DNA of 40,000 nt, taken from the NCBI GenBank assembly GCA_050289485.1, contig JBNKFV010000029.1, positions 21,810 through 61,809 on the forward strand. Direction: 5' to 3'. The notes below the pieces were generated by a model, which saw nothing but the letters and a program-made list of their open reading frames with translations, made no database searches and had not been told where the DNA came from. The position numbers were made by a program, and so were the translations under genes. Numbering within the stretch: the stretch's first letter is position 1; each line of letters starts with the position of its first letter. This document shows positions 1 through 40,000 of the stretch, piece by piece. This DNA comes from Cellvibrionaceae bacterium. GTDB lineage: Bacteria; Pseudomonadota; Gammaproteobacteria; Pseudomonadales; Cellvibrionaceae.

Positions 1-1248
1 GACCCGCGCATTATTACCGCCGCTTCTGGCCGCTATTACACCAGCGCCGACGGGCGGCAGATATTTGATGGCCTTTCCGGTTTATGGACCTGTGGTGCCG
101 GGCACAATGTGGCGCAAATCAACGAGGCCGTGTCGAAACAAATAGCAACGCTCGACTATTGCCCGGCGTTTCAGTTTGGTCATCCGCAAGCGTTTGAGCT
201 GGCGCACCGTATTACCGACTTTATGCCGGCGGGTTTAAACCGCGTTTTCTTTACCGGTTCGGGCTCCGAATCGGTGGAGACTGCCTTAAAAATTGCCCGC
301 GCCTATTGGCGTAAAGCCGGGCAGCCAACAAAAACCAAATTGATTGGCCGTATTAAGGGTTACCACGGGGTAAACTTTGGCGGCATCAGTGTGGGCGGCA
401 TTGTAGGTAACCGTGCGTTGTTTGGGCAGGGGCTCGATACCGATCACCTTAGTCATACACAGATTCCAGACAATGCTTTTAGTCGCGGTATGCCTGAGCA
501 TGGCGCAGAGTTGGCGAACCAGTTGCTGGAGCTAATCAGTTTACACGATGCCAGCAATATCGCTGCCGTTATTGTTGAGCCCATGTCGGGTTCGGCAGGT
601 GTGATACCGCCACCCAAAGGTTATTTGCAACGCCTGCGCGAGATCTGTACGCAGCATAATATTCTGTTGATATTCGACGAGGTGATCACGGGCTTTGGGC
701 GCGTGGGCAGCAACACTGGTGCGGAAGCATTTGGTGTAACGCCCGATATTATGACGCTTGCCAAACAGCTCACCAATGGCGCTGTTCCCATGGGGGCCGT
801 CGTGGTGCGCCAGGAAATTTACGATACGTTTATGCAAACCGGTGGCCCGGATTACGCGTTGGAGTTTCCGCACGGGTATACCTATTCGGCCCACCCGGTG
901 GCCTGCGCGGCGGGCTTGGCGTCGCTGAATTTACTCGAAAGTGAAGACTTAATCGGGCGTTCAAATGCGATGGCGCCAGTACTGGAAAATGCAGTACACC
1001 AATTAAAAGGGCTGCCCCATATCACCGACATTCGAAACTGTGGTTTGGCCGCGGGCATTACTTTGGAAGCCGCACCCGGTGAGCCATTGCTGCGCCCGTT
1101 TCAAGTCGCCATGCGCATGTGGGAGAAAGGTTTTTACGTGCGTTACGGTGGCGATACGGTGCAAATGGGCTTGCCATTTACGGTAACCAACGACGAAATT
1201 GATACGCTGATCTCTGCACTGGGTGACAGCATTAACGCTACGAATTAA
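1..1248 (+). CDS. Class-III (omega) aminotransferase of the beta-alanine/omega-amino-acid:pyruvate type. The 5' end lies outside the window.
   Basis: Frame 1 is open from base 1 (DPRIITAASGRYYTSADGRQIFDGLSGLWTCGAGH...), so the listed GTG at 109 is internal. Class-III PLP-enzyme motifs are present: FTGSGSESVE, LLIFDEVITGFGR, and the PLP-lysine context DIMTLAKQLTNG. It is followed 12 nt later by a semialdehyde dehydrogenase. Confidence 0.85.
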   Translation, partial: DPRIITAASGRYYTSADGRQIFDGLSGLWTCGAGHNVAQINEAVSKQIATLDYCPAFQFGHPQAFELAHRITDFMPAGLNRVFFTGSGSESVETALKIARAYWRKAGQPTKTKLIGRIKGYHGVNFGGISVGGIVGNRALFGQGLDTDHLSHTQIPDNAFSRGMPEHGAELANQLLELISLHDASNIAAVIVEPMSGSAGVIPPPKGYLQRLREICTQHNILLIFDEVITGFGRVGSNTGAEAFGVTPDIMTLAKQLTNGAVPMGAVVVRQEIYDTFMQTGGPDYALEFPHGYTYSAHPVACAAGLASLNLLESEDLIGRSNAMAPVLENAVHQLKGLPHITDIRNCGLAAGITLEAAPGEPLLRPFQVAMRMWEKGFYVRYGGDTVQMGLPFTVTNDEIDTLISALGDSINATN

Positions 1249-1260
1249 AGGTGAACTTCG

Positions 1261-2769
1261 ATGAATACCGTCGCACATTTTATTAACGGCTCTATTAGCC
1301 TGGGTGAGTCTGCAGAGAGTGCAAGCCCGCGTACGCAAAGCGTGTTTAACCCCGCTACTGGCGAAGTCTCCAAGCAGGTGGCCTTGGCTGGTAAGGCTAC
1401 TGTGGAAGAAGCCATTGCGTCGGCCAATGCGGCTTTTCCGGCTTGGCGAGATACCCCGCCCATTAAACGCGCGCGAATCATGTTCCGTTTTAAAGAATTG
1501 CTGGAAACGCATGCCGACGAAATTGCCGCATTGATCAGCGAAGAGCATGGCAAGATTCATCACGATGCATTGGGTGAGTTCGCCCGTGGTGTTGAAGTGG
1601 TGGAATACGCGTGTGCTGCGCCAGAATTACTCAAAGGTGAGTTCAGTAAAAACGCTGGCCCCGACATTGATTCGTGGAGTGATTTTCAGCCGCTGGGGGT
1701 GGTGGCAGGCATTACACCGTTTAATTTTCCGGCCATGGTGCCCATGTGGATGTTTCCCATGGCATTGGCCTGTGGCAACACGTTTGTATTAAAACCTTCA
1801 GAGCGTGATCCGTCGGCATCGCTGCGCATTGCTGAGCTACTCAAAGAAGCAGGGTTGCCCGATGGGGTATTCAACGTTGTGAATGGCGATAAAGAAGCCG
1901 TTGATACGTTACTGCATGACAAGCGCGTGCAGGCGGTGTCGTTCGTGGGGTCTACCGCGATTGCAAAATATATTTACGCTACTGCTGCTGCCAATGGCAA
2001 GCGCGTACAGGCGCTGGGTGGTGCCAAAAACCACGCGATTGTGATGCCCGATGCCGATATAGACAATGCCGTGAGTGCATTGATGGGTGCGGCGTATGGT
2101 TCTTGTGGCGAACGCTGCATGGCCATCTCGGTCGTGGTTGCTGTGGGTGATGACACCGCCGATGCCTTGGTGGACAAACTGCGCGAGCAATTGGCGACGT
2201 TGAAAGTAGGGCCGGGCACCGACAACAACAACGAAATGGGGCCATTAATTACCCAGCAGCATTTCGACAAGGTAAAAGGTTACATTGCCTCGGGCGTTGA
2301 AGAGGGCGCACAGTTGGTAGTGGATGGCCGCACGCTGAAAGTAGCTGGTTATGAAACCGGTTATTTTCTTGGCGGTACCTTGTTTGATCATGTTTCATCG
2401 GCGATGAAAATTTACCGCGAAGAAATCTTTGGACCGGTGTTGTGCGTTGTGCGTGTAAAAACCATGGAAGAGGCGATGCAACTGATCAACGATCATGAAT
2501 ACGGCAATGGTACGTGCATTTTTACCCGCGATGGTGAAGCCGCACGTTATTTTAGTGATCGCATTCAGGTAGGCATGGTGGGTATTAACGTGCCGCTGCC
2601 AGTACCGGTGGCGTACCACAGTTTTGGTGGCTGGAAAAATTCATTGTTTGGCGATTTACATGCGTACGGCCCCGATGGCGTACGTTTCTATACCCGCCGT
2701 AAAACCGTTACCCAGCGCTGGCCCTCTAGCGGCGTGCGCGAAGGTAAGCACTATTCGTTTCCTAGTTAG
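1261..2769 (+). CDS. mmsA: CoA-acylating methylmalonate/malonate-semialdehyde dehydrogenase
   Basis: 502-aa aldehyde dehydrogenase fold. It has [28 protein letters not shown], the catalytic Cys context GSCGERCMA, and the C-terminal [25 protein letters not shown] typical of MMSDH. It is paired with the transaminase upstream. Confidence 0.9.
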
Positions 2770-3144
2770 TGCCCACGCTCACGAGGTAAGGTTAGTTGTG
2801 GCAAGGCAAGTAAATAGCCACGGTCAATCAGTCGGTAAACTGGTTTGCCGTGCTTCCTTGTTTTAAGCGGTTTAATATGACTGGCTTGCTAAAATAAAAC
2901 CCTTACCCGGTTTCGCAGTGTCATTGTTGGAGAATATTCAGTTGCTCCTGTGTTTCTATACCTTCTGACTATAGGCTATATTTTTAAACTTCATGCAGTC
3001 TTGGCTGGGCTTTCTATCTGTTCAGTGCCTTGAAAAACCAGCAAATGAACAAGACACTGATATTTTGGCTTGGAGAAAATCAGTCTACACTGTAACCAGG
3101 CAGCATTGATGTGTTGGTTTAAGGGGAATTCGCGGGGAGTGTAA

Positions 3145-6100
3145 GTGGCAGCAATCGAAAGGCAGGTGAGCAGATTTGGCGTTGGCCTGATCGTCGCAGT
3201 AATATTTTTTCTCGTGCTGTCGGTGGCACTTTATTCGTTCACTAAGCAGAGTGTCGAGCATGAGGTTCATGCTAATCAACTGGCTGAGCTGGAAGCCAAA
3301 AAACAGTTGATTGTAGCGCGTTTTAACGAGGGCTATAAAGAGGTTGTTTTTCTGTCTAAGGTGCCGCCGGTTGATGGCATTATTCGGGCTACGAAGAACC
3401 AGGGCGTCGACCCTTATGATAAAACCTCTCTCGACGAATGGAAGCGCCGTTTAGAAACCATCTTTCATGCCTACATCCAGTCGCATCCCAGTATTCGCCA
3501 GATTCGCTATATAGGCTATGCCAATGATGGCCTGGAGTTGGTGCGTGTAGAGCGTGAGCAGGGCGCGATTGTTATCGTGCCTGAGCGCAAGCTGCAGGCA
3601 AAAGGAAACCGTAGCTATTTTAAAGAAATAGCAGAACTCGATACTAACAGCCTTTATATTTCTGACTTAGAGCTCAACAAAGAGCACGGCAAGATTCAGT
3701 ATCCGGCATGGCCAACCTACCGTGTTGCCATGAATATTGTTGACGAAAGTTTGCAGCCCTTTGGCTTTGTGATTATTAATTATGATGCGACAGACTTGCT
3801 CGATAGCATCGACGATAGCGAGCAGGGTTACTTCACCTATTTGTTGAATAACAACGAGCAATTTTTACTGCATCACATGCCTGAGTGGGGGTTTGCTTTT
3901 GAAGAGCATGATCGGGCTGGCTGGGGAGATTATTTCTCCAATGCGTTGGTAATGGATTCTACCCAATTCAGTACCACCGTATCTCCAACGGGCGTTGTAA
4001 AACGTTACAGTAGTACCCGTTTAAATGGTCGTTATGCTGGAGGTAAACCGCTCATTCTGGTGGAAAGTATTCCGCAAAATTCGCTGAATAAAATTGTATT
4101 TGATCGCTATATCACTGGGCAAATTGTGTTGCTGGCAGCGTTTTCCATTGCGTTTACTGTTATTTATTTTTACCACCGAGCCTTGATGGAAGGGGTAAAC
4201 CGAAGTCGGCTAACCAAAAAATATCAGGCAATCTTTACCGGTGCACGCGATGCTATTTTAATTTTTGACGGAAAACGGAAGCTGGTTGACGCCAATACGG
4301 CAGCCTTGCAACTTTTTGACCTGTCGCCGACTGCGTTATACGAGGCTAGCTTTAGTCATTTGTTTGGTGATGATGCGTCAACGGTTCGCGATTTACTGGC
4401 AATTTCCCAGGCCGGCGCTTTTACAAGCGAGCAGGAAATGACGATAGGCACAGCAGAGAATGCTCGTATTATTACCATTGCCTTCAGTCAAATTGAGGCA
4501 GATAAAAAAGCAGACTATCACTACGTATGCATTGCTTGTGATGTGACCGACGAACGTGAAGCATCGCAATTAATTGCGAGCACCAATGAGCGTTTGCAGA
4601 TTGAAGTGGAAGCCCGTACCCAAGAGCTTGAAGCCGCCGTAGATCGTGCAGAGCTTGCTACGAAAACCAAAAGTCAATTTCTTGCCAGCATGAGTCACGA
4701 AATTCGAACACCCATGAATGGGGTGTTTGGCATGCTGAATCTGATGCGTCGCGACCCCTTGAGCAAGCGTCAGCTGCGTAATCTGGAGATGGCCGAAGCC
4801 AGCGTGCGTTCGCTAACCGAATTAGTCAACGATATTCTTGATATTTCAAAAATTGAAGCCGGTAAGCTGGATATTGAGACCGCTCAATTTGATTTATGCA
4901 AATTGCTACATTCGTGTGCCACATCGTGCTCGATATTGTTGGCAGATAAACCGGTACTTTTTTTGGTAGATATCAGCGATATCGAGCATGGTTGGGTGCT
5001 GGCTGATTCTAATCGCATTCGCCAGATTATTAACAACCTTTTGGGCAATGCGATTAAATTTACCAGCTTTGGTGAAGTGCGCTTGTACGCCAGTACTCGC
5101 AAAGAAGAGGATGGATCTATCACGCTTTATTGTAGTGTGTCTGATACCGGCGTAGGTATTTCGTCGGAAAAACTGCCCACATTATTTAGCGCGTTTGTAC
5201 AAGAAGATATTGCCACGGCACGTAATTACGGTGGTACAGGCTTAGGCTTGTCTATCTGTAAGCAGTTGTGTGACTTAATGGGGGGGAGTATCGAAGCCAA
5301 GAGCGTGAAAGGTATGGGCAGTATGTTCAGCTTTACACTTCCGCTGCAGTTGCCAAGTAATAGCACGCGTGATGTAAGTTTGCATTCGGCTGAGCCAACC
5401 CGAGTAGCGCTGGCGCTAGATGTAGAGTCATTGCTATCTGTCGTAAACAAAGTATTCAACACATTTGGCCACCAAGTGGAGGAGCTTACCTTTGATCAAC
5501 TGATTCGTGATTTGTCTGGCCACGCCCTCGACGATTTTTATGTGGTGGCAGCTGATTCCCGCATGTATCAGAAGTACGCGGCGCAATTTGAAAAGTACCG
5601 CGCTATGCGCGAAACGCCTTTATTGCTCTTGCTGGTGAATCAAGAATATCAAACGAAAGACAACGATCTTGATGCTAGTAAATTGCCTGCTCATACCCTG
5701 GTACTGGAAACGCCAGTATCGCTGGTGAGTATTGCTGCTGGGTTGAATGCCATGGACTCGGACCGTTTTTGGTTTGAAAGCCAGCGTGTGGGAGCTGATG
5801 CCACTGAAAGGCCTAGTTACGACTTAACAGGCAAAAGCATGCTAGTGGTTGATGATCATCACATTAACCGCGAGGTAATGCGCGGTATTTTGGAAGACTG
5901 CGGCGCGCTAGTGGTTGATGCAAAAGATGGTCAAGAAGCGCTCGATATTTTGTCTTTGCATGAACACAACGATCCGTTTGATCTGGTATTTATGGATTGC
6001 CAAATGCCGGTTATGGATGGGTACCAAGCCACTCGTGCTATTCGCGAAAGTGTTGCGGGCGCGGGCAACAAAGATATACCGATTGTTGCGGTCACGGCGG

Positions 6101-6672
6101 CTGCGATGAGTAACGAGCGTAAGCGCTGTTTCGATGTGGGTATGGACGATTACCTAAGCAAGCCAGTCGACCCGGTTAATCTTTATGCGGTATTAAAAAA
6201 ATGGGTGCCAGACAACGTTTTAGCATCAACAGATGACGCTGTAGATTACGTTGTAAAAGAGGAGAGCGCCACTGAGCCTGTTGCGCCTTTGAAACATGAG
6301 CAGCAGGAGGGTAACGAACTCTTGTGGGATCGAGACGGTGCATTGGCCAGGCTTGGCGGGCGCGAAAATCTGTTTGCCAGGGTGGCGACCATTTATTTGG
6401 AAACTTCACCTCAGGTGGTCAGTGATCTTAATGAAGCTGTGGTTGATGACAATGGTGTTGCCATTAAAAGTGCGGCTCATAGTCTTAAAGGTATTTCTGC
6501 CAGCATTGGGGCAATGCGTGTGGCGGCCTACGCGCGAAAGATGGAAGAGTTATTGGAAAGTGGCACTGTCGCAGAAAGAGCTGCCGTGATGGAAAAGCTG
6601 AATACCCATTATCATGAGGTGATGGCGCTGTTGTCAGCGCAGGGTTTGTCCTCGATGGAGGCACTTGATTAA
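3145..6672 (+). CDS. Hybrid sensor histidine kinase (periplasmic sensor, PAS, HisKA-HATPase, degenerate receiver-like linker, receiver, HPt)
   Basis: GTG start. Domain order: TM helix LIVAVIFFLVLSVALYSF, a roughly 300-aa extracytoplasmic segment, second TM IVLLAAFSIAFTVIYFY, coiled coil, H-box SHEIRTPMNG, N-box NLLGNAIKFT, G-boxes DTGVGI and GGTGLGLSI, receiver (MLVVDDHHINRE..DLVFMDCQMPVMDG..SKP), HPt (AAHSLKGISASIGA). Confidence 0.9.
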   Translation: MAAIERQVSRFGVGLIVAVIFFLVLSVALYSFTKQSVEHEVHANQLAELEAKKQLIVARFNEGYKEVVFLSKVPPVDGIIRATKNQGVDPYDKTSLDEWKRRLETIFHAYIQSHPSIRQIRYIGYANDGLELVRVEREQGAIVIVPERKLQAKGNRSYFKEIAELDTNSLYISDLELNKEHGKIQYPAWPTYRVAMNIVDESLQPFGFVIINYDATDLLDSIDDSEQGYFTYLLNNNEQFLLHHMPEWGFAFEEHDRAGWGDYFSNALVMDSTQFSTTVSPTGVVKRYSSTRLNGRYAGGKPLILVESIPQNSLNKIVFDRYITGQIVLLAAFSIAFTVIYFYHRALMEGVNRSRLTKKYQAIFTGARDAILIFDGKRKLVDANTAALQLFDLSPTALYEASFSHLFGDDASTVRDLLAISQAGAFTSEQEMTIGTAENARIITIAFSQIEADKKADYHYVCIACDVTDEREASQLIASTNERLQIEVEARTQELEAAVDRAELATKTKSQFLASMSHEIRTPMNGVFGMLNLMRRDPLSKRQLRNLEMAEASVRSLTELVNDILDISKIEAGKLDIETAQFDLCKLLHSCATSCSILLADKPVLFLVDISDIEHGWVLADSNRIRQIINNLLGNAIKFTSFGEVRLYASTRKEEDGSITLYCSVSDTGVGISSEKLPTLFSAFVQEDIATARNYGGTGLGLSICKQLCDLMGGSIEAKSVKGMGSMFSFTLPLQLPSNSTRDVSLHSAEPTRVALALDVESLLSVVNKVFNTFGHQVEELTFDQLIRDLSGHALDDFYVVAADSRMYQKYAAQFEKYRAMRETPLLLLLVNQEYQTKDNDLDASKLPAHTLVLETPVSLVSIAAGLNAMDSDRFWFESQRVGADATERPSYDLTGKSMLVVDDHHINREVMRGILEDCGALVVDAKDGQEALDILSLHEHNDPFDLVFMDCQMPVMDGYQATRAIRESVAGAGNKDIPIVAVTAAAMSNERKRCFDVGMDDYLSKPVDPVNLYAVLKKWVPDNVLASTDDAVDYVVKEESATEPVAPLKHEQQEGNELLWDRDGALARLGGRENLFARVATIYLETSPQVVSDLNEAVVDDNGVAIKSAAHSLKGISASIGAMRVAAYARKMEELLESGTVAERAAVMEKLNTHYHEVMALLSAQGLSSMEALD

Positions 6673-6744
6673 TGGCCCCGGATTAGTTGTGCTAGTACAA
6701 CTCTGCCGTTGAATATATGCTCAAGAAGAACGGCACATTCCTCA

Positions 6745-7206
6745 CTAAAATATTTTGAAAATTTCTTTAAAGGTATCTTTGGTAAACACAGATTGCTTTT
6801 TCAGACCAACCACCCGAAAGTAGGTGACCACGTAATCGGCTGGGTCTACGTGGCAGTAGATGTAAGCGTTTTTGTATACCTGCAGGGTGCCTACATGGGC
6901 GAATAGGGTAACCAGGTACTCTTGACGGCGCTCTTCAAACCGTGATGAGTGCCAGTCGGTTTGCGTGCGCACCAGCTCGTTGCCCAAATTGAGTTTGGAT
7001 TTATCTTCACACACATCAATAGCGTCGTTCAGATCAAATGGAATATACGTAAAGTTGCGCCCAGCGAAGCGATCCACAGGCTTTGCCTTAGGCTGATAAT
7101 AGGTGGAAAAATACACCGTTAATGCGCTGGCTGAAATCACCATCGCCGCTGCAAGGCTTACGTATACACCGGTGGGCCAGTGCTGTGGATTCAACCAGCG
7201 AGGCAC
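6745..7206 (-). CDS. Hypothetical membrane-anchored protein, putatively controlled by a c-di-GMP riboswitch
   Basis: This is the only long ORF downstream of riboswitch A on the minus strand. The start is ambiguous: TTG at 7239 (ORF-track start), or GTG at 7206, which lies 4 nt after the stop of an 18-codon uORF. It has one hydrophobic anchor (GVYVSLAAAMVISASALTVYF). I recognise no family. Confidence 0.6.
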   Translation of the reverse strand: MPRWLNPQHWPTGVYVSLAAAMVISASALTVYFSTYYQPKAKPVDRFAGRNFTYIPFDLNDAIDVCEDKSKLNLGNELVRTQTDWHSSRFEERRQEYLVTLFAHVGTLQVYKNAYIYCHVDPADYVVTYFRVVGLKKQSVFTKDTFKEIFKIF

Positions 7207-7350
7207 GGTATTAGCCCTCAGCTGCCAGGCTGACCACAAGAAAAGAAGTGAGTAAACGTGTGTTCATGTTTGCCTACCACCTGTCAAAACAACATTAGCA
7301 TTGTGTTGAACCGGCAGTCGCTGCTCGCGGGCAGGTGTGGCCAGGCACAA

Positions 7351-7433
7351 CTCCATTCGGTAACCGTTCGACCCACCACATAGCGATGGGCACTGGCTTT
7401 GCGTCCCCGCGTTACCACGGGTTTGCCTTTTCG
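7351..7433 (-). promoter_or_regulatory. c-di-GMP-I (GEMM-I) riboswitch aptamer, copy A
   Basis: The minus strand reads CGAAAAGGCAAAC-CCCGUG-GUAA-CGCGGG-GACGCAAAGCC-AGUGCCCAUCGCUAUGUGGUGGGUCGAACGG-UUACCGAAUGGAG. All conserved GEMM-I blocks are present in the correct order: GGCAAAC, a GNRA-capped hairpin, GGGACGCAAAGCC, P2, GGUUACCGAWGG. Confidence 0.85.
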
Positions 7434-7604
7434 AGGAGCAGGCAGAGCCTTCTCATTCGAAAGTATTGCATGTAACTGGTTAAAAAGTGTGAACTAGAGC
7501 ACGCTCTGTGTCAATTGCTATGACAGCATTTTGCGCCAATTTTTGCCGATATTTTAGCCAGTGAGGTGCCTCAGGCTCCTAAACACTAGCTGTGGCTTTG
7601 TAGT

Positions 7605-7637
7605 CTCCGGTGCAGGCTACGCAGCCTGTCACCGGAG
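7605..7637 (-). terminator. GC-rich hairpin downstream of gcvP (terminator-like, no clear U-tract)
   Basis: CTCCGGTG-CAGGCT-acgc-AGCCTG-t-CACCGGAG is a nested perfect 8+6 bp stem about 39 nt after the gcvP stop. Neither strand has a T-run after it, so an intrinsic-terminator function is uncertain. Confidence 0.4.
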
Positions 7638-7675
7638 TAGAGCGACTTGAGTTCACGAAATCTCTGGTACGCCTG

Positions 7676-10564
7676 TTACTGATACGCCAACATCGGTGGG
7701 CATGAGCACACCACGTTGCGGTCGCCAGCAACATTATCAATACGATTTACGCTCGGCCATACTTTGTGCAGTGTTAGCCACGGGGCTGGGGTAACCGCTG
7801 TTTCCCGTGAATAGGGCCGGTTCCACTCACCGAGAATATCAGCCTGCGTATGTGGCGCATTGCGCAACGGGCTGTTTTCCAGTGAGTAGTGGCCGTCTTC
7901 AATATGTTGAATTTCCTGGCGCAGAGTAATCATGGCGGTAATAAAGCGATCGAGCTCGGCTTTAGATTCGCTTTCTGTGGGTTCAATCATCAGCGTACCG
8001 GGCAATGGAAAGCTCATGGTGGGCGCATGAAAACCAAAGTCCATCAACCGTTTGGCAATATCTTCTTCGGTGACGCCGGTGCGTTCTTTAATATCACGTA
8101 AATCCAGCAAACATTCGTGTGCAACAAAACCGTTTTCACCGACGTACAGTACTGGAAAATACGGGCTTAATTGTTTGGCGATGTAATTTGCATTCAAAAT
8201 GGCATATTGAGTAGCCAGTGTTAAACCCTGGCCGCCCATTAAGGTGATGTACATCCAGCTAATCGGCAGAATAGAGGCAGAGCCCCAGGGTGCAGCAGAA
8301 ATTACTTCGCTAAACTCACCCTCAGCCGCCAGCGGATGTGCAGGTAAAAACGGTTTTAAATGTTCGGCCACGCCAATCGGGCCCATGCCAGGGCCGCCAC
8401 CACCGTGGGGAATACAAAAGGTTTTGTGCAAATTTAAATGGGATACATCGCCACCAAATTCACCGGGGGCCGCTACACCCACCATGGCATTCATATTGGC
8501 GCCATCGACATACACCTGCGCGCCCACACTGTGGATTATCTCGCACAGCTCCCGCACACGCGGTTCGTATACGCCATGAGTAGATGGGTAAGTAATCATG
8601 ATGCAGGCAATACGCTCGCCGTGTTCTGCCACCAGCGTTTTTAACTGCTCGATATCTACGTTGCCTTTTTTATCGCAGCCGGTGACCAGAATATCCATAC
8701 CGGCCATTTGCGCTGAAGCGGGGTTGGTGCCGTGCGCTGATGATGGAATAACACAGTAAGTTCGTTGCGTTTCCCCGCGATGTTGAAAATAATTTTTAAT
8801 CGCTAGCAGGCCCGCGTACTCACCCTGCGACCCGGCATTGGGCTGCAAGCTCACGCCAGCATAGCCAGTGCACATTGCCAGCATGTGTTCTAAATCACTG
8901 AACAGTTGCTGGTAGCCTTGCCATTGTTCTGCCGGTGCAAACGGATGCAGTTGGGAAAATTCTGGCCAGGTAACCGGTAGCATTTCTGCGGTGGCGTTAA
9001 GCTTCATGGTGCAAGAGCCCAGTGCAATCATCGATTCATCCAGCGCGATATCTTTGCTGGCCAAACGTTTGATATAGCGCAGCATGTCGGTTTCAGAATG
9101 GTACTGGTGAAACACTGGATGTTGCAGAATATCATCCTGGCGTAGAAGCTCTGGCGCAATGCCGTGTGCGGCCTTGCTGACTGATGCATCAATGGCGGCA
9201 AGATCAATGCTGGTAGTGTTATCGCAGAAAATTGCCAGCAATTGCTGCACATCGTCTACCGTAGTGCGCTCGTGCAGGCTAATACTCAGGTGCTTGTCAT
9301 CACAGCGGCGCAGATTAATTTTTTCTGCCAGTGCTTTATCAAATAAAGCTTGAGTTTTGTCGTTGGTGACCAGCGTTAAGGTATCGAAATAAGTTTGCTC
9401 GGCCAGCGTGTAGCCTGCTGCTTGTAGTGCTTGCGCCAGCATGCCTGTGAGGCGGTGTATGCGGTGGGCAATGCGACGCAGTCCATCTGGCCCGTGATAA
9501 GCCGCATAAAAGCTGCTCATGATGGCCAGCAATGCCTGCGCAGTACAAATATTGGAGTTGGCCTTTTCGCGACGAATATGTTGCTCGCGGGTTTGCATGG
9601 CCATGCGCAGAGCAGGTTTGCCACGGCTGTCTACTGATACGCCAATAATGCGGCCGGGTGCCGCGCGTTTGTATTCATCACGAAAGGCGAAGTAACCCGC
9701 GTGTGGGCCGCCCATACCCATGGGCACGCCAAAGCGCTGGTTGGTACCCACCACGATATCGGCACCCATCGCCCCCGGTGACTTTAACAACACCAGCGCC
9801 ATTAGGTCGGCTGCCACGGTGGTGAGAGCACCCTTGTCTTTAATTATTTCAATAACAGGTGTTAAGTTTTTAATGCTGCCACAGGTGCCGGGATATTGTA
9901 ACAGCGCGCCAAAAATATCGAGATTTTCGAGATCGGTTGCTGGATTTCCCACAATAATGTCGAAGCCAAAGTGCCTGGCGCGGGTTTTTATCACCGCAAT
10001 GGTTTGTGGGTGGGTGTCTTTATCGACGAAATAGGCCTGGCTTTTGTTGCGCTTCTGTACCCGCTTGCTCATGGTCATGGCTTCGGCCGCGGCAGTGCCT
10101 TCATCCAGCATAGACGCGTTAGCCATGCCCATGCCGGTGAGATCCATAATCATTTGTTGAAAGTTCAACAGGCCTTCCAGGCGGCCTTGTGAAATTTCTG
10201 GCTGGTAGGGCGTATAGGCGGTGTACCAGGCTGGGTTTTCCAACACGTTGCGCTGTATCACCGCCGGTACAATGGTGTCGCTGTAGCCCATGCCGATATA
10301 GGTTTTGTAACACTGATTCTGTGCTGCGAGCCCGCGCAGCTTCTCCAAAGCATGTTCTTCTGTCATTGCGCCGGGCAGGTTCATGGCTGTTTTCAGGCGA
10401 ATGTTTTCTGGCACCGCGTTTTCTACTAGTTCGGTTAACGACTTCACGCCCAGTGTGTTGAGCATGGTGGTGGTCTCGGCGGCGTCCGGGCCAATGTGTC
10501 GGCGGAAAAATGCTTCGTTGTTTTCGAGTGCGGTGAGGGAAGCATGAAGAAAGTCGGTTGCCAT
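7676..10564 (-). CDS. gcvP: Glycine dehydrogenase (decarboxylating), glycine cleavage system P protein
   Basis: 962-aa single-chain P protein with the PLP-lysine context SHLNLHKTFCIPHGGGGPGMGPIGV and full-length GcvP architecture. No gcvT or gcvH lies in the window. Confidence 0.95.
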   Translation of the reverse strand: MATDFLHASLTALENNEAFFRRHIGPDAAETTTMLNTLGVKSLTELVENAVPENIRLKTAMNLPGAMTEEHALEKLRGLAAQNQCYKTYIGMGYSDTIVPAVIQRNVLENPAWYTAYTPYQPEISQGRLEGLLNFQQMIMDLTGMGMANASMLDEGTAAAEAMTMSKRVQKRNKSQAYFVDKDTHPQTIAVIKTRARHFGFDIIVGNPATDLENLDIFGALLQYPGTCGSIKNLTPVIEIIKDKGALTTVAADLMALVLLKSPGAMGADIVVGTNQRFGVPMGMGGPHAGYFAFRDEYKRAAPGRIIGVSVDSRGKPALRMAMQTREQHIRREKANSNICTAQALLAIMSSFYAAYHGPDGLRRIAHRIHRLTGMLAQALQAAGYTLAEQTYFDTLTLVTNDKTQALFDKALAEKINLRRCDDKHLSISLHERTTVDDVQQLLAIFCDNTTSIDLAAIDASVSKAAHGIAPELLRQDDILQHPVFHQYHSETDMLRYIKRLASKDIALDESMIALGSCTMKLNATAEMLPVTWPEFSQLHPFAPAEQWQGYQQLFSDLEHMLAMCTGYAGVSLQPNAGSQGEYAGLLAIKNYFQHRGETQRTYCVIPSSAHGTNPASAQMAGMDILVTGCDKKGNVDIEQLKTLVAEHGERIACIMITYPSTHGVYEPRVRELCEIIHSVGAQVYVDGANMNAMVGVAAPGEFGGDVSHLNLHKTFCIPHGGGGPGMGPIGVAEHLKPFLPAHPLAAEGEFSEVISAAPWGSASILPISWMYITLMGGQGLTLATQYAILNANYIAKQLSPYFPVLYVGENGFVAHECLLDLRDIKERTGVTEEDIAKRLMDFGFHAPTMSFPLPGTLMIEPTESESKAELDRFITAMITLRQEIQHIEDGHYSLENSPLRNAPHTQADILGEWNRPYSRETAVTPAPWLTLHKVWPSVNRIDNVAGDRNVVCSCPPMLAYQ

Positions 10565-10787
10565 GAAAATTACCTTGTTGCTGAAAAGGGGACTATACCT
10601 TGACTATTGGATTGAATCCGCGCACGTTAAGCCGCGCGAAAAAGGCGCGAATTATAATGGATTTTGCAGAGCGCGCCGCGGTTTTGCCAAGGCGTACGGG
10701 TAATTTTTCAGGTAGTTGTTGCACCTTACTTTAACGATGGTTAGTATTTTTGCATTGGAGTTGCGCGAGTGCTGCTATTGACAGGTC

Positions 10788-10815
10788 TCTCGCGTGTACT
10801 AAACTGTGCGCTCCG
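10788..10815 (+). promoter_or_regulatory. Candidate sigma70 promoter for the riboswitch B leader
   Basis: TTGACA (10788-10793), 16-nt spacer, TAAACT (10810-10815). This is about 75 nt upstream of the aptamer. Sequence match only. Confidence 0.4.
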
Positions 10816-10890
10816 TCACGATTGAGTGATGGCGTTCTGGCAGGTTTGATTCAACGGCCATCTGATACAAACCAGAGGGTATCTGCCCCG

Positions 10891-10967
10891 CGAACAGGCA
10901 AACTTGTGGTAACACAGGGACGCAAAGCCAGTGCCCAGTCTAATGGGTCGAACGGTTACCGAACGGG
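10891..10967 (+). promoter_or_regulatory. c-di-GMP-I (GEMM-I) riboswitch aptamer, copy B
   Basis: Reads CGAACAGGCAAAC-CUUGUG-GUAA-CACAGG-GACGCAAAGCC-AGUGCCCAGUCUAAUGGGUCGAACGG-UUACCGAACGGG. It has the same conserved blocks as copy A. It is followed by a GCGUCU/AGGCGC hairpin plus U-run (10964-10997) that overlaps the 3' side of the aptamer. Confidence 0.85.
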
Positions 10968-11008
10968 CGTCTGCTTCAATAGGCGCTTACACTTTTTAGT
11001 TGCGAGCG

Positions 11009-11494
11009 ATGACGTTGAAGCGAGATAAGTCTAATCCACGGTTAACCGTTGTCCGTGGGCAAGAGGCGAGCCAGACAACGCAGATTGGTGTTGCCGACCG
11101 GCGCAAAGACGTGCGCTATGTTGTGCAGTTGCCTGCGTGGATCCGCCTTGCGTCGGAATATGATCTGCCAGTGTCTGCCAGCAGTATGCCGGTGACTATC
11201 CCACCCCACGGTAGTGTCGTTAACCTATCCAGCTCTGGACTTTGTTGCATCGTGCCCTTTGAGCAGTTGGGCGATTTAATGCGTATTAAAAACAGAGCCG
11301 ACTGGCGCACCCTGTTACCCGTTGTTATTCGCTTTCAATTACCCGCAAAGCAACTGGTGTCTATTGTGTGTGGTGTTGCCTATGTGCGGCGGGCAAAGGT
11401 CGATCATGCCGAGGTGGGGGTATGTTTTCAGCAGTTTATAACGGGTGAGCAGCAGCTGGCTGAGTATATCGAACACCTTAAGCAACGTTTGTAG
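11009..11494 (+). CDS. PilZ-domain protein (c-di-GMP receptor type)
   Basis: Contains both halves of the PilZ binding signature: RRKDVR (RxxxR) and NLSSSG (D/NxSxxG). ATG at 11009 is preferred over the TTG at 11000, but the start is not well supported by an SD. Confidence 0.8.
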   Translation: MTLKRDKSNPRLTVVRGQEASQTTQIGVADRRKDVRYVVQLPAWIRLASEYDLPVSASSMPVTIPPHGSVVNLSSSGLCCIVPFEQLGDLMRIKNRADWRTLLPVVIRFQLPAKQLVSIVCGVAYVRRAKVDHAEVGVCFQQFITGEQQLAEYIEHLKQRL

Positions 11495-11551
11495 CGGGTC
11501 TTGTCGTTGCCGCCAGTTTTGTCACAGCGCTATCGTGCTATCGTTAGCCCT

Positions 11552-12148
11552 ATGAAAAACTCCTTATCCAATATTTCTCTTGTCGATGTGCTGACCGAAG
11601 CGCGTAACTGCCAGTTATGTCGTGATAGTTTGCCGTACGAACCCAATCCGGTAGTACGTGCTGCGCCGAGTGCGCGCCTGTTAATTGTGGGGCAGGCCCC
11701 TGGTTTGAAAGTACATAACAGTGGTATCCCATGGGATGACGCCTCGGGTGACCGCTTGCGGCACTGGCTGCAGCTAGATAAGGAGGCGTTTTATAACGAG
11801 ACAGATATCGCCATTATCCCTATGGCCTTCTGTTATCCAGGGCGTGGTAAAAGCGGCGATCTGCCGCCGCCCAAAGTGTGTGCGCCCCAGTGGCATTCAC
11901 GCTTGTTAGCGCAGTTACCTGAGCTGCGCCTGACCTTGCTGATTGGCCAGTATGCACAACAGTATTATTTGAATGACCGTTTCAAAACACTCACCGAACG
12001 GGTGCGTCACTGGCGGGAGGCTGGGCCTGCCTTGTTACCACTGGTACACCCATCACCACGCAATCAGTATTGGTTGCAACAAAATCCCTGGTTTGAGTCA
12101 GAGCTGCTACTGGATTTACGGGCTCGTGTTAAGCTGGCGCTTAAGTAA
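11552..12148 (+). CDS. Uracil-DNA glycosylase superfamily protein (GQAPG-motif type)
   Basis: ARLLIVGQAPGLKVHNSGIPWDDASGDRLRHWL resembles UDG-superfamily motif A, and a C-terminal HPSPRN resembles motif B. Four Cys residues (CQLC, FCYPG, VCAP) could bind an Fe-S cluster. The start could also be the TTG at 11501. Confidence 0.7.
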   Translation: MKNSLSNISLVDVLTEARNCQLCRDSLPYEPNPVVRAAPSARLLIVGQAPGLKVHNSGIPWDDASGDRLRHWLQLDKEAFYNETDIAIIPMAFCYPGRGKSGDLPPPKVCAPQWHSRLLAQLPELRLTLLIGQYAQQYYLNDRFKTLTERVRHWREAGPALLPLVHPSPRNQYWLQQNPWFESELLLDLRARVKLALK

Positions 12149-12163
12149 TAACGGACGTAGAGA

Positions 12164-12733
12164 ATGAGTAAAGTAAAAACCGGTGGCTGGGTATGCCACA
12201 GTAGTAAGGTAGTTTACGAAAACCCATGGATTCGTGTAAGTCATGAAGACGTTACCACACCCAAAGGCACGGCCAATATTTATGGTGTAGTACATTTTAA
12301 AAATGCCGCCGTGGGCGTAGTGCCGGTGGACAACGAAGGCTACACTTGGTTAGTGAAGCAAAGCCGTTACACATTGGATGCCTACACCTGGGAAATTCCC
12401 GAAGGCGGTAGCCCCGACGGTGAATCCACTGAAGCGACGGCGTTGCGAGAGTTGCAAGAAGAAGTGGGCTTGCAGGCTGAATCACTAGAACTCCTGCAGC
12501 GGCTGCACCTGTCGAATTCGGTTACTGATGAATACGGTGATATTTTTTTAGCGACAGGTTTGAGCGCCGTGCCTATGGCTCACGAAGACACAGAAGATAT
12601 TGAAGTGTTGCGATTACGGTTAACCGAGGCTATTGCCATGGTGCGTAAAGGTGAAATTACCGACGTGTTATCGGTAGCCGCATTGCTTGAGCTGGCTTTG
12701 CGTATTGCGGAAAACGGTGAGTTCTGGCGCTAA
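12164..12733 (+). CDS. Nudix hydrolase (ADP-ribose/nucleoside-diphosphate pyrophosphatase-like)
   Basis: Nudix box GGSPDGESTEATALRELQEEVGL (GX5EX7REUXEEXGU). It starts 15 nt after the preceding ORF. Confidence 0.85.
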   Translation: MSKVKTGGWVCHSSKVVYENPWIRVSHEDVTTPKGTANIYGVVHFKNAAVGVVPVDNEGYTWLVKQSRYTLDAYTWEIPEGGSPDGESTEATALRELQEEVGLQAESLELLQRLHLSNSVTDEYGDIFLATGLSAVPMAHEDTEDIEVLRLRLTEAIAMVRKGEITDVLSVAALLELALRIAENGEFWR

Positions 12734-13022
12734 TACGAAAGAGGACGACTTACGCCGCCCTCTTATATCGTTGCATTAAGCTAATAACATTCAGTTATTG
12801 CTTAAGATAACAACTTTTTCTTTGTCGGTTTCTTCTTCCGTCATTATTAACCTCCTGATTTGTCCAGCGCTTAAAGAAAACGTCTGTGCATCAGGCCCGT
12901 ATTTTTTATTTATTGATTGCACAGAGTTTTGCCTGCAACGTTTTATCGCTAACGCGTGACAATTTGTTGACAGGCAGAAAGGAGCTTAGGCAACACGTGC
13001 CATGGCTTCAAGTTACAAGCGC

Positions 13023-13709
13023 CTATTCGTCGTCAGAATCATTGAATAAATGAAAAAGCGCATCTTTTTCATTTTGGTTTACGCTGGAGGTATCGTCTTT
13101 GCGGTGGGTTTTGGCATGGCAGACCTGGTTGCGCCCTTTATGTTTTGCTCGGTATAGCTGTTCATCGGCACGCTTGATCAGCGACTGAGCAGTGTCTTGA
13201 AACGGCTGTTGAAACACTGCTACCCCAATACTGGCCGTTACGGTTAAAGTCTTACCACTCTGGGTTATTACTGGTGTTTCCTTCAGCGTTGTGCGAATAC
13301 GCTCGGCAACTGTGAGACTGGTGAGTAAACTGGTGCCCGGCAAAATAATGGCAAACTCTTCACCCCCGTAACGGCAGGCGATATCGAGGCGGCGTATAGA
13401 AGCACGCAAAATATCGGCAGTATGCTGTAATACTTCGTTGCCGATGTCGTGCCCGTAGGTGTCGTTCACCGATTTGAAGTGGTCAAGATCGAGAAGAATA
13501 AGCGCCGTAGACTGGCCAGTACGCTGCGAACGTTCCAGCTCCTGCTCCAGCGCCTCGGTAAAGTAATGGAAGTTATGCAGATTGGTGAGTGCATCTGTAC
13601 CCACTTGCACTTTGAGCGCATCAACCTGGTTACGTAATGCGATTACTTTTGGTGGCCAGGGGCAGCGTTCACCTGCTGGACACTCTGATTCATTGCCGGG
13701 TTGATCCAC
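13023..13709 (-). CDS. GGDEF-domain diguanylate cyclase with intact I-site
   Basis: Active-site RYGGEEF with RRLD (RxxD) exactly 5 residues upstream. GTG start. The short Cys-containing N-terminus (ECPAGERCPWPP) precedes a coiled-coil-like segment. Confidence 0.85.
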   Translation of the reverse strand: MDQPGNESECPAGERCPWPPKVIALRNQVDALKVQVGTDALTNLHNFHYFTEALEQELERSQRTGQSTALILLDLDHFKSVNDTYGHDIGNEVLQHTADILRASIRRLDIACRYGGEEFAIILPGTSLLTSLTVAERIRTTLKETPVITQSGKTLTVTASIGVAVFQQPFQDTAQSLIKRADEQLYRAKHKGRNQVCHAKTHRKDDTSSVNQNEKDALFHLFNDSDDE

Positions 13710-13902
13710 TGAAATACGCCGTTGTTTGTTTGAACAGGCCCTAAATTGGCATGTAAAGTATTATGCTGGCAGGGTTAAGATTAATTAACCGTAGCCGCTA
13801 TAGCAACTATCACGCAACGAAAGTTGGCCTTAGGGCTTGGGTTACAGAGTTATTTATCGACCATTTTCGTTAGATATTTAGTGCAACACGAGGAATCTGC
13901 TT

Positions 13903-14433
13903 GTGCCCTCTGTTCTTCGCCCCTCCATTATCGATGTTGAGGCCTCAGGGTTTGGCGTTCACAGTTATCCCATTGAAATAGGGGTGGTTACTGCGGCTGG
14001 AAAACGCTACTCGGCATTGATAAAGCCCATAAAGCGCTGGACTTACTGGTGCGATCAAGCTGAGGAGGTCCATGGTATTGGCCGTGATCTGTTGATGGCG
14101 CATGGGCGGCCCATTCAACAAGTGGCGCATGAGCTCAATACACTGCTGGGCCGGCAAACGGCGTATTCCGATGGCTGGGTGGTTGATGCACCGTGGATTG
14201 ATCAACTGTTCTATGAAGCGCGGGTTAGGCGAAGTTTCTATGTAAGCCCGCTGGAAGCTGTGCTATCGGAGGAGCAAATGGCAATATGGCATACCACCAA
14301 AGAGGCGTATCTGCACGACAGCGACTTGTCGCGTCACCGGGCCAGTCTCGATGCTTTGGTGATACAGGAAACCTATGTTAGAACACAGAGGGTGTTACAG
14401 AACTGTCACCCAAAACAGGCTGCTAAAGAATAA
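13903..14433 (+). CDS. DEDDh-type 3'-5' exonuclease family protein
   Basis: ExoI IDVEASGF (DxE), ExoII YSDGWVVDAPW, ExoIII HRASLDA (Hx4D). GTG start. Confidence 0.7.
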   Translation: MPSVLRPSIIDVEASGFGVHSYPIEIGVVTAAGKRYSALIKPIKRWTYWCDQAEEVHGIGRDLLMAHGRPIQQVAHELNTLLGRQTAYSDGWVVDAPWIDQLFYEARVRRSFYVSPLEAVLSEEQMAIWHTTKEAYLHDSDLSRHRASLDALVIQETYVRTQRVLQNCHPKQAAKE

Positions 14434-14446
14434 GCACGCAGAGACG

Positions 14447-14483
14447 AAAAAAGGGGGTTGATACAATATCAACCCCCTTTTTT
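14447..14483. terminator. Bidirectional rho-independent terminator
   Basis: AAAAAA-GGGGGTTGATA-caa-TATCAACCCCC-TTTTTT is a perfect 11-bp stem flanked by an A-run and a T-run. It serves the exonuclease gene (+) and the sRNA (-). Confidence 0.9.
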
Positions 14484-14628
14484 GAAAGGTTTTACCTAAG
14501 ACGAAAATAACCTCCGTATCGACGTCTGTCCATAGACGAAATCCCTGTAGTGTCCTAAGTAGCCCTTTAAAGAGGGCGCCTCCCTTGACAATCCTTGCCG
14601 GTAGTGACTCCCTGTCAACATCCTTGTG
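14447..14628 (-). ncRNA. Csr/Rsm-family (CsrB/RsmY/RsmZ-like) CsrA-sequestering sRNA
   Basis: The minus strand carries eight GGA motifs in about 150 nt: ACAAGGAUGU, ACAGGGAGU, GCAAGGAUU, UCAAGGGAG, UUAGGAC, ACAGGGAU, UAUGGAC, UACGGAG. Several sit in short hairpin loops, for example CGUCU-AUGGAC-AGACG. The RNA ends in the strong terminator. There is no credible ORF. The 5' end is estimated from an AATAAT/TAATAC -10 at 14633-14640. Confidence 0.75.
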
Positions 14629-14684
14629 GTACGTATTATTGGTTCTATTGCGGGGTAATCCTAGTGGGGCTTTTCCACGTGTTC

Positions 14685-14702
14685 TGTGAGATATGGCTTA
14701 CG
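14685..14702 (-). promoter_or_regulatory. GacA/UvrY-box-like upstream activating sequence
   Basis: The minus strand reads CGTAAGCCATATCTCACA. The consensus is TGTAAGN6CTTACA, giving 2 mismatches. It lies about 60-75 nt upstream of the predicted sRNA start. Confidence 0.55.
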
Positions 14703-14721
14703 CGGTTGAGATTGCACGTAT

Positions 14722-15660
14722 TCACTGAGTTCGTTTTGTTTGTTTCTGAATGTCAAGATCACTCATCAAGCGATTGCGGCCGCTCTCTTTGGCCAAATAC
14801 AGAAACCTATCCGCACGCTGAAGGGTTTCTTCTATATTGTTGTCTTCGGGCAGGGCGGCGGTTAGCCCAAGGCTTAGGGTAAGGTGTATGGGTTTGCCAT
14901 CGTGGCCCATAAAGGGGGTGTTGGCCACGGTATGGCGCAATCGTTCGGCGAATACCATGCCGCCTTCTACTGCTGTATCACTGCAGCACAACACAAACTC
15001 TTCGCCGCCAAAACGCGCAAAAATATCAGATTCACGTTTGTATTCCTGGCAGAGGTTACTGATTTCAGTCAGCACTTTGTCGCCAGACGCATGGCCATAT
15101 TGGTCATTAATACGTTTAAAGTGGTCAATATCAATCATCAGCAGGCACATTGGCCTGTCGTAGCGTTTGCTGCGCGCAAATTCGGCGTTGGCCAACTCAA
15201 AAAAATGCCTTCGGTTAAAGGCACCGGTAAGAGGGTCCTGTGCGGCCAGTGTTTTGAGCTGCTGATTAGTATCTTCCAGTTTTAGCTGCGATTCACGTAG
15301 CCGCAGGGCAGAGCGCACACGGGCTGCCAATATGGGATAAACAAAGGGTTTGGATACGTAGTCGTGTGCACCAAGATCCAGCGCCTCAACAATATCTTTC
15401 GTATCCTCGTTGGCAGAAACCATGATCACGGGAATGTCAGTATAAGCGGGGTTAGCGCGAATTTGCTTGAGGGTTTGTATGCCGTTCATTATCGGCATAA
15501 ACAGGTCTAACAGCACCAGGTCGGGTTGATGCTGCTCAATGGCCTTAAGGCATTGCTCACCGTTTTGTGCTGTATATACTTCGTAGCCTTCATCTTCCAG
15601 CTCAAAACTCAGTAGCTGCAGGTTATCTGCGATGTCGTCGACAATGAGTATTTTGGCCAT
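14722..15660 (-). CDS. Response regulator with GGDEF output (PleD/WspR-like diguanylate cyclase)
   Basis: N-terminal receiver (KILIVDD..DLVLLDLFMPIMNG..DYVSKP). C-terminal RFGGEEF with RESD (RxxD I-site) 5 residues upstream. Confidence 0.9.
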   Translation of the reverse strand: MAKILIVDDIADNLQLLSFELEDEGYEVYTAQNGEQCLKAIEQHQPDLVLLDLFMPIMNGIQTLKQIRANPAYTDIPVIMVSANEDTKDIVEALDLGAHDYVSKPFVYPILAARVRSALRLRESQLKLEDTNQQLKTLAAQDPLTGAFNRRHFFELANAEFARSKRYDRPMCLLMIDIDHFKRINDQYGHASGDKVLTEISNLCQEYKRESDIFARFGGEEFVLCCSDTAVEGGMVFAERLRHTVANTPFMGHDGKPIHLTLSLGLTAALPEDNNIEETLQRADRFLYLAKESGRNRLMSDLDIQKQTKRTQ

Positions 15661-15738
15661 ACGGTAGTCACGTTGCCCCGTGGTCAGTTAATAAAATGAG
15701 AGCCCTACCGTCACGCCTTGTTGGGATGATGGCGCCAT

Positions 15739-16155
15739 CTACCACCGGAATTTACCCCAGTTCTCCGGATTCGCCCAATTTTTAGGGTTATTCCAAGTAC
15801 GCTTAAAATTATAGCTGGCTAAATTGTATTGGTAACTGTGCAATTTTTCGTGTTGTAACAGGGTGTTGTCGCGCTGAAACCCCAAACCGATCAGCTCGTT
15901 CGAGTGCCAGCAATCATCGGCTACCAACAACCATATTTGCGGAGACAGCAAATTACGAATGTATCCCAGCAGCTCTGCGCCTTCTCGCTTGGTCATATGC
16001 TCAAGGCTGTCAACAACCACAGCAAGGTCAAAGGTTTGGTTCAGATGCCGGGTTTCTTCTGGGGTGCACTGAGTGAGGCCAGCAGGCGCGTCCGGTAAGT
16101 TTACGGGCTGGCTTGTGCACAGCAGCCAAGAACCGGGGTTGACGGCATCAATCAA
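15739..16155 (-). CDS. Hypothetical protein (possible truncated methyltransferase-like fold)
   Basis: 138-aa ORF with a TTG start and a W/N-rich C-terminus (WNNPKNWANPENWGKFRW). I recognise no confident family. Confidence 0.45.
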   Translation of the reverse strand: MIDAVNPGSWLLCTSQPVNLPDAPAGLTQCTPEETRHLNQTFDLAVVVDSLEHMTKREGAELLGYIRNLLSPQIWLLVADDCWHSNELIGLGFQRDNTLLQHEKLHSYQYNLASYNFKRTWNNPKNWANPENWGKFRW

Positions 16156-16439
16156 CGTACTGAGAGCGCAAAGCAGCGACTTGTCGGAAGGCGATGTATT
16201 AATGGGATTACCTTTTTATAAACGGCTGTAAGTGTTTGTGAAGTCTAGCAAATACCGAGTAAATAGACAGGTGGTGTGTGCACTGCAACAATGCTCACAA
16301 AAATGAGGCCAATAAGGTACGTTTGGTATTGGGTAAGAATAGACAGAAAACCGAACCGCGAGCAATAACGCCTCCCGTTATCAAAACCATAATCAGCCTA
16401 AGCCTTGATGGCAGGGTGCTAGAATCATTTTTAGATAAC

Positions 16440-16974
16440 CTGTTTTTTATACACATATTTTTAAGGTGCAAAAAACGTGCTCATTTCTACCAAAATGGCG
16501 CCTGAAGTTTGCTCAATTTTTCGATTAGTGCTAAAAAGTAATCCTTACCTTTCAATGGGTTACCCAAACCCTTGCCCGAAATAGTGCGCAAAGGGAACCA
16601 GAAAAACGCGCACGCTCGTTTTTCCAGAACGAAGGAAATAGAAAACAAAGAAAGCCACCGCTGGATACAACATTAGTTGGCGTTTGCACACAATCACCAT
16701 GTTGACGCGACGGTTTCCGGACCGGCCTTGTACGGACGCGTTTTCAGACAAGGAGTGGACGATTCTTTGGCGAATAAAAAAGAAAGCATCCCCGCCGGCT
16801 ACTCCGCCCGGTTTACGCGAAGTTACGCGTATGTTGGCCGAGCTTGGAGGCTTTTTAGCGCGTAAGGGCGATGGTGAGCCTGGCGTCAAAACGATCTGGC
16901 AAGGGTATGATAAGCTGTTACATTATATTGAGGCTGCGGATATCTTGGGGTATAAAAATATGTATAAAACAGAG
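16440..16974 (+). mobile_element. Internally deleted IS4-family (Tn5/IS50-like) element with both terminal inverted repeats
   Basis: Left IR is CTGTTTTTTATACACATAT (16440-16458). Right IR (reverse complement of 16956-16974) is CTCTGTTTTATACATATTT. Both resemble the Tn5 end CTGTCTCTTATACACATCT. Only about 535 bp lie between the ends. The flanking 9-mers (TTAGATAAC and TGCGGGCGT) differ, so there is no target duplication. Confidence 0.7.
16684..16974 (+). pseudogene. C-terminal remnant of a Tn5-like IS4-family transposase
   Basis: The translation PDRPCTDAFSDKEWTILW...PPGLREVTRMLAELGGFLARKGDGEPGVKTIWQGYDKLLHY matches the conserved C-terminal roughly 90 aa of IS4/Tn5-type transposases. The N-terminal roughly 350 aa, including the DDE region, are absent. 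Confidence 0.75.
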
Positions 16975-16994
16975 TGCGGGCGTTACATGTGCGA

Positions 16995-17669
16995 ATGAAA
17001 ATCATCTTACTTCCTGGGCTTGATGGTACGGGGGCGCTTTTCGATGCCTTAGTAAATAACTTACGAGAAGGCGTTGATACGGAGGTTTTGACCTATGAAA
17101 AAATTGATAGTCTTACGTACACTGATCAGGCAGAGGAAATAGGTCATAGAATAAAAGATACGGATGTTGTCTTGGTCGGAGAATCCTATTCAGGACGAGT
17201 AGTCTACGAGCTGAACCAAATTTTGGGGGAAAGAGTGAAAGCAGTTGTATTTATAGCTAGTTTTATTTCGTGTCCGTCAAAGGTAGCTAAGCTTGCTGGT
17301 TACATTCCTATTGGGCTATTAAAGCCAAATTTTATTAACAAAAGCCTGTTAAATATATTCGGGTTTAATCGTCAAGCAACACCTACACTAATTGATAGTG
17401 TGTTTTCCTCTATAAGTTCGGCTAATAAACAAAAATTAAAAGCTAGGCTGAAAAATATTTCAGGCCTTACTAAATCGCAAGTAAAGATATATAGTCCAGT
17501 AACTTATATACGTCCAAACCGTGACCTACTAGTAGGTCGTGGCTCGGTAGAACATATTAAGTCTTTATGCGTTAATTTCAAAGAAGTTACGGTATCTGGC
17601 GGTCATTTTATAGCTCAATCGGAGCCAGAAGAATGTGCAAAGGTAATTTTAAATGCAGCAAGCATGTAA
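16995..17669 (+). CDS. Alpha/beta-hydrolase fold protein (cassette 1)
   Basis: MKIILLPGLDGTG N-terminus and the nucleophile-elbow-like VLVGESYSGRV. The ATG at 16995 overlaps the read-through stop of the transposase remnant. The gene is visibly AT-richer than its surroundings. Confidence 0.75.
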   Translation: MKIILLPGLDGTGALFDALVNNLREGVDTEVLTYEKIDSLTYTDQAEEIGHRIKDTDVVLVGESYSGRVVYELNQILGERVKAVVFIASFISCPSKVAKLAGYIPIGLLKPNFINKSLLNIFGFNRQATPTLIDSVFSSISSANKQKLKARLKNISGLTKSQVKIYSPVTYIRPNRDLLVGRGSVEHIKSLCVNFKEVTVSGGHFIAQSEPEECAKVILNAASM

Positions 17670-17756
17670 CAAAACAATCAACCGGACTCCGCTAAGCGTG
17701 GTTCGCTTCGCTCACAATACCACGCTTAGCTACGCTCGGTTATTGTGGCGTTAAGT
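17664..17756 (+). repeat. attC-like recombination site 1
   Basis: It starts at the stop codon (TGTAACAAAAC) and ends in GTTAAGT, which fits the GTTRRRY core. The outer arms ACAATCAACCG / CGGTTATTGT pair with one unpaired base. The inner arms GCTAAGCGTGGT / ACCACGCTTAGC (17691-17702 / 17719-17730) are a perfect 12 bp. Confidence 0.6.
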
Positions 17757-17774
17757 GTTTTCAGGGAGGAAACT

Positions 17775-18272
17775 GTGAGTAAGTATCAAATTGCCCAGCT
17801 CAACATTGCCACACTAATGGCTCCAATCGATTCGCCTCAGCTTTCAGATTTCGTCGCGAATCTGGAGAGGATTAACGCGTTGGCTGAGGACTCGCCTGGT
17901 TTCGTCTGGCGCTTGCAAACCGACGAAGGTGATGCCACCGGCATTGATTATTTTGGCTCCGATAAGATCGTGAATCTTTCTCTCTGGGATTCGGTCGAGG
18001 CTTTGCATAATTACGTTTATCGGTCTGCCCACGTCGAGATCATGCGTCGCAAGAAGGAGTGGTTCCACAAAATGGGAGAGGCATACATGGTTCTTTGGTG
18101 GGTGCCTGCCGGTCACATTCCCTCAGTCGAAGAAGCGGCGCAAAAGCTAATCATCCTGCGAGAGCACGGACCAACCGCCGAAGCTTTCACGTTCAAAAAA
18201 GCCTTCTCAGCTCCCAGTGAATTCGACGGTGTGCCAAACGATACTTTGGGTGGTGAATGTCCCGCCACTTAA
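17775..18272 (+). CDS. DUF3291-family protein (cassette 2)
   Basis: GTG at 17775 is preceded by GGGAGG. The sequence SKYQIAQLNIATLMAPIDSPQLSDFVANLERINALAEDSPGFVWRLQ matches my memory of the DUF3291 family. Confidence 0.75.
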   Translation: MSKYQIAQLNIATLMAPIDSPQLSDFVANLERINALAEDSPGFVWRLQTDEGDATGIDYFGSDKIVNLSLWDSVEALHNYVYRSAHVEIMRRKKEWFHKMGEAYMVLWWVPAGHIPSVEEAAQKLIILREHGPTAEAFTFKKAFSAPSEFDGVPNDTLGGECPAT

Positions 18273-18346
18273 CAAATCAATTAAGTTCGTTCCGGCCTAC
18301 GGCCTCCACCGGACGGCCCTGTCGGGCCGCCGCTTATTTTCGGCGT
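18268..18346 (+). repeat. attC-like / terminator-like structured element 2, interrupted at its 3' side by the intron
   Basis: It begins ACTTAACAAATC, where ACTTAAC is a perfect RYYYAAC. It contains the hairpin CGGACGGCCC-tgtc-GGGCCGCCG followed by CTTATTTT. A possible displaced core, ATTAGGC, lies at 19788-19794 just after the intron. The assignment as attC is uncertain. Confidence 0.35.
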
Positions 18347-19783
18347 GTGTGCCAGACATGGCATTTAACTAGAGAGGTGCAAGTCCTCTTACCAGGTATT
18401 CGCAGAGCCGAAGGTTAGCCAAAGGGCAAGGTTATTGCCGCGAGGTAATGGCTGAACCGAATCAAACCTCCTTGTTAATGCAACGTATCGTAGAAAGGAC
18501 AAACCTACAACGAGCATTAAAACAAGTTCAACGCAATAAAGGCGCCCCCGGTGTTGACGGTATGACGGTAAGCCAATTACCGAACTACCTAAAACAACAC
18601 TGGCCGCAACTGCGCGAGCAACTGGTTACGGGACGATACAAACCGCAACCGGTGAAACGCGTAGAAATTCCTAAAGCCAACGGCAAAATGCGTAAACTCG
18701 GGATACCTGCTGTGGTAGATCGATTTATACAGCAAGCCATCGCACAAGTACTCAGCGGGCACTGGGAAACCGTATTCCACCCGAACAGCTTTGGGTTTCA
18801 TCCCAACAAATCAGCACACCAAGCGATTCGAAGCGTGCAGCACTTTGCACGAGACGGGTATCGCATCGTGGTTGATCTGGATCTGGCGAGCTTCTTTGAC
18901 GAAGTGAACCACGATCGTTTAATGGCGACGCTCAAACGCACACACCCGGAAAACGATGTTCTACGGTTAATCAACCGTTACCTGAAAGCGCCAGTGCAAA
19001 TGCGCGATCAGAACGTAGCATCAACAAAAGGTGTCCCACAAGGTGGACCGCTATCCCCGTTGCTTGCCAATATTGTGCTTAACGAACTGGACTGGGAATT
19101 AGAGCAGCGACAGCTACGATTCGCACGCTACGCCGATGACTGCCAAATACTGGTGGGTAGTTATCGCGCTGGCGAACGTATCATGGCAAGCCTGACGCGC
19201 TTTATCGAGAAAACACTGAAGCTCAAAGTGAACGACGAGAAAAGCGCGGTGGCGGCGGTACATAAGCGAAACTTTCTGGGTTTTACGCTGGCCCGCAAGG
19301 ATAAGCGGATAAAAGTCAGCAAACAATCCCTCGCGAAATTGAAGGCAACGGTGCGTACTGTCACCCGCCGAACACGAGGCCATTCGTTTCAACACATCCT
19401 TGACGAGTTAAAGAAAAGCCTGCTTGGTTGGAAAGCGTACTTTGACATCAGCGAAGTACTGAGCCCTCTGAAAGATATGGACAAATGGATTCGGCGTAAA
19501 TTGCGGTGCTATCTATGGAAGCAGTGGGGAAGATCGGGCTATCGACGTTTAAGACGGTTAGGTGTTGATAGGCTGCTGGCCTGGAACACGGCTAAATCGG
19601 CCCACGGTCCTTGGCGTCTGAGCAAAAGCCCCGCGCTTTACTACGCGCTACCAAACAGATACTTTAGGAACTTGGGGCTGCCTGAATTGGCGACAAGGAC
19701 AAATTGATGATTTGAACCGCCGTGGTACGTGACCCGTATGCCCGGTGATGTGGGAGGAGAGGTGTCGTGAGGTGCCTCCCTAT
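18347..19783 (+). mobile_element. Group IIC intron (apparently with a truncated 5' ribozyme portion)
   Basis: The 5' end GUGUGCCAGACAUGG...GGUGCAAGUCC resembles the Oceanobacillus iheyensis IIC intron 5' end (GUGUGCCCGGCAUGG...GGUGAGAGUCC, recalled from memory). The 3' end GAACCGCCGUGGUACGUGACCCGUAUGCCCGGUGAUGUG is domain V-like with a CGC triad. It is followed by the domain VI hairpin GGGAGG..CCUCCCUAU. The element encloses an RT/maturase ORF. Confidence 0.75.
18448..19707 (+). CDS. Group II intron reverse transcriptase/maturase (no endonuclease domain)
   Basis: RT blocks: RNKGAPGVDGMT, RKLGIPAVVDRFIQQA, SFGFHPNKSAHQA, DLDLASFFDEVNHD, GVPQGGPLSPLLANIVLNELD, RYADDCQILV. The maturase X region is LLGWKAYFDIS..WIRRKLRCYLWKQW. 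The 419-aa size fits class C. Confidence 0.92.
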   Translation: MAEPNQTSLLMQRIVERTNLQRALKQVQRNKGAPGVDGMTVSQLPNYLKQHWPQLREQLVTGRYKPQPVKRVEIPKANGKMRKLGIPAVVDRFIQQAIAQVLSGHWETVFHPNSFGFHPNKSAHQAIRSVQHFARDGYRIVVDLDLASFFDEVNHDRLMATLKRTHPENDVLRLINRYLKAPVQMRDQNVASTKGVPQGGPLSPLLANIVLNELDWELEQRQLRFARYADDCQILVGSYRAGERIMASLTRFIEKTLKLKVNDEKSAVAAVHKRNFLGFTLARKDKRIKVSKQSLAKLKATVRTVTRRTRGHSFQHILDELKKSLLGWKAYFDISEVLSPLKDMDKWIRRKLRCYLWKQWGRSGYRRLRRLGVDRLLAWNTAKSAHGPWRLSKSPALYYALPNRYFRNLGLPELATRTN

Positions 19784-19813
19784 CCCGATTAGGCAGACAA
19801 AAGGAGAATCAGG

Positions 19814-20215
19814 ATGGCTTTGCCAATCACTTCATTACTAACGGGCATCTTTATGTTACTTATGGTGCCTTTGAGTCTTCAAATCTCGATAAGCCGCGCA
19901 GAGATCGGCGGTATGTCTGGTGGTCTCACATTTGGCGATGGTGGGGATGAATCTCTGCGCCGCAAGATCAGGGCACATGGCAATTTCATCGAGTACGCTC
20001 CCGCGGCACTTATTGCACTCGGTCTCGTTGAATACGGCGGAGGAGAGAAAACTCTCGTGATCGGTTTTGCTGGTGCTTTCCTTATCAGTAGGCTGATGCA
20101 TGCAGGTGGAATGCTCTACACCTCCACACCGCTCCTTCGTGGTATAGGCATGCTCATACAGCACGTCGCTTTTATTATCGCTGGCGGTTGGCTTGTACAG
20201 CAAGTGGCTGCGTAA
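19814..20215 (+). CDS. MAPEG-family inner membrane protein (YecN-like; cassette 3)
   Basis: FGDGGDESLRRKIRAHGNFIEYAPAALIALGLVEYGG closely parallels E. coli YecN (YGDGGFSELQSAIRIHGNAVEYIPIAI..., from memory). An AGGAG SD lies 8 nt upstream. Confidence 0.75.
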   Translation: MALPITSLLTGIFMLLMVPLSLQISISRAEIGGMSGGLTFGDGGDESLRRKIRAHGNFIEYAPAALIALGLVEYGGGEKTLVIGFAGAFLISRLMHAGGMLYTSTPLLRGIGMLIQHVAFIIAGGWLVQQVAA

Positions 20216-20295
20216 CAAAGCCAAGCACAATTCATGTTAAAAACACGCATGGGCTGGGCCTCGCTGACGCTCGGCATGTGTTGGCTGTGTTAGGC
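20210..20295 (+). repeat. attC-like recombination site 3
   Basis: TAACAAAGCCAAGCACAATTCATG pairs with CATGTGTTGGCTGTGTTAGGC, leaving unpaired G and ATT bases in the way attC extrahelical bases do. It ends in GTTAGGC, a perfect GTTRRRY, at 20289-20295. Confidence 0.55.
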
Positions 20296-20309
20296 TTTAC
20301 CGATGTTTG

Positions 20310-20340
20310 AAAAACCATACCACTTGTGTGGTATGGTTTT
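20310..20340. terminator. Bidirectional rho-independent terminator
   Basis: AAAAA-CCATACCAC-ttgt-GTGGTATGG-TTTT. It sits between the cassette array (+) and the esterase gene (-). Confidence 0.8.
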
Positions 20341-20356
20341 CGATGAGGCGGTTGAT

Positions 20357-22261
20357 TTACAACTTTTTGATCTGAAATGGCAGTGCTGGCAAACCTGCGT
20401 CGTTATATAGATTGATAAGGGGGAAGTCGGCCCAGGCATATTTCAGCGCAGAAGGATGCGTTACTTTATCGCTCCAGACCTGAACGGTTTTACCCGTAAT
20501 CTTGGCCTTGGCAACATGGAAAATTCCATCTGGTCCGGCAATGATAAAGCCTCTTACCATAGTGCCTTCCTTGAGTTTCAGTTGCTTGCCAGCGTGGTCA
20601 AATGTTACAGAGACAACCTTGCCCCTAATGCTATGTGACCGATATGTGGGCCCCTGGCTTGAAACCTTTTCGTGAAAGCTGACTCGCCGGGCTTCGCCCC
20701 AAAGCCTTGCCGCGACATCCTGTTTGTTAAGCGGATGGATATTGTCCTGCTCACCAATATCAATGGCAGTAGCCATACCAGTCTCGGGTAGCGACAGTGC
20801 CTGGGCCTGCATATCCCGCAACAGCGCCCATTGGCTGTCAGGCTGTAAATCCTGGGCCTGTAAAAAGCCTGCCAGTTGAACGAATAAAAAGCTGAAGTTG
20901 TCCCGCCATTGTGTACGCCAGTCCTGGATCAGCATCGTGAATAAATCACCGTATTGAGCTGCTTGCCCAGTGTTGCTTTCGCCCTGGTACCAAATAACAC
21001 CGCGTAAACCGTAACCCTGTATAGGACGAATCATGGCGTTATATAAAAAGGAAGGTGTCCATTCAAAGCGCGTCGTTTCAGGCAGGGGCGGTTCTACTGT
21101 ATTGTTGTATAGCCAGTCGTCACTCAAATCAATTTTTTGGTCGCCAGTTTGCAGATATACCTTCCCTTCTATCCCTGCCGAGGGTTGGTTGTCCCAGGAG
21201 TCCCCAACGCGAATGGTTATCAGGTTTTGGCCTTTCTTTAATATGCCTGGTGCAAGAACATGGCGTGAGCCATGTGTCTTCCAGTCTTCCTGAGCAATCA
21301 GCTTTTCGTTAACCCAGATGAACGCTTCCTGCGAGAGATCACCAAATTCCAATATGGCTTCGTCTTTGTTGGCTGAATCGAGAGTAACTTCACGCCGTAA
21401 CCAGGCCTCGTCATCAAATGTTGTAGTGTTTGGCAGACGTTGTTTGGTCCAACCGTCCACGGGATAGTCAAAGCGGTAAGCCCCCGTCTTAAGTGCATCT
21501 TCTTTACTATTCAAGCGGCGATAGAATTCTTCTGCATTCTTGTCGTTTTCAGCAAGTAAAGTAGGCCAGTCGATATCACCTTTGTACAGTTGTTCTGTTT
21601 TTTCTCGGTAGGCGGGAAGTTTGAGTAATGCGCCTTTACTGAGCCAGGCTTCAGCCGGTGTGCCACCCCAGTTGTCATCGATTATGCCGACTGCGACGCC
21701 TTTTTCCTGATGGTTTTTTAGCGCAAACAGATAGGCTATGGCTGAAAAGTTAGCGGCGCTTTCGGGTGTCGCCTGCAACCAATTTCCATCAGAGAGATCT
21801 TGTTTTGGGGTTTCTGAAATTTTATTTTCAACTTCGAAAAAACGAATTAGCGGATAGTTGGCCTGTTTGATAATTTGATCTGAATGGTTAATTCCCCAGC
21901 CGAGTTTTAACTCCATGTTAGATTGGCCACCCGCTAGCCAGACATCACCAAAATAAACGTCATTTATCGTAGCCTTGCCATCACCATTGAGTTCCAATGT
22001 GTAGGGTCCGCTGGCTTTTTGTGGGGCTATTTCTATACGCCACTTACCCGTGCCATCACTTTTTCCAGAGAAGGTATGTTTGTTAAATGTCAGAGAGATG
22101 GCTTTGTCAGGTGTAGACCAGCCCCAAATCTCTACGGTCTTGTCTCGCTGCAATACCATGTGGTCAGAAAATATTTTCGCTGGTTGTATATCCGCTCGAG
22201 ATATACAGGCAAAGGGGATAAGAAGAGCACCCAAAATATACCGTTGAAAATGCACGCGCAC
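20357..22261 (-). CDS. Secreted sialate-O-acetylesterase-like (SASA/DUF303) carbohydrate acetylesterase
   Basis: GTG start with an AAGGAG SD. Signal peptide ILGALLIPFACISRA. SASA-type motif GDVWLAGGQSNME and the later GVIWYQGESN. Confidence 0.8.
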   Translation of the reverse strand: MRVHFQRYILGALLIPFACISRADIQPAKIFSDHMVLQRDKTVEIWGWSTPDKAISLTFNKHTFSGKSDGTGKWRIEIAPQKASGPYTLELNGDGKATINDVYFGDVWLAGGQSNMELKLGWGINHSDQIIKQANYPLIRFFEVENKISETPKQDLSDGNWLQATPESAANFSAIAYLFALKNHQEKGVAVGIIDDNWGGTPAEAWLSKGALLKLPAYREKTEQLYKGDIDWPTLLAENDKNAEEFYRRLNSKEDALKTGAYRFDYPVDGWTKQRLPNTTTFDDEAWLRREVTLDSANKDEAILEFGDLSQEAFIWVNEKLIAQEDWKTHGSRHVLAPGILKKGQNLITIRVGDSWDNQPSAGIEGKVYLQTGDQKIDLSDDWLYNNTVEPPLPETTRFEWTPSFLYNAMIRPIQGYGLRGVIWYQGESNTGQAAQYGDLFTMLIQDWRTQWRDNFSFLFVQLAGFLQAQDLQPDSQWALLRDMQAQALSLPETGMATAIDIGEQDNIHPLNKQDVAARLWGEARRVSFHEKVSSQGPTYRSHSIRGKVVSVTFDHAGKQLKLKEGTMVRGFIIAGPDGIFHVAKAKITGKTVQVWSDKVTHPSALKYAWADFPLINLYNDAGLPALPFQIKKL

Positions 22262-22310
22262 GTTGATACTCCTTGGTGAATGGTGGTTGGTGGAAGTTGT
22301 TTATATTCAG

Positions 22311-23924
22311 TTAAGCGAGTTCGGGTAAATGTTCCGTGCTCCTTGCCTGGCGCCGTTTGATCAGCTCCTGCTCTATGTGATTCATCCTCGATTCATTCAA
22401 TGGGTAAATCATCATTATAACGGCGGCACCGAAGGCAAAGCCTGCCGGGATCCAGCTCATGAGTAGTTTTAAGCCGGGAAGTGCCTGGATTGCTGTTGCT
22501 GGACTGCCGCCGTCATAACCGTAGGAAGCCAGCACCAGTAAAATTAATGCACCGCCAAAACCGCCGCCGGTTTTATTGATAAATGTGCCCGCGGAAAAAA
22601 AGAGTCCAGTTGCCCGGCGCTGGTTTTTCCACTCTGAAAAATCTGCCGCATCACTGAGCATGCTGAAGAATAATACTGGCATGATTGCGGCAAAAATTTC
22701 AGAAATACAGCCTAAAGAAAAAAGTAATGAGACCTGTTGTCGGTCGACGAGTGACAGGCATCCTGTGAATATTCCCCCTAAAAAAAGAGATGCGATGAAA
22801 AGGTTTTTCTTGCCAAATATTTTTACCAGGCATCCGGTAAATAACGCCGTAATCATTGAAACAATGAGTAAGGCTATAAAATAAAGCCCGGTTAACGTGT
22901 TGTTATCTATGGGAATGTCAAACCATAGGAATTTGAAATTCCACGGTTCAATTTGAATGAAATATTTGAAATAGTAAGCGATAGATCCTTGCTTTATGCC
23001 ATTAAACATCATAAACAGAAAGCCAATGGATAGCAGTACCCACCAGGGTTTGCTGGTAATTAAATCACGTATGTCGTGCTGCGTTCTGCCCAGCTCTGTT
23101 GCTGGCTTTTGTATTAGATGACGCGCAGAAAAAATAGTAATGCTTATTGCCGCTATAAAGAATAAGCCAGAATATATTTCGCGGTAGTAAAAAAATAACG
23201 TGATGGCTGAGAGCGGAAGTAAAATGAATAGAAGATTTAAGCACAGGTCTTTAAGATCATCGCCTAAACTCGTTTTTTCTAAGCGCTGAGGGATTACGCG
23301 TTCTTTTGTTGTAAAAAAAGTTATCAATAGAAGCGAGACCAAAAGGGCGGCAAACAAGTACATAGTATGTTGATAACCGACCTGCTCGTTACCTTCGCCA
23401 AAATACTCGACCAGCTTTGGTAGAAAGCCAGTAATTAATGCGCCGCCCATAAATGCACCAAAAAATCTCCAGCCAGATAATATGCTGCGTTCAGAATGGC
23501 TGGATGTCATGACACCCATTAACGCGGAGTAGGGAACATTATTGATGGTGTATGAAAGTGTTAATCCGATGTAAGTCGCGTAGGCCCATATTAACTTTCC
23601 CGTTTGGCCTAATTGCGGAGTGGAAAAGCTCAAGATCATAAACAGACCCAGGAGTGGCGCCGAGAATAATATCCAGGGGCGAAACTTGCCCCAACGGGTA
23701 TGGGTTCGATCGGCGATCATACCCATAATAATGTCGGTAATTCCGTCGGAAAGCCGTACCAGCAAAATTAATAATGACGCAGCGATCGCAGAAATTCCTA
23801 GCACGTCGGTGTAAAAAACAGCCAGGTAGGCCAGGGCGCCGCGCCATACTAGGTTGGCAGCTGCATCACCCATGGCATAGCCGAGCTTTTCCGTCATTGG
23901 GAGCTTTTGGTTGGTTTCGTTCAT
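22311..23924 (-). CDS. Glycoside-pentoside-hexuronide (GPH) family cation symporter
   Basis: The N-terminus EKLGYAMGDAAANLVWRGALAYLAVFYTDVLGISA is typical of MelB/XynP-type GPH transporters. The protein is polytopic and hydrophobic throughout. Confidence 0.85.
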   Translation of the reverse strand: MNETNQKLPMTEKLGYAMGDAAANLVWRGALAYLAVFYTDVLGISAIAASLLILLVRLSDGITDIIMGMIADRTHTRWGKFRPWILFSAPLLGLFMILSFSTPQLGQTGKLIWAYATYIGLTLSYTINNVPYSALMGVMTSSHSERSILSGWRFFGAFMGGALITGFLPKLVEYFGEGNEQVGYQHTMYLFAALLVSLLLITFFTTKERVIPQRLEKTSLGDDLKDLCLNLLFILLPLSAITLFFYYREIYSGLFFIAAISITIFSARHLIQKPATELGRTQHDIRDLITSKPWWVLLSIGFLFMMFNGIKQGSIAYYFKYFIQIEPWNFKFLWFDIPIDNNTLTGLYFIALLIVSMITALFTGCLVKIFGKKNLFIASLFLGGIFTGCLSLVDRQQVSLLFSLGCISEIFAAIMPVLFFSMLSDAADFSEWKNQRRATGLFFSAGTFINKTGGGFGGALILLVLASYGYDGGSPATAIQALPGLKLLMSWIPAGFAFGAAVIMMIYPLNESRMNHIEQELIKRRQARSTEHLPELA

Positions 23925-23969
23925 GACTATCTCAAGAGTTAAGGGTGAAACACTGAATACGAGTAAACA

Positions 23970-25358
23970 CTATTCGACGCTATTTTTTTCTATTAGATTT
24001 TGATACCAGCGTGCGCTGGCTTTTGGTGTTCGTTTCAATGTTTGATAGTCAACGTGGTGAATGCCAAAGCGCTTGGAATAACCCAAGGCCCACTCAAAGT
24101 TATCCATAAAGGACCAAAGAAAATAACCGCGCAGGTTTACACCACTTTGTATAGCTTCGTGGCAAGCTTTAAGGTAGCTACGGAAGAACGCTATCCGACG
24201 CTCGTCATTAACTTGACCATCAGTCACTTCATCGACAAAACTACAACCATTTTCGGTGATATAAATAGGAGGGTTGGCATAACGTTGAGCTAACCACTGT
24301 AACAGTTTTTTGCATCCCCAGGGCACAATGGCCCAGTCCATGCTGGTTAATTCCCAGTTGGGGTCTTGGGACAGCGTGACATCTTGATCGTCGCTCAATC
24401 CACCGTTGCCATATACTGTTTGCTCAGGGGTTTCTCCACGAGCATCTGCTGCATACAATGTGGTGTAATGATTTAAACCAAAGAAGTCGGATGAGTGCTG
24501 AATCAGTTTGCGTTGTTCTGGTGTAATGGTTGGCAAACGATTGCCAAGTCTTTTTTTCATCGTTGCTGGATAGTCACCCAAGTAGATAGGGTCAGCAAAC
24601 CAGCCAATAAAAAATTCCAGTGCTCTTGTCGCGGCGGTTTTGTCCTCTGCGCTGTCGGTGAGTGGTTCGCGCCAGTCGCAGTTATTGGTGATACCGATCA
24701 CCCCTTTTTGACGTGATTGAAACCGTTTGCGATAGACCTGCACGGCTTTGGCGTGGGCGAGTAGTAAATGGTGACCAACGAGGTAAGGTTCGGTGTTGGA
24801 TATTCGTCCCGGTGCAAAAACGCCTTGGCCGTAGCCTAAGATAGATACAACCCAGGCTTCGTTAATGGTAATCCAATGCTTAACCCGATCGCCGAGGTGT
24901 TCAAAACACACGGCAGCATAGTCAGCGAACAGGTCTGAAATCTGTTCATCTAACCAGCCACCAAATTCGGTTTCCAGGGCTTGAGGTAAATCCCAATGGT
25001 AAAGGGTAATCCACGGCTGGATATCGTTTTTGATGAGTTCGTCAACCAGGTCGGAGTAAAATTGCATGCCTGCAGCGTTGAAGCTATCGGTGTGGCCGCT
25101 CGGTAAAACACGTGGCCAGGAAATAGAAAAACGATAGGCTTTCACGCCCATTGTTTTCATTAACTGCACATCTTCCCGAAACCGATGGTAGTGATCGCAG
25201 GCTTTATTCCCGTTCTGGTTTTGATAGACCTTGCCGGGTAGTTGACAGAAGTTATCCCATATAGACGGACCTTTGCCATCGGCAGTACTGCCACCTTCTA
25301 TTTGGTAGGCTGAGGTGGCGGTTCCCCATATAAAATCATCTGGAAAAGTAGCAGGCAT
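23970..25358 (-). CDS. GH1 beta-glucosidase (cytoplasmic)
   Basis: FIWGTATSAYQIEG, acid/base region HWITINEAW, nucleophile region IYITENG. No signal peptide. Confidence 0.92.
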   Translation of the reverse strand: MPATFPDDFIWGTATSAYQIEGGSTADGKGPSIWDNFCQLPGKVYQNQNGNKACDHYHRFREDVQLMKTMGVKAYRFSISWPRVLPSGHTDSFNAAGMQFYSDLVDELIKNDIQPWITLYHWDLPQALETEFGGWLDEQISDLFADYAAVCFEHLGDRVKHWITINEAWVVSILGYGQGVFAPGRISNTEPYLVGHHLLLAHAKAVQVYRKRFQSRQKGVIGITNNCDWREPLTDSAEDKTAATRALEFFIGWFADPIYLGDYPATMKKRLGNRLPTITPEQRKLIQHSSDFFGLNHYTTLYAADARGETPEQTVYGNGGLSDDQDVTLSQDPNWELTSMDWAIVPWGCKKLLQWLAQRYANPPIYITENGCSFVDEVTDGQVNDERRIAFFRSYLKACHEAIQSGVNLRGYFLWSFMDNFEWALGYSKRFGIHHVDYQTLKRTPKASARWYQNLIEKNSVE

Positions 25359-25570
25359 AGATTCCTCGTTACAACAATGTAGGCGACTTAGTGAAAGTTA
25401 TCGGCATATCGTCTACCGGTTTTGCGACGGCGAATTATGGGGTCTAGCCACCACACCCGCAGCGAGTTCGATGATTGGCTTATTTTGGTTGGTAGTAGCT
25501 TGTGTGCCGATTCGAGTGGGTCATATGCTGCCTTTATTATCGAATAGAACGGCTTGGTAGCTGTTTGACG

Positions 25571-26065
25571 CTACTCGAATTTAATTCTGGTTATGTAGTA
25601 AGGCTTGGTTTCTGTCTCCATGCCTTGAATTATCACGCCGTCTATTATCGTGTTTTCAGCCCCAAGATCTTTTAAGGAGATCTCTGCCAGCGCCCAGTTT
25701 TTTTGCTGAAGTTCAATACGGTAGCCCGCTTCGATGGGCTTTTCATCCTGAGATAATTTGACCATCAGTTTTTGTCCACCATCGGCGCCTCCGTTGATAA
25801 CAAATGTCAACTTGCTAAAACCTTCGGTAGAAAACGGGTCATGGTGGAGGTATAGGGCTGTCCAGGGGGCGCCTTCCACTTTAATCGGTTGTGCATTGGC
25901 AATTGGGACAGACAGTGTGACTTTGGCCCAGCTCCAGTCAGACCAGTTATTTTTAAGTGCGTCGTCATATACGACAATAGGCGGTGTTAATGCTTCTGCA
26001 GAAGCAAAGCTAATGGATAGGCAGGCGAGCGCAGCAATTGCGTGAAGGGAAAGTTTAGACACCAT
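25571..26065 (-). CDS. Small secreted protein of unknown function (possible carbohydrate-binding beta-sandwich)
   Basis: ATG at 26065 gives the signal peptide MVSKLSLHAIAALACLSISFASA|EA. The mature part is about 140 aa and aromatic-rich (NNWSDWSWAKV). The upstream part of the 206-aa ORF lies in AT-rich intergenic DNA and is rejected. Confidence 0.6.
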   Translation of the reverse strand: MVSKLSLHAIAALACLSISFASAEALTPPIVVYDDALKNNWSDWSWAKVTLSVPIANAQPIKVEGAPWTALYLHHDPFSTEGFSKLTFVINGGADGGQKLMVKLSQDEKPIEAGYRIELQQKNWALAEISLKDLGAENTIIDGVIIQGMETETKPYYITRIKFE

Positions 26066-26220
26066 TTGCTCCTTAATTTTATTTTTACTTATAATATATA
26101 AAACAAATTTATTTAATCTATTATAGACAGGTAAGAAAGCAAATAAAACCACTAATTTGCCTTCGGTATTGATAGCGGATTGCCAGAGCAAAAACCTCAG
26201 GTTGTGGTACGCAGAGCTTG

Positions 26221-27726
26221 TTATGGATTGCCTTTTATTGAGGCCAGGAAGTCGGTATGTAGTGGTAGCGCCTGGGCTGCCTGTGCCGTTTGCTGGCGCA
26301 GCATGGCGAGAATCTCGCGTATTTTGTTGGGGTCGGTCTGGTCAACCAGGGCGCTATATCCCTCGGGGTAGATACCTTGGCCGAGCAGTACTGCCAGCCA
26401 GCTGGTTATTGAAAAGAGGTCTTCTTCCCGGCGTTTTAACTGGCCAGCTGCTCGAAACAAATTAACTTTGTTCTCCAGGCTGGGTGTGAAGCCAATAGTT
26501 TTACGTTCCTGCCAAAAGGGGTCGTTGTCTCTGTTATTAGCAGCATAATGCAGTATTAGAAAATCCCGGATATTTTCAATTTCTACCATTCCCATACGGT
26601 TGTATTGGTCAATCAAGGGTTGCTCGAAACGTCGTGACGGGAAAAGATTCAGCAACCTGCCAATGGCCGATTGAACAAGATGGATGCTGGTTGATTCAAG
26701 CGGTTCCAAAAAGCCAGAGGATAAGCCAATGGCAACGACGTTTTTTTCCCAGAGCTTATTTCTGCGCCCGGTAGTGAAGCGGATAAGGCGGGGATCGGCA
26801 AGTGGGGCTCCGTCGATTGCTGTCATCAAGGTTTGTTCAGCTTCACTGTCACTGATATGAGTGCTGGAATATACGTAGCCGTTACCGGTGCGATGCTGAA
26901 GTGGGATGCGCCATGTCCAGCCGGCGGCTTGCGCTGTGGATCGGGTATATGGAATCGGCTCTTCTATTTTGGCGGAAGGAACCGCTAGAGCGCTATTGCA
27001 GGGTAGCCAATGAGACCAGTCGGTGTAGCCAACCTTTAAGGTCTGTTCGATGAGCAGGCCCCGAAACCCAGAGCAGTCAATAAACAGATCTGCCTTCAGC
27101 GCGCGTCCGTCTTCCAGCACAACGTGAGTGACGTGCCCGCTATCCGAGTCCAGTTCGGCAGCGAGAACGCGTCCTTCATGGCGTGTGACCCCGCGCGCTT
27201 TTGCCAGATTACTGAGATAGGATGCGTAGAGCGAAGCATCAAAATGGAAGGCGTAGGACAAACGTGCCAGTGGGGAGGTGGCGGGCTGCTTGCCGGGGCG
27301 TGCAAAGCGCTTTGCGCGGGCGAGTTGTGCGTTAACACTGTAGTCGTCAATATCACCCGCGTATCCGTCATTGTTGGCTTTTAGCCAATAGTGGTGAAAA
27401 TCGGTGGCGTCGATGGGTACGCCATAGCTGCCGAAAGGGTGGAGATAACTATGGCCCTGGCGTTGCCAGTTCACAAACTCGATACCCAGTTTGTAAGTAG
27501 CCTCTGTGGCACGGACAAATTCATTCTCGTCGATGCCGAGCATACGGTTATAGGCCTGAATAGGGGGTATGGTTGCCTCGCCGACGCCGATAATGCCAAT
27601 TTCATCGGATTCCACCAGTTCAATTTTTACCGTTTTTAATATCGTCGCCATCGCGGCGGCGGTCATCCAGCCTGCGGTGCCGCCGCCAACAATCAGAATG
27701 TTGCGAATAGGTTCTTGTTGTGTCAT
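26221..27726 (-). CDS. Tryptophan-halogenase-family flavoprotein, paralog 1 (full motif set)
   Basis: GGGTAGW (GxGxxG), GVGEATIP, Lys79 in ATYKLGIEF, FIDCSGFRG, GWTWRIPLQ (WxWxIP), GFLEPLESTSI. Confidence 0.85.
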   Translation of the reverse strand: MTQQEPIRNILIVGGGTAGWMTAAAMATILKTVKIELVESDEIGIIGVGEATIPPIQAYNRMLGIDENEFVRATEATYKLGIEFVNWQRQGHSYLHPFGSYGVPIDATDFHHYWLKANNDGYAGDIDDYSVNAQLARAKRFARPGKQPATSPLARLSYAFHFDASLYASYLSNLAKARGVTRHEGRVLAAELDSDSGHVTHVVLEDGRALKADLFIDCSGFRGLLIEQTLKVGYTDWSHWLPCNSALAVPSAKIEEPIPYTRSTAQAAGWTWRIPLQHRTGNGYVYSSTHISDSEAEQTLMTAIDGAPLADPRLIRFTTGRRNKLWEKNVVAIGLSSGFLEPLESTSIHLVQSAIGRLLNLFPSRRFEQPLIDQYNRMGMVEIENIRDFLILHYAANNRDNDPFWQERKTIGFTPSLENKVNLFRAAGQLKRREEDLFSITSWLAVLLGQGIYPEGYSALVDQTDPNKIREILAMLRQQTAQAAQALPLHTDFLASIKGNP

Positions 27727-27745
27727 GGGTCTTTTCCGTTGGTTT

Positions 27746-29212
27746 TTATGCCTGGCTCTTGCTGGATGCTATTCGCGGGAGAGCGTCTGTGTAGGCCGGA
27801 CAGTCCTGAACCACCCTGTTTATACTTGCGCTGGATTGATTGAGAATGGCCCGTGATTGGGTTTTGTCAACGGCGTGGACCGCCGGATCCAGTCCGGTTG
27901 GTCGAAGGCCCAGACCGATCAGCGCGGCGCGCCAATTGTCGATAGTGATAGCGCTTTCCGCATAATGCGGCAGGCTGCCGCGCCGCAAAAACTGCTCTAA
28001 CCTGTGGGCCAGACTTTCCGGTGGCGGTGATTCTTGAGCCGCTCTCCACATTGGCCCCTCGGGTTGCCCCGAATGGCGGTAGTGCAAGGCGTGGAAATCA
28101 CGCATCACTGCATCGGCCAGAGCCGTGCGGCGGTTATATTCGGCAATCAGATTTGGTTGGCAATCGCGCCCTGGTAGTAGTTCAAGGGCGCGCAAAATAG
28201 ATTCGTGGGCGATCTGGAGCGTGCTTCCATAGAGGGGGCCGGGTGTTGCCGCAGCATCACCAAAGGCTACAACATTGTGCACCCAGCTGTTGGTGCGGCG
28301 GCCAGGCCGGAATGCCATCGCGTCCAGTTCGTCTGTGCGCAGACAGGCTGCTGCTGCGTTTTCGCTGGTGAAACTACTGTGGTAGTTAAAGCTGCTGTGC
28401 AGACCGTTCTGTCCCGGCATATTCCAGCGCCAGCCGTCGGGCAGCGCCGTGATCGTATCGATAAGGTCGGGCGGGCATTGTGTTCGCCGCTGGTCGAGTA
28501 GTTGTCGATCACAGGGGATCCACTGGCTCCAGTCTTCAAACTGGTCTTCCAGCGTCGACAGCAGAGGGGCTTGCGGGCCCGCGCAATCGAGGAACAGGTC
28601 GGCACTGAGTTGTTGTTGGTCGGAGAGAGTGATACTGGTTATTTTGCCGTCTGCGCTACGCGTTGTGCTCACCAGGGTTCCTGGAACAAATGTGATGCCT
28701 ACGTGCCGCGCCAGGGAAACCAGACGTTTCAGATACCCCTGCAGATTGAATCGCAGACTGTACTCTGATGCCAACAATGGTTTGAATCGGCCGGCGAGAG
28801 CCAGCGCGCCTGCAAGTGAGTGGGCGTGGTAGGGCGAACCTTCGTCTTCAAGTCGCAGCCAGTGTTGATGGAAGTGTGATTGCGCTACCGGTACGCCGTG
28901 TTTGCCATGGGTATATAGCCAGTCGCCGCCGGCCTGGTTCCAGTTTTTAAAGCGGGTGGCAAACCAATGACTGCCACCCGCGCGCTGAAACATACCGGCT
29001 TCGTCCATACCTATGCGCCGGTGAAACTGCAGAATTGATTGCGGCGCAACTTCCTGTCTGTCGGCCAGAGCCCCCGAGTGATTGGGTGTCACGACCACCT
29101 TGATCGGCGTGTTTGGTAGCGCGCGGCGAAAGGCTATCGCTGCTGACAGGCCAACAATGCCGGCGCCAAGAGTAACGATGGAGCGTAGAGGTTGCGGGGT
29201 TGGCAGGTTCAT
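27746..29212 (-). CDS. Tryptophan-halogenase-family flavoprotein, paralog 2 (degenerate catalytic residues)
   Basis: GAGIVGLSAA (GxGxxG). No GEATIP. Trp83 (SHWFATRF) aligns without gaps to the catalytic Lys of its neighbours. GWRWNMP replaces WxWxIP. PGPLYGST replaces EPLEST. Its start overlaps the paralog 3 stop by ATGA. Confidence 0.75.
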   Translation of the reverse strand: MNLPTPQPLRSIVTLGAGIVGLSAAIAFRRALPNTPIKVVVTPNHSGALADRQEVAPQSILQFHRRIGMDEAGMFQRAGGSHWFATRFKNWNQAGGDWLYTHGKHGVPVAQSHFHQHWLRLEDEGSPYHAHSLAGALALAGRFKPLLASEYSLRFNLQGYLKRLVSLARHVGITFVPGTLVSTTRSADGKITSITLSDQQQLSADLFLDCAGPQAPLLSTLEDQFEDWSQWIPCDRQLLDQRRTQCPPDLIDTITALPDGWRWNMPGQNGLHSSFNYHSSFTSENAAAACLRTDELDAMAFRPGRRTNSWVHNVVAFGDAAATPGPLYGSTLQIAHESILRALELLPGRDCQPNLIAEYNRRTALADAVMRDFHALHYRHSGQPEGPMWRAAQESPPPESLAHRLEQFLRRGSLPHYAESAITIDNWRAALIGLGLRPTGLDPAVHAVDKTQSRAILNQSSASINRVVQDCPAYTDALPRIASSKSQA

Positions 29213-30750
29213 ATGGTCGTCTCCGCAGTAATGGCTGCATCCATGTTGCGGATAACGTCATCATGACTGGGCATGCCCCTGACAAGTTGCTTGATATCGT
29301 GGCGTAACGTTGCGAGTGCGCCTGCCAGTTTTTCTGCTGAGGGAAGGTTGGCACGCTGATCCCATTGCTTGGGAATGATGCCCTGACCCAGTAGAACGGC
29401 AATCCAGCTTGGTTCGGCAAATAGACCCTGCTCGTATTTTTCAATGGTGGCTGAATGGGTCCATAAATTGATTTTCTCTTTCAGACTGTCGGGCACTTCC
29501 ATGGTTCGAACATGGTTCCAAAAGCTGGAGTCGTCGCGGGAGGTGGCATGATAGTGAAGAATCAGAAAGTCCCGGATGCGGTCATATTCCATATCCACGA
29601 GTCGATTAAATTCATCTCTGTCGGCGTTGTCGATGCGTCCTGCGACCGGAAACAGTTCTATCAGGCTTGTGATGGCGGCCTGTGCCAGGTAGATGCTTGT
29701 TGACTCCAGTGGTTCTAAAAATCCACTGGCAAGGCCGATTGAAACCACATTTTTAACCCAGGAGCGTTTTCGTCTGCCCGCGTTAAAGCGCAGTATTCGA
29801 GGGTCGGCCATAGGCTGCCCTTCGAGCGAGCTGAGAATCGCATCAGCGGCTCCTTCATCGGAGAGTTGTGAGCTGGAATAAACATAACCGTTCCCCACCC
29901 GGTGTTGGAGCGGAATTCGCCAGCGCCAGCCTGCGGGCATCGCTATTGCCCGGGTGTAAGGTTCAATTGCCCCCGGCGGTGATGTGCAGGGCACCGCAAT
30001 TGCCCGGTCGCAGGGCAGCCAGTGCGACCAGTCCTCCTTTGGCTCCTCCAGGGTTTTGCCAATCAATACACTCGCGAACCCTGAGCAGTCAATGAAGAGG
30101 TCTCCTTCAATAAGGCGGCCGTCGGCCAGTTGCAATGCGGTTATATTGCCGGTGTCCGGGTGTTGGTGGGCGGCTGTCATTTTGCCTTCGATGCGGGTAA
30201 CACCGCGTTTTTCGGCGTAGGCGCGTAGATACGGTGCAAAAAGTGTGGCGTCAAATTGATAGGCGTGGCCGTAGCTACCCGCCAGGGTGTCGGTATCTTC
30301 TGCAGGTAAAGAAAAACGGCAGGCCTTGGCCATTGCGACTGCCAGGGAATAATCGGCTATGCCATCTTTGGCGCCTTCGGCCCGGGCGCGCAGCCAATAA
30401 TGATGAAACGCAACGCCTGCCAGTGGCGAGCCGTAACTGCCAAACGGGTGAATGTAACTGTCGCCGATTTTGCCAAAATCGCGGAAATCGATGCCGAGCT
30501 TAATGGTGGCATGGGTTGCACGTAACACATCACTTTCATCGAGTTCCAGTTTTTTGATGAAGGCCCGAATACTGGGGATTGTGGCCTCGCCAACGCCGAC
30601 TATGCCAATGTCCTCTGACTCCACCAGTGTGACGTTGGTGACGCCGGGTAGAATTCGGGAGAGTGCCGCAGCTGTCATCCATCCGGCAGTGCCGCCACCC
30701 AAAATGATGGTCCGCAAGGGTTTGTGGTGGTGCGGCGACTCGATACCCAT
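29209..30750 (-). CDS. Tryptophan-halogenase-family flavoprotein, paralog 3 (full motif set)
   Basis: GGGTAGW, GVGEATIPS, Lys84 in ATIKLGIDF, FIDCSGF, GWRWRIPLQ, GFLEPLESTSIYL. A GAGGTGAT SD lies upstream. Confidence 0.85.
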   Translation of the reverse strand: MGIESPHHHKPLRTIILGGGTAGWMTAAALSRILPGVTNVTLVESEDIGIVGVGEATIPSIRAFIKKLELDESDVLRATHATIKLGIDFRDFGKIGDSYIHPFGSYGSPLAGVAFHHYWLRARAEGAKDGIADYSLAVAMAKACRFSLPAEDTDTLAGSYGHAYQFDATLFAPYLRAYAEKRGVTRIEGKMTAAHQHPDTGNITALQLADGRLIEGDLFIDCSGFASVLIGKTLEEPKEDWSHWLPCDRAIAVPCTSPPGAIEPYTRAIAMPAGWRWRIPLQHRVGNGYVYSSSQLSDEGAADAILSSLEGQPMADPRILRFNAGRRKRSWVKNVVSIGLASGFLEPLESTSIYLAQAAITSLIELFPVAGRIDNADRDEFNRLVDMEYDRIRDFLILHYHATSRDDSSFWNHVRTMEVPDSLKEKINLWTHSATIEKYEQGLFAEPSWIAVLLGQGIIPKQWDQRANLPSAEKLAGALATLRHDIKQLVRGMPSHDDVIRNMDAAITAETTI

Positions 30751-31037
30751 TTCTTGATCACCTCGTTATGTCGTTATTTTAGTTCGGTAGTACGGGTGCT
30801 GCGCACATATATCATCCAGTCTCGGCGATATTCGTCAACCATTAAATTAAAACAATTTGTTTTTTTATTGAAAAGGGTCGCGTATGGAATTATATTGATT
30901 GGGCAAAGTGTTAAGGCTTTCTTCGGGTCAGGAGCACGAGGAAGGTTTGTCTGGTAGGGCGGTCGGACCCATTGATCGCAGTGTCTGCCAAGACCGACGC
31001 AAGAACATATTTATAAAAATAATCGGAGGAGGCGGTA

Positions 31038-34000
31038 ATGCCTAAACAAGATCAGTGTCTACGTGACGCTATTTCCCAAGTTTTGCGCAAGCTTAGTATC
31101 GGTGTTTCAACCATTTCTTTTGTCTGCGCGGCTCAATCAGGCTTTGCTCAGGAAACGGTGAATAACAGTACCGCTAGTGACGCAGTAGATTCGGCGGCTG
31201 TGGATGGCATGGAGTTGCTGGAAGAAGTTGTTGTTAGTGGGATTCGTCGCAGTCTTTCTACTGCACAAGATCTTAAGCGTGACTCCGATACTGTCATTGA
31301 TGCCATTACTGCTGAAGATATTGGCGCCCTTCCTGATATGTCGGTAAACGAAGCACTTCAGCGTGTTCCCGGTGTCGCTATTACGCGCTTTGCGGCAGCC
31401 AGTGATACACAGCATTTCTCGGTAGAAGGTTCCGGGGTTGTGATTCGTGGGTTGGATTATGTTCAAAGTCAGTTTAACGGTCGCGATACGTTTTCTGCAG
31501 ATGGCGGTCGCGCTATTAGTTTTAATGACGTGGCACCAGAGCTTGTCGGTTCCGTAGAGGTGTTTAAAAACCTGACGGCCGATATGGTTGAGGGTGGTAT
31601 ATCCGGTATCGTTAACCTGAATACCCGTAAGCCACTTGATCAGGATGGCCAGGTTATCTACCTGTCGGTTGATAGTAATTATGGGGACTTCTCCGAGAAA
31701 GCTTCGCCAAGTGTTACCGGGCTATATAGTAATAGCTGGGATCTGGAAAGTGGTGGGCGAGTTGGTTTTCTGGCCAGCGCCACATCCTCCCAGCTTAAAA
31801 GCCGCAGCGACTCCGTATTTGTAACATCCGTATTGCCGCGACCTATTTCTGATACGGATACTTTCCCTGTGCCAGAGGGGTTTGACCGCGTGTATGCGCC
31901 GCTGGGTGCGGGTGTGCGCTCGCAGGATTTTGATCGAAAGCGCACTGGCTATGCAGCGGCTGCACAGTTTGAATCTGCTGACCAACGTTTACTTGCCACA
32001 GCGCAATTCTTGCGTACAGACGGTCACAATGCCTGGGTAGAGCATACCACCGAAGCTGCAGTGTGGTATCAGGATGTTGATCGTACATTCCCTGCCGAGG
32101 GTACTGACTACACCTACGATGAGAACGGTGTATTTACCAGTGGTGCGATTCGTTATCCCGATTGGTATCACTGGGATAATTCGATCGGCGGTTTTAATGA
32201 GGCGTTCCAGAAAAATGGTATCCCTACACGGTTTTCTAACCGCGGCGTTGTAACGGATTCGGTTACCGACGATTTTAGTATCAATGTTAAGTATGAGGTG
32301 AATGATCGGCTGCGCACTAACTTCGATCTTCAATATGTGAAATCGACATCGAAAAATACTGACATCTCCATTGAGACCTATACCTACTCCGATATGGATC
32401 TTGATCTCACGGGTGACATTGCTCAGTTGGACTTTAGCCAAGGTGAGTTTGCATCGGGTGAAACAGTTACCTCCGAAGAATACATGACAGACCCCAATAG
32501 TCTGTATTTCGGTAATGCCATGACTAATCGCGCTGACAACGATGGTGAGGAGTGGGCTTTTCGCATTGATGCTGAGTACGATTTGAGCGACGACGGCTTC
32601 TTCCGTAGAGCGCGGGTAGGTTTGCGTTATGCAGATCGTGATCAAACCGTCAGAACCAATGACTATAATAACTGGGGTGCAGTTAGCCAGTTGTGGACCA
32701 GTGGTGGGCCACAAACGTTTGCTGATATAGATCCTTCTTTATATGAAGTTTATTCGTACACCAACTTTTTCCGCGGCGATTCACATCTACCACCTTCAGC
32801 AAATTTTCTTAGAGGCAACGTAGCTGAAGAATACGATACCTATCAGCAGTTGATGCGTGAACTGACTGCTGCTGGTGGTGGCGGTTATACGCCGTTAGAA
32901 GACCGCGATTGTGTGACCACGAAGGGTTTTTTCTGTGACAACGAAATTTACCGTAACACTGAAACAACGGATGCCGCCTATGTTCGTATAGACTTTGCTA
33001 TCGACGAGTTGGGAGACGGTATGTCATTCGACGGTAATGTGGGGCTTCGCTACGTGTCTACAGAGACCAACTCATACGGATCCAGTACGTTTCCTAACCT
33101 GGACGCTATTAAAGGTGGCTATGACACTGTTGAGGAATATTGCGCGGCGGCTCTGTCTGACCCAAACCCAACCAGTTCACCTAATGCCATCTGTTCGCTT
33201 GGCGCTGCGGAAAGGGCAGACATTATTGCCTATGCCGATGGCTCGACTGCTGCCAATATCGCGAAGAGTAATTATGATTCCTGGCTGCCAAGTTTGAATT
33301 TGCGTTTGGGCGTCACAGAAGAGGTAAATTTGCGCTTTGCTGCATCCAAGGCGATTTCGCGACCGAAGTTTAATCAGTTGCGTAATTTCCTGACGCAGTC
33401 GACTGCAACGACGACGTCGTCTACCGAATTCGGAGGATTTCAAATTTCGTCCGGGACAAACCCCTACCTGAAACCGGTAGAAGCCAAGCAATATGACCTT
33501 ACCGCTGAGTGGTATTTTTCTGAAGTTGGCTCCTTGACGGGATCGTTATTCTATAAACAGTTGGATAACATTATCCTCGACTCTGGCTTTTCGCAGCAGA
33601 CCTATGAGAATAACGGCGTTACGCAAGACGTTTTGATTGTCGGGCCGGCTAATACATCAGGCAAGGGAACTGTTAAAGGGTATGAATTGGCCTACCAGCA
33701 GACTTTCGATTTTCTGCCCGGTATCTTGAGCGGCCTTGGTATGCAGGCGAGCTATACCTATATCAAGCCTAGCAGTTTGCCGAATCAACCTCAGGACGGT
33801 GACACTACTGTACCGTATGATGTTGAAGGTGTTCAGGAAAGCCTGCCTTTGGCTCAATACTCCGAGCATAACGTAAACTTTACTACGTTCTACGAGGTTG
33901 ACAACCTATCGGCTCGCCTGGCCTATAGCTGGCGCTCTGAGTATCTGTTAACCGTTCAGGATTGTTGTTTCCCGTTTCTTCCTGTGATGACCGATGCTAC

Positions 34001-34187
34001 GGGCCAGCTTGACGGTTCAATCTTCTACACCGTCAATGACAATCTGAAGATTGGTTTCCAGGCTAGCAATATCCTTAATGAAGTCACGAAAACAAACTAC
34101 GTTCTAAATGCAGAAGGTGGGTCTGCGCCGAGAGGTTATTTCACTAACGACCGTCGCTACTCCATTACTGCTCGCATGAAGTTCTAA
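31038..34187 (+). CDS. TonB-dependent outer-membrane receptor (carbohydrate-type)
   Basis: GGAGGAGG SD and a signal peptide. Plug region EEVVVSGIRRSLSTAQDLKRDSDTVIDAITAEDIGALPDMSVNEALQRVPGVAITR. The 1049-aa beta-barrel has a C-terminal aromatic residue (..ITARMKF). Confidence 0.92.
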   Translation: MPKQDQCLRDAISQVLRKLSIGVSTISFVCAAQSGFAQETVNNSTASDAVDSAAVDGMELLEEVVVSGIRRSLSTAQDLKRDSDTVIDAITAEDIGALPDMSVNEALQRVPGVAITRFAAASDTQHFSVEGSGVVIRGLDYVQSQFNGRDTFSADGGRAISFNDVAPELVGSVEVFKNLTADMVEGGISGIVNLNTRKPLDQDGQVIYLSVDSNYGDFSEKASPSVTGLYSNSWDLESGGRVGFLASATSSQLKSRSDSVFVTSVLPRPISDTDTFPVPEGFDRVYAPLGAGVRSQDFDRKRTGYAAAAQFESADQRLLATAQFLRTDGHNAWVEHTTEAAVWYQDVDRTFPAEGTDYTYDENGVFTSGAIRYPDWYHWDNSIGGFNEAFQKNGIPTRFSNRGVVTDSVTDDFSINVKYEVNDRLRTNFDLQYVKSTSKNTDISIETYTYSDMDLDLTGDIAQLDFSQGEFASGETVTSEEYMTDPNSLYFGNAMTNRADNDGEEWAFRIDAEYDLSDDGFFRRARVGLRYADRDQTVRTNDYNNWGAVSQLWTSGGPQTFADIDPSLYEVYSYTNFFRGDSHLPPSANFLRGNVAEEYDTYQQLMRELTAAGGGGYTPLEDRDCVTTKGFFCDNEIYRNTETTDAAYVRIDFAIDELGDGMSFDGNVGLRYVSTETNSYGSSTFPNLDAIKGGYDTVEEYCAAALSDPNPTSSPNAICSLGAAERADIIAYADGSTAANIAKSNYDSWLPSLNLRLGVTEEVNLRFAASKAISRPKFNQLRNFLTQSTATTTSSTEFGGFQISSGTNPYLKPVEAKQYDLTAEWYFSEVGSLTGSLFYKQLDNIILDSGFSQQTYENNGVTQDVLIVGPANTSGKGTVKGYELAYQQTFDFLPGILSGLGMQASYTYIKPSSLPNQPQDGDTTVPYDVEGVQESLPLAQYSEHNVNFTTFYEVDNLSARLAYSWRSEYLLTVQDCCFPFLPVMTDATGQLDGSIFYTVNDNLKIGFQASNILNEVTKTNYVLNAEGGSAPRGYFTNDRRYSITARMKF

Positions 34188-34193
34188 TAAAGT

Positions 34194-34245
34194 GACCCCG
34201 GTTCGCTGTTGTAAGTGAGTCGGGGTCTATCTTGAGTTTTTTATT
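34194..34245 (+). terminator. Possible terminator after the TBDR gene
   Basis: GACCCCG-20 nt-CGGGGTC stem, followed after a gap by TTTTTTATTT. The long loop and the distant T-run make this weak. Confidence 0.35.
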
Positions 34246-34346
34246 TGGTAAGCCGAAAGGCTTTAACAAAACATACCTGCGCTATGTTTCTTGTAGCTTA
34301 GGCATGTACGCTTTTTATTTTCTTTTTGGTGTTAATAAGTTTTTGT

Positions 34347-35276
34347 ATGACTGAATTAGCGGAATATGTTGCGAACTGCGATGCGCATTTGTACGCGGGC
34401 GTTGAACTTGGTGGAACAAAGTGCATTTGTACGCTGGCTTCTGGGCCTGCGCGCATTGTTGAACAGGTTACCTGTTCTACCAAGGGCGTAGAAGAAACCT
34501 TGTCATGGATTGAGACGGTGCTTTCAGGCTGGTGGCAACATGACCAGTTTGCCGGATTAGGTATAGCCAGTTTTGGCCCTGTCGATCTTAGTCCCCACTC
34601 GCCAGGTTTTGGCAAGGTTCTCGCGACCAATAAAAAAGGTTGGGAAGGTGCGGATGTGGCAGGTCGTTTAAGTCGGCCGTTTGATGTGCCGATGGTATTT
34701 GACACCGATGTTAATGGCGCTGCATTAGCGGAGATTATGTGGGGGGCTGGACAGGGCTGCGAAAATTTTGCCTACATCACAGTCGGAACAGGTGTCGGTG
34801 TTGGGCATGTTGTCCACGGCCGCCCGGCAAGAGGTTTGTTGGGGCATAGTGAACTTGGGCATATGCTGGTGCCGCGTTTGGCGGGTGATCAGTGGCCAAG
34901 TGCGTGTGCATTTCATGACAATTGTGTGGAAGGACTGGCTTCGGGCAGTGCCATAAAATCTCGTGTTGGTGCAGCCGGGCTGGATAGTATTCTACCTGAT
35001 GATCCTATTTGGGACGTGGTATGTAGCGGTCTTGTACATCTGTGCCATGCACTGGTTTGTGCGACAGGTCCTGCGCGTATTGTTATGGGTGGTGGCGTTA
35101 TTGATCGGCAGCCACACTTACTGGAGCGTCTAAACGTCATGCTCGAGGAAAGTCTTGGTGGATACATTTTACTGCCTTCAGGTCAGCCCTACATTACCCG
35201 TCCCGGTCTCGGTGATCAGGCGGGGCCACTTGGACCCATTGCCATGGCGCGCAGTGCGGCATTAGTTGTGATTTAA
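34347..35276 (+). CDS. ROK-family sugar kinase (gluco/fructokinase type)
   Basis: GVELGGTKCIC (DxGGT-type phosphate-1 motif), VGTGVGVG, and ELGHMLVP...CAFHDNCVEGLASG (ROK signature with a Zn-site-like Cys/His pattern). There is no HTH, so it is a kinase rather than a regulator. The start is uncertain: TTG 34326, ATG 34347, or an internal TTG. Confidence 0.8.
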   Translation: MTELAEYVANCDAHLYAGVELGGTKCICTLASGPARIVEQVTCSTKGVEETLSWIETVLSGWWQHDQFAGLGIASFGPVDLSPHSPGFGKVLATNKKGWEGADVAGRLSRPFDVPMVFDTDVNGAALAEIMWGAGQGCENFAYITVGTGVGVGHVVHGRPARGLLGHSELGHMLVPRLAGDQWPSACAFHDNCVEGLASGSAIKSRVGAAGLDSILPDDPIWDVVCSGLVHLCHALVCATGPARIVMGGGVIDRQPHLLERLNVMLEESLGGYILLPSGQPYITRPGLGDQAGPLGPIAMARSAALVVI

Positions 35277-35357
35277 GTTTGCTTATCAGCGATTGTCTAT
35301 AACTAAACTACACTCCCGGATTTTATTGGGAGATTTCTCCTACCTGTTACTTATCGT

Positions 35358-36407
35358 ATGCCCAATAAAAAATCATTTTCTATAAAAATTAGTTTGCTGT
35401 TACTTTCGGCAGTTGCCGGGTTTATTTTTCTTAACGGATGCAGCTTGAGTCGTGCAGAATCATTGAGCAGTGATAACGCCACTGCCATCCCCGCATTTCA
35501 ATCGGCGGCGCGGGTGGGGCCATGCGTCAATATGGCCAATCACTTGGAAGCGCCGGTTGAGGGCGCGTGGGGCAGGCCTGTTTCTGAAACTGACTTCGCC
35601 GATATTGCGGCAGCTGGTTTTGCAACAGTTCGTCTTCCGGTGCGCTTTTCAGCGCATGCGCTGAAAAAATTCCCTTACACAATTGACCAGAAGTTTATGG
35701 CCCGCGTGGATCATTTAGTACAGTTGGCGCGTGCATCCGGTTTAAAGGTTATTCTCAATCTACATAACTATGAAGAGTTGTATGCGGACCCTGCTGCTCA
35801 CACTGCAAGGTTTGTCGAAATGTGGCGCCAAATTGCTGAACATTTTAGTCGTCAACCGGCGTCGGTCTGGTTCGAACTTATCAATGAGCCTCACGATGCG
35901 CTAAGGAATCATAATTTACATTCATTGATTGACCCAGCGCTGGTTGTAGTACGTTCAAAAAATCCTACACGGAAAGTCGTGATTGGTGGTGATCACTGGA
36001 GTAATGTGGCGTCGCTGGCAACTCTGGACCTTCCTGACGATCCTAATGTTATTGCCACCTTCCATTATTACGAGCCGTTTAATTTCACCCATCAAGGTGC
36101 AAAATGGATAGTGCCTACACCGCCGATGGGAACGGCGTTTGGAAGTCCGGCAGATATTGACAAGCTGCGGCAGGATGTCGGCAAGGTACAAGCCTATATG
36201 GCACGTACAGGTAAGCCAGTTTTGATGGGAGAGTATGGTGCCTATGAGAGTATTTCTCTCGCTCAGCGTGCTCAGTATTATGGTGCTGTACACAACCAGT
36301 TTCAGCAAGCCGGTATTGATGGTTGTGTCTGGGGCTACACCAACAGCTTTCCAGTGCGTAAAGGTTCAGTGTGGCTCCATGAAATTTTACGGGCCATAGG
36401 GTTGTAG
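35358..36407 (+). CDS. GH5 endo-beta-1,4-glucanase-like lipoprotein
   Basis: Lipobox-like FIFLNGC. GH5 acid/base region VWFELINEPH and nucleophile region VLMGEYGAY. Confidence 0.85.
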   Translation: MPNKKSFSIKISLLLLSAVAGFIFLNGCSLSRAESLSSDNATAIPAFQSAARVGPCVNMANHLEAPVEGAWGRPVSETDFADIAAAGFATVRLPVRFSAHALKKFPYTIDQKFMARVDHLVQLARASGLKVILNLHNYEELYADPAAHTARFVEMWRQIAEHFSRQPASVWFELINEPHDALRNHNLHSLIDPALVVVRSKNPTRKVVIGGDHWSNVASLATLDLPDDPNVIATFHYYEPFNFTHQGAKWIVPTPPMGTAFGSPADIDKLRQDVGKVQAYMARTGKPVLMGEYGAYESISLAQRAQYYGAVHNQFQQAGIDGCVWGYTNSFPVRKGSVWLHEILRAIGL

Positions 36408-36442
36408 TCTGCTGACGGAGCCGCAAGCCACTGGCATCAGTG

Positions 36443-37666
36443 CTATTCAGCTGCGGCCGTGGTTTCTCCCGCTTTCCACAGTGTGCCTGGTTTCGGCAAC
36501 AGAAAATGGCTGAAGGGTAATATTGCAGCCCCTACTGCAGGGGCATCTTCAGATAAACTGGCTCTTACAACCGGGGCTAGAACCGGCACGTTAGACGCTT
36601 TTTCTCTCAGGTATTGATTCATTCGAGTCGAAAATCTGTCGAAATAATAGCTCGGTAGTCGGCCTCCCATAAGAATCGCGGCGGGGTTTATCAGGCAGTT
36701 GATCGCTACCAGTGGATCGGCGAGCGTTTCGACGGCGGTTTCAATCCAATTGTCAACAATCTCTTCTACACGCGGTGGCGTGATAGTGTTGTGCTGCAGA
36801 TTGTTAAGATTAAAACCGGCTTCTTTTAACGGGGCCATAAGGCCAGAGAGCGACACTATATTTTGAATTTGTTCGGTATCGCCATTCGGCTTTTTGGTCA
36901 GTAGAAACCCAAGCTCGCCACTTCTGCCTTCCGCACCACGGAAATAAGCACCGTCAATTACCAGTCCGCCGCCAAGGCCGGATGATAAAAGAATATAGAA
37001 AAAACTATTGTATTTGTGGCCGAGGCCGAGTTGCAATTCGCCCATTGCCGCCGCTGTGGCATCATTTTCGACAAAGATAGGTAAGTCGAGAGGTTCCTCG
37101 AAAAGCTCGGGGATATGGACTGTGTCCCATTCGTTGTAGTTCGCAGGACGGCCAGGCAGGTCTATATGGCCAAGTTCATCCGGAATGGCAACGCCGATGC
37201 CGACAAGCCTGGACGGGTCAATTTGGGCTTCGTCGATTAGTTTTAAAATCGATTTTTGGTAAAGTGCTTTTACATCTTTCGGCAACGCAAAATCGATATC
37301 GTGACTTAGTCGAACAATGGTCTGGCCAAGAAAATCAACAATCACAAACGTAATATGATCGCGGTCCACATTAATGCCGATCGAATAACATGCTTCCCGA
37401 TTAATAATGAGGTTGGTTGGCGGTTGTCCCCGTCCACCCCGCTGCCGGCCTGCTTCGGAAATCAGTCCTTCGGCTTTAAGGCGCTTGGCGATGTTTGCAA
37501 TTGATGGTGCTGTAAGGCCTGTGATTCTGGCGAGCTCTACTCGAGTGAGTGAGCCGTTTACTCTGATAGCGTGCAGTGTGATGCGTTGATTGTGGTCTGC
37601 GACACGTTCCAGGTTAGTGCCAGACAAGCGGATTTTACGATCCACGGACATAGGTTGCGTTCCCAT
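36443..37666 (-). CDS. ROK-family transcriptional regulator (NagC/Mlc/XylR-like)
   Basis: N-terminal winged HTH (RVELARITGLTAPSIANIAKRLKAEGLI) plus a ROK sugar-binding domain (NDATAAAMGE, GLGGGLVIDG, GELGF). ATG at 37651 is an alternative start. Confidence 0.88.
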   Translation of the reverse strand: MGTQPMSVDRKIRLSGTNLERVADHNQRITLHAIRVNGSLTRVELARITGLTAPSIANIAKRLKAEGLISEAGRQRGGRGQPPTNLIINREACYSIGINVDRDHITFVIVDFLGQTIVRLSHDIDFALPKDVKALYQKSILKLIDEAQIDPSRLVGIGVAIPDELGHIDLPGRPANYNEWDTVHIPELFEEPLDLPIFVENDATAAAMGELQLGLGHKYNSFFYILLSSGLGGGLVIDGAYFRGAEGRSGELGFLLTKKPNGDTEQIQNIVSLSGLMAPLKEAGFNLNNLQHNTITPPRVEEIVDNWIETAVETLADPLVAINCLINPAAILMGGRLPSYYFDRFSTRMNQYLREKASNVPVLAPVVRASLSEDAPAVGAAILPFSHFLLPKPGTLWKAGETTAAAE

Positions 37667-37707
37667 CTTTCAAAATCGTTATAGGTGGCATTTTGCCTTC
37701 TGCCTGA

Positions 37708-37744
37708 GTTGCAAACTACCCACTAAAACCGGGCAGTTTGCAAC
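37708..37744. promoter_or_regulatory. Perfect 10-bp inverted repeat (candidate operator or RNA hairpin) upstream of the ROK regulator
   Basis: GTTGCAAACT (37708-37717) and AGTTTGCAAC (37735-37744). Pairing extends to 13 of 14 bp with CCC/GGG. No U-tract follows on either strand. Confidence 0.4.
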
Positions 37745-37898
37745 AAAGTAAAAATGTAACAAATTTCAATTTATATTAAATAAATTGGGTAATTAACGTT
37801 AAGTATGACCTGAATGCCGTTCGATAGGAAATACAATTCCAGCGTTTAAGTTGTTGTATCTTCCATTCCGGTTGACCTCTCCTGCACACTCCGTAGGC

Positions 37899-39182
37899 TC
37901 AATGGGCAACTACCGTTTGGCCCTCTTCCGCAGAGGCATCGTAAATGCGTGCTTTGCCAGCCATGTGAGCAAACAGAGTGATCACGCCATAGGCTGCCAC
38001 TGGCACGATGAAGGCCACGGTTAGTGAGGCGTTGTCTGCAATCACACCCATTAGTACTGGGAGGAAGGCCCCACCTACAATGGCCAGGCACAGTAGCCCG
38101 GATGTTGAAGATTGCGCTATCGGAGCCCGTTGCAGTGTCAGAGTGAAAATAATGGGGAACATGATGGCATTAAACAAGCCCACGGACAGGGCCGCGAAAC
38201 CGGCAACCTGACCACTGCCAAGAAATACGGTCAAGCACAGCGCTGTGGCAATTCCCGCCGCCGCGAGAAGCAGCTTTTCTGCTTTTATACGCATCAGAAT
38301 CATACTGCCGAGGAAGCGTCCAACCAGGGCGCCGCCCCAATATATGTTGGCCAGGTAGCTACCAGCCTGGTCAAGGGGGAGGGCGAGAATATCCTGTTGG
38401 TTCAGGAAATTGATCATAACTGAGCCGATGGAAACCTCTGCGCCAACGTAGAGAAAGATAGCAAGTGCCCCAAAAAGCGCCCAGGGTGACCGCAGGGCTT
38501 CTATCGCAGAGCCACCTGAAATGTTAGAACTGGCGGCAATAGCGCCTTCAATGCGTTTGCGGGACCACCAGATAAAGATGGCAAGAACAGCAATCAATAA
38601 GGCGATCATAAAAAAGGCATGATTGATAGCCGCAAAAGCTTCAGCGATGGCTGCGGGCTCCGTAATGTGTGCGTTGCCGGTTTTAAACACGTCGCCGCCG
38701 AGCATAATCTGTGAGCCGAAATGTACACCCAATACTACGCCCAGCGAGTTAAATGCTTGTGCAAGTGTAAGGCGAAAGTGGCTGCGTTCCGGTGAGCCAA
38801 GGTTGGCAGCCAGAGGGTTGGCGGCAACTTGCAGTGTTGTGATACCTCCGGCAATGACAAAGAGACCCAACAATACAATGCTATACTGCTTTAGCACTGT
38901 CGCTGCCTGGATAATAAAACAGGCCGCTATCATGGCGCCGAGAGCAAGCAGAATGGTTTGTACAGGGCCGCGACGATTCAGCAAGGCTGCAGCCGGTAAC
39001 GAAATAAAACCATAGGCCATGAAAAAGGCGAACTGGGTCATCAGGGCTTCTGTGTAGTTCAGGCTGAATATGGCTCGCAGTGCGGCGATCAGTGGATCGT
39101 TATTGGATGTTATGAAGCCCCAGGCGAAAAATAGTGTGGTGACTGTTATAAAGGCGGCGGTTGCACCTTGTGAATTTTTCAT
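37899..39182 (-). CDS. MFS glucose/galactose (GluP/FucP-family) transporter
   Basis: The N-terminus FITVTTLFFAWGFITSNNDPLIAALRAIFSLNYTEALMTQFAFFMAYGFISLPAA is characteristic of FucP/GluP-type sugar:H+ symporters. About 12 TM segments. Confidence 0.85.
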   Translation of the reverse strand: MKNSQGATAAFITVTTLFFAWGFITSNNDPLIAALRAIFSLNYTEALMTQFAFFMAYGFISLPAAALLNRRGPVQTILLALGAMIAACFIIQAATVLKQYSIVLLGLFVIAGGITTLQVAANPLAANLGSPERSHFRLTLAQAFNSLGVVLGVHFGSQIMLGGDVFKTGNAHITEPAAIAEAFAAINHAFFMIALLIAVLAIFIWWSRKRIEGAIAASSNISGGSAIEALRSPWALFGALAIFLYVGAEVSIGSVMINFLNQQDILALPLDQAGSYLANIYWGGALVGRFLGSMILMRIKAEKLLLAAAGIATALCLTVFLGSGQVAGFAALSVGLFNAIMFPIIFTLTLQRAPIAQSSTSGLLCLAIVGGAFLPVLMGVIADNASLTVAFIVPVAAYGVITLFAHMAGKARIYDASAEEGQTVVAH

Positions 39183-39483
39183 CGTTATAGTCTCTATTAT
39201 TTAATAATTGTCGCTATTATTGAGTTTGTCGACAGCTTGGGACGGCCCAGGCTTCTTGCATCGCCTTAATAATACATTAAATAAATTTAAAATATTTAAA
39301 ATATTATTTGAAATTTGTCGTTTAGGTGGCGTTTTAAATATCCCTTTGCCCATACATCCTTTCTCGTACCGTGCGTTTTTCTTGCTTGTTGATTAAATAA
39401 AATAAATTTATATAATATTGAGAATAATAATCGAAGGCCGATATTTCACTGCAGGACAGGTCGGCGTAACAGGAGAAAATCGT

Positions 39484-40000
39484 ATGCGGCGCATATTACT
39501 ACCCGTTGTTATCAGTGGGGTTGCATTGGGTTTTGGCGCTGTACAGGCCGCAGAGCAGGTGATCCCTAATAATGGCGGGCCCTATAACGCTGCATTTATG
39601 CCTGGCGGAATTGGAATTAGTCGTGATTTGCCTGCAGATTCTGGTCTTCTGGCGGAGGGCGCGCCTTTTAGTATGGTTGCCTGGGTACGTCCCGATTCTT
39701 TGCAAAAGGGGGTTGTGACCTTGGTTGCTCTGGGGGATCCCGCCGCATGCCGCTGCCTGGCGCTCAAAGATGGAAGACCGGTTTTTATTCAGGGTAATAA
39801 AGCGCTGGTGTCAGGCAGACCGCTTAATCCGGGGCAGTGGACCCACGTCGCGCTATCGTCCAATGGCAAAATAGCGAGGCTCTATATTAATGGTCGCCAG
39901 GCCGATAAAGGTAGGCTACGTGAGAGTGCAGTATCCGCCCATATCGCTATTGCTCCGGTTCGCAGTGGACGCCCGCATTTCGGCGGTAAGCTGGTTGACG
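39484..40000 (+). CDS. Secreted LamG/concanavalin-A-like domain protein. This is the N-terminal part; the 3' end lies outside the window.
   Basis: AGGAG SD and signal peptide MRRILLPVVISGVALGFGAVQA|AE. LamG-type pattern FSMVAWVRP...GQWTHVALSSNGKIARLYINGRQ...FGGKLVD. The frame is open to the window end, so it is absent from the ORF track. Confidence 0.7.
   Translation, partial: MRRILLPVVISGVALGFGAVQAAEQVIPNNGGPYNAAFMPGGIGISRDLPADSGLLAEGAPFSMVAWVRPDSLQKGVVTLVALGDPAACRCLALKDGRPVFIQGNKALVSGRPLNPGQWTHVALSSNGKIARLYINGRQADKGRLRESAVSAHIAIAPVRSGRPHFGGKLVD

Follow-up and report, generated by a model that had tools for sequence, protein, structure and literature searches.

Few approaches can tie a physiological signal to a protein whose function is unknown, and riboswitch regulons are one of them. 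The locus described here raises the question of whether a c-di-GMP riboswitch controls the gene that follows it, on the minus strand of a 40,000-nt stretch of DNA from a Cellvibrionaceae bacterium (hereafter, the window), and what kind of output the encoded protein might be. A first-pass annotation had answered the first part in the affirmative and left the protein, here termed P0001, without a class. The positions of the features discussed are collected in Table 1.

The aptamer and the gene downstream

The first-pass annotation had placed a complete GEMM-I aptamer on the minus strand at 7433-7351. Scanned with cmscan against Rfam 15, the window gave a c-di-GMP-I (GEMM-I, RF01051) match at 7356-7437, offset by a few bases from that position, with a score of 60.8 bits and an E-value of 1.2e-9. 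This is 26 bits above the gathering score of 35, the threshold against which the aptamer was to be checked, and the match covers the model in full (positions 1-87 of 87). The motifs GGCAAAC, CCCGUG-GUAA-CGCGGG, GGGACGCAAAGCC and GGUUACCGAAUGG, previously picked out by eye, were all found in the sequence. The aptamer had been counted as the second GEMM-I of the window, and indeed another RF01051 match lies at 10887-10963 on the plus strand (53.4 bits).

Specifically, the minimum free energy (MFE) structure of the isolated aptamer consists of an 8-bp P1 (GCUCCUCG paired with CGAauGGAGU), the CCCGUG-GUAA-CGCGGG hairpin and P2, joined in a three-helix junction. Across eight leaders 77% of the P1 cells are paired, compared with 24-48% when the partner strand is slid. 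Judged by sequence and predicted structure, the window RNA is a genuine member of the c-di-GMP-I family.

Table 1. Features of the riboswitch locus, in window coordinates, with the evidence for each
Feature	Position	Strand	Basis or remark
Strong hairpin, 8 + 6 bp	7605..7637	-	Sequence; 39 nt past the gcvP stop
-35 hexamer TTGACA, likely promoter	7509..7514	-	Sequence; invariant in L007, TTGACT in L009 at equal spacing
-10 hexamer CACACT, weak compared with TATAAT	7486..7491	-	Sequence; 17 nt past the -35; CACACT in L009, AAAACT in L007
5' hairpin UUUCGAAUGAGAAGGC-ucu-GCCUGCUCCUCGAAA	7429..7462	-	-13.2 kcal/mol, z -3.6, 0/200 shuffles as stable
c-di-GMP-I (GEMM-I) aptamer	7356..7437	-	RF01051, 60.8 bits; isolated fold is the canonical three-way junction
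G20 equivalent, G7427	7427	-	RF01051 alignment; 11th unpaired model position
P1a/b, CCCGUG-GUAA-CGCGGG			GUAA tetraloop, GNRA type
Ligand core ACGCAAAGCC	7395-7404	-	Within the aptamer
P1 3' strand CGA-au-GGAGU	7350..7359	-	Isolated MFE and RNAduplex; pairs with GCUCCUCG at 7432-7439
Conserved tail GGAGUUGUG	7346..7354	-	RNAalifold consensus; complementary to core CGCAAAGCC (7395-7403); candidate anti-aptamer helix
Spacer, aptamer to start codon, 149 nt	7207..7355	-	z +0.64, no significant structure
Weak terminator-like CAACA[caaugcuaa]UGUUG + UUUU, 5 bp (2 G-C)	7286..7308	-	Relaxed criteria only; outside the MFE fold, z +0.63
uORF MNTRLLTSFLVVSLAAEG*, 18 codons	7211..7267	-	Sequence; stops 5 nt short of the GTG; no family-wide conservation
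Shine-Dalgarno GAGGG	7215..7219	-	Sequence; 8 nt ahead of the GTG (7206)
Gene for P0001, 153 aa, GTG start	6745..7206	-	Family, invariant residues, AF2, topology
TM helix of P0001, residues 12-36	7099-7173	-
Periplasmic alpha+beta domain of P0001, residues ~50-153			Invariant C66 and C118

The association between aptamer and gene was assayed from both sides. Starting from the protein, a GEMM-I element was found directly upstream in 10 of 14 independent lineages, whose proteins share as little as about 30% identity and whose neighbouring genes are unrelated. In each of these (the window, L007, L009, L010, L011, L014, L015, L018, L020 and L021) it reaches at least the gathering score and lies on the strand of the gene, the arrangement seen in the window, where 149 nt separate the aptamer from the start codon. 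As a measure of the background rate, the fetched flanks (about 106 kb) contained a single further GEMM-I, the PilZ one. The upstream regions of L012, L017, L022 and L023 yielded no GEMM-I, and permissive Rfam searches of these four found no degenerate or alternative riboswitch. Starting from the aptamer, a family member was the first downstream ORF in 7 of 21 metagenomic aptamers of the subtype (hmmsearch E-values of 1e-46 to 1e-51). The co-occurrence of homologues with GEMM-I leaders, proposed earlier as a check, is therefore borne out. Since the pairing is kept to about 30% protein identity while the neighbourhoods of the GEMM-I-bearing loci vary, it appears to be functional and not accidental.

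In conclusion, the best explanation of the locus, to which we assign a probability of roughly 85%, is a functional pairing of a promoter, a 5' untranslated region (UTR) containing a c-di-GMP-I riboswitch and the gene of a bitopic protein with a periplasmic domain. The cellular level of c-di-GMP is accordingly the predicted determinant of P0001 expression. Across marine Cellvibrionales most family members carry the riboswitch, a comparative pattern that marks the family as a putative dedicated c-di-GMP output. The earlier claim of a c-di-GMP-regulated ORF of unclassified function is thus supported: the score of the aptamer, the search for a terminator, and the association and coding conservation of the ORF each came out in its favour.

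Readout, transcription unit and ligand

A terminator scan of positions 6400-7800 called nothing, and the constitutive termination ahead of the ORF that the first-pass annotation had considered finds no counterpart in an intrinsic terminator between aptamer and gene. Among the family leaders, 1 of 17 passes strict terminator criteria. As intrinsic terminators are absent from the window and from the other 16 leaders, readout probably proceeds via translation initiation or mRNA fate rather than intrinsic termination, a preference that we hold with some reserve.

The strongest competitor is transcription attenuation, in which P1, with c-di-GMP bound, would hold GGAGUUG, the hairpin at 7286-7308 would form and transcription would stop before the ORF, or else Rho would act in the long untranslated spacer. 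The window does contain this terminator-like hairpin with its U4 tract under relaxed criteria, but the stem is short, poor in G-C pairs and outside the MFE fold. In the relatives, L010 holds a strict terminator-like site, L041 uses the P1 3' strand in an 8-bp terminator-like hairpin with CUUUUCUC behind it, and the spacers of L007, L009, L010 and L018 share a CAAC(U)GAACA motif able to pair with AGUUG; against this stand the scan and the single leader passing the strict criteria. Long leaders (73-167 nt), the rule in the family, would leave room for Rho, but the C/G ratio of the window spacer is 1.00, hence without a rut-like bias. We consider attenuation improbable on balance. Of its two forms, the intrinsic-terminator model draws little support from scan, fold and strict criteria, and the Rho/rut model was set aside on the ratio in the window, with mild biases of 1.05-1.37 in the relatives.

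Two more specific models were also considered. Pairing of the 5' arm, the P1 5' strand or the tail, the strands released by switching, with the ribosome binding site (an anti-Shine-Dalgarno design) gave no consistent signal, with z-scores of -0.5 to +1 in most leaders, the only outliers being L010 (z -2.8) and L020 (z -3.3). Translational coupling through a leader peptide does not hold as a general mechanism: of 15 leaders scanned, only L009 and L021 have a uORF comparable to that of the window.

As to the sign of the response, the cues conflict. In L011 and L014 the Shine-Dalgarno sequence lies inside an extended P1 3' strand, which suggests an OFF switch; the P1-derived hairpin of L041 and the features of L010, where the P1 5' strand has an 8-bp match to the Shine-Dalgarno region, suggest an ON switch. 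Because L011 and L014 are the only relatives with a textbook design, we lean slightly towards repression at high c-di-GMP.

The leader also contains the elements of a competing fold. The 3' arm of the 5' hairpin holds the P1 5' strand, so that this hairpin is a candidate competitor of P1 in the apo state. It forms the RNAalifold consensus in four leaders, and equivalent hairpins were recognised by eye in L033, L041, L045 and L047. Seven lineages conserve the tail GUUG(Y)G; in the helix formed by tail and core, 86% of the cells are paired across eight leaders, with Y varying between U and C against an invariant G. Without ligand, the segment 7335-7468 has an MFE of -48.9 kcal/mol (z -2.1), compared with -36.4 for the canonical aptamer fold. 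Covariation of P1, the 5' hairpin and the core-tail helix was not significant in the eight leaders, shuffles matching it in 123-407 of 500 trials, because these leaders are few and nearly invariant in the columns concerned. We propose that the ligand-free leader would prefer the competing fold, with the P1 5' strand captured in the 5' hairpin and the ligand-binding core CGCAAAGCC paired to the conserved tail GGAGUUGYG, and that c-di-GMP binding would pay for the closure of P1 and for the three-way junction.

The transcription unit was delimited from the sequence upstream. The -35 element TTGACA proposed at 7514-7509 of the minus strand is present, and the -10 element was rightly described as poor: CACACT (7491-7486, 17-nt spacer) is a weak match to the consensus and was missed by a consensus promoter scan. 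The arrangement TTGAC(A/T)-N17-(C/A)A(C/A)ACT is found in two diverged relatives as well, L007 and L009, and we infer a transcription start near 7479. Upstream, the hairpin at 7605-7637 was missed by the terminator scan because it has no U tract; the preceding unit probably ends there, in which case the riboswitch gene would own its promoter. Positions 7514-6745 would then form a single-gene unit, with the TTGACA-N17-CACACT promoter driving a 5' UTR of about 270 nt that holds the riboswitch, followed by the gene of the bitopic protein.

An aptamer without control of the ORF is a different reading of the same stretch: it could mark the gcvP transcript in its 3' region, or yield a stable riboswitch-containing small RNA, as is reportedly the case for Vc2 of Vibrio cholerae. 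Such an origin fits the position of gcvP, which is encoded on the same strand and whose end is 240 nt upstream of the aptamer, and also the weak -10 element and the long, unstructured spacer; against the gcvP connection stand the strong hairpin past its stop codon, the conserved -35/-10 pair ahead of the aptamer and the relatives. In L009, L010, L011, L014, L015, L018, L020 and L021 the aptamer stays with the ORF despite unrelated upstream genes (a chemotaxis cluster, an MFS transporter, a nitroreductase and others), and in six lineages it ends only 14-24 nt from the start codon. We regard this reading as very improbable and retain that of a riboswitch acting on the P0001 gene.

The determinants of c-di-GMP recognition are G20, C92 of the 3' core ACCGA, and the ACGCAAAG core, whose A intercalates; an A at the G20 position characterises cGAMP-sensing variants (PMC6140456). 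In the RF01051 alignment the window aptamer contains both GACGCAAAGCC and GGUUACCGAA, the ligand-contacting determinants, and its 3' core reads ACCGAA, so that the ACCGA core is kept. With G20 and the C92 region conserved, specificity for c-di-GMP rather than cGAMP is predicted. The remaining alternative, that the ligand is 3',3'-cGAMP or another cyclic dinucleotide, arises because RF01051 also takes in the GEMM-Ib variants, the Rfam family not splitting the two specificities, and two relatives do have variant cores (GGCGCAAAG with GCUGAG in L018, a C at the G20 position in L021), but with a G at the G20 equivalent in the window and in 14 of 15 family aptamers inspected, and with two GGDEF proteins and one PilZ protein in the window pointing to canonical c-di-GMP signalling, it has the slightest chance of all.

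P0001 and its family

The ORF had been given as 6745-7206/7239; the longer version counts from a TTG at 7239, while database proteins begin at the GTG at 7206. The product had been described as a protein of about 150 aa, anchored by one hydrophobic segment at its N-terminus and devoid of recognisable motifs, which proved accurate (153 aa, one TM helix). The structure prediction that had been suggested gave a confident AF2 model (pLDDT 88.4) when seeded with a 74-sequence alignment, compared with a pLDDT of only 34 for single-sequence AlphaFold; behind the TM helix this model has a five-stranded sheet with one helix packed against it, an arrangement that may belong to the cystatin/NTF2-like class (SCOP d.17-type alpha+beta roll). 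An N-in/C-out topology was obtained for 45 of 61 family members, and the charges of P0001 itself depart from the positive-inside rule, with two K/R before the TM helix and three after. Exactly two cysteines are found in the domain of every member (67/67). This constancy, together with the topology, indicates that the periplasmic domain of about 100 aa is probably disulfide-bonded.

The family comprises about 104 representative clusters at 50% identity (60 at E<=1e-10), with lengths of 145-190 aa and the invariant residues A62, C66, S87 and C118, so that the coding conservation of the ORF is clear and the gene is real. Profile comparisons agreed with the earlier failure to place a motif in the protein. 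Pfam gave no family for P0001 at E<=1 and, for 74 members at E<=0.01, a single weak LapA_dom match on the TM region; NCBIfam, PADLOC and PHROGs gave no family match, and the best E-value in a profile search of the PDB was 0.82. Literature searches returned nothing on the protein family, which by these comparisons is previously unclassified. A search for related loci with one alignment of the family returned two genomic loci, and the same search of JGI metagenomes none.

A mobile-element or defence origin was considered and rejected, with no matches in plasmids, phages, PADLOC or PHROGs. Inference of function from gene neighbours failed because no neighbour is conserved across the family loci. 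L011 and L014 show a chemotaxis/flagellar adjacency, and L012 has flgE within 3.4 kb; this amounts to one or two evolutionary events.

The most plausible role for P0001 is that of an effector or adaptor of the motile-sessile switch located in the envelope, and any tie to adhesion or polysaccharide particles is a guess. A bolder proposal, which we advance tentatively and with the odds against it, is that the family represents a new group of disulfide-bonded, membrane-anchored periplasmic proteins serving marine Cellvibrionales as a dedicated c-di-GMP output. It would be one of the two commonest cargoes of the aptamer subtype and would act on the envelope (flagellar motor or stator, adhesin or polysaccharide export), with a 'double lock', the 5' hairpin on the P1 5' strand and the tail on the core, tuning the switching threshold.

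The riboswitch class is well known, and the finding is therefore incremental for RNA biology. For the protein, the tie to the signal is unusually tight: about 70% of the sampled lineages of a family absent from the libraries share a c-di-GMP sensor while their gene neighbourhoods differ, making it a testable candidate for a new envelope effector of the motile-sessile switch. The carriers (Teredinibacter, Aestuariicella, Exilibacterium) degrade polysaccharides in the sea or live as symbionts of shipworms, and their c-di-GMP outputs are poorly mapped. In addition, natural variants of one aptamer with expression platforms of 14 nt to 167 nt could show how a terminator-free gammaproteobacterial GEMM-I works.

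Comparison with known systems

The riboswitches Bc1/Bc2 of Bacillus and Cd1/Cdi2 of Clostridioides difficile share with the window the control in cis of envelope or surface proteins by c-di-GMP, with targets such as a collagen adhesin, pili and flagella. These systems rely on clear rho-independent terminators, two of them in Bc1 (PMC11218506), whereas the window has none and its relatives 1 in 17.

At the protein level, Foldseek matches of the P0001 model include TraM of pIP501 (VirB8-like, PDB 4ec6) and the colicin M immunity protein (PDB 2xgl), which are bitopic as well and share its architecture, a small alpha+beta extracytoplasmic domain (NTF2/cystatin-like in these two) behind a single TM helix and a short tail at the N-terminus; 2xgl also bears a disulfide, as proposed for P0001. 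The matches are non-significant (E-values of 0.14 and 1.1, respectively, with TM-scores <=0.45) and without sequence similarity. On the predicted model, the likeness is one of fold class only, with no evidence of homology or shared function.

The nearest counterparts of the window RNA are Vc1 (gbpA) and Vc2 (tfoY) of Vibrio cholerae, which are likewise gammaproteobacterial, with long leaders, no obvious intrinsic terminator and a single surface or motility gene each. They belong to the same RF01051 family and have the three-way junction, the GNRA tetraloop, the ACGCAAAG core and recognition of the G20/C92 type in common with it. Orthologues of Vc1/gbpA and Vc2/tfoX are listed in a review (PMC6366702). 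The window differs from both in its cargo, a different and unclassified protein family. Its clade further differs in the 5' hairpin sequestering the P1 5' strand and in the tail complementary to the core, features that to our knowledge have not been described for Vc1 or Vc2. The locus is thus an ordinary riboswitch class with a new cargo family.

Aptamer and transcription unit

When the whole window was compared with Rfam 15 at gathering thresholds, two matches were obtained, both to RF01051 (c-di-GMP-I, GEMM-I). The first-pass annotation had read a second GEMM-I aptamer on the minus strand; the Rfam score bears this out, the motifs and coordinates it proposed were right to within a few bases, and the other copy is indeed present on the plus strand. 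Folding of the isolated minus-strand aptamer gave the canonical three-way junction of P1, tetraloop hairpin and P2. In the RF01051 alignment, the equivalent of Vc2 G20 is G7427, and the ACCGA 3' core, holding C92, is intact. The G20 position tells c-di-GMP sensors from cGAMP sensors, the latter having A (PMC6140456). All the sequence-level features of RF01051 were found in the window RNA, which is on this basis a regular member of an already known riboswitch class.

Features of the window and of P0001, the 153-aa product of the riboswitch-controlled gene
Feature	Position	Strand	Details
Hybrid sensor kinase	3145-6672	+	HisKA-HATPase-REC-Hpt
Family gene start (GTG)	7206	-	GAGGG SD 8 nt upstream; database proteins begin here (P0001)
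uORF	7211-7267	-	18 codons (MNTRLLTSFLVVSLAAEG); own AGG SD; ends 5 nt before main GTG
Aptamer	7356-7437	-	RF01051, 60.8 bits (gathering score 35), E 1.2e-9, full model
P1	7439-7432 with 7359-7350	-	8 bp, GCUCCUCG with CGA-au-GGAGU; fold of isolated aptamer
Tetraloop hairpin		-	CCCGUG-GUAA-CGCGGG; fold of isolated aptamer
P2 hairpin		-	fold of isolated aptamer
5' hairpin	7429-7462	-	-13.2 kcal/mol, z -3.6, as stable in 0/200 shuffles
-10 CACACT	7491-7486	-	17-nt spacer after -35; weak
-35 TTGACA	7514-7509	-	read from sequence
Strong hairpin	7605-7637	-	14 bp (8 + 6 bp), GCGU loop, no U tract, 39 nt past gcvP stop codon
gcvP	7676-10564	-	ends 240 nt upstream of aptamer
Other GEMM-I	10887-10963	+	53.4 bits
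PilZ-domain protein	11000-11494	+	Pfam PilZ, 25.2 bits
Stand-alone GGDEF protein	13023-13709	-	
REC-GGDEF response regulator	14722-15660	-	
ORF with reverse-transcriptase and group II intron maturase domains	18448-19707	+	
P0001 TM helix	residues 12-36		AlphaFold2
P0001 helix	residues 59-77		AlphaFold2
P0001 five antiparallel strands and short C-terminal helix			AlphaFold2

The strong hairpin past gcvP probably serves as terminator of that gene, or else belongs to the REP-like elements. Downstream of it, the -35 box proposed by the first-pass annotation stood, and the -10 is as weak as it had said, a consensus promoter scan making no call of it; yet the arrangement recurs in L007 (TTGACA-N17-AAAACT; protein 55% identical) and L009 (TTGACT-N17-CACACT; 48% identical), two loci carrying relatives of the gene. 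Since both keep the elements and the N17 distance, while the between-element spacers differ among the three promoters, we accept TTGACA-N17-CACACT as the putative promoter of the riboswitch unit, which would imply a 5' UTR of ~270 nt. A longer, TTG-initiated frame (7239) is not supported. The hybrid kinase gene is convergent with the riboswitch-controlled gene, and the unit is therefore a single gene.

The other GEMM-I copy precedes the PilZ-domain gene, so that a c-di-GMP riboswitch would control a PilZ receptor of the same ligand. With gcvP between them, the two riboswitch units face away from each other. Genes for c-di-GMP signalling are abundant here, the hybrid sensor kinase, the stand-alone GGDEF protein and the REC-GGDEF response regulator all lying within 9 kb of the two. 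In addition, genes for GH1, a sugar MFS transporter, a TonB-dependent receptor and tryptophan-halogenase-like proteins are present in the window, whose source has the look of a polysaccharide degrader from the sea. With Rfam at gathering thresholds, the window gave no group II intron RNA.

The protein family and its riboswitch partner

P0001 and its relatives matched no model in Pfam, NCBIfam, PADLOC or PHROGs, the family profile retrieved nothing from PDB sequences, no copies were found on plasmids or phages, and a literature search returned no paper mentioning the family; P0001 belongs to no described protein family. A word-indexed search of 5.8 billion proteins gave two relatives only, and an exhaustive HMMER search of 1.84 billion representatives gave 104 clusters at E<=1e-3, of which 60 reach E<=1e-10; nearly all are 145-190 aa in length. 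The family's named carriers comprise Cellvibrionaceae MAGs, Teredinibacter franksiae, Aestuariicella sp. G3-2 and Exilibacterium sp., together with a single Alteromonadaceae MAG.

In an alignment of 74 sequences, the N-terminus is variable and includes one hydrophobic segment, and it is followed by a ~100-aa domain with the signature (R/K)(D/N)(F/Y)xxxPFDxxDAxxxC ... DxHS(T/S)R(F/Y)(D/E) ... VG ... IYCxVDP ... YY, in which A62, C66, S87 and C118 are invariant; the single anchor and the lack of a placeable motif were correctly read at first pass. Fed with this alignment, AlphaFold2 produced a confident model of P0001 (pLDDT 88.4, pTM 0.71). Because by the positive-inside rule the N-terminus is cytoplasmic in 45 of 61 full-length members (the window protein being ambiguous) and all 67 of 67 domains contain exactly two cysteines, we infer a periplasmic, disulfide-bonded domain.

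Starting from the protein, the DNA of 14 independent family lineages was scanned for GEMM-I. In 10 of them, the family gene is immediately preceded, on its own strand, by an aptamer that reaches the gathering score: besides the window, L007 (59.4 bits), L009 (61.6), L010 (57.1), L011 (49.2), L014 (53.1), L015/L016 (49.4), L018 (54.4), L020 (61.9) and L021 (51.3). The other four (L012/L013, L017, L022, L023) showed no riboswitch of any kind with Rfam even at E<=1. The sole other GEMM-I in the ~106 kb of flanking DNA scanned is the PilZ-linked copy, also in the window, and chance co-occurrence is therefore negligible. Neighbours of the family gene differ in nearly every lineage; the riboswitch is its only conserved partner.

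Starting from the RNA, metagenomes were scanned for the 16-mer TCGAACGGTTACCGAA. Among the 120 matching loci taken forward, 22 have the rest of the GEMM-I core, 21 of them with downstream sequence, and in seven of these 21 the ORF next to the aptamer belongs to the family (hmmsearch E 1e-46 to 1e-51). The co-occurrence of homologs with GEMM-I leaders, suggested as a check at first pass, is thus seen from both sides. The other cargoes are typical for c-di-GMP riboswitches: reprolysin-like metalloproteases with PKD, Ig and cadherin domains (three loci), one large secreted protein, one lipoprotein-like protein, one 114-aa protein and secreted proteins of ~450-500 aa without a Pfam match at E<=0.001 (six loci). 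The latter, a second recurrent cargo (L024, L028, L034, L039, L072, L115), share the motifs LVYELLGGGV and NDVFGFFLDG and thrombospondin-like DxDxDG repeats.

Two aptamers upstream of family members are variants, both above the gathering threshold. Specifically, in L018 (2809-2900, +), whose protein falls into one cluster with that of Teredinibacter franksiae, GACGCAAAG is replaced by GGCGCAAAG and ACCGAA by GCUGAG, and in L021 (2787-2889, +) the G20 position is a C (AAUCGCAAAC); the two may differ in which ligand they bind or how tightly. L023 carries two divergent paralogs, 2106-2651 (-) and 3001-3489 (+), the second at E 1.7e-18, with no riboswitch in their common 390-nt intergenic region; this lineage seems to have swapped riboswitch control for something else. 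In the related genomes of L011 (1-5474) and L014 (1-5462), riboswitch and family gene directly follow a motA-motB-parA-like-cheW-cheW-DUF2802-rhodanese cluster and precede MoxR-type AAA and VWA genes, and in L012 the family gene lies 3.4 kb from flgE, a hint at a motility link that amounts to one or two evolutionary events only.

Alternative folds and readout of the switch

A predicted fold that competes with the aptamer is conserved around it. The 3' arm of the 5' hairpin is the P1 5' strand, and in its other arm the hairpin has a sequence (UCGAAUGAG...) resembling that of the P1 3' strand (CCGAAUGGAG...). In addition, the tail directly past P1, GGAGUUGYG, is kept in seven lineages and can pair with CGCAAAGCC, the invariant core that binds the ligand. 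For four leaders, RNAalifold chose an apo fold with the 5' hairpin and the core-tail helix. The 5' hairpin is likewise part of the unliganded MFE of 7335-7468, which at -48.9 vs -36.4 exceeds the canonical aptamer fold in stability by ~12 kcal/mol. A difference of this size is comparable to what a picomolar-to-nanomolar ligand gains on binding. Pairing across eight leaders reaches 77% for P1 and 70% for the apo fold, with slid controls at <=48%. Covariation in these leaders confirmed neither structure (123-407 of 500 shuffles scored at least as high as the real leaders), and for this reason two-state refolding is a model that we infer; the 'double-lock' apo fold is a plausible candidate.

Constitutive termination before 7267, named at first pass as one case against its reading, found no counterpart in the scan for intrinsic terminators between aptamer and ORF. 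Under relaxed criteria, a sole weak 5-bp hairpin plus U4 appeared (7286-7308, -), absent from the MFE and in a segment no more stable than shuffles; under strict criteria, L010 alone passes among 17 family leaders. The structure of the 149-nt aptamer-ORF spacer is not significant (z +0.64), and the spacer has no C-over-G bias. We do not retain the uORF as the coupling to the gene, as it is not conserved: L009 has a 16-codon uORF overlapping the family-gene ATG as AUGA, and of the 15 leaders scanned L021 alone has another comparable one.

We put at about 0.6 the probability that c-di-GMP-dependent refolding acts on translation or mRNA fate, not on intrinsic termination. Switch-released strands showed no consistent complementarity to the ribosome-binding region across leaders. 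L011 and L014 have only 14 nt between aptamer end and ATG, and in the predicted fold their SD (AAGG) is paired inside the extended P1 3' strand, as in a textbook OFF switch. In L041, a hairpin built from the P1 3' strand is followed by CUUUUCUC, and in L010 there is an 8-bp match (z -2.8) of the P1 5' strand to the SD region; either arrangement would result in ON control. We lean slightly towards repression of the family gene at high c-di-GMP.

Relation to known switches

In conclusion, the first-pass annotation was right on every testable point, and what is new here is an unclassified, predicted periplasmic protein family with this riboswitch as its defining genomic feature, along with the candidate 'double-lock' apo fold. 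The interest would rise if c-di-GMP signalling acts on the envelope through this protein as a new effector, or if the competing hairpin upstream is a general threshold-tuning device of GEMM-I switches. The window RNA is unlike the terminator-based Bacillus and Clostridioides switches. Its closest likeness is to the Vibrio Vc1 and Vc2 switches, whose genes are surface- or motility-related (PMC6366702) and which share with it a gammaproteobacterial host, a long leader, no clear terminator and a single controlled gene.

Follow-up and report, generated by a model that had tools for sequence, protein, structure and literature searches.

A predicted c-di-GMP-I riboswitch in the leader of a PilZ-domain gene, probably part of a unit conserved in three related bacterial lineages

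In a 40,000-nucleotide stretch of DNA from a Cellvibrionaceae bacterium, referred to below as the window, model matches and base-pairing patterns identify a real c-di-GMP-I (GEMM-I) riboswitch in the leader of a gene for a PilZ-domain protein, and binding of the ligand is predicted. Our best explanation of the locus, which we consider likely as a whole, is that the PilZ gene has a leader of about 200 nt carrying this riboswitch, that promoter, aptamer, hairpin and PilZ gene form a conserved unit in three related lineages, and that the genes for a uracil-DNA glycosylase (UDG)-superfamily protein and a Nudix hydrolase are widespread genes located downstream of the unit in this species. Promoter, riboswitch and PilZ gene are regarded as the conserved unit because both homologues of the PilZ protein sit behind the same promoter, aptamer and hairpin. 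The features are listed in Table 1.

Table 1. Coordinates in the window of the leader elements and genes of the PilZ locus
Feature	Coordinates	Strand	Basis
Sigma-70-like promoter, TTGACA-16-TAAACT	10778..10805	+	10/12 consensus positions
Predicted hairpin at leader 5′ end, CCGUCAC/GUGAUGG	10813..10832	+	Minimum-free-energy fold
Leader block GCGTTCTGGCAGGTTTGATTC	10833..10852	+	Kept in three-way alignment
c-di-GMP-I (GEMM-I) aptamer	10887..10967	+	Rfam RF01051 and pair counts
Terminator-like hairpin GGGCGUCUG/UAGGCGCUU, then ACAC and UUUUU	10965..10997	+	Site scan and fold
Stand-alone PilZ-domain protein, 161 aa	11009..11494	+	Pfam PF07238
UDG-superfamily protein, 198 aa	11552..12148	+	Pfam PF03167, 87.7 bits
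Nudix hydrolase, ADP-ribose/NDP-sugar pyrophosphatase type, 189 aa	12164..12733	+	Pfam PF00293, 59.3 bits

The Rfam model RF01051 matched the forward strand at 10887-10963 over its full length (1-87 of 87) with 53.4 bits against a gathering score of 35, and the E value was 7.9e-08 when the whole window was searched and 2e-09 when the search covered the local kilobase. An earlier note on this DNA, made from the letters alone, had placed a GEMM-I aptamer at 10891-10967 and proposed the Rfam search as a check; the significant match agrees with that placement to within a few bases. The layout of the aptamer comprises P1, a GUAA-capped hairpin, the GGACGCAAAGCC junction, a second hairpin and the GGUUACCGAA tail, with P1 formed by 10887-10890 and 10964-10967 (CCCG/CGGG). 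In Vc2 numbering the nucleotides that contact the ligand are, as we take them to be, G20, A47 and C92, and the G20A variant of the c-di-GMP-I riboswitch senses c-AMP-GMP instead. In the window the G before GCAAAC is present (acaGGCAAAC), and ACGCAAAGC and UUACCGAA agree with the consensus. Variants of this riboswitch that sense c-AMP-GMP have been described (PMC7266159). Among four related aptamers 96.7% of the cells were paired in pair counts, vs. at most 42% in slid registers. For a set of 58 aptamers the value was 92.6%, none of 500 shuffles reached the observed covariation score, and changes on both sides were seen in 10 pairs, including all five pairs of P1; in this set the search pattern prescribed part of the second hairpin, which accounts for the lack of variation there. 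The leaders of the two orthologous loci, L087 and L088, scored 59.1 and 57.8 bits with the same model, and in both the match lies upstream of PilZ. Almost no changes in the aptamer separate the three lineages, in contrast to the divergent leader around it.

A promoter of the form TTGACA-16-TAAACT upstream of the aptamer had been pointed out before and is indeed present. A consensus scan found two sites of this type in 2.6 kb vs. 2.8 expected by chance, and the promoter match taken alone carries little weight. It gains credibility because the same site stands at the same position in the two orthologous loci: in the three-way alignment TTGACA-16-TAGACT of L087 and TTGACA-16-TAAACT of L088 are both at the aligned position. 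Transcription would presumably start near 10812. Where the window leader has its predicted 5′ hairpin, the minimum-free-energy folds of L087 and L088 show another one, GUUC/GAAC. Within the conserved leader block, the predicted folds pair GGCAGGU with AUCUGCC (10881-10887), which adjoins the aptamer on its 5′ side; no covariation was seen for this pairing. The folding energy of the whole 131-nt leader segment was no better than that of shuffled sequence (z = 0.13), so that thermodynamic stability alone is uninformative here.

The PilZ gene starts at ATG 11009 and not at TTG 11000, as judged from the N-termini of the orthologues and from a 161-aa database entry. Its product was matched by PF07238 over profile positions 1-101 of 102 with 25.2 bits, a small margin over the cut-off of 22.5. 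The intact RxxxR...NxSxxG signature that had been noticed earlier is found as RRKDVR and NLSSSG; both motifs are conserved in the two orthologues, and the alignment with homologues shows no variation at R31, R32, R36, S74 and G77. The AF2 model, built on an alignment of only four sequences, has a mean pLDDT of 72, with values of 80-93 across most of the barrel and low confidence for the first ~30 residues, and in Foldseek it is matched best by the PilZ domains of BcsA, MotI, VCA0042 and MapZ (E values of 7.5e-05 to 3e-03). Pfam score, binding motifs and predicted fold together assign the protein to the PilZ family, and it is predicted to bind c-di-GMP. Sequence relatives are exceedingly few: an exhaustive HMMER search of 1.84 billion representatives returned only two true homologues, a word-indexed protein search found only the PilZ protein itself, and no relative turned up when JGI metagenome contigs were scanned with the PilZ alignment. 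A small ORF behind a second riboswitch was considered as a PilZ paralogue, both being of 164 codons in the raw ORF list, and was rejected since it encodes an unrelated membrane protein.

The identification of the two downstream genes as coding for a UDG-superfamily protein and a Nudix hydrolase, also made in the earlier note, was borne out by the proposed HMM searches, in which PF07238, PF03167 and PF00293 all matched. The UDG-like protein carries GQAPG, invariant across its family, as well as HPSPRN and four cysteines that are invariant in the family alignment, and among solved structures 3IKB, an ‘uncharacterized conserved protein’, is closest to it. A literature search on the GQAPG motif returned only unrelated proteomics papers. 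Assignment as a family 4 uracil-DNA glycosylase was rejected, as the scores with the family 4 models TIGR00758 and NF040953 (24.2 vs. 125.3 and 18.5 vs. 250) are far under the cut-offs; the protein belongs to the UDG superfamily and within it to the 3IKB family. The Nudix protein has a complete Nudix box, GGSPDGESTEATALRELQEEVGL, its precomputed record adds the domain PF28549 (NDPSase_N), and among solved structures it is closest to ADP-ribose pyrophosphatases (1MK1 at 66.5 bits). It is a member of the Nudix superfamily by its PF00293 match, and it was rejected as the ADP compounds hydrolase NudE, for which it scored 71.3 with model NF008736 against a cut-off of 169.

All three genes lie on the same strand. 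In agreement with the 6-57 nt and 15 nt given previously, 57 nt separate the PilZ stop from the UDG start (6 nt if TTG 11501 is used) and 15 nt the UDG stop from the Nudix start, and several assemblies of the species carry an identical locus. The scan found no terminator-like site between the PilZ, UDG and Nudix genes; the best promoter-like site between PilZ and UDG, TTGCCG-18-TATCGT, matches 8/12 positions, and the sole 10/12 promoter lies upstream. Since neither a terminator nor a good promoter separates the genes, UDG and Nudix are probably reached by read-through in this species, and from the spacing their co-transcription is plausible. The neighbourhoods of L087 and L088 are as in the window (gcvP, PilZ, Nudix, GGDEF and an ORF of ~170 aa), with REC-GGDEF and DUF6231 also present where the contig reaches far enough. 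In both relatives the riboswitch-PilZ unit is directly followed by the Nudix gene, without a UDG gene, and tblastn found no UDG remnant in their PilZ-Nudix gaps. These gaps are 130-171 nt long, and that of L087 has a weak terminator-like hairpin. In comparisons of four proteins, L087 and L088 were in every case sisters to the exclusion of the window. Because the sister lineages do without it, UDG is dispensable to the arrangement; the UDG-like gene is a passenger, lost in L087 and L088. Most likely, the promoter-riboswitch-PilZ unit would have entered an older backbone of gcvP and UDG-Nudix. A DEDDh exonuclease-like protein is encoded between two diguanylate cyclase genes nearby.

In the terminator-like hairpin that follows the aptamer, a 9-pair stem at 10965-10988 is succeeded by ACACTTTTTA, and hairpin and U-run end 11 nt before the PilZ start codon. 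As a terminator it is weak, with four G-U pairs and with ACAC separating stem and U-run. GGG belongs both to its 5′ arm and to the 3′ strand of P1. Single-sequence folds place a hairpin with a U-run at the equivalent position in L087 and L088. The consensus scan did not report the hairpins of these two loci as terminator-like, RNAalifold found no common structure in the three terminator regions, and MAFFT does not align the three hairpins, which differ in register and loop length; conservation of the terminator thus rests on the single-sequence folds. In these the hairpin has a predicted energy of -10.5 kcal/mol as a whole and -4.6 kcal/mol without the P1 3′ strand in the window, of -9.4 and -3.4 kcal/mol in L087, and of -6.9 and -4.4 kcal/mol in L088, and in all three the stem shifts away from the U-run once the P1 3′ strand is withheld. 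The overlap of P1 and terminator amounts to only 1-2 bases in the minimum-free-energy hairpin of L088. Because the terminator stem needs the P1 3′ strand in all three lineages, the folds somewhat favour an ON switch over an OFF switch. In the absence of c-di-GMP, the full hairpin would form and transcription would end ahead of PilZ. With c-di-GMP bound, the aptamer would close P1 and deprive the terminator stem of its foot, three bases beside the U-run; polymerase would read through, and the PilZ receptor would be made only with c-di-GMP present. In most aptamers of this subtype the functional element is the P1 3′ strand itself, which reads GGAG shortly ahead of an ATG and resembles a ribosome-binding site. 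An ON c-di-GMP-I switch has been shown by experiment for Bc2 of Bacillus thuringiensis, where the terminator lies immediately before the ORF and terminated transcripts are ~121 nt long (PMC4933901).

The same parts could work with the opposite sign. The aptamer junction would then pair with the 5′ arm of the terminator and act as an antiterminator without ligand, whereas with c-di-GMP the junction would be locked, the hairpin would form and transcription would stop before PilZ. The earlier note had described the hairpin and U-run as a plausible OFF terminator; the structure is there, but the comparative anatomy leans towards ON, and we give the OFF direction a clearly smaller, though appreciable, chance. 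It draws on folds of the nascent window transcript (163-171 nt of modelled leader), which adopt AGGCA/UGCUU together with GACGC/GCGUC, a pairing ~3.8 kcal/mol better than the aptamer fold, and on L088, where inspection shows that the 5′ flank of the aptamer contains CCGCGAA and the 3′ arm of the terminator its complement, UUCGCGG. Yet an antiterminator of the AGGCA/UGCUU type is predicted in neither L087 nor L088, and in 3/3 lineages the full terminator draws on bases that P1 also needs. Moreover, closed P1 leaves a hairpin of only -3.4 to -4.6 kcal/mol further from the U-run, and such a weak and displaced hairpin would make a poor terminator for the ligand-bound state. It is barely credible that the aptamer is a decaying relic without a regulatory role. 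We found no positive evidence for such decay; the PilZ protein is fast-evolving, with 46% identity between lineages vs. 72-74% for the Nudix orthologues of L087 and L088, which are located after PilZ, but the aptamer has hardly changed, scores 53-59 bits in all three lineages and has its helices maintained by compensatory changes.

As for the genes, the earlier note had seen in PilZ, UDG and Nudix one module run by the riboswitch, in which c-di-GMP would be coupled to base-excision repair, nucleotide-pool sanitation or turnover of a nucleotide signal. The short gaps on one strand, the identical locus in conspecific assemblies, the missing terminator-like sites between the genes and the single good promoter upstream would all suit such a module, which we nevertheless regard as very improbable. 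UDG is missing from both orthologous loci that keep riboswitch, PilZ and Nudix, so the PilZ-UDG-Nudix synteny whose conservation in relatives was to be checked is not conserved, and none of 80 genome loci with the UDG-like gene has this PilZ or a GEMM-I pattern match. In eight of these 80 loci the UDG-like gene directly adjoins gcvP, with 100-170 nt between them and no riboswitch; a Nudix gene stands next to UDG in only one of the 80, and UDG and Nudix are adjacent in Halioxenophilus. Both enzymes come from very large families with other contexts: the UDG-like family gave 8000 scored matches, and members of the Nudix family have unrelated neighbours in other genomes. PADLOC had no match for PilZ or UDG, and our literature search did not find a link of a c-di-GMP riboswitch with UDG or Nudix. 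Gating of DNA repair or nucleotide-pool sanitation by c-di-GMP was speculation and finds no comparative support. The three genes were likewise rejected as a defence system, PADLOC giving for Nudix a weak match to the candidate model PDC-S07 (23 bits) in the Nudix-box region only.

A narrower possibility is that PilZ and Nudix work together as a pair, UDG being an inert passenger, and that PilZ binds the pyrophosphatase and adjusts its activity to c-di-GMP. The Nudix gene follows PilZ in all three lineages that have this PilZ, and PilZ proteins are known adaptors on partners, a solved MapZ-CheR1 complex being among the structural matches. However, the whole neighbourhood is syntenic in the three lineages, and the adjacency may be inherited order and not selection; Nudix orthologues of ~65% identity are widespread without PilZ; and the long gaps of the relatives, with the weak terminator-like site of L087, are unlike a tight operon. 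We consider such a pair unlikely. Less likely again is a two-layer c-di-GMP device, in which the RNA sensor would turn on PilZ and the loaded PilZ would control Nudix and perhaps the DEDDh exonuclease-like neighbour; if true, it would link c-di-GMP to a pool of nucleotide sugars, ADP-ribose or linear dinucleotides. The riboswitch-PilZ unit, with UDG and Nudix as widespread downstream genes, is the reading that we retain.

This unit offers a clear case, kept in three lineages, of a messenger with receptors at two levels: the RNA receptor for c-di-GMP would control synthesis of the protein receptor for c-di-GMP. GEMM-I also occurs upstream of an unrelated PilZ gene in three metagenome contigs, which indicates that the layered design arose more than once. 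If the switch is ON, a receptor made only with its ligand present would constitute a simple feed-forward gate. At the same time, the tempting link between c-di-GMP and DNA repair is removed as unsupported. Each component is well known already, be it the riboswitch class, the PilZ domain or either of the enzyme superfamilies, and that GEMM RNAs control genes of the c-di-GMP network has been published as a general statement (PMC7266159). The literature on c-di-GMP riboswitches with a downstream PilZ or Nudix gene returned by our search consists of reviews and case studies, in which this arrangement is not described. The finding should be useful to specialists and is not surprising.

Compared with known systems, the UDG-like protein belongs with 3IKB, and the family 4 and UdgX glycosylases (1UI0, 6AJO) are more distant. 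With the UDG superfamily it shares PF03167, the motif-A-like GQAPG, HPSPRN and the four invariant cysteines; the latter presumably recall the iron-sulphur family 4 enzymes, and in motif A it has, as we take it, Q where family 4 has E. To our knowledge, no activity is known for the 3IKB family. The Nudix protein resembles NudF/ADPRase (1MK1) and E. coli NudE in its complete Nudix box, with an N-terminal NDPSase_N domain. With MapZ/PA4608, MotI/DgrA and the PilZ domains of BcsA, Alg44 and VCA0042 the PilZ protein has in common the RxxxR and (D/N)xSxxG motifs and, as predicted, a beta-barrel followed by a C-terminal helix, and it gives structural matches to these receptors; unlike them, it scores barely over the Pfam cut-off and has sequence relatives confined to three lineages. 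We know of no described counterpart to the conserved leader block upstream of the aptamer. The aptamer itself is like c-di-GMP-I riboswitches in matching the full model, with the GNRA-capped (GUAA) hairpin, the ACGCAAAGC junction, the second hairpin and P1, which is very short here (3-4 pairs), unlike in described examples. Further examples of this class are Vc2 and Vc1 of Vibrio cholerae (PMC4744006). The genes downstream of described examples encode an adhesin, a chitin-binding protein, a tfoX-like product or flagellar proteins, whereas here the gene encodes a PilZ receptor. The closest working example is Bc2 in the cap leader of Bacillus thuringiensis (PMC4933901), which shares with the PilZ leader an intrinsic-terminator-like hairpin directly after the aptamer and just before the ORF.

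The claim of a c-di-GMP-I aptamer, made in the earlier note, was borne out by a search with Rfam covariance models, in which RF01051 matched positions 10887–10963 (+) over the full model length with 53.4 bits, above the gathering score of 35 (E = 7.9e-08 when all of the window is searched, 2e-09 when only the local kilobase is). No other Rfam family reached E = 1 or better in that kilobase. When the window aptamer, its two orthologues and the second window copy were aligned, 96.7% of cells were paired with the helices in the Rfam register and the closing helix P1 included, vs. at most 42% for registers shifted by 1–3 columns. Among 58 aptamers of the same subtype 92.6% of cells were paired, 10 pairs changed on both sides (all five P1 pairs among them), and the covariation score was equalled by none of 500 shuffles. 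The aptamer is well supported. The base directly 5′ of its GCAAAC is G, which we take, from Vc2 structures, to mark c-di-GMP rather than c-AMP-GMP specificity. About 12 of the 58 aligned aptamers have A at this position, the change known from c-AMP-GMP-sensing variants.

The promoter and the terminator-like hairpin described in the earlier note are present in the window as well. The main evidence comes from the contigs that carry the two homologues of the window PilZ (L087, and L088 together with L089). They keep the order of the window, with gcvP on the opposite strand, PilZ, Nudix, a GGDEF gene and an ORF of ~170 aa, then a REC-GGDEF gene and DUF6231 where the contig reaches far enough. Directly upstream of PilZ both relatives have c-di-GMP-I aptamers (59.1 and 57.8 bits, Rfam), with a hairpin and U-run directly 3′ of them and promoter hexamers at the aligned position (TTGACA-16-TAGACT and TTGACA-16-TAAACT). 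Since the same parts occupy the same positions in both relatives, promoter, riboswitch, hairpin and PilZ form a conserved unit. A leader block, GCGTTCTGGCAGGTTTGATTC (10833–10852), lies between the presumed transcription start and the aptamer and is also conserved in both relatives; its predicted pairing partner is AUCUGCC at 10881–10887, just 5′ of P1, and no covariation was seen in this pairing among the three sequences.

Features of the window with their coordinates, strands and supporting matches
Feature	Position	Strand	Remarks
Small membrane protein ORF behind second aptamer	6745–7239	-	No Pfam match
Second c-di-GMP-I aptamer	7356–7437	-	60.8 bits (Rfam); downstream of gcvP
Promoter-like site TTGACA-16-TAAACT	10778–10805	+	Consensus scan
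P1 closing helix	CCCG 10887–10890 with CGGG 10964–10967	+	Pair counts
Hairpin followed by ACACTTTTTA	10965–10988	+	Sole strong terminator-like site near aptamer
PilZ ORF	start ATG 11009	+	25.2 bits vs. cut-off 22.5
UDG-superfamily ORF	11552–12148	+	87.7 bits
NUDIX ORF	12164–12733	+	59.3 bits
Diguanylate cyclase genes	13023–13709 and 14722–15660	both -	Flank 176-aa ORF
176-aa ORF	13903–14433	+	Between the two diguanylate cyclase genes in all three lineages
Reverse-transcriptase and group II intron maturase ORF	18448–19707	+	Domain matches
Polysaccharide-use genes	20357–39182		GH1 and GH5 glycosidases, SASA esterase, sugar transporters, TonB-dependent receptor, two ROK proteins
Three tandem tryptophan-halogenase-like genes	26221–30750	-	Within the polysaccharide-use region

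Pfam scores agree with all three domain assignments proposed for the genes behind the aptamer (PilZ, UDG superfamily and NUDIX). The window PilZ is a genuine PilZ protein and a very rare one. Its RxxxR and NxSxxG motifs are intact and conserved in the homologues, and its AlphaFold model (pLDDT 72 overall, 80–93 over most of the barrel) matches the PilZ domains of BcsA, MotI/DgrA, VCA0042 and MapZ. A word-indexed protein search returned nothing beyond PilZ itself; an exhaustive HMMER search among 1.84 billion representatives detected two true homologues, reported as 53% and 46% identical over the matched stretches. A start at TTG 11000 was rejected, as the database entry has 161 aa and the orthologues begin with M-x-x-K-K/R-D/G-K at the ATG position.

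For the direction of the switch we compared predicted folds of the terminator hairpin, which in its full form uses the P1 3′ strand in all three lineages. With this strand withheld, the predicted hairpin became less stable in every lineage (window, -10.5 to -4.6 kcal/mol; L087, -9.4 to -3.4 kcal/mol; L088, -6.9 to -4.4 kcal/mol), and its foot shifted away from the U-run. A ligand-bound aptamer would hold the P1 3′ strand, so that the terminator hairpin would be weakened and anti-termination would result. In most aptamers of the subtype (58 aligned, from metagenome contigs L090–L156) the P1 3′ strand is GGAG, 3–8 nt before an ATG; it looks like a ribosome-binding site and suggests that most of them are translational OFF switches hiding that site. 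Because of this position the P1 3′ strand can be regarded as the regulating part, and since in the window it belongs to the terminator, ligand binding would be anti-terminating. An ON switch of this class was shown experimentally for Bc2 of Bacillus thuringiensis, where the terminator immediately precedes the ORF and terminated transcripts are ~121 nt (PMC4933901).

On these models we hold an ON switch to be moderately probable. The OFF switch of the earlier note would be compatible with predicted folds of the nascent window transcript, in which the ligand-binding junction of the aptamer pairs with the 5′ arm of the terminator as a possible antiterminator; this pairing is, however, absent from the predicted folds of both relatives, and we regard the OFF direction as rather unlikely and any direction other than these two as improbable. 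RNAalifold found no consensus structure for the three terminators, and those of L087 and L088 were not among the sites listed by the consensus scan.

For the UDG-like protein 8000 relatives were scored, and those closest to it from beyond its own species are ~65% identical. GQAPG, HPSPRN and four invariant cysteines characterise its family. The nearest solved structure is that of an uncharacterised protein (3IKB); identity as a family 4 UDG was rejected, with scores below the family cut-offs. The Nudix protein, of ADP-ribose/NDP-sugar pyrophosphatase type, has >7500 relatives at E ≤ 1e-30 and is found among unrelated genes in Exilibacterium, Cellvibrio and one further lineage. UDG and Nudix are common genes with other contexts. 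At 80 genome loci with the UDG-like gene, gcvP is its divergent neighbour in eight (gap 100–170 nt) and Nudix directly follows it in one (L034, Halioxenophilus). A functional module of PilZ, UDG and Nudix is unsupported, because none of these 80 loci has a relative of the window PilZ or a match to the GEMM-I sequence pattern, and both relatives lack UDG between PilZ and Nudix (gap 130–171 nt), with no remnant by tblastn. Synteny in relatives, the check proposed in the earlier note, thus failed for UDG and held for riboswitch-PilZ and for PilZ-Nudix; the latter does not by itself imply a functional link, since synteny extends over the entire neighbourhood in all three lineages. The proposed connection of c-di-GMP to DNA repair found no support either. 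A role in defence was rejected, as neither PilZ nor UDG matched any defence-system model.

The most economical history would start from an old backbone of gcvP and UDG(-Nudix). In the common ancestor of the three lineages, riboswitch-PilZ would have entered the gap separating gcvP from UDG, and UDG would later have been lost in the L087/L088 branch. In PilZ, Nudix, GGDEF and the 170-aa ORF alike, L087 and L088 resemble one another more than either resembles the window, so that one event accounts for the UDG difference. The window gcvP is ~60–65% identical to gcvP of Cellvibrionales-type genomes. Upstream of it, the block GGCGCGAATTATAATGG (10643–10659) resembles GGGCGCGATA(T/G)TA(G/T/C)CAG, a sequence present in the short spacers that separate gcvP from UDG at four loci (L010, L022, L033 and L036). 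From this resemblance, the part of the old spacer nearest gcvP seems to have survived, with the riboswitch-PilZ unit entering on its UDG side. A tandem direct repeat, GCTATCGT GCTATCGT (11529–11544), occupies part of the 57-nt spacer, just ahead of the UDG start codon. Because the consensus scan gave no terminator-like site in the PilZ-UDG gap or in the UDG-Nudix gap, and the best internal promoter candidate agrees at only 8 of 12 consensus positions, read-through from the riboswitch promoter into UDG and Nudix is plausible, and indeed fairly probable, in the window species.

Elsewhere in the window, the 176-aa ORF has no match in Pfam or among solved structures and matches the PADLOC DEDDh exonuclease model along its entire length (34.3 bits, E 8e-09); we speculate that it may degrade pGpG or other linear dinucleotides. 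In the whole window, no group II intron RNA family came up to the Rfam gathering score. The gene content of the distal region is typical of polysaccharide use and, taken with the gcvP identity to Cellvibrionales-type genomes, suggests a marine gammaproteobacterium that has not been cultured.

Of 55 genes that lie behind aptamers of the window subtype in metagenome contigs, 3 encode an unrelated stand-alone PilZ. The three contigs concerned are of high G+C content and have the GEMM-I aptamer directly before the PilZ gene (Pfam 26–57 bits), confirmed by Rfam in L093 (1375–1460, 61.2 bits), L103 (6969–7043, 36.8 bits, truncated) and L131 (909–994, 59.4 bits); similarity of their PilZ sequences to the window PilZ was not detectable. 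As the arrangement recurs with an unrelated PilZ family, it is not unique to the window. Homologues of the small membrane protein behind the second window aptamer follow the same subtype in eight metagenome contigs, and this riboswitch and a membrane-protein family without assigned function form a recurrent pairing. Other families downstream of the metagenomic aptamers and without Pfam match are a protein of ~450–490 aa (11 contigs) and one of ~208 aa (six contigs); further products are PAS proteins, LPMO/chitin-binding proteins, cadherin-like adhesins, an SLT transglycosylase and a GGDEF-EAL protein.

Compared with known systems, the window element is a real riboswitch of the already known c-di-GMP-I class and the protein a member of the PilZ family. 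In the literature we found no paper describing a PilZ, UDG or Nudix gene under a c-di-GMP riboswitch. The riboswitch probably controls the rare PilZ receptor by ligand-dependent anti-termination. The class includes c-AMP-GMP-sensing variants, and many genes associated with GEMM take part in the production, degradation or signalling of c-di-GMP (PMC7266159), a statement that an RNA sensor placed before a protein sensor of the same messenger fits.

Follow-up and report, generated by a model that had tools for sequence, protein, structure and literature searches.

At this locus, a short intergenic region of an uncultured bacterium is rich in GGA triplets on one strand, and the question is whether it encodes a regulatory RNA of the Csr/Rsm kind that is a gene in its own right. 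The region lies in the window, i.e. the whole 40,000-nucleotide stretch of DNA analyzed here, whose sequence is found unchanged on contigs of the MAGs GCA_050304315.1 and GCA_050290445.1. The GcvP encoded in the window is 66–68% identical to that of its nearest named relatives, which are Cellvibrionales (Maricurvus, Exilibacterium, Marinimicrobium, Simiduia, and Microbulbifer), and the window also carries a gene cluster with TonB-receptor, tryptophan-halogenase-family, GH1, and GH5 genes. Both fit a deep-branching Cellvibrionales-like gammaproteobacterium as the source.

The gap between the flanking genes spans 14434–14721 and is intergenic, as independent gene calls for the contigs of the source MAGs leave it empty as well. 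Its measured length is 288 nt, not the 240 bp given in an earlier sequence-only reading. The gap is bordered by a 176-amino acid ORF on the plus strand (13903–14433) and by a REC-GGDEF gene on the minus strand (14722–15660; Pfam Response_reg and GGDEF). The same reading had named the former a DEDDh exonuclease, a label that is weakly supported: the ORF has no match in Pfam, an NCBIfam DnaQ-epsilon match stands at E = 0.004, PF00929 or PF16473 occurs in a few of the homologues, and one homologue bears the name 3′-5′ exonuclease.

The minus strand of the gap contains 10 GGA triplets and the plus strand none. Two of them, at 14676 and 14661, precede the predicted transcription start, and the other eight are clustered within 14623–14513 (at 14623, 14611, 14594, 14583, 14555, 14544, 14531, and 14515). 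These eight correspond to positions 6, 18, 35, 46, 74, 85, 98, and 114 of a predicted sRNA of ∼182 nt (14447–14628, minus strand), whose predicted 5′ end follows from a −10 element and whose predicted 3′ end follows from the U-run of a terminator. All eight stand in an A(N)GGA context (CACAAGGAUGU, ACAGGGAGU, GCAAGGAUU, CAAGGGAGG, UUAGGACA, ACAGGGAUU, UAUGGACA, and UACGGAGG). At the 5′ end of the RNA, CACAAGGAUGU includes ACARGGAUGU, the core of the SELEX consensus for CsrA, and is predicted to be a near-perfect high-affinity CsrA site.

In sliding windows over both strands of the 40 kb, this is the sole stretch with at least eight GGA per 182 nt, so that the cluster of eight noted earlier is the unique density maximum of the window. 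The peak of 10 GGA per 182 nt compares with means of 1.7–1.8 and a plus-strand maximum of 7; for A(N)GGA, the peak is 11 per 182 nt, the next-best peak is 7, and the means of the two strands are 0.7–0.8, with the 40-kb window as background. The second-densest A(N)GGA spot (∼19630, plus strand) was rejected as an sRNA, as it comprises the end of a group II intron reverse transcriptase ORF and the ribosome-binding site of a MAPEG gene. When the RNA is shuffled by mononucleotides, at least eight GGA are reached with P = 0.005, and the RNA strand is devoid of TCC. Across genomes, GGA density is not diagnostic alone, because loci of other organisms reach 7–12 GGA per 182 nt.

The 3′ end of the predicted RNA is a rho-independent terminator (14447–14483, minus strand), whose G+C-rich stem of 11 bp closes a UUG loop and runs into a U6 tail. 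It reads GGGGGUUGAUA-UUG-UAUCAACCCCC, with A6 before and U6 after the stem, and confirms the perfect 11-bp terminator that had been described. The A6 run ahead of the stem gives the terminator a bidirectional shape, and the convergent 176-amino acid gene, which ends at 14433, can probably use it as well. A simple terminator scan of the window did not report this terminator; our guess is that A-U pairs lengthen the stem in that scan and swallow the T-run.

We searched for relatives of the locus by anchoring on homologues of the 176-amino acid protein and obtained three other lineages. Two of these provide complete RNA sequences (L083/L084, GCA_050290265.1; L085/L086, GCA_050300105.1), which were compared with the window; L087 is a fragment that covers the terminator end only. 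Whereas the flanking proteins of the relatives are 44–65% identical to those of the window, the RNA shows 69–81% nucleotide identity as compared with 61–75% for the adjacent coding gene, and is thus conserved at least as highly as that gene. The three lineages have units of 182, 182, and 183 nt, with all eight GGA at equivalent positions (6, 17/18, 35, 46, 74, 85/88, 98/102, and 114/118). Six of the GGA triplets share the alignment register, and their positions are identical in 18 of 18 cases, against 62% in the rest of the RNA body. The terminator is retained in L083, L085, and L087 with an altered stem sequence. A conserved sequence at the same locus in relatives, which the sequence-only reading had proposed to look for, is therefore present: unit, GGA motifs, −10 element, and upstream box are kept in the three full-length lineages.

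With nhmmer, the RNA was found at each of the syntenic loci but not elsewhere in 596 kb of sequence (95 records), and a profile built from the three RNAs detected no further copy, either in the window or in the other loci, including L096 and L097. The constant neighbor of the RNA across lineages is the convergent 176-amino acid gene. More distant anchors yielded neither synteny nor a homologue; these were the exonuclease homologues P0005, P0006, and P0015, homologues of a DUF6231 protein, and the GcvP neighbors in Maricurvus and a JGI contig. A protein search of genome contigs with REC-GGDEF returned paralogues only (≤41% identity, no synteny). Among metagenome contigs, the pattern CAAGGANGTTGACAGGNNGTCA had three matches, all due to chance (two of them fall within ORFs, the third in a TCC-rich stretch that is unrelated); a 3′-end pattern beginning with GTCTTAGGTANNACCTTT might outperform it as a query. 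In L096 and L097, a spot rich in GGA lies upstream of a CBS-GGDEF gene; it was considered as a distant counterpart and rejected, as it has neither terminator nor box and appears to be a conserved 5′ leader.

Upstream of the RNA, an 18-bp imperfect palindrome (14685–14702, minus strand) forms a putative GacA/UvrY-type activating box. Its minus-strand sequence, CGTAAGCCATATCTCACA (TGTGAGATATGGCTTACG on the plus strand), matches TGTAAGN6CTTACA with 2 mismatches, as had been stated. By itself, this match is not above chance, since 2 matches with at most 2 mismatches occur in the 40 kb and 1.34 are expected; the significance of the box comes from its position and conservation, not from the window match alone. 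The orthologous boxes, TGTAAGCATTATCCTACA in L083 and TGTAAGCATTCTCCTACA in L085 (in common form TGTAAGCATT[A/C]TCCTACA), have 1 mismatch each, and matches of this quality are expected by chance 0.01 times per 8.5-kb locus. In all three lineages, the center of the box lies exactly 65 nt upstream of CACAAGGA, with no indels in between, which places the box at about −74 to −57. In Pseudomonas aeruginosa, the GacA box of rsmY is found at −75 (PMC4950607). The proposed GacA/UvrY distance thus agrees with the 5′ edge at about −74, and the spacing is fixed.

The alignment of the promoter region from the three lineages is gap-free, and conservation starts at the box, with none upstream of it. Two further elements are invariant. 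A predicted −10 hexamer, AATAAT (14635–14640, minus strand), lies 6–7 nt upstream of CACAAGGA, and a CCACTA element (14662–14667, minus strand; columns 74–79 of alignment A3) is located at about −39 to −34 and does not resemble the σ70 −35 consensus. A consensus −35 is absent, and a scan for σ70 sites found none at the sRNA promoter, which would agree with an activator-dependent promoter. Elsewhere in the window, a hybrid kinase (3145–6672) has a BarA-like transmitter, but with 390 bits it stays below the cut-off for BarA (890 bits) and is no evidence for a Gac system or for Gac dependence.

The RNA is predicted to fold with a minimum free energy of −63.4 kcal/mol (z = −4.06 versus shuffles). 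Hairpin 1 (UGAC-AGGGA-GUCA, 14605–14617, minus strand; UUGAC-AGGAC-GUCAA in the relatives) carries a GGA in its loop; its helix is paired to 93% across lineages, and the loop GGA is unpaired with a probability of 0.90–1.00. A weak GGC...GUC hairpin around AAGGA is predicted in common for the three lineages. Hairpin 3 (GCCCU...AGGGC, 14562–14577, minus strand) is structural, with no GGA in its loop, and shows one compensatory change (G-C to A-U, alignment columns 54:69). Hairpin 5 (CGUCU-AUGGAC-AGACG, 14523–14538, minus strand) presents a GGA in a hexaloop, for which the relatives have ACGGAC and AAGGAC, and shows another compensatory change (U-A to A-U, columns 99:110); in L083 and L085, this loop GGA is unpaired.

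A long-range helix of nine predicted pairs (14494–14560, minus strand) joins ACUUAGGAC (14560–14552) to GUCUUAGGU (14502–14494). It is predicted in all three lineages with a pairing probability of ∼1.0, encloses GGA motifs 6–8, and buries GGA motif 5, which is paired in every lineage; its 3′ arm is also present in the L087 fragment. Because this helix is invariant, covariation neither supports nor opposes it. In the minimum free energy folds, three of the eight GGA are fully unpaired in the window and in L085, and six of eight in L083. The conserved hexaloop contains motif 7, and in both the window and L083, motifs 2 and 3 are unpaired with a probability above 0.9. Overall, pairing holds in 93% of cells. 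The two compensatory pairs are not significant with three sequences, as 126 of 500 shuffles reach the same number, and the predicted fold is compatible with the data but unproven by covariation.

These features together have the architecture of a Csr/Rsm GGA-repeat sRNA, as the sequence-only reading had proposed. Kulkarni et al. 2006 (PMC1488887) described the class by an intergenic location, a high concentration of AGGA/ARGGA, a rho-independent terminator, GGA in loops and free regions, and, upstream, a conserved site. The locus shows all five, with the 40-kb window as the background for density, and the architecture is conserved in three divergent lineages. In Rfam 15, clan CL00106 includes CsrB (RF00018), CsrC (RF00084), RsmY (RF00195), and rsmX (RF02144). 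The search for CsrB, CsrC, RsmX, RsmY, and RsmZ that had been suggested gave no match at the gathering score, and none in the window even at E ≤ 10. In the relatives, the best scores were ∼15 bits as compared with cut-offs of 56–61: 15.4 and 13.9 bits for CsrC (cut-off 61, terminator only), 15.3 bits for rsmX (cut-off 56), and 11.5 bits for RsmY (cut-off 57). Three members of CL00106 (the CsrB/RsmZ clan) are among these weak matches, and on the correct strand, which is suggestive only. With no Csr/Rsm model at threshold, the RNA lies outside the described sequence families, and it most likely represents a new sequence family within the well-known Csr/Rsm kind.

The position of the RNA directly behind a gene on the same strand raises the possibility that the GGA-rich segment is simply the 3′ UTR of the REC-GGDEF mRNA, transcribed together with that gene and perhaps processed, and that it lacks a GacA-dependent promoter. 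An Rsm sRNA that originates from a 3′ UTR is already known in RsmW of P. aeruginosa, which has no nearby GacA box or own −10 element and whose expression requires the promoter of the upstream gene (PMC4950607). Like RsmW, a GGA-rich, RsmA-binding RNA directly 3′ of a same-strand gene with no terminator in between, the RNA studied here follows its neighbor closely: in the window, the REC-GGDEF stop (14722) is 19 nt from the box, the intervening stretch has no terminator, and the terminator of the sRNA is the sole one available to the gene. Read-through into the RNA is therefore likely. Two things set the locus apart from RsmW: box and −10 element are both conserved, with a fixed spacing and no gaps, whereas conservation is lost upstream of the box, and the upstream gene is replaceable. 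In L085, the REC-GGDEF orthologue is absent (tblastn yields only a paralogous stand-alone GGDEF gene), and a DUF6231 gene followed by ∼144 nt of unrelated spacer precedes the same box, −10 element, and RNA. As L085 keeps all three in the absence of REC-GGDEF, the RNA is probably an independent gene and not just a 3′ UTR. The pattern expected of an RsmW-type RNA, no promoter of its own and a tie to the upstream ORF, is not what the alignments suggest, and the 3′ UTR reading, which the sequence-only reading had itself named as the outcome that would count against an sRNA, is quite unlikely. An independent transcription unit is the better reading. The two are compatible to the extent that read-through may add to expression alongside the RNA's own promoter.

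L085 bears equally on the claim that the RNA physically links the Csr and c-di-GMP circuits through the adjoining REC-GGDEF gene. The RNA sits in a c-di-GMP island of the window, in which 8 kb contain a PilZ gene along with two GGDEF genes and two c-di-GMP-I riboswitches. As a general statement, the claim is unsupported, since L085 has the DUF6231 gene in place of REC-GGDEF, and a coupling of the RNA to c-di-GMP signaling would be lineage-specific at best. A dual-output element is conceivable, albeit improbable: read-through would furnish the cyclase mRNA with a CsrA-sponge 3′ UTR that is stabilized or controlled by CsrA and also titrates it, and the long-range helix would act as a switch that opens on CsrA loading or processing. 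This would be limited to the lineages that keep REC-GGDEF.

That the RNA belongs to another conserved class, e.g. an Hfq/ProQ base-pairing sRNA, or is a bidirectional terminator region in which the GGA are incidental, we consider very unlikely. The missing Rfam Csr/Rsm match, a covariation too thin to fix the structure, and a bidirectional terminator needed by the convergent gene would all suit such a reading, but a terminator role accounts for the last 37 nt only. Conservation is concentrated in the GGA triplets, every GGA has the A(N)GGA context, TCC is missing from the RNA strand, and the GacA-type box is specific to sRNAs that regulate CsrA (PMC1488887 and PMC8523701). A protein-coding role can practically be dismissed. 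The gap had been said to hold no credible ORF, and the only ORF inside the RNA, of 41 amino acids (14496–14621, minus strand), is not conserved: the alignment refutes it as a gene, for the two relatives have AAG in place of its ATG and lose the frame through indels of 4 and 2 nt. AAGGA does directly precede the ATG, but abuts it with zero spacing.

We thus consider it likely that the locus encodes an independently transcribed, GacA/UvrY-activated sRNA that titrates CsrA/RsmA (minus strand, ∼14628–14447). Its anatomy, its conservation, and the fixed geometry of its promoter are seen directly in the alignments; transcription, GacA dependence, and CsrA binding are inferred. The stronger statement that it is "the" Gac/Csr output RNA of the organism is not assertable from 40 kb of a genome, as paralogues are common in this class.

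Among known systems, RsmY (RF00195) is similar in most features of layout. It is intergenic and independently transcribed, with a TGTAAGN6CTTACA-type box ∼75 bp upstream (box edge at about −74 in the window), a first GGA a few nucleotides from the 5′ end, 7–8 GGA that are partly in hairpin loops, and a rho-independent terminator. RsmY acts by sequestering RsmA/RsmE dimers, and by analogy the same action is proposed for the RNA described here. RsmY differs in its length (∼120 nt versus ∼182 nt) and genomic context, and there is no detectable homology in sequence or structure (the 11.5 bits mentioned above against a gathering score of 57); in addition, the RNA of the window has the 9-bp long-range helix that buries one GGA.

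Escherichia coli CsrB (RF00018) shares the repeated GGA in hairpin loops, and its first (5′) hairpin, GUCGACAGGGAGUCAG, is nearly identical to hairpin 1 of the window, GUUGACAGGGAGUCAC. The palindromic UvrY box of csrB, TGTGAGAGATCTCTTACA, likewise resembles TGTGAGATATGGCTTACG, whereas its position differs (174–191 bp upstream, as measured here, versus ∼57–74). CsrB is larger (369 nt with 22 GGA versus ∼182 nt with 8) and denser in GGA (6.0 versus 4.4 per 100 nt), and the RNA of the window has no Rfam match to it.

The CsrB and CsrC RNAs of Marinomonas mediterranea were found by the triad of GacA box, ANGGA/AGGA motifs, and terminator, and dependence on a UvrY homologue was then shown (PMC8523701). 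The same triad and dependence were reported for CsrB1 and CsrB2 of Shewanella oneidensis (PMC3171408). These RNAs have the box, unpaired GGA motifs, and terminator in common with the RNA of the window. They are validated by expression, whereas the latter is predicted from sequence, and the Shewanella RNAs are longer (∼420 nt versus ∼182 nt).

By the proposed mechanism, a phosphorylated response regulator of the GacA/UvrY type would bind the 18-bp palindrome at about −74 to −57 and activate a promoter that has a good −10 (AATAAT) and lacks a consensus −35. The ∼182-nt transcript would stop at the intrinsic terminator and expose eight A(N)GGA motifs, some in small loops (AGGGA and AUGGAC) and some single-stranded, including CACAAGGAUGU. 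A CsrA/RsmA dimer would take two GGA sites, so that a single RNA might accommodate up to about four dimers, and the bound CsrA would be drawn away from its mRNA targets. Multiple GGA motifs are needed for sequestration (PMC2375449).

The BarA/UvrY (GacS/GacA) system is well conserved among gammaproteobacteria (PMC3171408). In the literature searched for Cellvibrio, Saccharophagus, Microbulbifer, and Teredinibacter, we found no report of a Csr/Rsm sRNA. A Gac/Csr system is expected in Cellvibrionales; the RNA is unsurprising in a gammaproteobacterium, and it leaves the understanding of the Csr/Rsm mechanism unchanged. It shows again that RNAs of this class must be sought by architecture, not homology. 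For the uncultured, deep-branching Cellvibrionales-like polysaccharide degraders, in which Rfam annotates no such RNA, it is a concrete and testable Csr/Rsm sRNA candidate, and a covariance model built from it could seed the annotation of Gac/Csr output in related marine genomes.

The predicted GGA-repeat sRNA lies within a dense c-di-GMP island of 9 kb (window 6745–15660), which also contains a PilZ gene, two riboswitches, and two GGDEF genes, one stand-alone (13023–13709, minus strand) and one of the REC-GGDEF type (14722–15660, minus strand). Both riboswitches are c-di-GMP-I aptamers of Rfam family RF01051. The aptamer at 10887–10963 on the plus strand (53.4 bits) is located directly upstream of a 164-amino acid PilZ-domain ORF (11000–11494, plus strand). 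A PilZ receptor gene behind a c-di-GMP-sensing riboswitch is an unusual pairing. The second aptamer, at 7356–7437 on the minus strand (60.8 bits), precedes another 164-amino acid ORF (6745–7239, minus strand) that belongs to no family; by BLASTP, the two ORFs are not paralogues (E = 2.5).

The synteny of the NUDIX, GGDEF, and 176-amino acid genes is kept in all relatives, and that of the REC-GGDEF gene is not kept across all of them. The 176-amino acid gene (13903–14433, plus strand), which is convergent with the sRNA, is the sole gene that invariably adjoins it. Its product has no Pfam match of its own; more than 1000 homologues were found, a few of which match RNase_T (PF00929) or PF16473. 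The protein appears to represent a divergent, unannotated 3′–5′ exonuclease-like family.

The hexamer CCACTA (14662–14667, minus strand), which occupies the −35 position in the promoter of the sRNA, is invariant in all three lineages that carry the full sRNA (the window and two syntenic relatives) and bears no likeness to the σ70 −35 consensus. The activator, or some other factor, could make contact with this element. The window also encodes an unorthodox hybrid sensor kinase of 1175 amino acids (3145–6672, plus strand) with a sensor domain, PAS, HisKA, HATPase, REC, and Hpt. Its top NCBIfam match is BarA, at 390 bits, far below the family cut-off of 890 bits. The match covers the transmitter core only, and on this evidence the kinase is not a BarA/GacS orthologue.

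Two more distant loci, from Maricurvus nonylphenolicus and one related JGI contig, share a strongly conserved leader ahead of a CBS-GGDEF gene (L097 7090–7235 and L096 7030–7175, both plus strand), with conserved blocks that include TGTCG[T/C]AATCTGGCGTTTCAATACACATCAGGA and GTTGATGTCTCCGAAGGGAT. This leader, which lacks a terminator, may be a cis-regulatory element that is so far uncharacterised.

Positions 18448–19707 on the plus strand hold an ORF for a group II intron reverse transcriptase/maturase (RVT_1 and GIIM). Rfam returned no group II intron RNA at E ≤ 0.1 in window 17600–20000; a possible domain V candidate lies at 19700–19740. Positions 20357–39182 form a carbohydrate-utilisation neighbourhood with genes for a SASA esterase, MFS_2, GH1, two ROK proteins, a GH5 cellulase, three tandem tryptophan-halogenase-family proteins (26221–30750), and a TonB-dependent receptor (31038–34187). 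Such a gene set is typical of polysaccharide-degrading marine gammaproteobacteria.

Follow-up and report, generated by a model that had tools for sequence, protein, structure and literature searches.

Three short open reading frames (ORFs) on the same strand, each of which stops in TAACAAA (17667–17673, 18270–18276 and 20213–20219), are located between positions 16975 and 20295 of the window, i.e., the whole 40-kb stretch of Cellvibrionaceae DNA analyzed here. The region lies 38.8 kb inside a 390-kb contig, with non-cassette genes on both sides. As the initial annotation had described, it is bounded by the remnant of an insertion sequence (IS), which belongs to the IS4 family, and by a terminator (20314–20332). 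A terminator scan placed the hairpin together with its T-run at 20314–20345, outside any cassette and between the array and a convergent SASA-type esterase gene (20357–22261 on the minus strand, from the ORF list).

Gene cassettes and their attC sites

The three units are organized as integron cassettes: each carries one promoterless plus-strand ORF preceded by a 5′ leader of 11–23 nt. Cassette 1 (16983–17750, plus strand) encodes a 224-aa protein with a weak match to the alpha/beta-hydrolase fold (ORF 16995–17669, without a Shine-Dalgarno sequence). The ORF of cassette 2 (17751–18345, plus strand) spans 17775–18272, has a GTG start codon and a GGGAGG Shine-Dalgarno sequence, and encodes a DUF3291 protein (Pfam, 207.7 bits). 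Cassette 3 (19790–20289, plus strand, formally also T18346) harbors an ORF for a 133-aa MAPEG-family membrane protein (19814–20215; AAGGAG Shine-Dalgarno sequence; Pfam MAPEG, 71.3 bits). The gene products proposed initially therefore stand for the DUF3291 and MAPEG proteins, whereas the hydrolase match is weak, with both Abhydrolase_1 and Abhydrolase_6 (Pfam) below their curated cut-offs. The hydrolase cassette is indeed AT-richer (39.7% GC, GC3 29%) than the other cassettes (about 51%).

The integron integrase, IntI, recognizes an attC site as a hairpin of its bottom strand, in which R and L boxes are accompanied by extrahelical bases, and cuts between the G and TT of the core. In the window, attC1 (17664–17756, plus strand, 93 nt) comprises R″ ATGTAAC, L″ CAAT[c]AACCG, L′ CGGTTATTG and R′ GTTAAGT (17750–17756), and attC3, the last site of the array (20210–20295, plus strand, 86 nt), comprises R″ GCGTAAC, L″ CCAA[g]CACA, L′ TGTGTTGG and R′ GTTAGGC (20289–20295), both with the cores that had been claimed. 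The 5′ part of attC2 (18267–18346, plus strand, 80 nt) contains R″ ACTTAAC, an A/T-rich L box, a spacer and the GT of the R′ core; its last five nucleotides, TAGGC, follow at 19790–19794 on the same strand, parted from the rest by a 1443-nt group II intron. The palindromes of 85–93 bp reported earlier are thus correct for attC1 and attC3, but attC2 is non-contiguous and reaches 85 nt only once the intron is removed. With this removal, all three sites show AAC (R″) and GTT (R′) at inverted ends, as the attC architecture demands, and fall within its usual length of about 55–150 nt.

We searched for these sites with a covariance model (R2), a surrogate for the IntegronFinder model that was built from 34 attC sites of the same genome, all outside the window. 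The attC covariance search proposed initially, carried out in this form, ranked attC1 (35 bits, E 3.7e-6) first and, weakly, attC3 (15.4 bits, E 0.15) second among the matches on both strands of the 40-kb window, each with its exact ends. A second, leave-window-out scorer gave 36.4 bits for attC1, 24.5 for attC3 and 22.4 for the spliced attC2, compared with a best score of 20.7 in the shuffled whole genome used as background and nothing above 13.2 bits elsewhere in the window. The bottom strands of attC1 and attC3 both fold into R and L boxes, with the unpaired spacer between them that is typical of attC. That of attC1 (−19.7 kcal/mol, z −4.5) forms 5 bp, a bulged G and 5 bp; that of attC3 forms 6 bp, a bulged C and 4 bp, so that the extrahelical base on one arm noted before is seen in both. 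The extrahelical base of attC3 is a C, where a G is usual. The A/T-rich L box of attC2 pairs weakly (six A/T pairs and one bulge), and in the unconstrained fold of attC2 the R and L boxes did not form.

The array's attC sites match those adjoining the intI gene on contig C32; attC3 is 76% identical over 84 nt to a truncated attC at the end of this contig, and the inner arms of attC2 resemble attC sites at C1:138197 and C18:48985. Judged by their sequences, the sites of the array belong to the family of the genome's own integron. Arrays with the same attC family are found in the relatives G001 and G004. In total, the genome contains about 42–50 attC sites of heterogeneous length (48–141 nt) in at least eight clusters, and its cassettes are spread over many small arrays.

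The stem inside attC2, together with the TTATTTT that follows it, scores as terminator-like, as would be expected if the palindromes were REP-like or terminator elements behind ordinary genes and their likeness to attC were coincidental. We give this reading practically no credence. Palindromes of the same family lie beside intI and in dense arrays, with 13–14 sites in 6–10 kb in relatives, and all 42 genome-wide R2 matches are clustered in arrays, none being spread behind core genes. The L-box pairs covary strongly, albeit in a site set subject to selection bias. Moreover, such elements would leave the complementarity between the first six bases of each cassette (TTRRRY in general) and its R″ box without explanation: the start of cassette 1, TTACAT, is the exact complement of the attC1 R″ ATGTAA(C), that of cassette 2, TTAAGT, fully complements its own R″ ACTTAA(C), and that of cassette 3, TTAGGC, shows one mismatch to its own R″ GCGTAA.

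A group II intron within attC2

The element that splits attC2 (18347–19789, plus strand) is a class C group II intron that has GTGTG...GAT ends, is oriented like the cassettes and carries an internal deletion. It is inserted at GT|TAGGC in the R′ box, just after the attC hairpin. Its ORF (18448–19707, plus strand) encodes a 419-aa reverse transcriptase (RT)/maturase with a YADD motif (TIGR04416, 402 bits at a cut-off of 300; RVT_1 and GIIM) and no endonuclease domain, as in class C. The boundaries also show the features of this class (5′ GUGYG, 3′ AY, D5/D6 and an upstream stem-loop), and the D5 and D6 hairpins are conserved with eight compensatory pairs. Compared to 1838–1844 nt in its relatives, to which it aligns with a single gap, the window intron has only 1443 nt. 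It retains the first ∼110 nt of D1, the RT ORF and D5-D6, and has lost ∼400 nt comprising the rest of D1, D2, D3, D4a and the first five codons of the ORF, so that ∼110 nt precede the ORF here versus ∼495 nt in the relatives. D1 to D3 are thus incomplete. The Rfam D1–D4 models RF02001 and RF01998 both match five intron relatives and gave no match in the window; RF00029 matched neither the window intron nor the relatives. Its sequence marks the window intron as a defective, ribozyme-dead derivative. Because this intron interrupts attC2, only two of the three attC sites of the array are intact.

The insertion position is common to the intron relatives, including ones in clinical class 1 integrons. 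Of 11 intron junctions at other loci in five genomes and two plasmids, 10 have the sequence ..CGT|TAG.. on the cassette strand, inside the R′ box of an attC. The introns in the class 1 integrons of pR148 and pPp47 share this junction (..CGT|TAGAT); their intron-encoded proteins (IEPs) are 63–66% identical to that of the window, and their 3′ 80–84 nt are 90–95% identical. This intron lineage, which enters the top strand of attC, is scarcely described.

Truncated leader, IS remnant and absent attI core

Upstream of cassette 1, we find two truncated elements in tandem. The first is a 3′-truncated copy of a leader (16440–16640, plus strand), which consists of a degenerate LexA-box-like motif (CTGT-N8-ACAG, 16440–16456), a stretch of conserved non-coding sequence and the hairpin GAAAAACG..CGTTTTTC; an nhmmer search with a profile of six full leader copies matched 16445–16637 with 169 bits. 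In addition to the LexA-box-like motif, full copies, which span ∼300 nt, contain two GCGCATGCGC palindromes, a small ORF whose Shine-Dalgarno sequence is strong, and the attI-like core ATTAA-N4-5-G|TTARRY. Since the window copy is cut at the Shine-Dalgarno sequence, it lacks both the small ORF and the attI core. The initial annotation saw neither intI nor attI here, and indeed no intI and no attI core are present at the array, but the upstream two-thirds of an attI-bearing leader survive to the left of the IS remnant.

The second element, which truncates the leader, is an IS4-family (Tn5/IS50-like) remnant (16641–16974, plus strand) with the last ∼90 transposase codons and the right terminal repeat (about 16950–16974). 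Its transposase ORF (16684–16998, plus strand) has domain similarity to about 16942 (Pfam Dimer_Tnp_Tn5, 57.8 bits) and covers profile positions 321–403 of 405 of NCBIfam transpos_IS4_3. The remnant is 73% identical to IS copies in the relative G010. All six related right ends lie 5–7 nt before the GTTA core of an attC, with a different intervening sequence each time; five such ends are in G010. The window remnant is followed by what is left of a destroyed attC (16975–16988, plus strand), i.e., its last 7 nt, TGCGGGC, and then the core G|TTACAT, from which cassette 1 starts at 16983. The motif at 16440–16456 also resembles the terminal repeat of the IS, so that a two-ended mini-IS is conceivable, if less likely.

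In the congener G001, the same leader sequence sits between intI and the first cassette, and five further copies occur without intI. The source genome has nine copies without intI, and at least one copy is found at an orthologous locus in both species. In five of the six complete copies of the source genome, the R″ of the first attC downstream is complementary to the six bases that follow G|, a junction signature which indicates that a cassette was inserted at this site. These observations lead us to suggest, tentatively and as the less probable outcome, that the genus runs a distributed integron, in which orphan leaders would be live platforms where cassettes are inserted and expressed, possibly SOS-controlled and supplied in trans by a single integrase, and the window array would be a crippled satellite.

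The absence of the attI core from the window could alternatively mean that the array never had an attI platform of its own: the cassettes would have been inserted one by one at a secondary non-att site by an integrase acting in trans, a recognized route to integrase-less arrays (PMC4889954), and the leader fragment would be an unrelated neighbor. This is improbable. The fragment lies 340 nt upstream in the correct orientation, each of five full copies elsewhere in the genome is followed by a cassette array and bears the signature of an attI x attC junction, and the TGCGGGC-G in front of cassette 1 resembles the end of an attC rather than a random secondary site.

An integrase-less array in an integron-bearing genome

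The only intI of the genome was detected on contig C32 (TIGR02249, 443 bits), together with its own array and a LexA box. The genome-wide search for intI proposed initially thus shows that the genome itself is not without an integrase. A tblastn search with the IntI proteins of G000 and G001 as queries found no intI remnant. Clusters of attC sites lacking an integron integrase have been defined as CALIN by IntegronFinder (Cury et al. 2016, PMC4889954). In the window array, attC1 and attC3 are 2.5 kb apart, within the 4-kb spacing that a CALIN of two or more attC sites allows, and there is no intI within 4 kb; the array is not a complete integron, as intI is absent and the leader ends before the attI core. 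With the only intI on another contig, the array is a CALIN in an integron-bearing genome, and the CALIN-type interpretation put forward earlier is supported.

The main array of the genome is broken over the contig ends of C1, C9, C10, C19, C23, the start of C29, C31 and C32, and splitting of integrons by IS elements has been proposed as an origin of CALIN (PMC4889954). The window array might accordingly be a piece of the main chromosomal integron, separated by rearrangement or fragmented assembly, and no independent integrase-less element. We consider this highly improbable: the array is internal to the 390-kb contig with no cassettes in the DNA on either side, 36 kb separate it from the next attC cluster, at the start of the contig, and the array has its own leader remnant. 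In addition, the left-flank genes (DEDDh exonuclease, GGDEF regulator and DUF6231) are in the same order in G001. The right flank of the array was not found in G001, where other genes adjoin the shared left flank. No empty site was found in the genome of any relative; G001, the sole congener, is too divergent for this comparison (∼65% nucleotide identity in the flanking genes).

We are highly confident that 16975–20295 is the vestige of a small satellite integron array, whose three cassettes lack promoters and share one orientation and whose attC sites are of the chromosomal integron's family. At its head there would at first have been a LexA-box leader with an attI, of the type found beside intI in the congener. 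An IS4-family element may then have entered an upstream attC 7 nt ahead of its core, and most of this IS would have been lost, along with the attI core and any earlier cassettes, in a deletion from the Shine-Dalgarno region of the leader to the interior of the IS. In a separate event, a class C intron of the lineage that enters the attC top strand would have inserted at GT|TA of attC2 and afterwards lost its ribozyme core. We infer the order of IS insertion, deletion and intron entry from the anatomy of the locus alone.

With attC2 and the site upstream of cassette 1 both presumably dead, attC1 x attC3 would be the sole remaining integrase reaction inside the array. It would require an integrase acting in trans, from the C32 locus, and would excise a single composite circle carrying DUF3291, the intron and MAPEG, while cassette 1 would be unable to leave alone. 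The intron should be unable to splice, so that any read-through transcript would carry the RT ORF.

Comparison with known integron-associated elements

The array is a genuine, largely frozen CALIN, an ordinary kind of relic with some instructive details. An IS is found beside 38% of CALIN, and half of CALIN lie in genomes encoding IntI (PMC4889954). The window array shares both features, as an IS adjoins it and IntI is encoded elsewhere in the genome. What sets it apart is that part of the integron's own leader, the intI-attI spacer, is still recognizable next to it and that an intron splits one of its attC sites, which leaves the array only partly recombinable. In sedentary chromosomal integrons of marine Gammaproteobacteria such as the Vibrio cholerae superintegron, cassettes are mostly of unknown function. 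The integron described here likewise has mostly function-unknown cassettes and a LexA box in the intI promoter, but differs from them in its many small arrays and in attC sites that vary from 48 to 141 nt instead of forming a uniform repeat.

Group IIC-attC introns such as S.ma.I2 insert into the bottom strand at TTGT/T on the R″ side, in the orientation opposite to the cassettes (Leon et al. 2010, PMC3001079). The window intron resembles them in being class C, in its IEP with RT and maturase but no endonuclease, and in its insertion just after the attC stem-loop in the conserved core. In contrast, its insertion point is GT|TA of R′ on the top strand, it points the same way as the cassettes, and its ribozyme is dead. 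Since strand, site and orientation all differ, we rejected its assignment to the S.ma.I2-type lineage. A further comparison is provided by the "unusual" group IIC intron of Enterobacter cloacae (Rodriguez-Martinez et al. 2012), for which we rely on the description in a citing paper (PMC7923331). Unlike this intron, as described there, and those of pR148 and pPp47, the window copy is ∼400 nt shorter (D1 to D3) and resides in a chromosomal CALIN of an environmental bacterium and not in a clinical class 1 integron. The top-strand lineage also occurs in clinical class 1 integrons, carried by IncC and other plasmids, and its presence in both settings links environmental chromosomal arrays with resistance integrons.

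Elements of the IS1111-attC group reportedly insert at a fixed position of attC sites. The window element shares this kind of targeting but belongs to the IS4 family, has Tn5-like ends and sits 5–7 nt before the R′ core, whereas that group is part of the IS110/IS1111 family. If confirmed, it would represent a second, unrelated IS group that targets attC.

As the array is an ordinary CALIN, its main value is that of a well-dissected example. It illustrates how an array can be frozen: the platform would have been lost to an attC-seeking IS plus a deletion, and the entry of an attC-seeking intron would have made a single unit of two cassettes. To our knowledge, attI sites outside classes 1–3 cannot be detected in CALIN surveys. 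The integrase-less attI leaders are the most useful lead, and a genus with many CALIN that retain a recognizable attI would permit a direct test of continued cassette capture.

Gene cassettes and their attC sites

The initial annotation had singled out 16975–20295 as an array of three gene cassettes, and all three plus-strand ORFs were confirmed: one with a weak, sub-cut-off Pfam match to the alpha/beta-hydrolase fold (cassette 1, 16995–17669), a DUF3291 gene (cassette 2, 17775–18272; Pfam, 207.7 bits) and a MAPEG gene (cassette 3, 19814–20215; Pfam, 71.3 bits). The list lacked a fourth plus-strand ORF at 18448–19707, between cassettes 2 and 3, which encodes a group II intron reverse transcriptase/maturase (RVT_1 and GIIM; TIGR04416, 402 bits). 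As described, each of the three cassette ORFs stops in TAACAAA, which places the stop codon inside the RYYYAAC-like box, and the core sites GTTAAGT (17750–17756) and GTTAGGC (20289–20295) are present. The contrast in composition also holds, with 39.7% GC (GC3 29%) in cassette 1 versus about 51% in the other cassettes. Cassettes 2 and 3 have Shine-Dalgarno sequences of their own. An attC-like palindrome had been seen after every ORF; it follows cassettes 1 and 3 (attC1 and attC3), but that of cassette 2 (attC2) is split by an intron at 18347–19789.

Four independent lines of evidence, namely the cassette signature, the likeness to other sites in the genome, model-based scores and folding, identify the palindromes as attC sites. 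The six bases 3′ of the core G are part of the next cassette, whose own R″ box they are expected to complement. Cassette 1 starts with TTACAT (16983–16988), which complements its R″ ATGTAA, cassette 2 starts with TTAAGT, which complements ACTTAA, and in cassette 3 TTAGGC is complementary to GCGTAA but for one mismatch. Sites built alike (TAACAA...GGCGTTA) make up the array that follows the integron integrase gene, intI, on contig C32 of the same genome, and the end of that contig falls within a site resembling attC3.

For the covariance search we used a model (R2) built on an alignment of 34 attC sites from other contigs, none from the window, and searched the 40 kb on both strands with filters off. 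The top match is exactly attC1 (17664–17756; 35 bits, E 3.7e-6) and the second exactly attC3 (20210–20295; 15.4 bits, E 0.15), while the third reaches only 9.8 bits. Genome-wide, all 42 matches at E ≤ 0.01 lie within clusters, ten of them outside the training set. A scorer of our own, combining R-box and spacer weight matrices from 32 non-window sites with one-bulge L-box pairing, gave 36.4 bits for attC1, 24.5 for attC3 and 22.4 for attC2 with the intron removed, compared with a best score of 20.7 in the shuffled whole genome. These two methods replaced a 47-column “mini-attC” model (R1), which detected none of the real sites because its columns cannot span the 30–100-nt central loop; this miss is a failure of the method and no evidence against attC.

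In the bottom-strand fold of attC1 (−19.7 kcal/mol, z −4.5), a 2-nt spacer separates the 5-bp R box from a 5+5-bp L box that carries an extrahelical G; attC3 follows the same plan with a bulged C instead. The boxes and extrahelical base sought in the bottom strand are thus seen at two of the sites, but the free fold of attC2, the weakest of the three in folding, lacks the boxes. In a relative of a different genus, a 14-site array includes a site (L015, G004:C4, 3811–3903) that matches attC1 at 97% identity over 87 nt and follows a different gene, which indicates that near-identical attC sites are shared between genera of the family.

The integron integrase and the setting of the array

The array had been described as integrase-less. 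No intI is found at the array itself, but the genome does carry one on C32 (140555–141502; TIGR02249, 443 bits against a cut-off of 265), preceded by a LexA box and followed by a cassette array. It is the sole integron integrase, and tblastn with this IntI and that of the single congener (G001) detected no further intI remnants in the genome and none beside any of the leader repeats discussed below. Since the neighbouring gene is syntenic, it is the positional ortholog of the congener's intI.

The array is situated between non-cassette genes, 38.8 kb into contig C29, which is 390 kb long. To its left are a DEDDh exonuclease, a GGDEF response regulator and DUF6231, and to its right a SASA-type esterase and a transporter. 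No empty site was found in the congener, where the left flank (exonuclease, GGDEF regulator, DUF6231) alone is held in common, in the same order, and is followed by other genes. The genome as a whole holds about 50 attC sites in at least eight clusters, several of which mark breaks of the main array at contig ends. Both the observation and its reading as a CALIN-type array, an attC cluster lacking an integron integrase, were upheld. The array is of a known kind: it fits the definition of a CALIN and, like half of all reported CALIN (PMC4889954), lies in a genome that encodes IntI.

An IS4-family remnant and attI-like leaders at the left boundary

Of an IS4/Tn5-type transposase, no more than the C-terminal dimerisation domain is encoded at the left boundary (16684–16998). 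The right inverted repeat of this IS ends at about 16972–16974; beyond it come TGCGGGC and G|TTACAT. In a relative's genome, five copies of this type of IS (L044–L047 and L013, G010) end likewise, with CAAAGGC, GCTTGGC, CAGTGGC, TGCAGGC or AGCGC followed by GTTA and a different cassette start each time. In all six copies the right end is thus 5–7 nt before a GTTA attC core, with different intervening sequence in each, and the left end of one G010 copy adjoins a complete attC stem. The six copies look like independent insertions at one attC position, which is why this IS4-family element, outside the IS1111 family, appears to target attC. No clean target duplications were found, and we regard attC targeting as a strong lead rather than a demonstration.

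To the left of the IS remnant, 16445–16637 belongs to a repeat family that we term the leader. Searching the genome with a profile of six full copies gave nine members: one in the window (16440–16640), one each at C5:126576–126878, C9:41359–41662, C10:4170–4473 and C18:54655–54957, and four elsewhere on C29 (181248–181366, 359458–359702, 369509–369791 and 384216–384519). In a full copy of about 300 nt, a LexA-box-like CTGT-N8-ACAG box, which is perfect in two copies and degenerate in that of the window, is followed by a conserved hairpin-containing stretch, by an ORF of about 29 codons behind a strong Shine-Dalgarno sequence, by two GCGCATGCGC palindromes and finally by an attI-like core, ATTAA-N4-5-G|TTARRY. 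Coding by the small ORF is doubtful, since it is frameshifted in one copy. A structured RNA was also considered, but RNAalifold gave no covariation support (covariation term +1.45; 4 of 50 pairs compensatory).

In the congener, the leader sequence (L014, G001:C38, 6934–7237) takes up exactly the interval from the intI start to the first cassette, in an array with 13 sites; because of this position, we interpret the leader as the integron's promoter and attI spacer. Five of the congener's six leaders are without its one intI. Most members of the leader family stand at the head of a short cassette array and show the following junction signature: among the six complete copies in the genome of the window, five have six bases 3′ of the core G that complement the R″ of the first downstream attC, which we read from the sequence as the mark of attI × attC insertion. 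The leader at C29:359458 shares a flanking GTPase gene with one at G001:C35, indicating that this orphan copy is older than the two species. The spacer of the intI on C32 (141515–141840) differs from the leader in sequence but is alike in layout, with a LexA box, two palindromes unlike the leader's (ACGTCAC..GTGACGT) and the core ..AAGCTG|TTATGC. These multi-copy integrase-less attI leaders of the genus are the best lead for further work.

The window leader stops at its own Shine-Dalgarno sequence, where the IS remnant begins. Its LexA-box-like motif CTGTTTTTTATACACAT (16440–16458) closely resembles the IS terminal repeat CTGTTTTATACAT (16950–16974), as would be expected if 16440–16974 were a two-ended mini-IS with the leader as its left end. 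We consider this reading unlikely, as the interior is leader DNA: 16445–16637 has eight homologous leader copies that lack an IS, and an IS end could overlap with no more than the first ∼24 nt of the leader.

A top-strand group II intron in attC2 and the present state of the array

When 18347–19789 is taken out, ...TTTTCGGCGT joins TAGGC and the core GTTAGGC is restored. The intron, with 5′ GTGTG and 3′ GAT ends, measures 1443 nt versus 1838–1844 nt in its closest relatives. One continuous gap of ∼400 nt (intron positions ∼111–519), with TGAA microhomology at the junction, has left little of D1 and nothing of D2, D3 and D4a; it also covers the first five ORF codons, and the reading frame now starts at an ATG of D1 origin. 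From this loss the ribozyme is predicted to be dead. Compensatory changes support the intact D5 and D6, and the 419-aa RT retains an open frame and YADD. Owing to the deletion, the Rfam D1–D4 models RF02001 and RF01998, which match five relatives, do not match the window; a search of 15500–21500 at E values up to 1 returned no intron or other family beyond a weak PrrB/RsmZ match inside the esterase gene (21250–21376, minus strand; 17.7 bits, E 0.83), almost certainly due to chance.

Sites upstream of cassette 1 (reduced to 7 nt plus the core) and at attC2 (only GT of the R′ box remains beside the stem) would, from established attC biology, not be expected to bind IntI productively because of these remnants. 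In contrast to these, attC1 and attC3 are intact. If the C32 integrase recombined them in trans, 17751–20289 would be released as a single 2539-bp circle with DUF3291, MAPEG and, between the two, the dead intron and its RT gene; as both cassettes would leave together, the intron would have fused them into one. Cassette 1 would be locked in place. A single deletion from the leader Shine-Dalgarno sequence into the IS would explain why the attI core, any earlier cassettes and the left 1.1 kb of the IS are missing. Any rightward promoter that the leader may once have had would now be separated from the cassettes by the IS remnant.

We read eleven junctions of introns related to that of the window, among them five in G052, one each in G246 and G207 (in G207, the 5′ junction only), C31:1–139, and two in class 1 integrons of plasmids pR148 (after aadA1) and pPp47 (after aac(6′)-Ib4). 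All but one have the intron in cassette orientation between the two T of the R′ core (..CGT|TAG..). The plasmid introns share 63–66% IEP identity with the window intron and 90–95% over the 3′ 80–84 nt. C31:1–139 is the 3′ end of a second intron of this lineage in the same genome (92% identical over 76 nt), inserted at GAT|TAGAAT of an attC core; the contig begins inside it and the remainder is absent from the assembly. Four identical full-length relatives lie within 35 kb on one chromosome of G052 (C1:3655682–3690960; L048–L051). Each is preceded by an attC-like 5′ exon with CGT at its end, an arrangement suggestive of active spread within an array.

Described group IIC-attC introns run against the direction of the cassettes, having entered the bottom strand at TTGT/T (PMC3001079, PMC7923331), whereas the window intron sits in the top strand. 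Insertion into the top strand has one published precedent, Rodriguez-Martinez et al. 2012, as cited in PMC7923331. The window intron is a defective member of a little-described top-strand attC intron lineage, which, together with the apparently attC-seeking IS4-family element and the orphan attI leaders, is what makes this locus of interest beyond a CALIN.

Follow-up and report, generated by a model that had tools for sequence, protein, structure and literature searches.

A group IIC intron copy in a Cellvibrionaceae cassette array with most of its ribozyme core apparently lost between 9-bp direct repeats

The closest described systems are the class C group II introns, among them GsI-IIC, the E. 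rectale IIC intron, O.i.I1 and B.h.I1. With these the intron described here shares a reverse transcriptase (RT) that lacks an endonuclease domain, the CGC triad of domain V, intergenic insertion after a DNA hairpin, an IBS1 of 3–4 nt and an IBS3 of 1 nt; its full-length relatives measure about 1.84 kb, whereas the copy itself is without intron nt 102–495. The IIC-attC lineage is known to insert into the bottom strand of integron attC sites, at TTGT/T of R'', and to lie antisense to the cassettes (PMC3001079, PMC7923331). Its members S.ma.I2, E.c.I7 and Kl.pn.I1 are, like the present intron, IIC introns placed in an attC by the core, but they hold to the bottom strand and the antisense direction, whereas the clade of the present intron uses the top strand at CGT/T of R' and lies in sense (PMC3001079, PMC7923331). 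One top-strand IIC intron, from an Enterobacter cloacae integron (Rodriguez-Martinez et al. 2012, J Bacteriol 194:150), is cited in PMC7923331, and its likeness to the present intron is by that citation, not by sequence. Decayed, immobile copies in cassette arrays also have precedents, namely UHB.F1, H.ha.F1 and H.ha.F2 (PMC7923331) and two members of the family surveyed here, L096 and L054; these are 5'-truncated or have a broken or missing RT, whereas in the present copy the RT is whole and the core is lost.

We analysed a 40,000-nt stretch of a Cellvibrionaceae genome, referred to below as the window, which carries a decayed further example of this known kind of IIC intron. Very probably it is a copy of a top-strand attC-homing IIC intron that lost 394 nt between two 9-bp repeats and with them a working core. 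The features of the locus are as follows.

16684–16998, forward strand: remnant of a Tn5/IS4-type transposase, C-terminal dimerisation domain only (Pfam Dimer_Tnp_Tn5, E = 1.5e-15), at the left edge of the cassette cluster
16974–17669, forward strand: cassette 1 ORF, alpha/beta-hydrolase-like (weak matches to Abhydrolase_1 and Abhydrolase_6), followed by attC1
17664–17756, no strand assigned: attC1, ATGTAAC ... GTTAAGT, a long imperfect hairpin pairing both ends (z = -3.8)
17775–18272, forward strand: cassette 2 ORF, DUF3291, complete (Pfam DUF3291, E = 8.6e-62; 165 aa in four other assemblies)
18267–18346, forward strand: 5' part of attC2, equal to the intron 5' exon, with inverse core ACTTAAC, a GC hairpin (18314–18329) and a T-run, ending ..GGCGT
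18347–19789, forward strand: group IIC intron with internal deletion, 1443 nt against 1837 nt in its closest relative (limits from family alignments and the end of the RF00029 alignment)
18347–18447, forward strand: retained intron nt 1–101, the GUGUG 5' end and first domain I hairpins, 98 of 101 nt identical to positions 2506–2606 of the closest relative
18448–18456, forward strand: deletion junction, the sole surviving copy of ATGGCTGAA
18448–19707, forward strand: RT/maturase ORF, intact, 419 aa, YADD present, endonuclease domain absent
19717–19748, forward strand: domain V, with CGC triad including a G.U pair, a 2-nt bulge, and the closing pair broken by G to A at 19748
19751–19787, forward strand: domain VI, with GUGA loop and bulged branch-point A at 19782 (from the fold and eight pairs changed on both sides)
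19790–19794, forward strand: start of the 3' exon, TAGGC, which with GT at 18345–18346 restores the attC2 core GTTAGGC
19814–20215, forward strand: cassette 3 ORF, MAPEG (Pfam MAPEG, E = 1e-19), with its own AGGAG at 19802–19806
20210–20295, no strand assigned: attC3, GCGTAAC ... GTTAGGC, with a fold that pairs both ends

Relatives were taken from 80 loci encoding related RTs, found in a scan of one genome per species. The closest (L057) is a full-length intron of 1837 nt (2506–4342) in a Cellvibrionaceae MAG, with an RT 91% identical to that of the window. Alignment to this intron and to about 60 family members bears out the proposal of a preliminary description of the window that the intron begins with GTGTGCC at 18347. 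The 3' end given there, CUAU at 19783, is wrong, and the true end is CCCGAU at 19789. In the 3' flank alignments homology with L057 and all other relatives ends after CCCGAT, so the intron spans 18347–19789, and the CUAU string contains the branch point instead, its bulged A (19782) lying 7 nt before the intron 3' end. These boundaries are set by about 60 independent insertions in the family alignment and agree with the group II consensus of 5' GUGYG and 3' AY, with GUGUG at 18347 and ..GAU at 19789. A start two bases earlier (GTGTGTG) was dropped, since only the pair 18347/19789 restores GTTRRRY at the exon junction. Between the end of the DUF3291 ORF and the start of the RT ORF lie 175 nt.

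The distance from the intron 5' end to the RT ATG, previously put at about 100 nt, measures 101 nt. Over these 101 nt, from GTGTGCC onwards, the window is collinear with L057, which agrees with the earlier view that the first 90 nt or so correspond to the beginning of domain I only; collinearity returns with the ORF's first codon, after a single gap of 394 nt in the window. In L057 an exact copy of ATGGCTGAA stands on each side of this gap, the first within domain I (2607–2615), the second where the ORF starts (3001–3009), 394 nt apart, so that a 9-bp direct repeat bounds the gap and the window has one copy of it. On this alignment, the single copy left at the junction marks the event as a microhomology deletion. 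Of the family members checked, L057 alone has the exact repeat pair, the others having GGGTCTGAAGG as the domain I copy or a different ORF start. The internal deletion postulated in the preliminary description, fusing early domain I to the ORF and leaving the RT gene intact, thus matches the L057 alignment base for base.

In all relatives with enough flanking sequence (60 or more) the ORF begins 430–700 nt after the intron 5' end, and the whole intron measures 1817–2039 nt. The three closest, with RTs 91, 89 and 83% identical to that of the window, are all full length, the latter two with 494 and 490 nt ahead of the ATG. Upstream of the ORF, RF02001 (117–132 bits) and RF01998 (44–60 bits) were found in eight of eight tested relatives. 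In the window, no Rfam group II domain I–IV model matched at its gathering score, and in the 2.8 kb around the element neither RF02001 nor RF01998 matched even at E ≤ 10, so that the comparison with these models, which the preliminary description had named as a check, leaves the truncation reading standing: no complete domain I–IV ribozyme core was found in the window. At gathering score the window has two Rfam matches only, both c-di-GMP riboswitches; the two 164-aa ORFs downstream of them are not paralogues. The lost segment equals intron nt 102–495 of the full-length relative and covers the RF02001 match minus its first hairpin, the RF01998 match and the A-rich stretch before the ORF. Judged by these matches, domains II and III are missing altogether, together with the greater part of domain I and the 5' arm of domain IV. 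The deleted part also includes the hairpin loop GCACGUGA (about intron nt 184–191), whose sequence would allow pairing with the CGU that is invariant in the exon, making it a putative EBS1.

These data bear directly on whether the window might hold a working group II ribozyme of minimal architecture, with only about 100 nt ahead of the ORF. As such a ribozyme would, the copy keeps domains V and VI, the 5' GUGUG and the RT intact; yet the 101 nt are collinear with a normal domain I start in the relatives and are followed by a clean 394-nt gap, the same form occurs in no other family member checked, and J2/3, domain III and the EBS loops would be absent. To our knowledge these elements are essential in all known group II introns. 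We give a minimal ribozyme practically no chance and have rejected it, all relatives carrying the full 5' ribozyme: the window copy is a decayed mobile element and not a new minimal ribozyme.

That the breakpoints fall in a short direct repeat would also suit a collapse, by the assembler, of the sequence between the 9-bp repeats. Nine bases are, however, far below assembler k-mer sizes, and the identical junction is present in two other GenBank and two Logan assemblies of separate runs, which leaves an assembly artefact exceedingly improbable. The exact RT protein is present in six contigs, among those listed the two GenBank and two Logan assemblies. All four have the order DUF3291–RT–MAPEG; over the 1.7 kb around the element three match the window at 100% identity, and the fourth has two mismatches, close to the end of a contig. 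Metagenome searches with the empty site (CGCTTATTTTCGGCGTTAGGCAGACAAAAGG) and with the domain I hairpin plus repeat, which would catch both the parent and the deleted form, each gave no matches.

The retained ribozyme parts also give an indication of when the deletion took place. Compared with L057, the ORF has a pS of 45%, a dS of 0.69 and a dN/dS of 0.08, while the ribozyme is identical at 98 of 101 nt in its 5' part and 79 of 82 nt in its 3' part (about 97%). Two of the three 5' differences preserve hairpin pairing. At 5' columns at least 95% conserved among 50 family sequences the window has one private change (18356), within the range of zero to four such changes in intact relatives, and domains V and VI contain one, the G to A at 19748. 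It follows that, for almost the whole period after its separation from L057, the ribozyme was maintained by selection. With 45% of synonymous sites changed but the retained ribozyme still about 97% identical to that of L057, the deletion is evolutionarily recent.

Domains V and VI are real, as the preliminary description had held of its domain V-like string and domain VI hairpin. The RF00029 alignment runs end to end over 19715–19789 with 20.2 bits, below the gathering score of 40, and surfaced only when 131 nt were searched alone; the counterpart in L057 scores 25.8 bits. Across 32 distinct family sequences the two helices have 98.7% of cells paired and 11 pairs changed on both sides, values reached by none of 500 shuffles and not approached by slid controls. 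This covariation rules out a chance match of the domain V-like string. The closing pair of domain V is formed in all 31 other sequences and is unformed in the window only, through the G to A change.

The RT ORF matches RVT_1 and GIIM in Pfam and scores 402 bits against TIGR04416 (cut-off 300). In a comparison with proteins of the PDB, its top solved relative is the GsI-IIC RT (E = 1.4e-117), followed by the E. rectale IIC RT (E = 3.5e-99), with R. intestinalis and E. rectale RT domains also among the best; the IIA protein LtrA has 7e-35 (about 1e-35) and a IIB RT about 1e-33. By this similarity ranking, which is not a tree, the window RT groups with class C proteins. Taken together, the ranking, the CGC triad of domain V and the target after a hairpin identify the intron as group IIC. 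In the MFE fold the AUG of the RT lies inside the 10-bp stem of a retained domain I hairpin (18430–18453), and no sigma-70-like promoter was found on the forward strand near the ORF. With its AUG in this hairpin, its domain IVa context lost and no forward-strand promoter nearby, the RT ORF would need read-through from upstream for its expression.

An intact ORF with YADD and the low dN/dS against L057 are what one would expect if the RT had been kept for the host, or for sibling introns served in trans. Alternatively, the missing domain I–III piece might itself be supplied in trans. In Chlamydomonas, psaA intron 1 is tripartite, split in domains I and IV, and tscA RNA acts in trans; the break points in the window fall in the same two domains. 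With so recent a deletion, however, the low dN/dS records what happened before it. In addition, the 10-bp hairpin now encloses the AUG, the RT has lost its binding site in domain IVa, and no trans-acting partner is known from the 40 kb analysed. We therefore regard a useful RT, or a ribozyme completed in trans, as very unlikely, and retain the reading of a dead copy with a stranded RT gene.

Around the intron, three co-oriented ORFs (hydrolase-like, DUF3291 and MAPEG) are each followed by an attC-like site of the form RYYYAAC ... GTTRRRY. The DUF3291 ORF was said to be intact up to 18272, and it covers positions 1–138 of the 139 in the Pfam profile. The joined exons, ..TTATTTTCGGCGT followed by TAGGCAGAC, contain the attC core GTTAGGC (GTTRRRY), and the intron sits between GT and T of this core in cassette sense. 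The GC hairpin and T-run described earlier as the insertion target are indeed present (18314–18340), but they form the middle of an attC site. A class C target is recognisable in the hairpin at 18314–18329 and in CGT/T, which is invariant across the family while the sequence farther upstream is variable; the CGU before the intron, CGT in all family insertions, is the putative IBS1. For the reconstituted attC2, the MFE fold has the canonical end-to-end pairing on neither strand, and because of this attC2 would be a weaker attC than attC1 and attC3. No integron integrase domain was found in the 23 ORFs scanned with Pfam, a set that takes in every non-overlapping ORF of 110 aa or more lying less than 5 kb from the cassettes and all but about a dozen of those farther out. 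On that coverage the cluster appears to be a small CALIN beside a transposase remnant.

The preliminary description had remarked that IIC-attC introns are usually antisense to cassette ORFs and this one is in sense. The first part is correct for the canonical lineage (PMC3001079, PMC7923331), but the sense orientation is not peculiar to the window copy, being the rule for its clade. At about 60 distinct sites CGT closes the 5' exon, and T opens the 3' exon everywhere except in L029, which has C there; the 3' exon mostly begins TAG, TAT or TGR. The palindrome upstream of the intron has YAACAA at its distal end on the intron-bearing strand, which identifies this strand as the attC top strand. 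In 44 of 49 distinct insertions, the sequence directly 5' of the intron holds the end of an ORF with the same orientation. Two relatives are in class 1 integrons on plasmids: that of pR148 lies in the aadA1 attC at CAAGCGT/TAGAT, its ltrA having the same direction as qacL, blaOXA-10, aadA1 and qacEdelta1, and that of pPp47 lies in the attC after aac(6')-Ib4, with ltrA in cassette sense. The CGT/T site is one base from the integrase crossover point. The canonical bottom-strand, antisense insertion at TTGT/T of R'' is thus not what the window has, its intron occupying the top strand at CGT/T of R', and none of its relatives shows the canonical pattern either. Among the plasmid matches no canonical antisense IIC-attC introns were found, H21 and H24 not being in integrons. 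From the insertion sites, sense insertion into the top strand is the norm for the whole clade, class 1 integrons included. Only tentatively, and with considerable doubt, do we propose that a large, widespread IIC lineage homes to the attC top strand at CGT/T in cassette sense, which would imply that its introns are transcribed within cassette mRNAs and removed from them by splicing.

In the most probable account, a IIC intron of the top-strand attC-homing lineage came to lie in the attC of the DUF3291 cassette, and recombination or slippage between the two copies of ATGGCTGAA, one within domain I and the other where the RT ORF begins, removed 394 nt. By one route this would be slippage during DNA replication between the 9-bp repeats after insertion. 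By another, the RT may have jumped between the repeats while copying the intron RNA, possibly across the structured domain I–III core, in which case the copy would have been dead on arrival. The two routes would fit the data equally well. With J2/3, domain III and most of domain I missing, no catalytic core could form, and an RNA that also lacks the predicted EBS1 loop and domain II would be expected neither to splice nor to reverse-splice; we infer that the copy is immobile. The remainder would amount to one more RT gene, 1.44 kb long, permanently lodged between two cassettes.

The earlier suggestion that a failure to splice would polar-block the MAPEG cassette is not borne out. The intron is intergenic, MAPEG has an AGGAG 7 nt before its ATG, and no terminator-like site was found on the forward strand inside the intron. 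Near the intron the forward strand has a single terminator-like site, formed by the attC hairpin that precedes the intron and would exist whether or not the intron were there. At the DNA level the insertion permanently splits the R' core of attC2, so that the cassettes of DUF3291 and MAPEG have probably become a single unit of recombination, able to move only together.

Decay is, on the evidence of further copies, common in this intron family, since L096 (truncated at about nt 163, with its RT ORF split) and L054 (a 402-nt copy at 3397–3798 that has lost the ORF and part of domain V) are decayed as well. The window copy provides a base-resolved case of the death of a mobile intron, in which a microhomology deletion would have stripped the ribozyme and stranded the RT gene. 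For annotation it means that a perfect group II RT/maturase match does not imply a functional intron. Little depends on this single copy. The pattern of the clade, a mirror image of textbook IIC-attC behaviour, would be the more notable result if the lineage is undescribed as such. With some members in clinical class 1 integrons, and the reviewed literature stressing the opposite orientation, this top-strand, sense-oriented clade merits phylogenetic study.

Other decayed or partial copies of related introns were found at loci that encode relatives of the window RT:

L054, 3397-3798: related intron copy of 402 nt without an ORF
L096, 2869-4541: truncated close relative of the L057 intron, itself the closest relative of the window intron
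L045, 1449-1522: isolated extra intron 3' end (DV-DVI)
L045, 1733-1805: isolated extra intron 3' end (DV-DVI)
L033, 565-640: isolated extra intron 3' end (DV-DVI)

The 402-nt copy in L054 lies at a CGT|T site, 3' of an attC-like palindrome, and is another internal-deletion derivative, since it retains domain I and DVI but lacks the ORF as well as the 5' half of DV. The L096 intron carries a truncation at about intron nt 163, with its RT broken into two ORFs (173 and 152 aa), and is part of a cassette-like array that includes toxin-antitoxin genes (PIN and PhdYeFM). The isolated DV-DVI copies in L045 and L033 have full-length copies nearby and could represent either additional fragments or insertions in tandem.

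Full-length relatives with RT identities of 63-66% were located in clinical class 1 integrons:

L081 (pR148), 3499-5336
L082 (pPp47), 3509-5348

Both are inserted at GT|T of the attC core and are co-oriented with the resistance cassettes, the reverse of the orientation of textbook IIC-attC introns.

Further features were annotated elsewhere in the window:

7356-7437, minus strand: c-di-GMP-I riboswitch aptamer (60.8 bits)
10887-10963, plus strand: c-di-GMP-I riboswitch aptamer (53.4 bits)
11000-11494: 164-aa ORF with a PilZ domain
13023-13709: GGDEF gene near the riboswitches
14722-15660: GGDEF gene near the riboswitches
within 16200-16998: Tn5/IS4-type transposase remnant, C-terminal domain only

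The aptamers flank gcvP on both sides, and each is followed downstream by a 164-aa ORF; these two ORFs are not paralogues of each other. The transposase remnant adjoins the first cassette, whose predicted start it overlaps, and 16200-16680 contains no convincing ORF.

In the window intron itself, a G to A change at 19748 disrupts the C-G pair that closes domain V; the 31 other family sequences compared all have G at this position. A single change is no proof, but with this substitution a relaxation of selection following the deletion may be starting to show.

Follow-up and report, generated by a model that had tools for sequence, protein, structure and literature searches.

An inactive halogenase paralogue, encoded in the middle of a three-gene block within a carbohydrate-utilisation locus of a marine-type bacterium, is in nearly all cases co-translated with a particular active paralogue. 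The link between halogenase and receptor genes was published in 2010. What is new is that the three genes, H3, H2 and H1 (with the family handles Ku, d and Kd), represent three old orthologous groups rather than recent duplicates. In the window, that is, the whole 40,000-nucleotide stretch of Cellvibrionaceae DNA that was analysed, they and their neighbours are laid out as listed below. All three halogenase-like products clear the PF04820 (Trp_halogenase) cut-off of 21 bits, and the TonB-dependent receptor (TBDR) clears the TIGR01782 cut-off of 310 bits.

29209-30750, minus strand: H3 (Ku), 513 aa, intact flavin-dependent halogenase paralogue (PF04820, 616 bits)
29209-29212, minus strand: ATGA junction at which the H3 stop and H2 start overlap (letters ...ACCATATGAACC...), translational coupling
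27746-29212, minus strand: H2 (d), 488 aa, conserved pseudo-halogenase (PF04820, 265 bits)
27727-27745, minus strand: 19-nt spacer between H2 and H1, read off the sequence
26221-27726, minus strand: H1 (Kd), 501 aa, intact BrvH-type halogenase paralogue (PF04820, 638 bits)
25571-26062, minus strand: secreted 163-aa protein with no family match, between H1 and GH1
23970-25358, minus strand: GH1 beta-glucosidase, downstream of the halogenases (Pfam)
22311-23924, minus strand: GPH/MFS_2 glycoside transporter, downstream of the halogenases (Pfam)
20357-22261, minus strand: SASA-type carbohydrate esterase, downstream of the halogenases (Pfam)
30751-31037, no strand: divergent intergenic region between H3 and the TBDR, common to both genes
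31038-34187, plus strand: TBDR of the Xanthomonas/Caulobacter carbohydrate type (TIGR01782, 643 bits)
34326-35276, plus strand: ROK sugar kinase, part of the carbohydrate locus
35358-36407, plus strand: GH5, part of the carbohydrate locus
36443-37666, minus strand: ROK-family regulator, part of the carbohydrate locus
37899-39182, minus strand: glucose/galactose MFS transporter (gluP), part of the carbohydrate locus

The halogenase block is divergent from the TBDR, in which plug and beta-barrel domains were both found with Pfam. A sequence-only reading of this DNA had described three paralogues on one strand, a divergent TBDR, a stop/start overlap (ATGA) and a gap of 19 nt, and each of these was recovered when the sequence was read again. 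A perfect 15-bp palindrome, AAAACAATTTGTTTT, is located at 30849-30863 in the shared intergenic region and is flanked by promoter-like hexamers on both strands. It is a weak candidate operator for H3 and the TBDR, because a single related site is present elsewhere in the window (26100-26114) and a promoter scan gave nothing above chance. The 163-aa protein found no match in Pfam, NCBIfam or PADLOC and is absent from the other halogenase loci compared; its N-terminus is signal-peptide-like, and its gene is also called in the NCBI record. For the halogenase trio an N-terminal signal peptide is not possible, because the Rossmann motif begins at residues 9-18.

The window contains all defining parts of the TBDR-containing carbohydrate utilisation (CUT) loci of Proteobacteria (Blanvillain et al. 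2007, PMC1790865): the TBDR, degradative enzymes (GH1, GH5 and the esterase), inner-membrane transporters (GPH/MFS_2 and gluP) and a ROK sugar regulator, together with the ROK kinase. The downstream set resembles the Shewanella Bgl locus, with its BglT, a GH and Omp(Bgl) (PMC2996990). Relative to both kinds of locus the halogenase module is an extra component, and halogenase genes go unmentioned in the main text of either paper. Neighbours across ~80 related loci include TBDRs, GH43, GH9, GH2, GH31, GH97 and GH172, as well as sugar transporters, sugar-acid catabolic enzymes and GntR or ROK regulators, which bears out the proposal of a conserved module in carbohydrate-utilisation loci. No NRPS, PKS or other biosynthetic genes were found among these neighbours, and 18 of the ~80 loci contain a Cupin_8 gene. 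Within the window, the scanned ORFs gave no match to SapC, JmjC or Cupin_8. The earlier statement that the window has no NRPS, PKS or flavin reductase holds for its ORFs of at least 150 aa, of which 3145-6672, 13023-13709 and 14722-15660 were judged by translation only. The proposed tie to a glycan locus stands for carbohydrate loci in general and not uniformly for the receptor: of 81 related loci, 59 have a TBDR at most 700 nt from the halogenases, but the Ku-d pair has none within 8 kb in about one fifth of cases (~14 of ~73 untruncated loci).

The two outer paralogues retain the full set of halogenase motifs. H3 carries GGGTAG (residues 18-23), GVGEATIP (52-59), K84, WRWRIP (275-280) and EPLEST (346-351), and H1 carries GGGTAG (14-19), GVGEATIP (47-54), K79, WTWRIP (270-275) and EPLEST (341-346). 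In MAFFT alignments, the PrnA K79 column is occupied by K79 in H1, K84 in H3 and W83 in H2, and that of PrnA E346, the second E of EPLEST, by E344, E349 and Y328, respectively. A HMMER alignment of H2 with BrvH returned identical Lys and Glu columns. The PrnA reference sequence was identical to PDB 2apg at 538/538 positions, and alignment to this verified sequence upheld the assignment of every hallmark to paralogues 1 and 3. The correspondence of the Lys and Glu residues, for which a check had been proposed, thus holds with PrnA in MAFFT and with BrvH in HMMER.

The fold and the motifs GxGxxG, GVGEATIP, WxWxIP and EPLEST, as well as the Lys/Glu pair, are common to H1, H3 and the tryptophan halogenases PrnA, RebH, PyrH and Thal, and by homology a chemistry of FADH2, O2 and halide would be common to the window enzymes. 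The tryptophan halogenases differ in genomic context (biosynthetic clusters, as opposed to carbohydrate utilisation here), and their similarity to the window proteins is far lower than that of BrvH (6frl), Xcc4156 (6y1w) and the Pseudoalteromonas sp. L11 enzyme (9luq), the top H1 and H3 matches at 450-520 bits. The best PDB matches of H1 were 9luq (519 bits), BrvH (498) and Xcc4156 (465), with PyrH, PrnA and RebH reaching only ~250-300; for H3, the best solved structure was BrvH (471 bits), and its nearest relatives are from Sphingomonadales (63-67% identity). The three top matches have the motif set of H1 and H3, short substrate loops and an open site, with K83 and E349 of BrvH corresponding to K79 and E344 of H1. 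Relative to PrnA, each window protein is 14 residues short across the loop that bears Y443, Y444 and E450, which in the PrnA structure hold the amino-acid part of tryptophan. The absence of this loop, with the lack of NRPS and PKS neighbours, agrees with the earlier view that the genes do not serve tryptophan secondary metabolism. The nearest relatives, BrvH, Xcc4156 and 9luq, are group C flavin-dependent halogenases, which act on indoles and not on tryptophan; group C is likewise without the Trp3 and Trp4 motifs (PMC8269204). BrvH and Xcc4156 brominate indole and not tryptophan, and the Lys of BrvH is solvent-exposed (PMC5945002, PMC7336383); in-vitro halogenation of indoles has been shown for both BrvH and the Xcc enzymes (PMC5945002, PMC7336383). 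To call such genes functionally undescribed, as had been done, was therefore an overstatement, since structures and in-vitro indole bromination are available for BrvH and Xcc4156 (PMC5945002, PMC7336383). A second halogenase gene adjoins that of BrvH (PMC5945002), and no inactive partner has been reported for BrvH, Xcc4156 or 9luq in the searchable literature. None of the solved group C proteins is a Ku orthologue (Ku proteins score ~720-790 bits to H3, compared with 471 for BrvH), and none is d-type.

The middle paralogue, H2, has Trp83 at the Lys position, WRWNMP and no Glu (Y328 in its column), as the sequence-only reading had it. The accompanying claim that it keeps the FAD motif was right for GxGxxG, present as GAGIVG (16-21), but not for the second flavin motif, as in alignments DRQEVAPQ with a deletion replaces GVGEATIP and the conserved ES, the acidic residue at the end of strand 2, is lost. 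FAD1 and FAD2 motifs are reported to be conserved in all identified flavin-dependent halogenases (PMC8269204). The halide site is also lost in H2, the Ile of WxWxIP has become Met, and FGDAAA (317-322) occupies the position of GLSSGF in the active paralogues. Alignments show that the same motifs are lost family-wide: d-type proteins have DRxPxxLP where halogenases have GVGEATIP, keep only GWRW of WxWxIP and vary at the Lys position (R, H, L, W or S). The family retains GxGxxG, ADLFLDCxG and GWRW, has LGDAA for GLSSGF and possesses conserved motifs of its own, LLPGRDC and EYNRR. Because the catalytic Lys and Glu are both absent, H2 should not be filed as a halogenase.

An AlphaFold2 model of H2 was obtained with a pLDDT of 92.4 and a pTM of 0.92, and it matches Xcc4156, BrvH and 9luq with TM values of 0.89-0.92. 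The d-type genes are under purifying selection, with a dN/dS of ~0.21 over 197 locus pairs as compared to 0.12 for Ku. They are the fastest-evolving of the three, at about twice the Ku rate, and their ORFs are intact in >80 genomes, with 20 invariant columns. Taken jointly with the whole explanation proposed below, and with the same moderate confidence, H2 is probably a full-length, well-folded paralogue that cannot perform halogenase chemistry. The idea of a pseudo-enzyme was strengthened by finding a conserved Lys-less family under purifying selection that is coupled to, and co-inherited with, one active paralogue.

An H2-type gene lies directly downstream of an H3-type gene in ~80 genomes, mostly of Sphingomonadales. 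Most loci were collected via d, so that adjacency frequencies are conditional on its presence; among these d-retrieved genomes, d is directly 3' of Ku in nearly every locus. When contexts were chosen via Ku alone, d was the next gene in three of four, and one Ku-type gene (L086) has neither d nor a TBDR beside it. The Ku-to-d junction is a 4-nt overlap in 60/69 cases, versus 74/351 (21%) for other adjacent same-strand pairs. At the d-to-Kd junction the overlap is also 4 nt in 24/26 cases elsewhere, and the 19-nt gap in the window is thus the less common arrangement. Paralogues upstream of d all score higher to H3 (75/75; median 719 bits) than to H1 (521), and 26/29 of those downstream are closer to H1. 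Ku and d are co-inherited: their distance matrices correlate with r = 0.93, and the partial correlation is 0.89 when controlling for the TBDR. The position and coupling of d are conserved between alpha- and gammaproteobacteria. On a further contig (L084), the gene that immediately follows a Ku-like gene, and that is transcribed away from a TBDR, encodes a Lys-less paralogue joined in frame with an H1-like enzyme; this is a single short-read contig, for which an assembly error is possible. Gene order, coupling and co-inheritance would also suit a pair of enzymes that act one after the other.

With moderate confidence, we propose that the trio is an old, co-inherited cytoplasmic flavoprotein module in which a Ku-d heteromer is the most likely arrangement and the substrate is a glycan-linked molecule other than tryptophan. 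Ku and Kd would be flavin-dependent halogenases of the BrvH/Xcc4156 type (group C, non-tryptophan), which by homology presumably form hypohalous acid with halide, O2 and the FADH2 supplied by a general reductase; the conserved Lys and Glu would steer this acid onto an electron-rich substrate in the open active site. The overlap of the d start codon with the Ku stop would keep production of the two proteins in step, and within the complex d could act as a scaffold, an activator or a subunit for substrate recognition, with no catalysis of its own. The Ku-d heteromer is plausible, in some cases with Kd as a further member, and may derive from the homodimers of other family halogenases; coupling, co-inheritance and the one fusion support it indirectly. 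The module would be co-expressed with carbohydrate-utilisation genes, and its substrate would arise in the cytoplasm during glycan consumption; this expected co-expression and the usual TBDR neighbour make a glycan-linked, non-tryptophan substrate probable. The trypanosomatid AdoMetDC "prozyme" is an example of an active enzyme paired with a dead paralogue. As in prozyme-type pairs, the Ku-d pair has an inactive paralogue under purifying selection that is genetically coupled to one active paralogue. No enzyme/pseudo-enzyme pairing among flavin-dependent halogenases was found in the literature searched. In a stronger form, offered only tentatively, Ku-d would be an obligate heteromeric halogenase whose dead subunit gives substrate recognition or activation, acting on an unrecognised class of substrate, for instance an aromatic substituent, aglycone or peptide, supplied by TonB-dependent glycan scavenging. 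Such an obligate heteromer would explain the sluggishness of lone group C halogenases such as BrvH. Against the proposed heteromer, BrvH and the Xcc enzymes are active alone in vitro, so that a partner is not strictly required by K-type paralogues. The Ku-type gene without d (L086), the 19-nt gap between H2 and H1 and the loci with no adjacent TBDR likewise tell against the proposal.

It is possible, if rather doubtful, that d is no pseudo-enzyme but a flavoprotein with a different chemistry, for example a hydroxylase or an NAD(P)H-dependent partner giving FADH2 to Ku, within a two-step or two-component system in place of a scaffolded heteromer. The window encodes no flavin reductase among its ORFs of at least 150 aa, and purifying selection on a fully retained fold would be expected of such an enzyme, as would its GxGxxG, ADLFLDCxG, GWRW and LGDAA and its own LLPGRDC and EYNRR motifs. 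PHBH-type flavoproteins and variant-B halogenases have a GD motif that the GDAA of d resembles, and with GxGxxG, ADLFLDCxG and WxW also kept, d may have retained dinucleotide binding and some activity by itself. Against this, the varied residue at the Lys position does not look like a new catalytic residue, the rate of evolution of d is about twice that of Ku, and d has lost both the GVGEAT loop and the acidic residue that follows strand 2, where FAD1 and FAD2 are reported to be conserved in all identified flavin-dependent halogenases (PMC8269204). That d is a decaying, functionless duplicate is scarcely credible: loss of all catalytic hallmarks and the fastest evolution of the trio would suit decay, but this reading is contradicted by the selection and conservation data, namely a dN/dS of ~0.21, intact ORFs in >80 genomes with 20 invariant columns, a confident structure model, and position and coupling kept across alpha- and gammaproteobacteria.

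Two further readings concern the role of the whole block. In 2010, Iyer et al. (PMC2938197) described a neighbourhood in alpha- and gammaproteobacteria in which a TonB receptor, SapC and a JmjC protein accompany one to three halogenases. They stated that these halogenases keep the Rossmann fold intact along with the lysine, and predicted a function in siderophore-like biosynthesis. The tandem halogenases beside a TBDR and the bacterial classes are the same here, but neither SapC nor JmjC was found among the window's scanned ORFs, and a Lys-less paralogue was not described there (PMC2938197). By that conserved neighbourhood and its predicted role (PMC2938197), the module would make a halogenated, amino-acid-derived, siderophore-like metabolite that is imported by the adjacent TBDR, and the Cupin_8 genes in 18 loci and one locus (L073) with the classic arrangement are in keeping with it. 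We consider this improbable, as the CAZyme context does not support it: the window's scanned ORFs include no JmjC/cupin, SapC, NRPS or other biosynthetic gene, the receptor is of the carbohydrate type (TIGR01782) among CAZymes and sugar catabolism, some loci have no receptor at all, and relatives reject tryptophan (PMC5945002). Far less probable still is that these are tryptophan 7-halogenases feeding secondary metabolism in a coincidental neighbourhood of sugar genes. The PF04820 matches would suggest as much, as would the label "tryptophan 7-halogenase" in databases, but the scores are 250-300 bits to true tryptophan halogenases versus 450-520 to BrvH and Xcc4156, the tryptophan-binding loop is absent, group C lacks Trp3 and Trp4 (PMC8269204), and the carbohydrate context recurs in ~80 genomes.

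Genes named "tryptophan halogenase" are very common unexplained passengers of sugar-scavenging loci in Xanthomonas, Caulobacter, Sphingomonas, Alteromonas and their relatives. The members that have been studied (BrvH and the Xcc enzymes) display weak activity, on surrogate substrates only, and the literature that could be searched yielded neither a halogenated product nor a mutant phenotype. Because one active lineage has a co-translated inactive paralogue, this weak activity may reflect assays performed without the partner, and the Ku/d gene set offers a practical entry to what these "orphan" halogenases do. Within the literature searched, a functional pairing would be the first case of an enzyme and a pseudo-enzyme working together in this halogenase family. 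It would also correct a widespread annotation, since d-type proteins are now named "tryptophan 7-halogenase", and connect halogen chemistry with carbohydrate turnover. Should the obligate heteromer prove true, it would place a halogenation step within the carbohydrate foraging of soil and marine Proteobacteria.

The three PF04820 genes H3, H2 and H1 are consecutive open reading frames (ORFs) on the minus strand, named here in order of transcription, and the gene of a TonB-dependent receptor (TBDR) is divergent from them.

29209-30750, minus strand: H3, 513 aa, Pfam PF04820 (Trp_halogenase), 616 bits
27746-29212, minus strand: H2, 488 aa, Pfam PF04820, 265 bits
26221-27726, minus strand: H1, 501 aa, Pfam PF04820, 638 bits
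start at 31038, divergent from the halogenases: TBDR, subfamily TIGR01782

As the sequence-only reading had described, and as direct inspection of the sequence bears out, H3 ends and H2 begins within one stop/start ATGA at 29209-29212, and H2 is separated from H1 by a 19-nt spacer. H1 and H3 are 49% identical to each other, and H2 is 30% identical to H1 and 31% to H3. Each protein enters its Rossmann motif within residues 9-18, so none has a signal peptide and all three are cytoplasmic. Around the trio lie genes for a GH1 beta-glucosidase, a GPH/MFS_2 transporter, a SASA-type esterase, a ROK kinase, a GH5 enzyme, a ROK-family regulator and a glucose/galactose MFS transporter. Together with the receptor they fit the published definition of the CUT locus of proteobacteria (PMC1790865), and the gene set is similar to that of a Shewanella beta-glucoside locus (PMC2996990). 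The gene structure, motif status and carbohydrate context of the trio are firmly established, and a near-identical copy of the locus is present in NCBI assembly GCA_050304315.1. Profile searches of window ORFs of at least 150 aa returned no NRPS, PKS or flavin reductase, in agreement with the earlier claim.

Between H1 and the GH1 gene, a secreted 163-aa protein is encoded at 25571-26062 (minus strand), where the NCBI record also has a gene. It has no match in Pfam, NCBIfam or PADLOC, does not recur in other halogenase loci, and might be a glycan-binding protein. An ORF for a group II intron-type reverse transcriptase/maturase (RVT_1 and GIIM; 18448-19707, plus strand) is found at the left edge of the carbohydrate locus, and no group II intron RNA was matched in Rfam at the gathering score. 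A role in anti-phage defence was rejected, as the window contains no PADLOC match.

Catalytic residues were assigned by alignment to PrnA, using a reference identical to PDB 2apg at 538 of 538 positions. A separate HMMER alignment between H2 and BrvH, whose catalytic residues are K83 and E349 (PMC5945002), gave the same correspondence.

Catalytic residues in PrnA and the three window proteins
Lysine: PrnA K79; H1 K79; H3 K84; H2 W83
Glutamate (second E of EPLEST): PrnA E346; H1 E344; H3 E349; H2 Y328

On these alignments, the proposal that H1 and H3 are intact at the hallmark positions and that H2 has neither Lys nor Glu stands. GxGxxG, GVGEATIP, FIDCSG, WxWxIP and EPLEST are all present in H1 and H3. 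H2 keeps GxGxxG (as GAGIVG), FLDCAG and WRWNMP, and has lost the GVGEATIP loop, the ES ending strand 2 and the EPLEST segment, whose backbone we take from the RebH and PrnA structures to bind halide. The FAD motif had also been said to persist in H2; this holds for GxGxxG but not for GVGEATIP, so H2 has only one of two flavin motifs that every identified flavin-dependent halogenase is reported to retain (PMC8269204).

Among solved structures, H1 and H3 match best to 9luq, BrvH (6frl) and Xcc4156 (6y1w), at 450-520 bits, as compared to 250-300 bits for PyrH, PrnA and RebH. The closest to H1 is 9luq (519 bits), a 'tryptophan halogenase' of Pseudoalteromonas sp. L11 released in 2026. Other PDB structures with this designation are 9lu2 (labelled L11-2) and 9ltb, and no paper on any of the three entries was found in open-access full text. 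A PrnA loop of ∼14 residues containing Y443, Y444 and E450, which holds the amino-acid end of tryptophan, is absent from H1, H2 and H3 in the alignment; none of them is therefore a tryptophan halogenase in the strict sense, and the 'tryptophan 7-halogenase' annotation of the trio, taken at face value, is contradicted. BrvH itself is a weak indole brominase (2.5 mU/mg) for which tryptophan is not a substrate; its active site is open and the lysine there faces the solvent, its native substrate is reported as unknown, and a second halogenase gene lies alongside (PMC5945002). Xcc4156 is similar (PMC7336383), and enzymes of this type have been termed 'group C', lacking the Trp3 and Trp4 motifs (PMC8269204).

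The nearest relatives of H2 are ∼42% identical and come nearly all from Sphingomonadales. In this family of lysine-less pseudo-halogenases (d), GxGxxG is kept, DRxPxxLP stands in place of GVGEATIP, the catalytic lysine column holds R, H, L or W, and DPLxxx and LGDAA are found where the active paralogues have EPLEST and GLSSGF. LLPGRDC and EYNRR are conserved motifs specific to d. An AlphaFold2 model of H2 that drew on 36 members of the family is confident (pLDDT 92.4, pTM 0.92) and superposes on Xcc4156, BrvH and 9luq with TM scores of 0.89-0.92; H2 thus has the whole halogenase fold around a disabled active site. Selection has preserved the family: across 197 locus pairs from Sphingomonadales, the median dN/dS was 0.21 for d-type genes as compared to 0.12 for their upstream partners, and the d-type value contradicts a reading of H2 as a decaying duplicate. 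The window and a second assembly (L001) differ at 0-1 positions per gene, which is uninformative for dN/dS. In a profile search over 1.84 billion cluster representatives, 1,990 matches were obtained at E 1e-30 or better; the catalytic Lys and/or Glu is missing in 119 of the best 149, and lysine-less paralogues are therefore numerous.

The trio represents three orthologous groups in a fixed order, translationally coupled and inherited together, with purifying selection acting on the dead paralogue. To define these groups, 80 genomic loci were gathered through the d family, ORFs were called, and PF04820 homologues were sorted by their Lys/Glu state. An intact paralogue directly precedes nearly every d-type gene. 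By bit score, all 75 of these upstream partners (Ku) are closer to H3 (median 719 bits) than to H1 (521 bits), and the intact downstream partners (Kd) are H1-like in 26 of 29 cases. Two architectures recur: TBDR, Ku and d are co-directional with a TBDR-Ku gap of ∼70 nt, or the TBDR is divergent from Ku, d and Kd, as in the window. Sphingomonas koreensis (L026) carries the T<Ku>d arrangement. Start and stop codons overlap by 4 nt at 60 of 69 Ku-to-d and 24 of 26 d-to-Kd junctions, as compared to 74/351 (21%) of the remaining neighbouring same-strand gene pairs in these loci. For Ku and d, pairwise distances correlate with r = 0.93 (partial correlation 0.89 when controlling for the TBDR), as compared to 0.64 for Ku and the TBDR, and d evolves ∼2.2 times faster than Ku. 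As a check on ascertainment, four contexts were picked only through H3 homologues; a d-type gene follows Ku immediately, with the 4-nt overlap, in three (L085, L087 and L088), and the fourth (L086) contains Ku alone. In a metagenomic contig (L084; GC 0.45, Logan SRR25194294), a TBDR is divergent from a Ku-like gene that is followed directly by a single 984-aa ORF (5134-8088) whose product joins, in frame, a very divergent paralogue without the lysine and an intact H1-like halogenase. As a lone case, it might reflect a real gene fusion or an error of assembly.

H2 has the highest GC content (0.585) and GC3 (0.611) in the window, followed in GC by H3 (0.549); the window as a whole is at 0.495. 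The closest relatives of H2 and H3 come from the alphaproteobacterial Sphingomonadales, while GcvP homologues from Maricurvus, Exilibacterium, Marinimicrobium and Microbulbifer, at 66-68% identity, place the organism in the Cellvibrionales. This pattern is compatible with an ancient lateral acquisition by this Cellvibrionales genome. A perfect 15-bp palindrome, AAAACAATTTGTTTT, lies at 30849-30863 between the divergent promoter-like hexamers of H3 and the TBDR, and its sole related copy in the window, with two mismatches, is at 26100-26114, upstream of the 163-aa ORF. Matches with at most three mismatches number seven in the window, within the shuffle range, and the palindrome is offered only as a lead, a tentative candidate operator for the ROK regulator. 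A scan of 20000-38000 for promoters and terminators gave counts at or below shuffled expectation, uninformative on operon structure. Elsewhere, two c-di-GMP-I riboswitch aptamers (7356-7437, minus strand, 60.8 bits; 10887-10963, plus strand, 53.4 bits; gathering score 35) lie upstream of an unknown 164-aa ORF (6745-7239, minus strand) and a PilZ-domain ORF (11000-11494, plus strand), respectively; the second case is notable in that a c-di-GMP riboswitch precedes a PilZ protein that binds c-di-GMP.

A receptor commonly accompanies the module, though not in every case: of 81 loci, 59 have a TBDR no more than 700 nt from the halogenase block. Among the loci lacking a nearby TBDR, eight are truncated contigs, and ∼14 have no TBDR with at least 6 kb on each side (at least 8 kb in most). 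Many of the ∼14 have Ku-d as the last genes of a co-directional sugar-acid operon with an SSF transporter, 2-keto-3-deoxygalactonate kinase (DGOK) and KDPG aldolase, with GH43 and GntR genes near. Eight Sphingomonas loci (L041, L043, L045, L050, L051, L060, L065 and L083) show this operon closed by Ku-d and are free of TBDR genes for 8 kb around it, so a receptor is not a strict companion of the module. Recurrent neighbour families are GH43 (29 loci), Cupin_8 (18), SSF transporters (17), GH9 (16) and GntR regulators (16), along with GH2, GH31, GH97, GH172, aldose epimerase, carboxylesterase and others. The module therefore travels between carbohydrate loci that differ in specificity. No biosynthetic genes were found beside it across the loci examined, and with carbohydrate neighbours recurring, the initial view that the trio is not tied to tryptophan secondary metabolism is upheld. 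A Rheinheimera baltica locus (L073, 3396-11491) contains a TBDR, a divergent halogenase (GVGEGTWP, GWVWDIG, EPLEAS), 265-aa and 338-aa ORFs, and a BrvH-like halogenase, the classic layout of a 2010 paper (PMC2938197), and a lysine-less paralogue is absent from this locus.

By homology, H1 and H3 would act as halogenases, using FADH2, O2 and halide to form hypohalous acid, which their Lys and Glu would direct onto an electron-rich, non-tryptophan substrate. The order of the genes, their coupling and co-inheritance, and the single fusion suggest that the products may form a Ku-d(-Kd) complex. Other halogenases of the family are homodimers, so a heterodimer of paralogues would be a natural derivative. 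The main rival to such a complex is that d has its own chemistry or provides reduced flavin, which is possible given that d retains the GxGxxG, DCxG, WxW and GDAA motifs. Modification of the TBDR itself by the module is weakened by the ∼14 receptor-less loci, where Ku-d sits in a sugar-acid operon, and the window is a poor match for the siderophore-like biosynthesis proposed by Iyer et al. (PMC2938197).

The enzyme family, the orphan BrvH/Xcc clade and the halogenase-TonB receptor neighbourhood are already known, and the halogenases of Iyer et al. were explicitly described with a conserved lysine (PMC2938197). In open-access full text, no paper was found on a physiological role for TBDR-linked halogenases, consistent with the sequence-only reading that none has been demonstrated, nor was a halogenase heterodimer with an inactive paralogue found described. 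Within the limited open-access library searched, we likewise came across no account of the lysine-less paralogue coupled to Ku, nor of the module with its three groups. The finding is of value chiefly because it recasts the long-standing question of what these orphan halogenases do as a defined experiment of co-expression and deletion.
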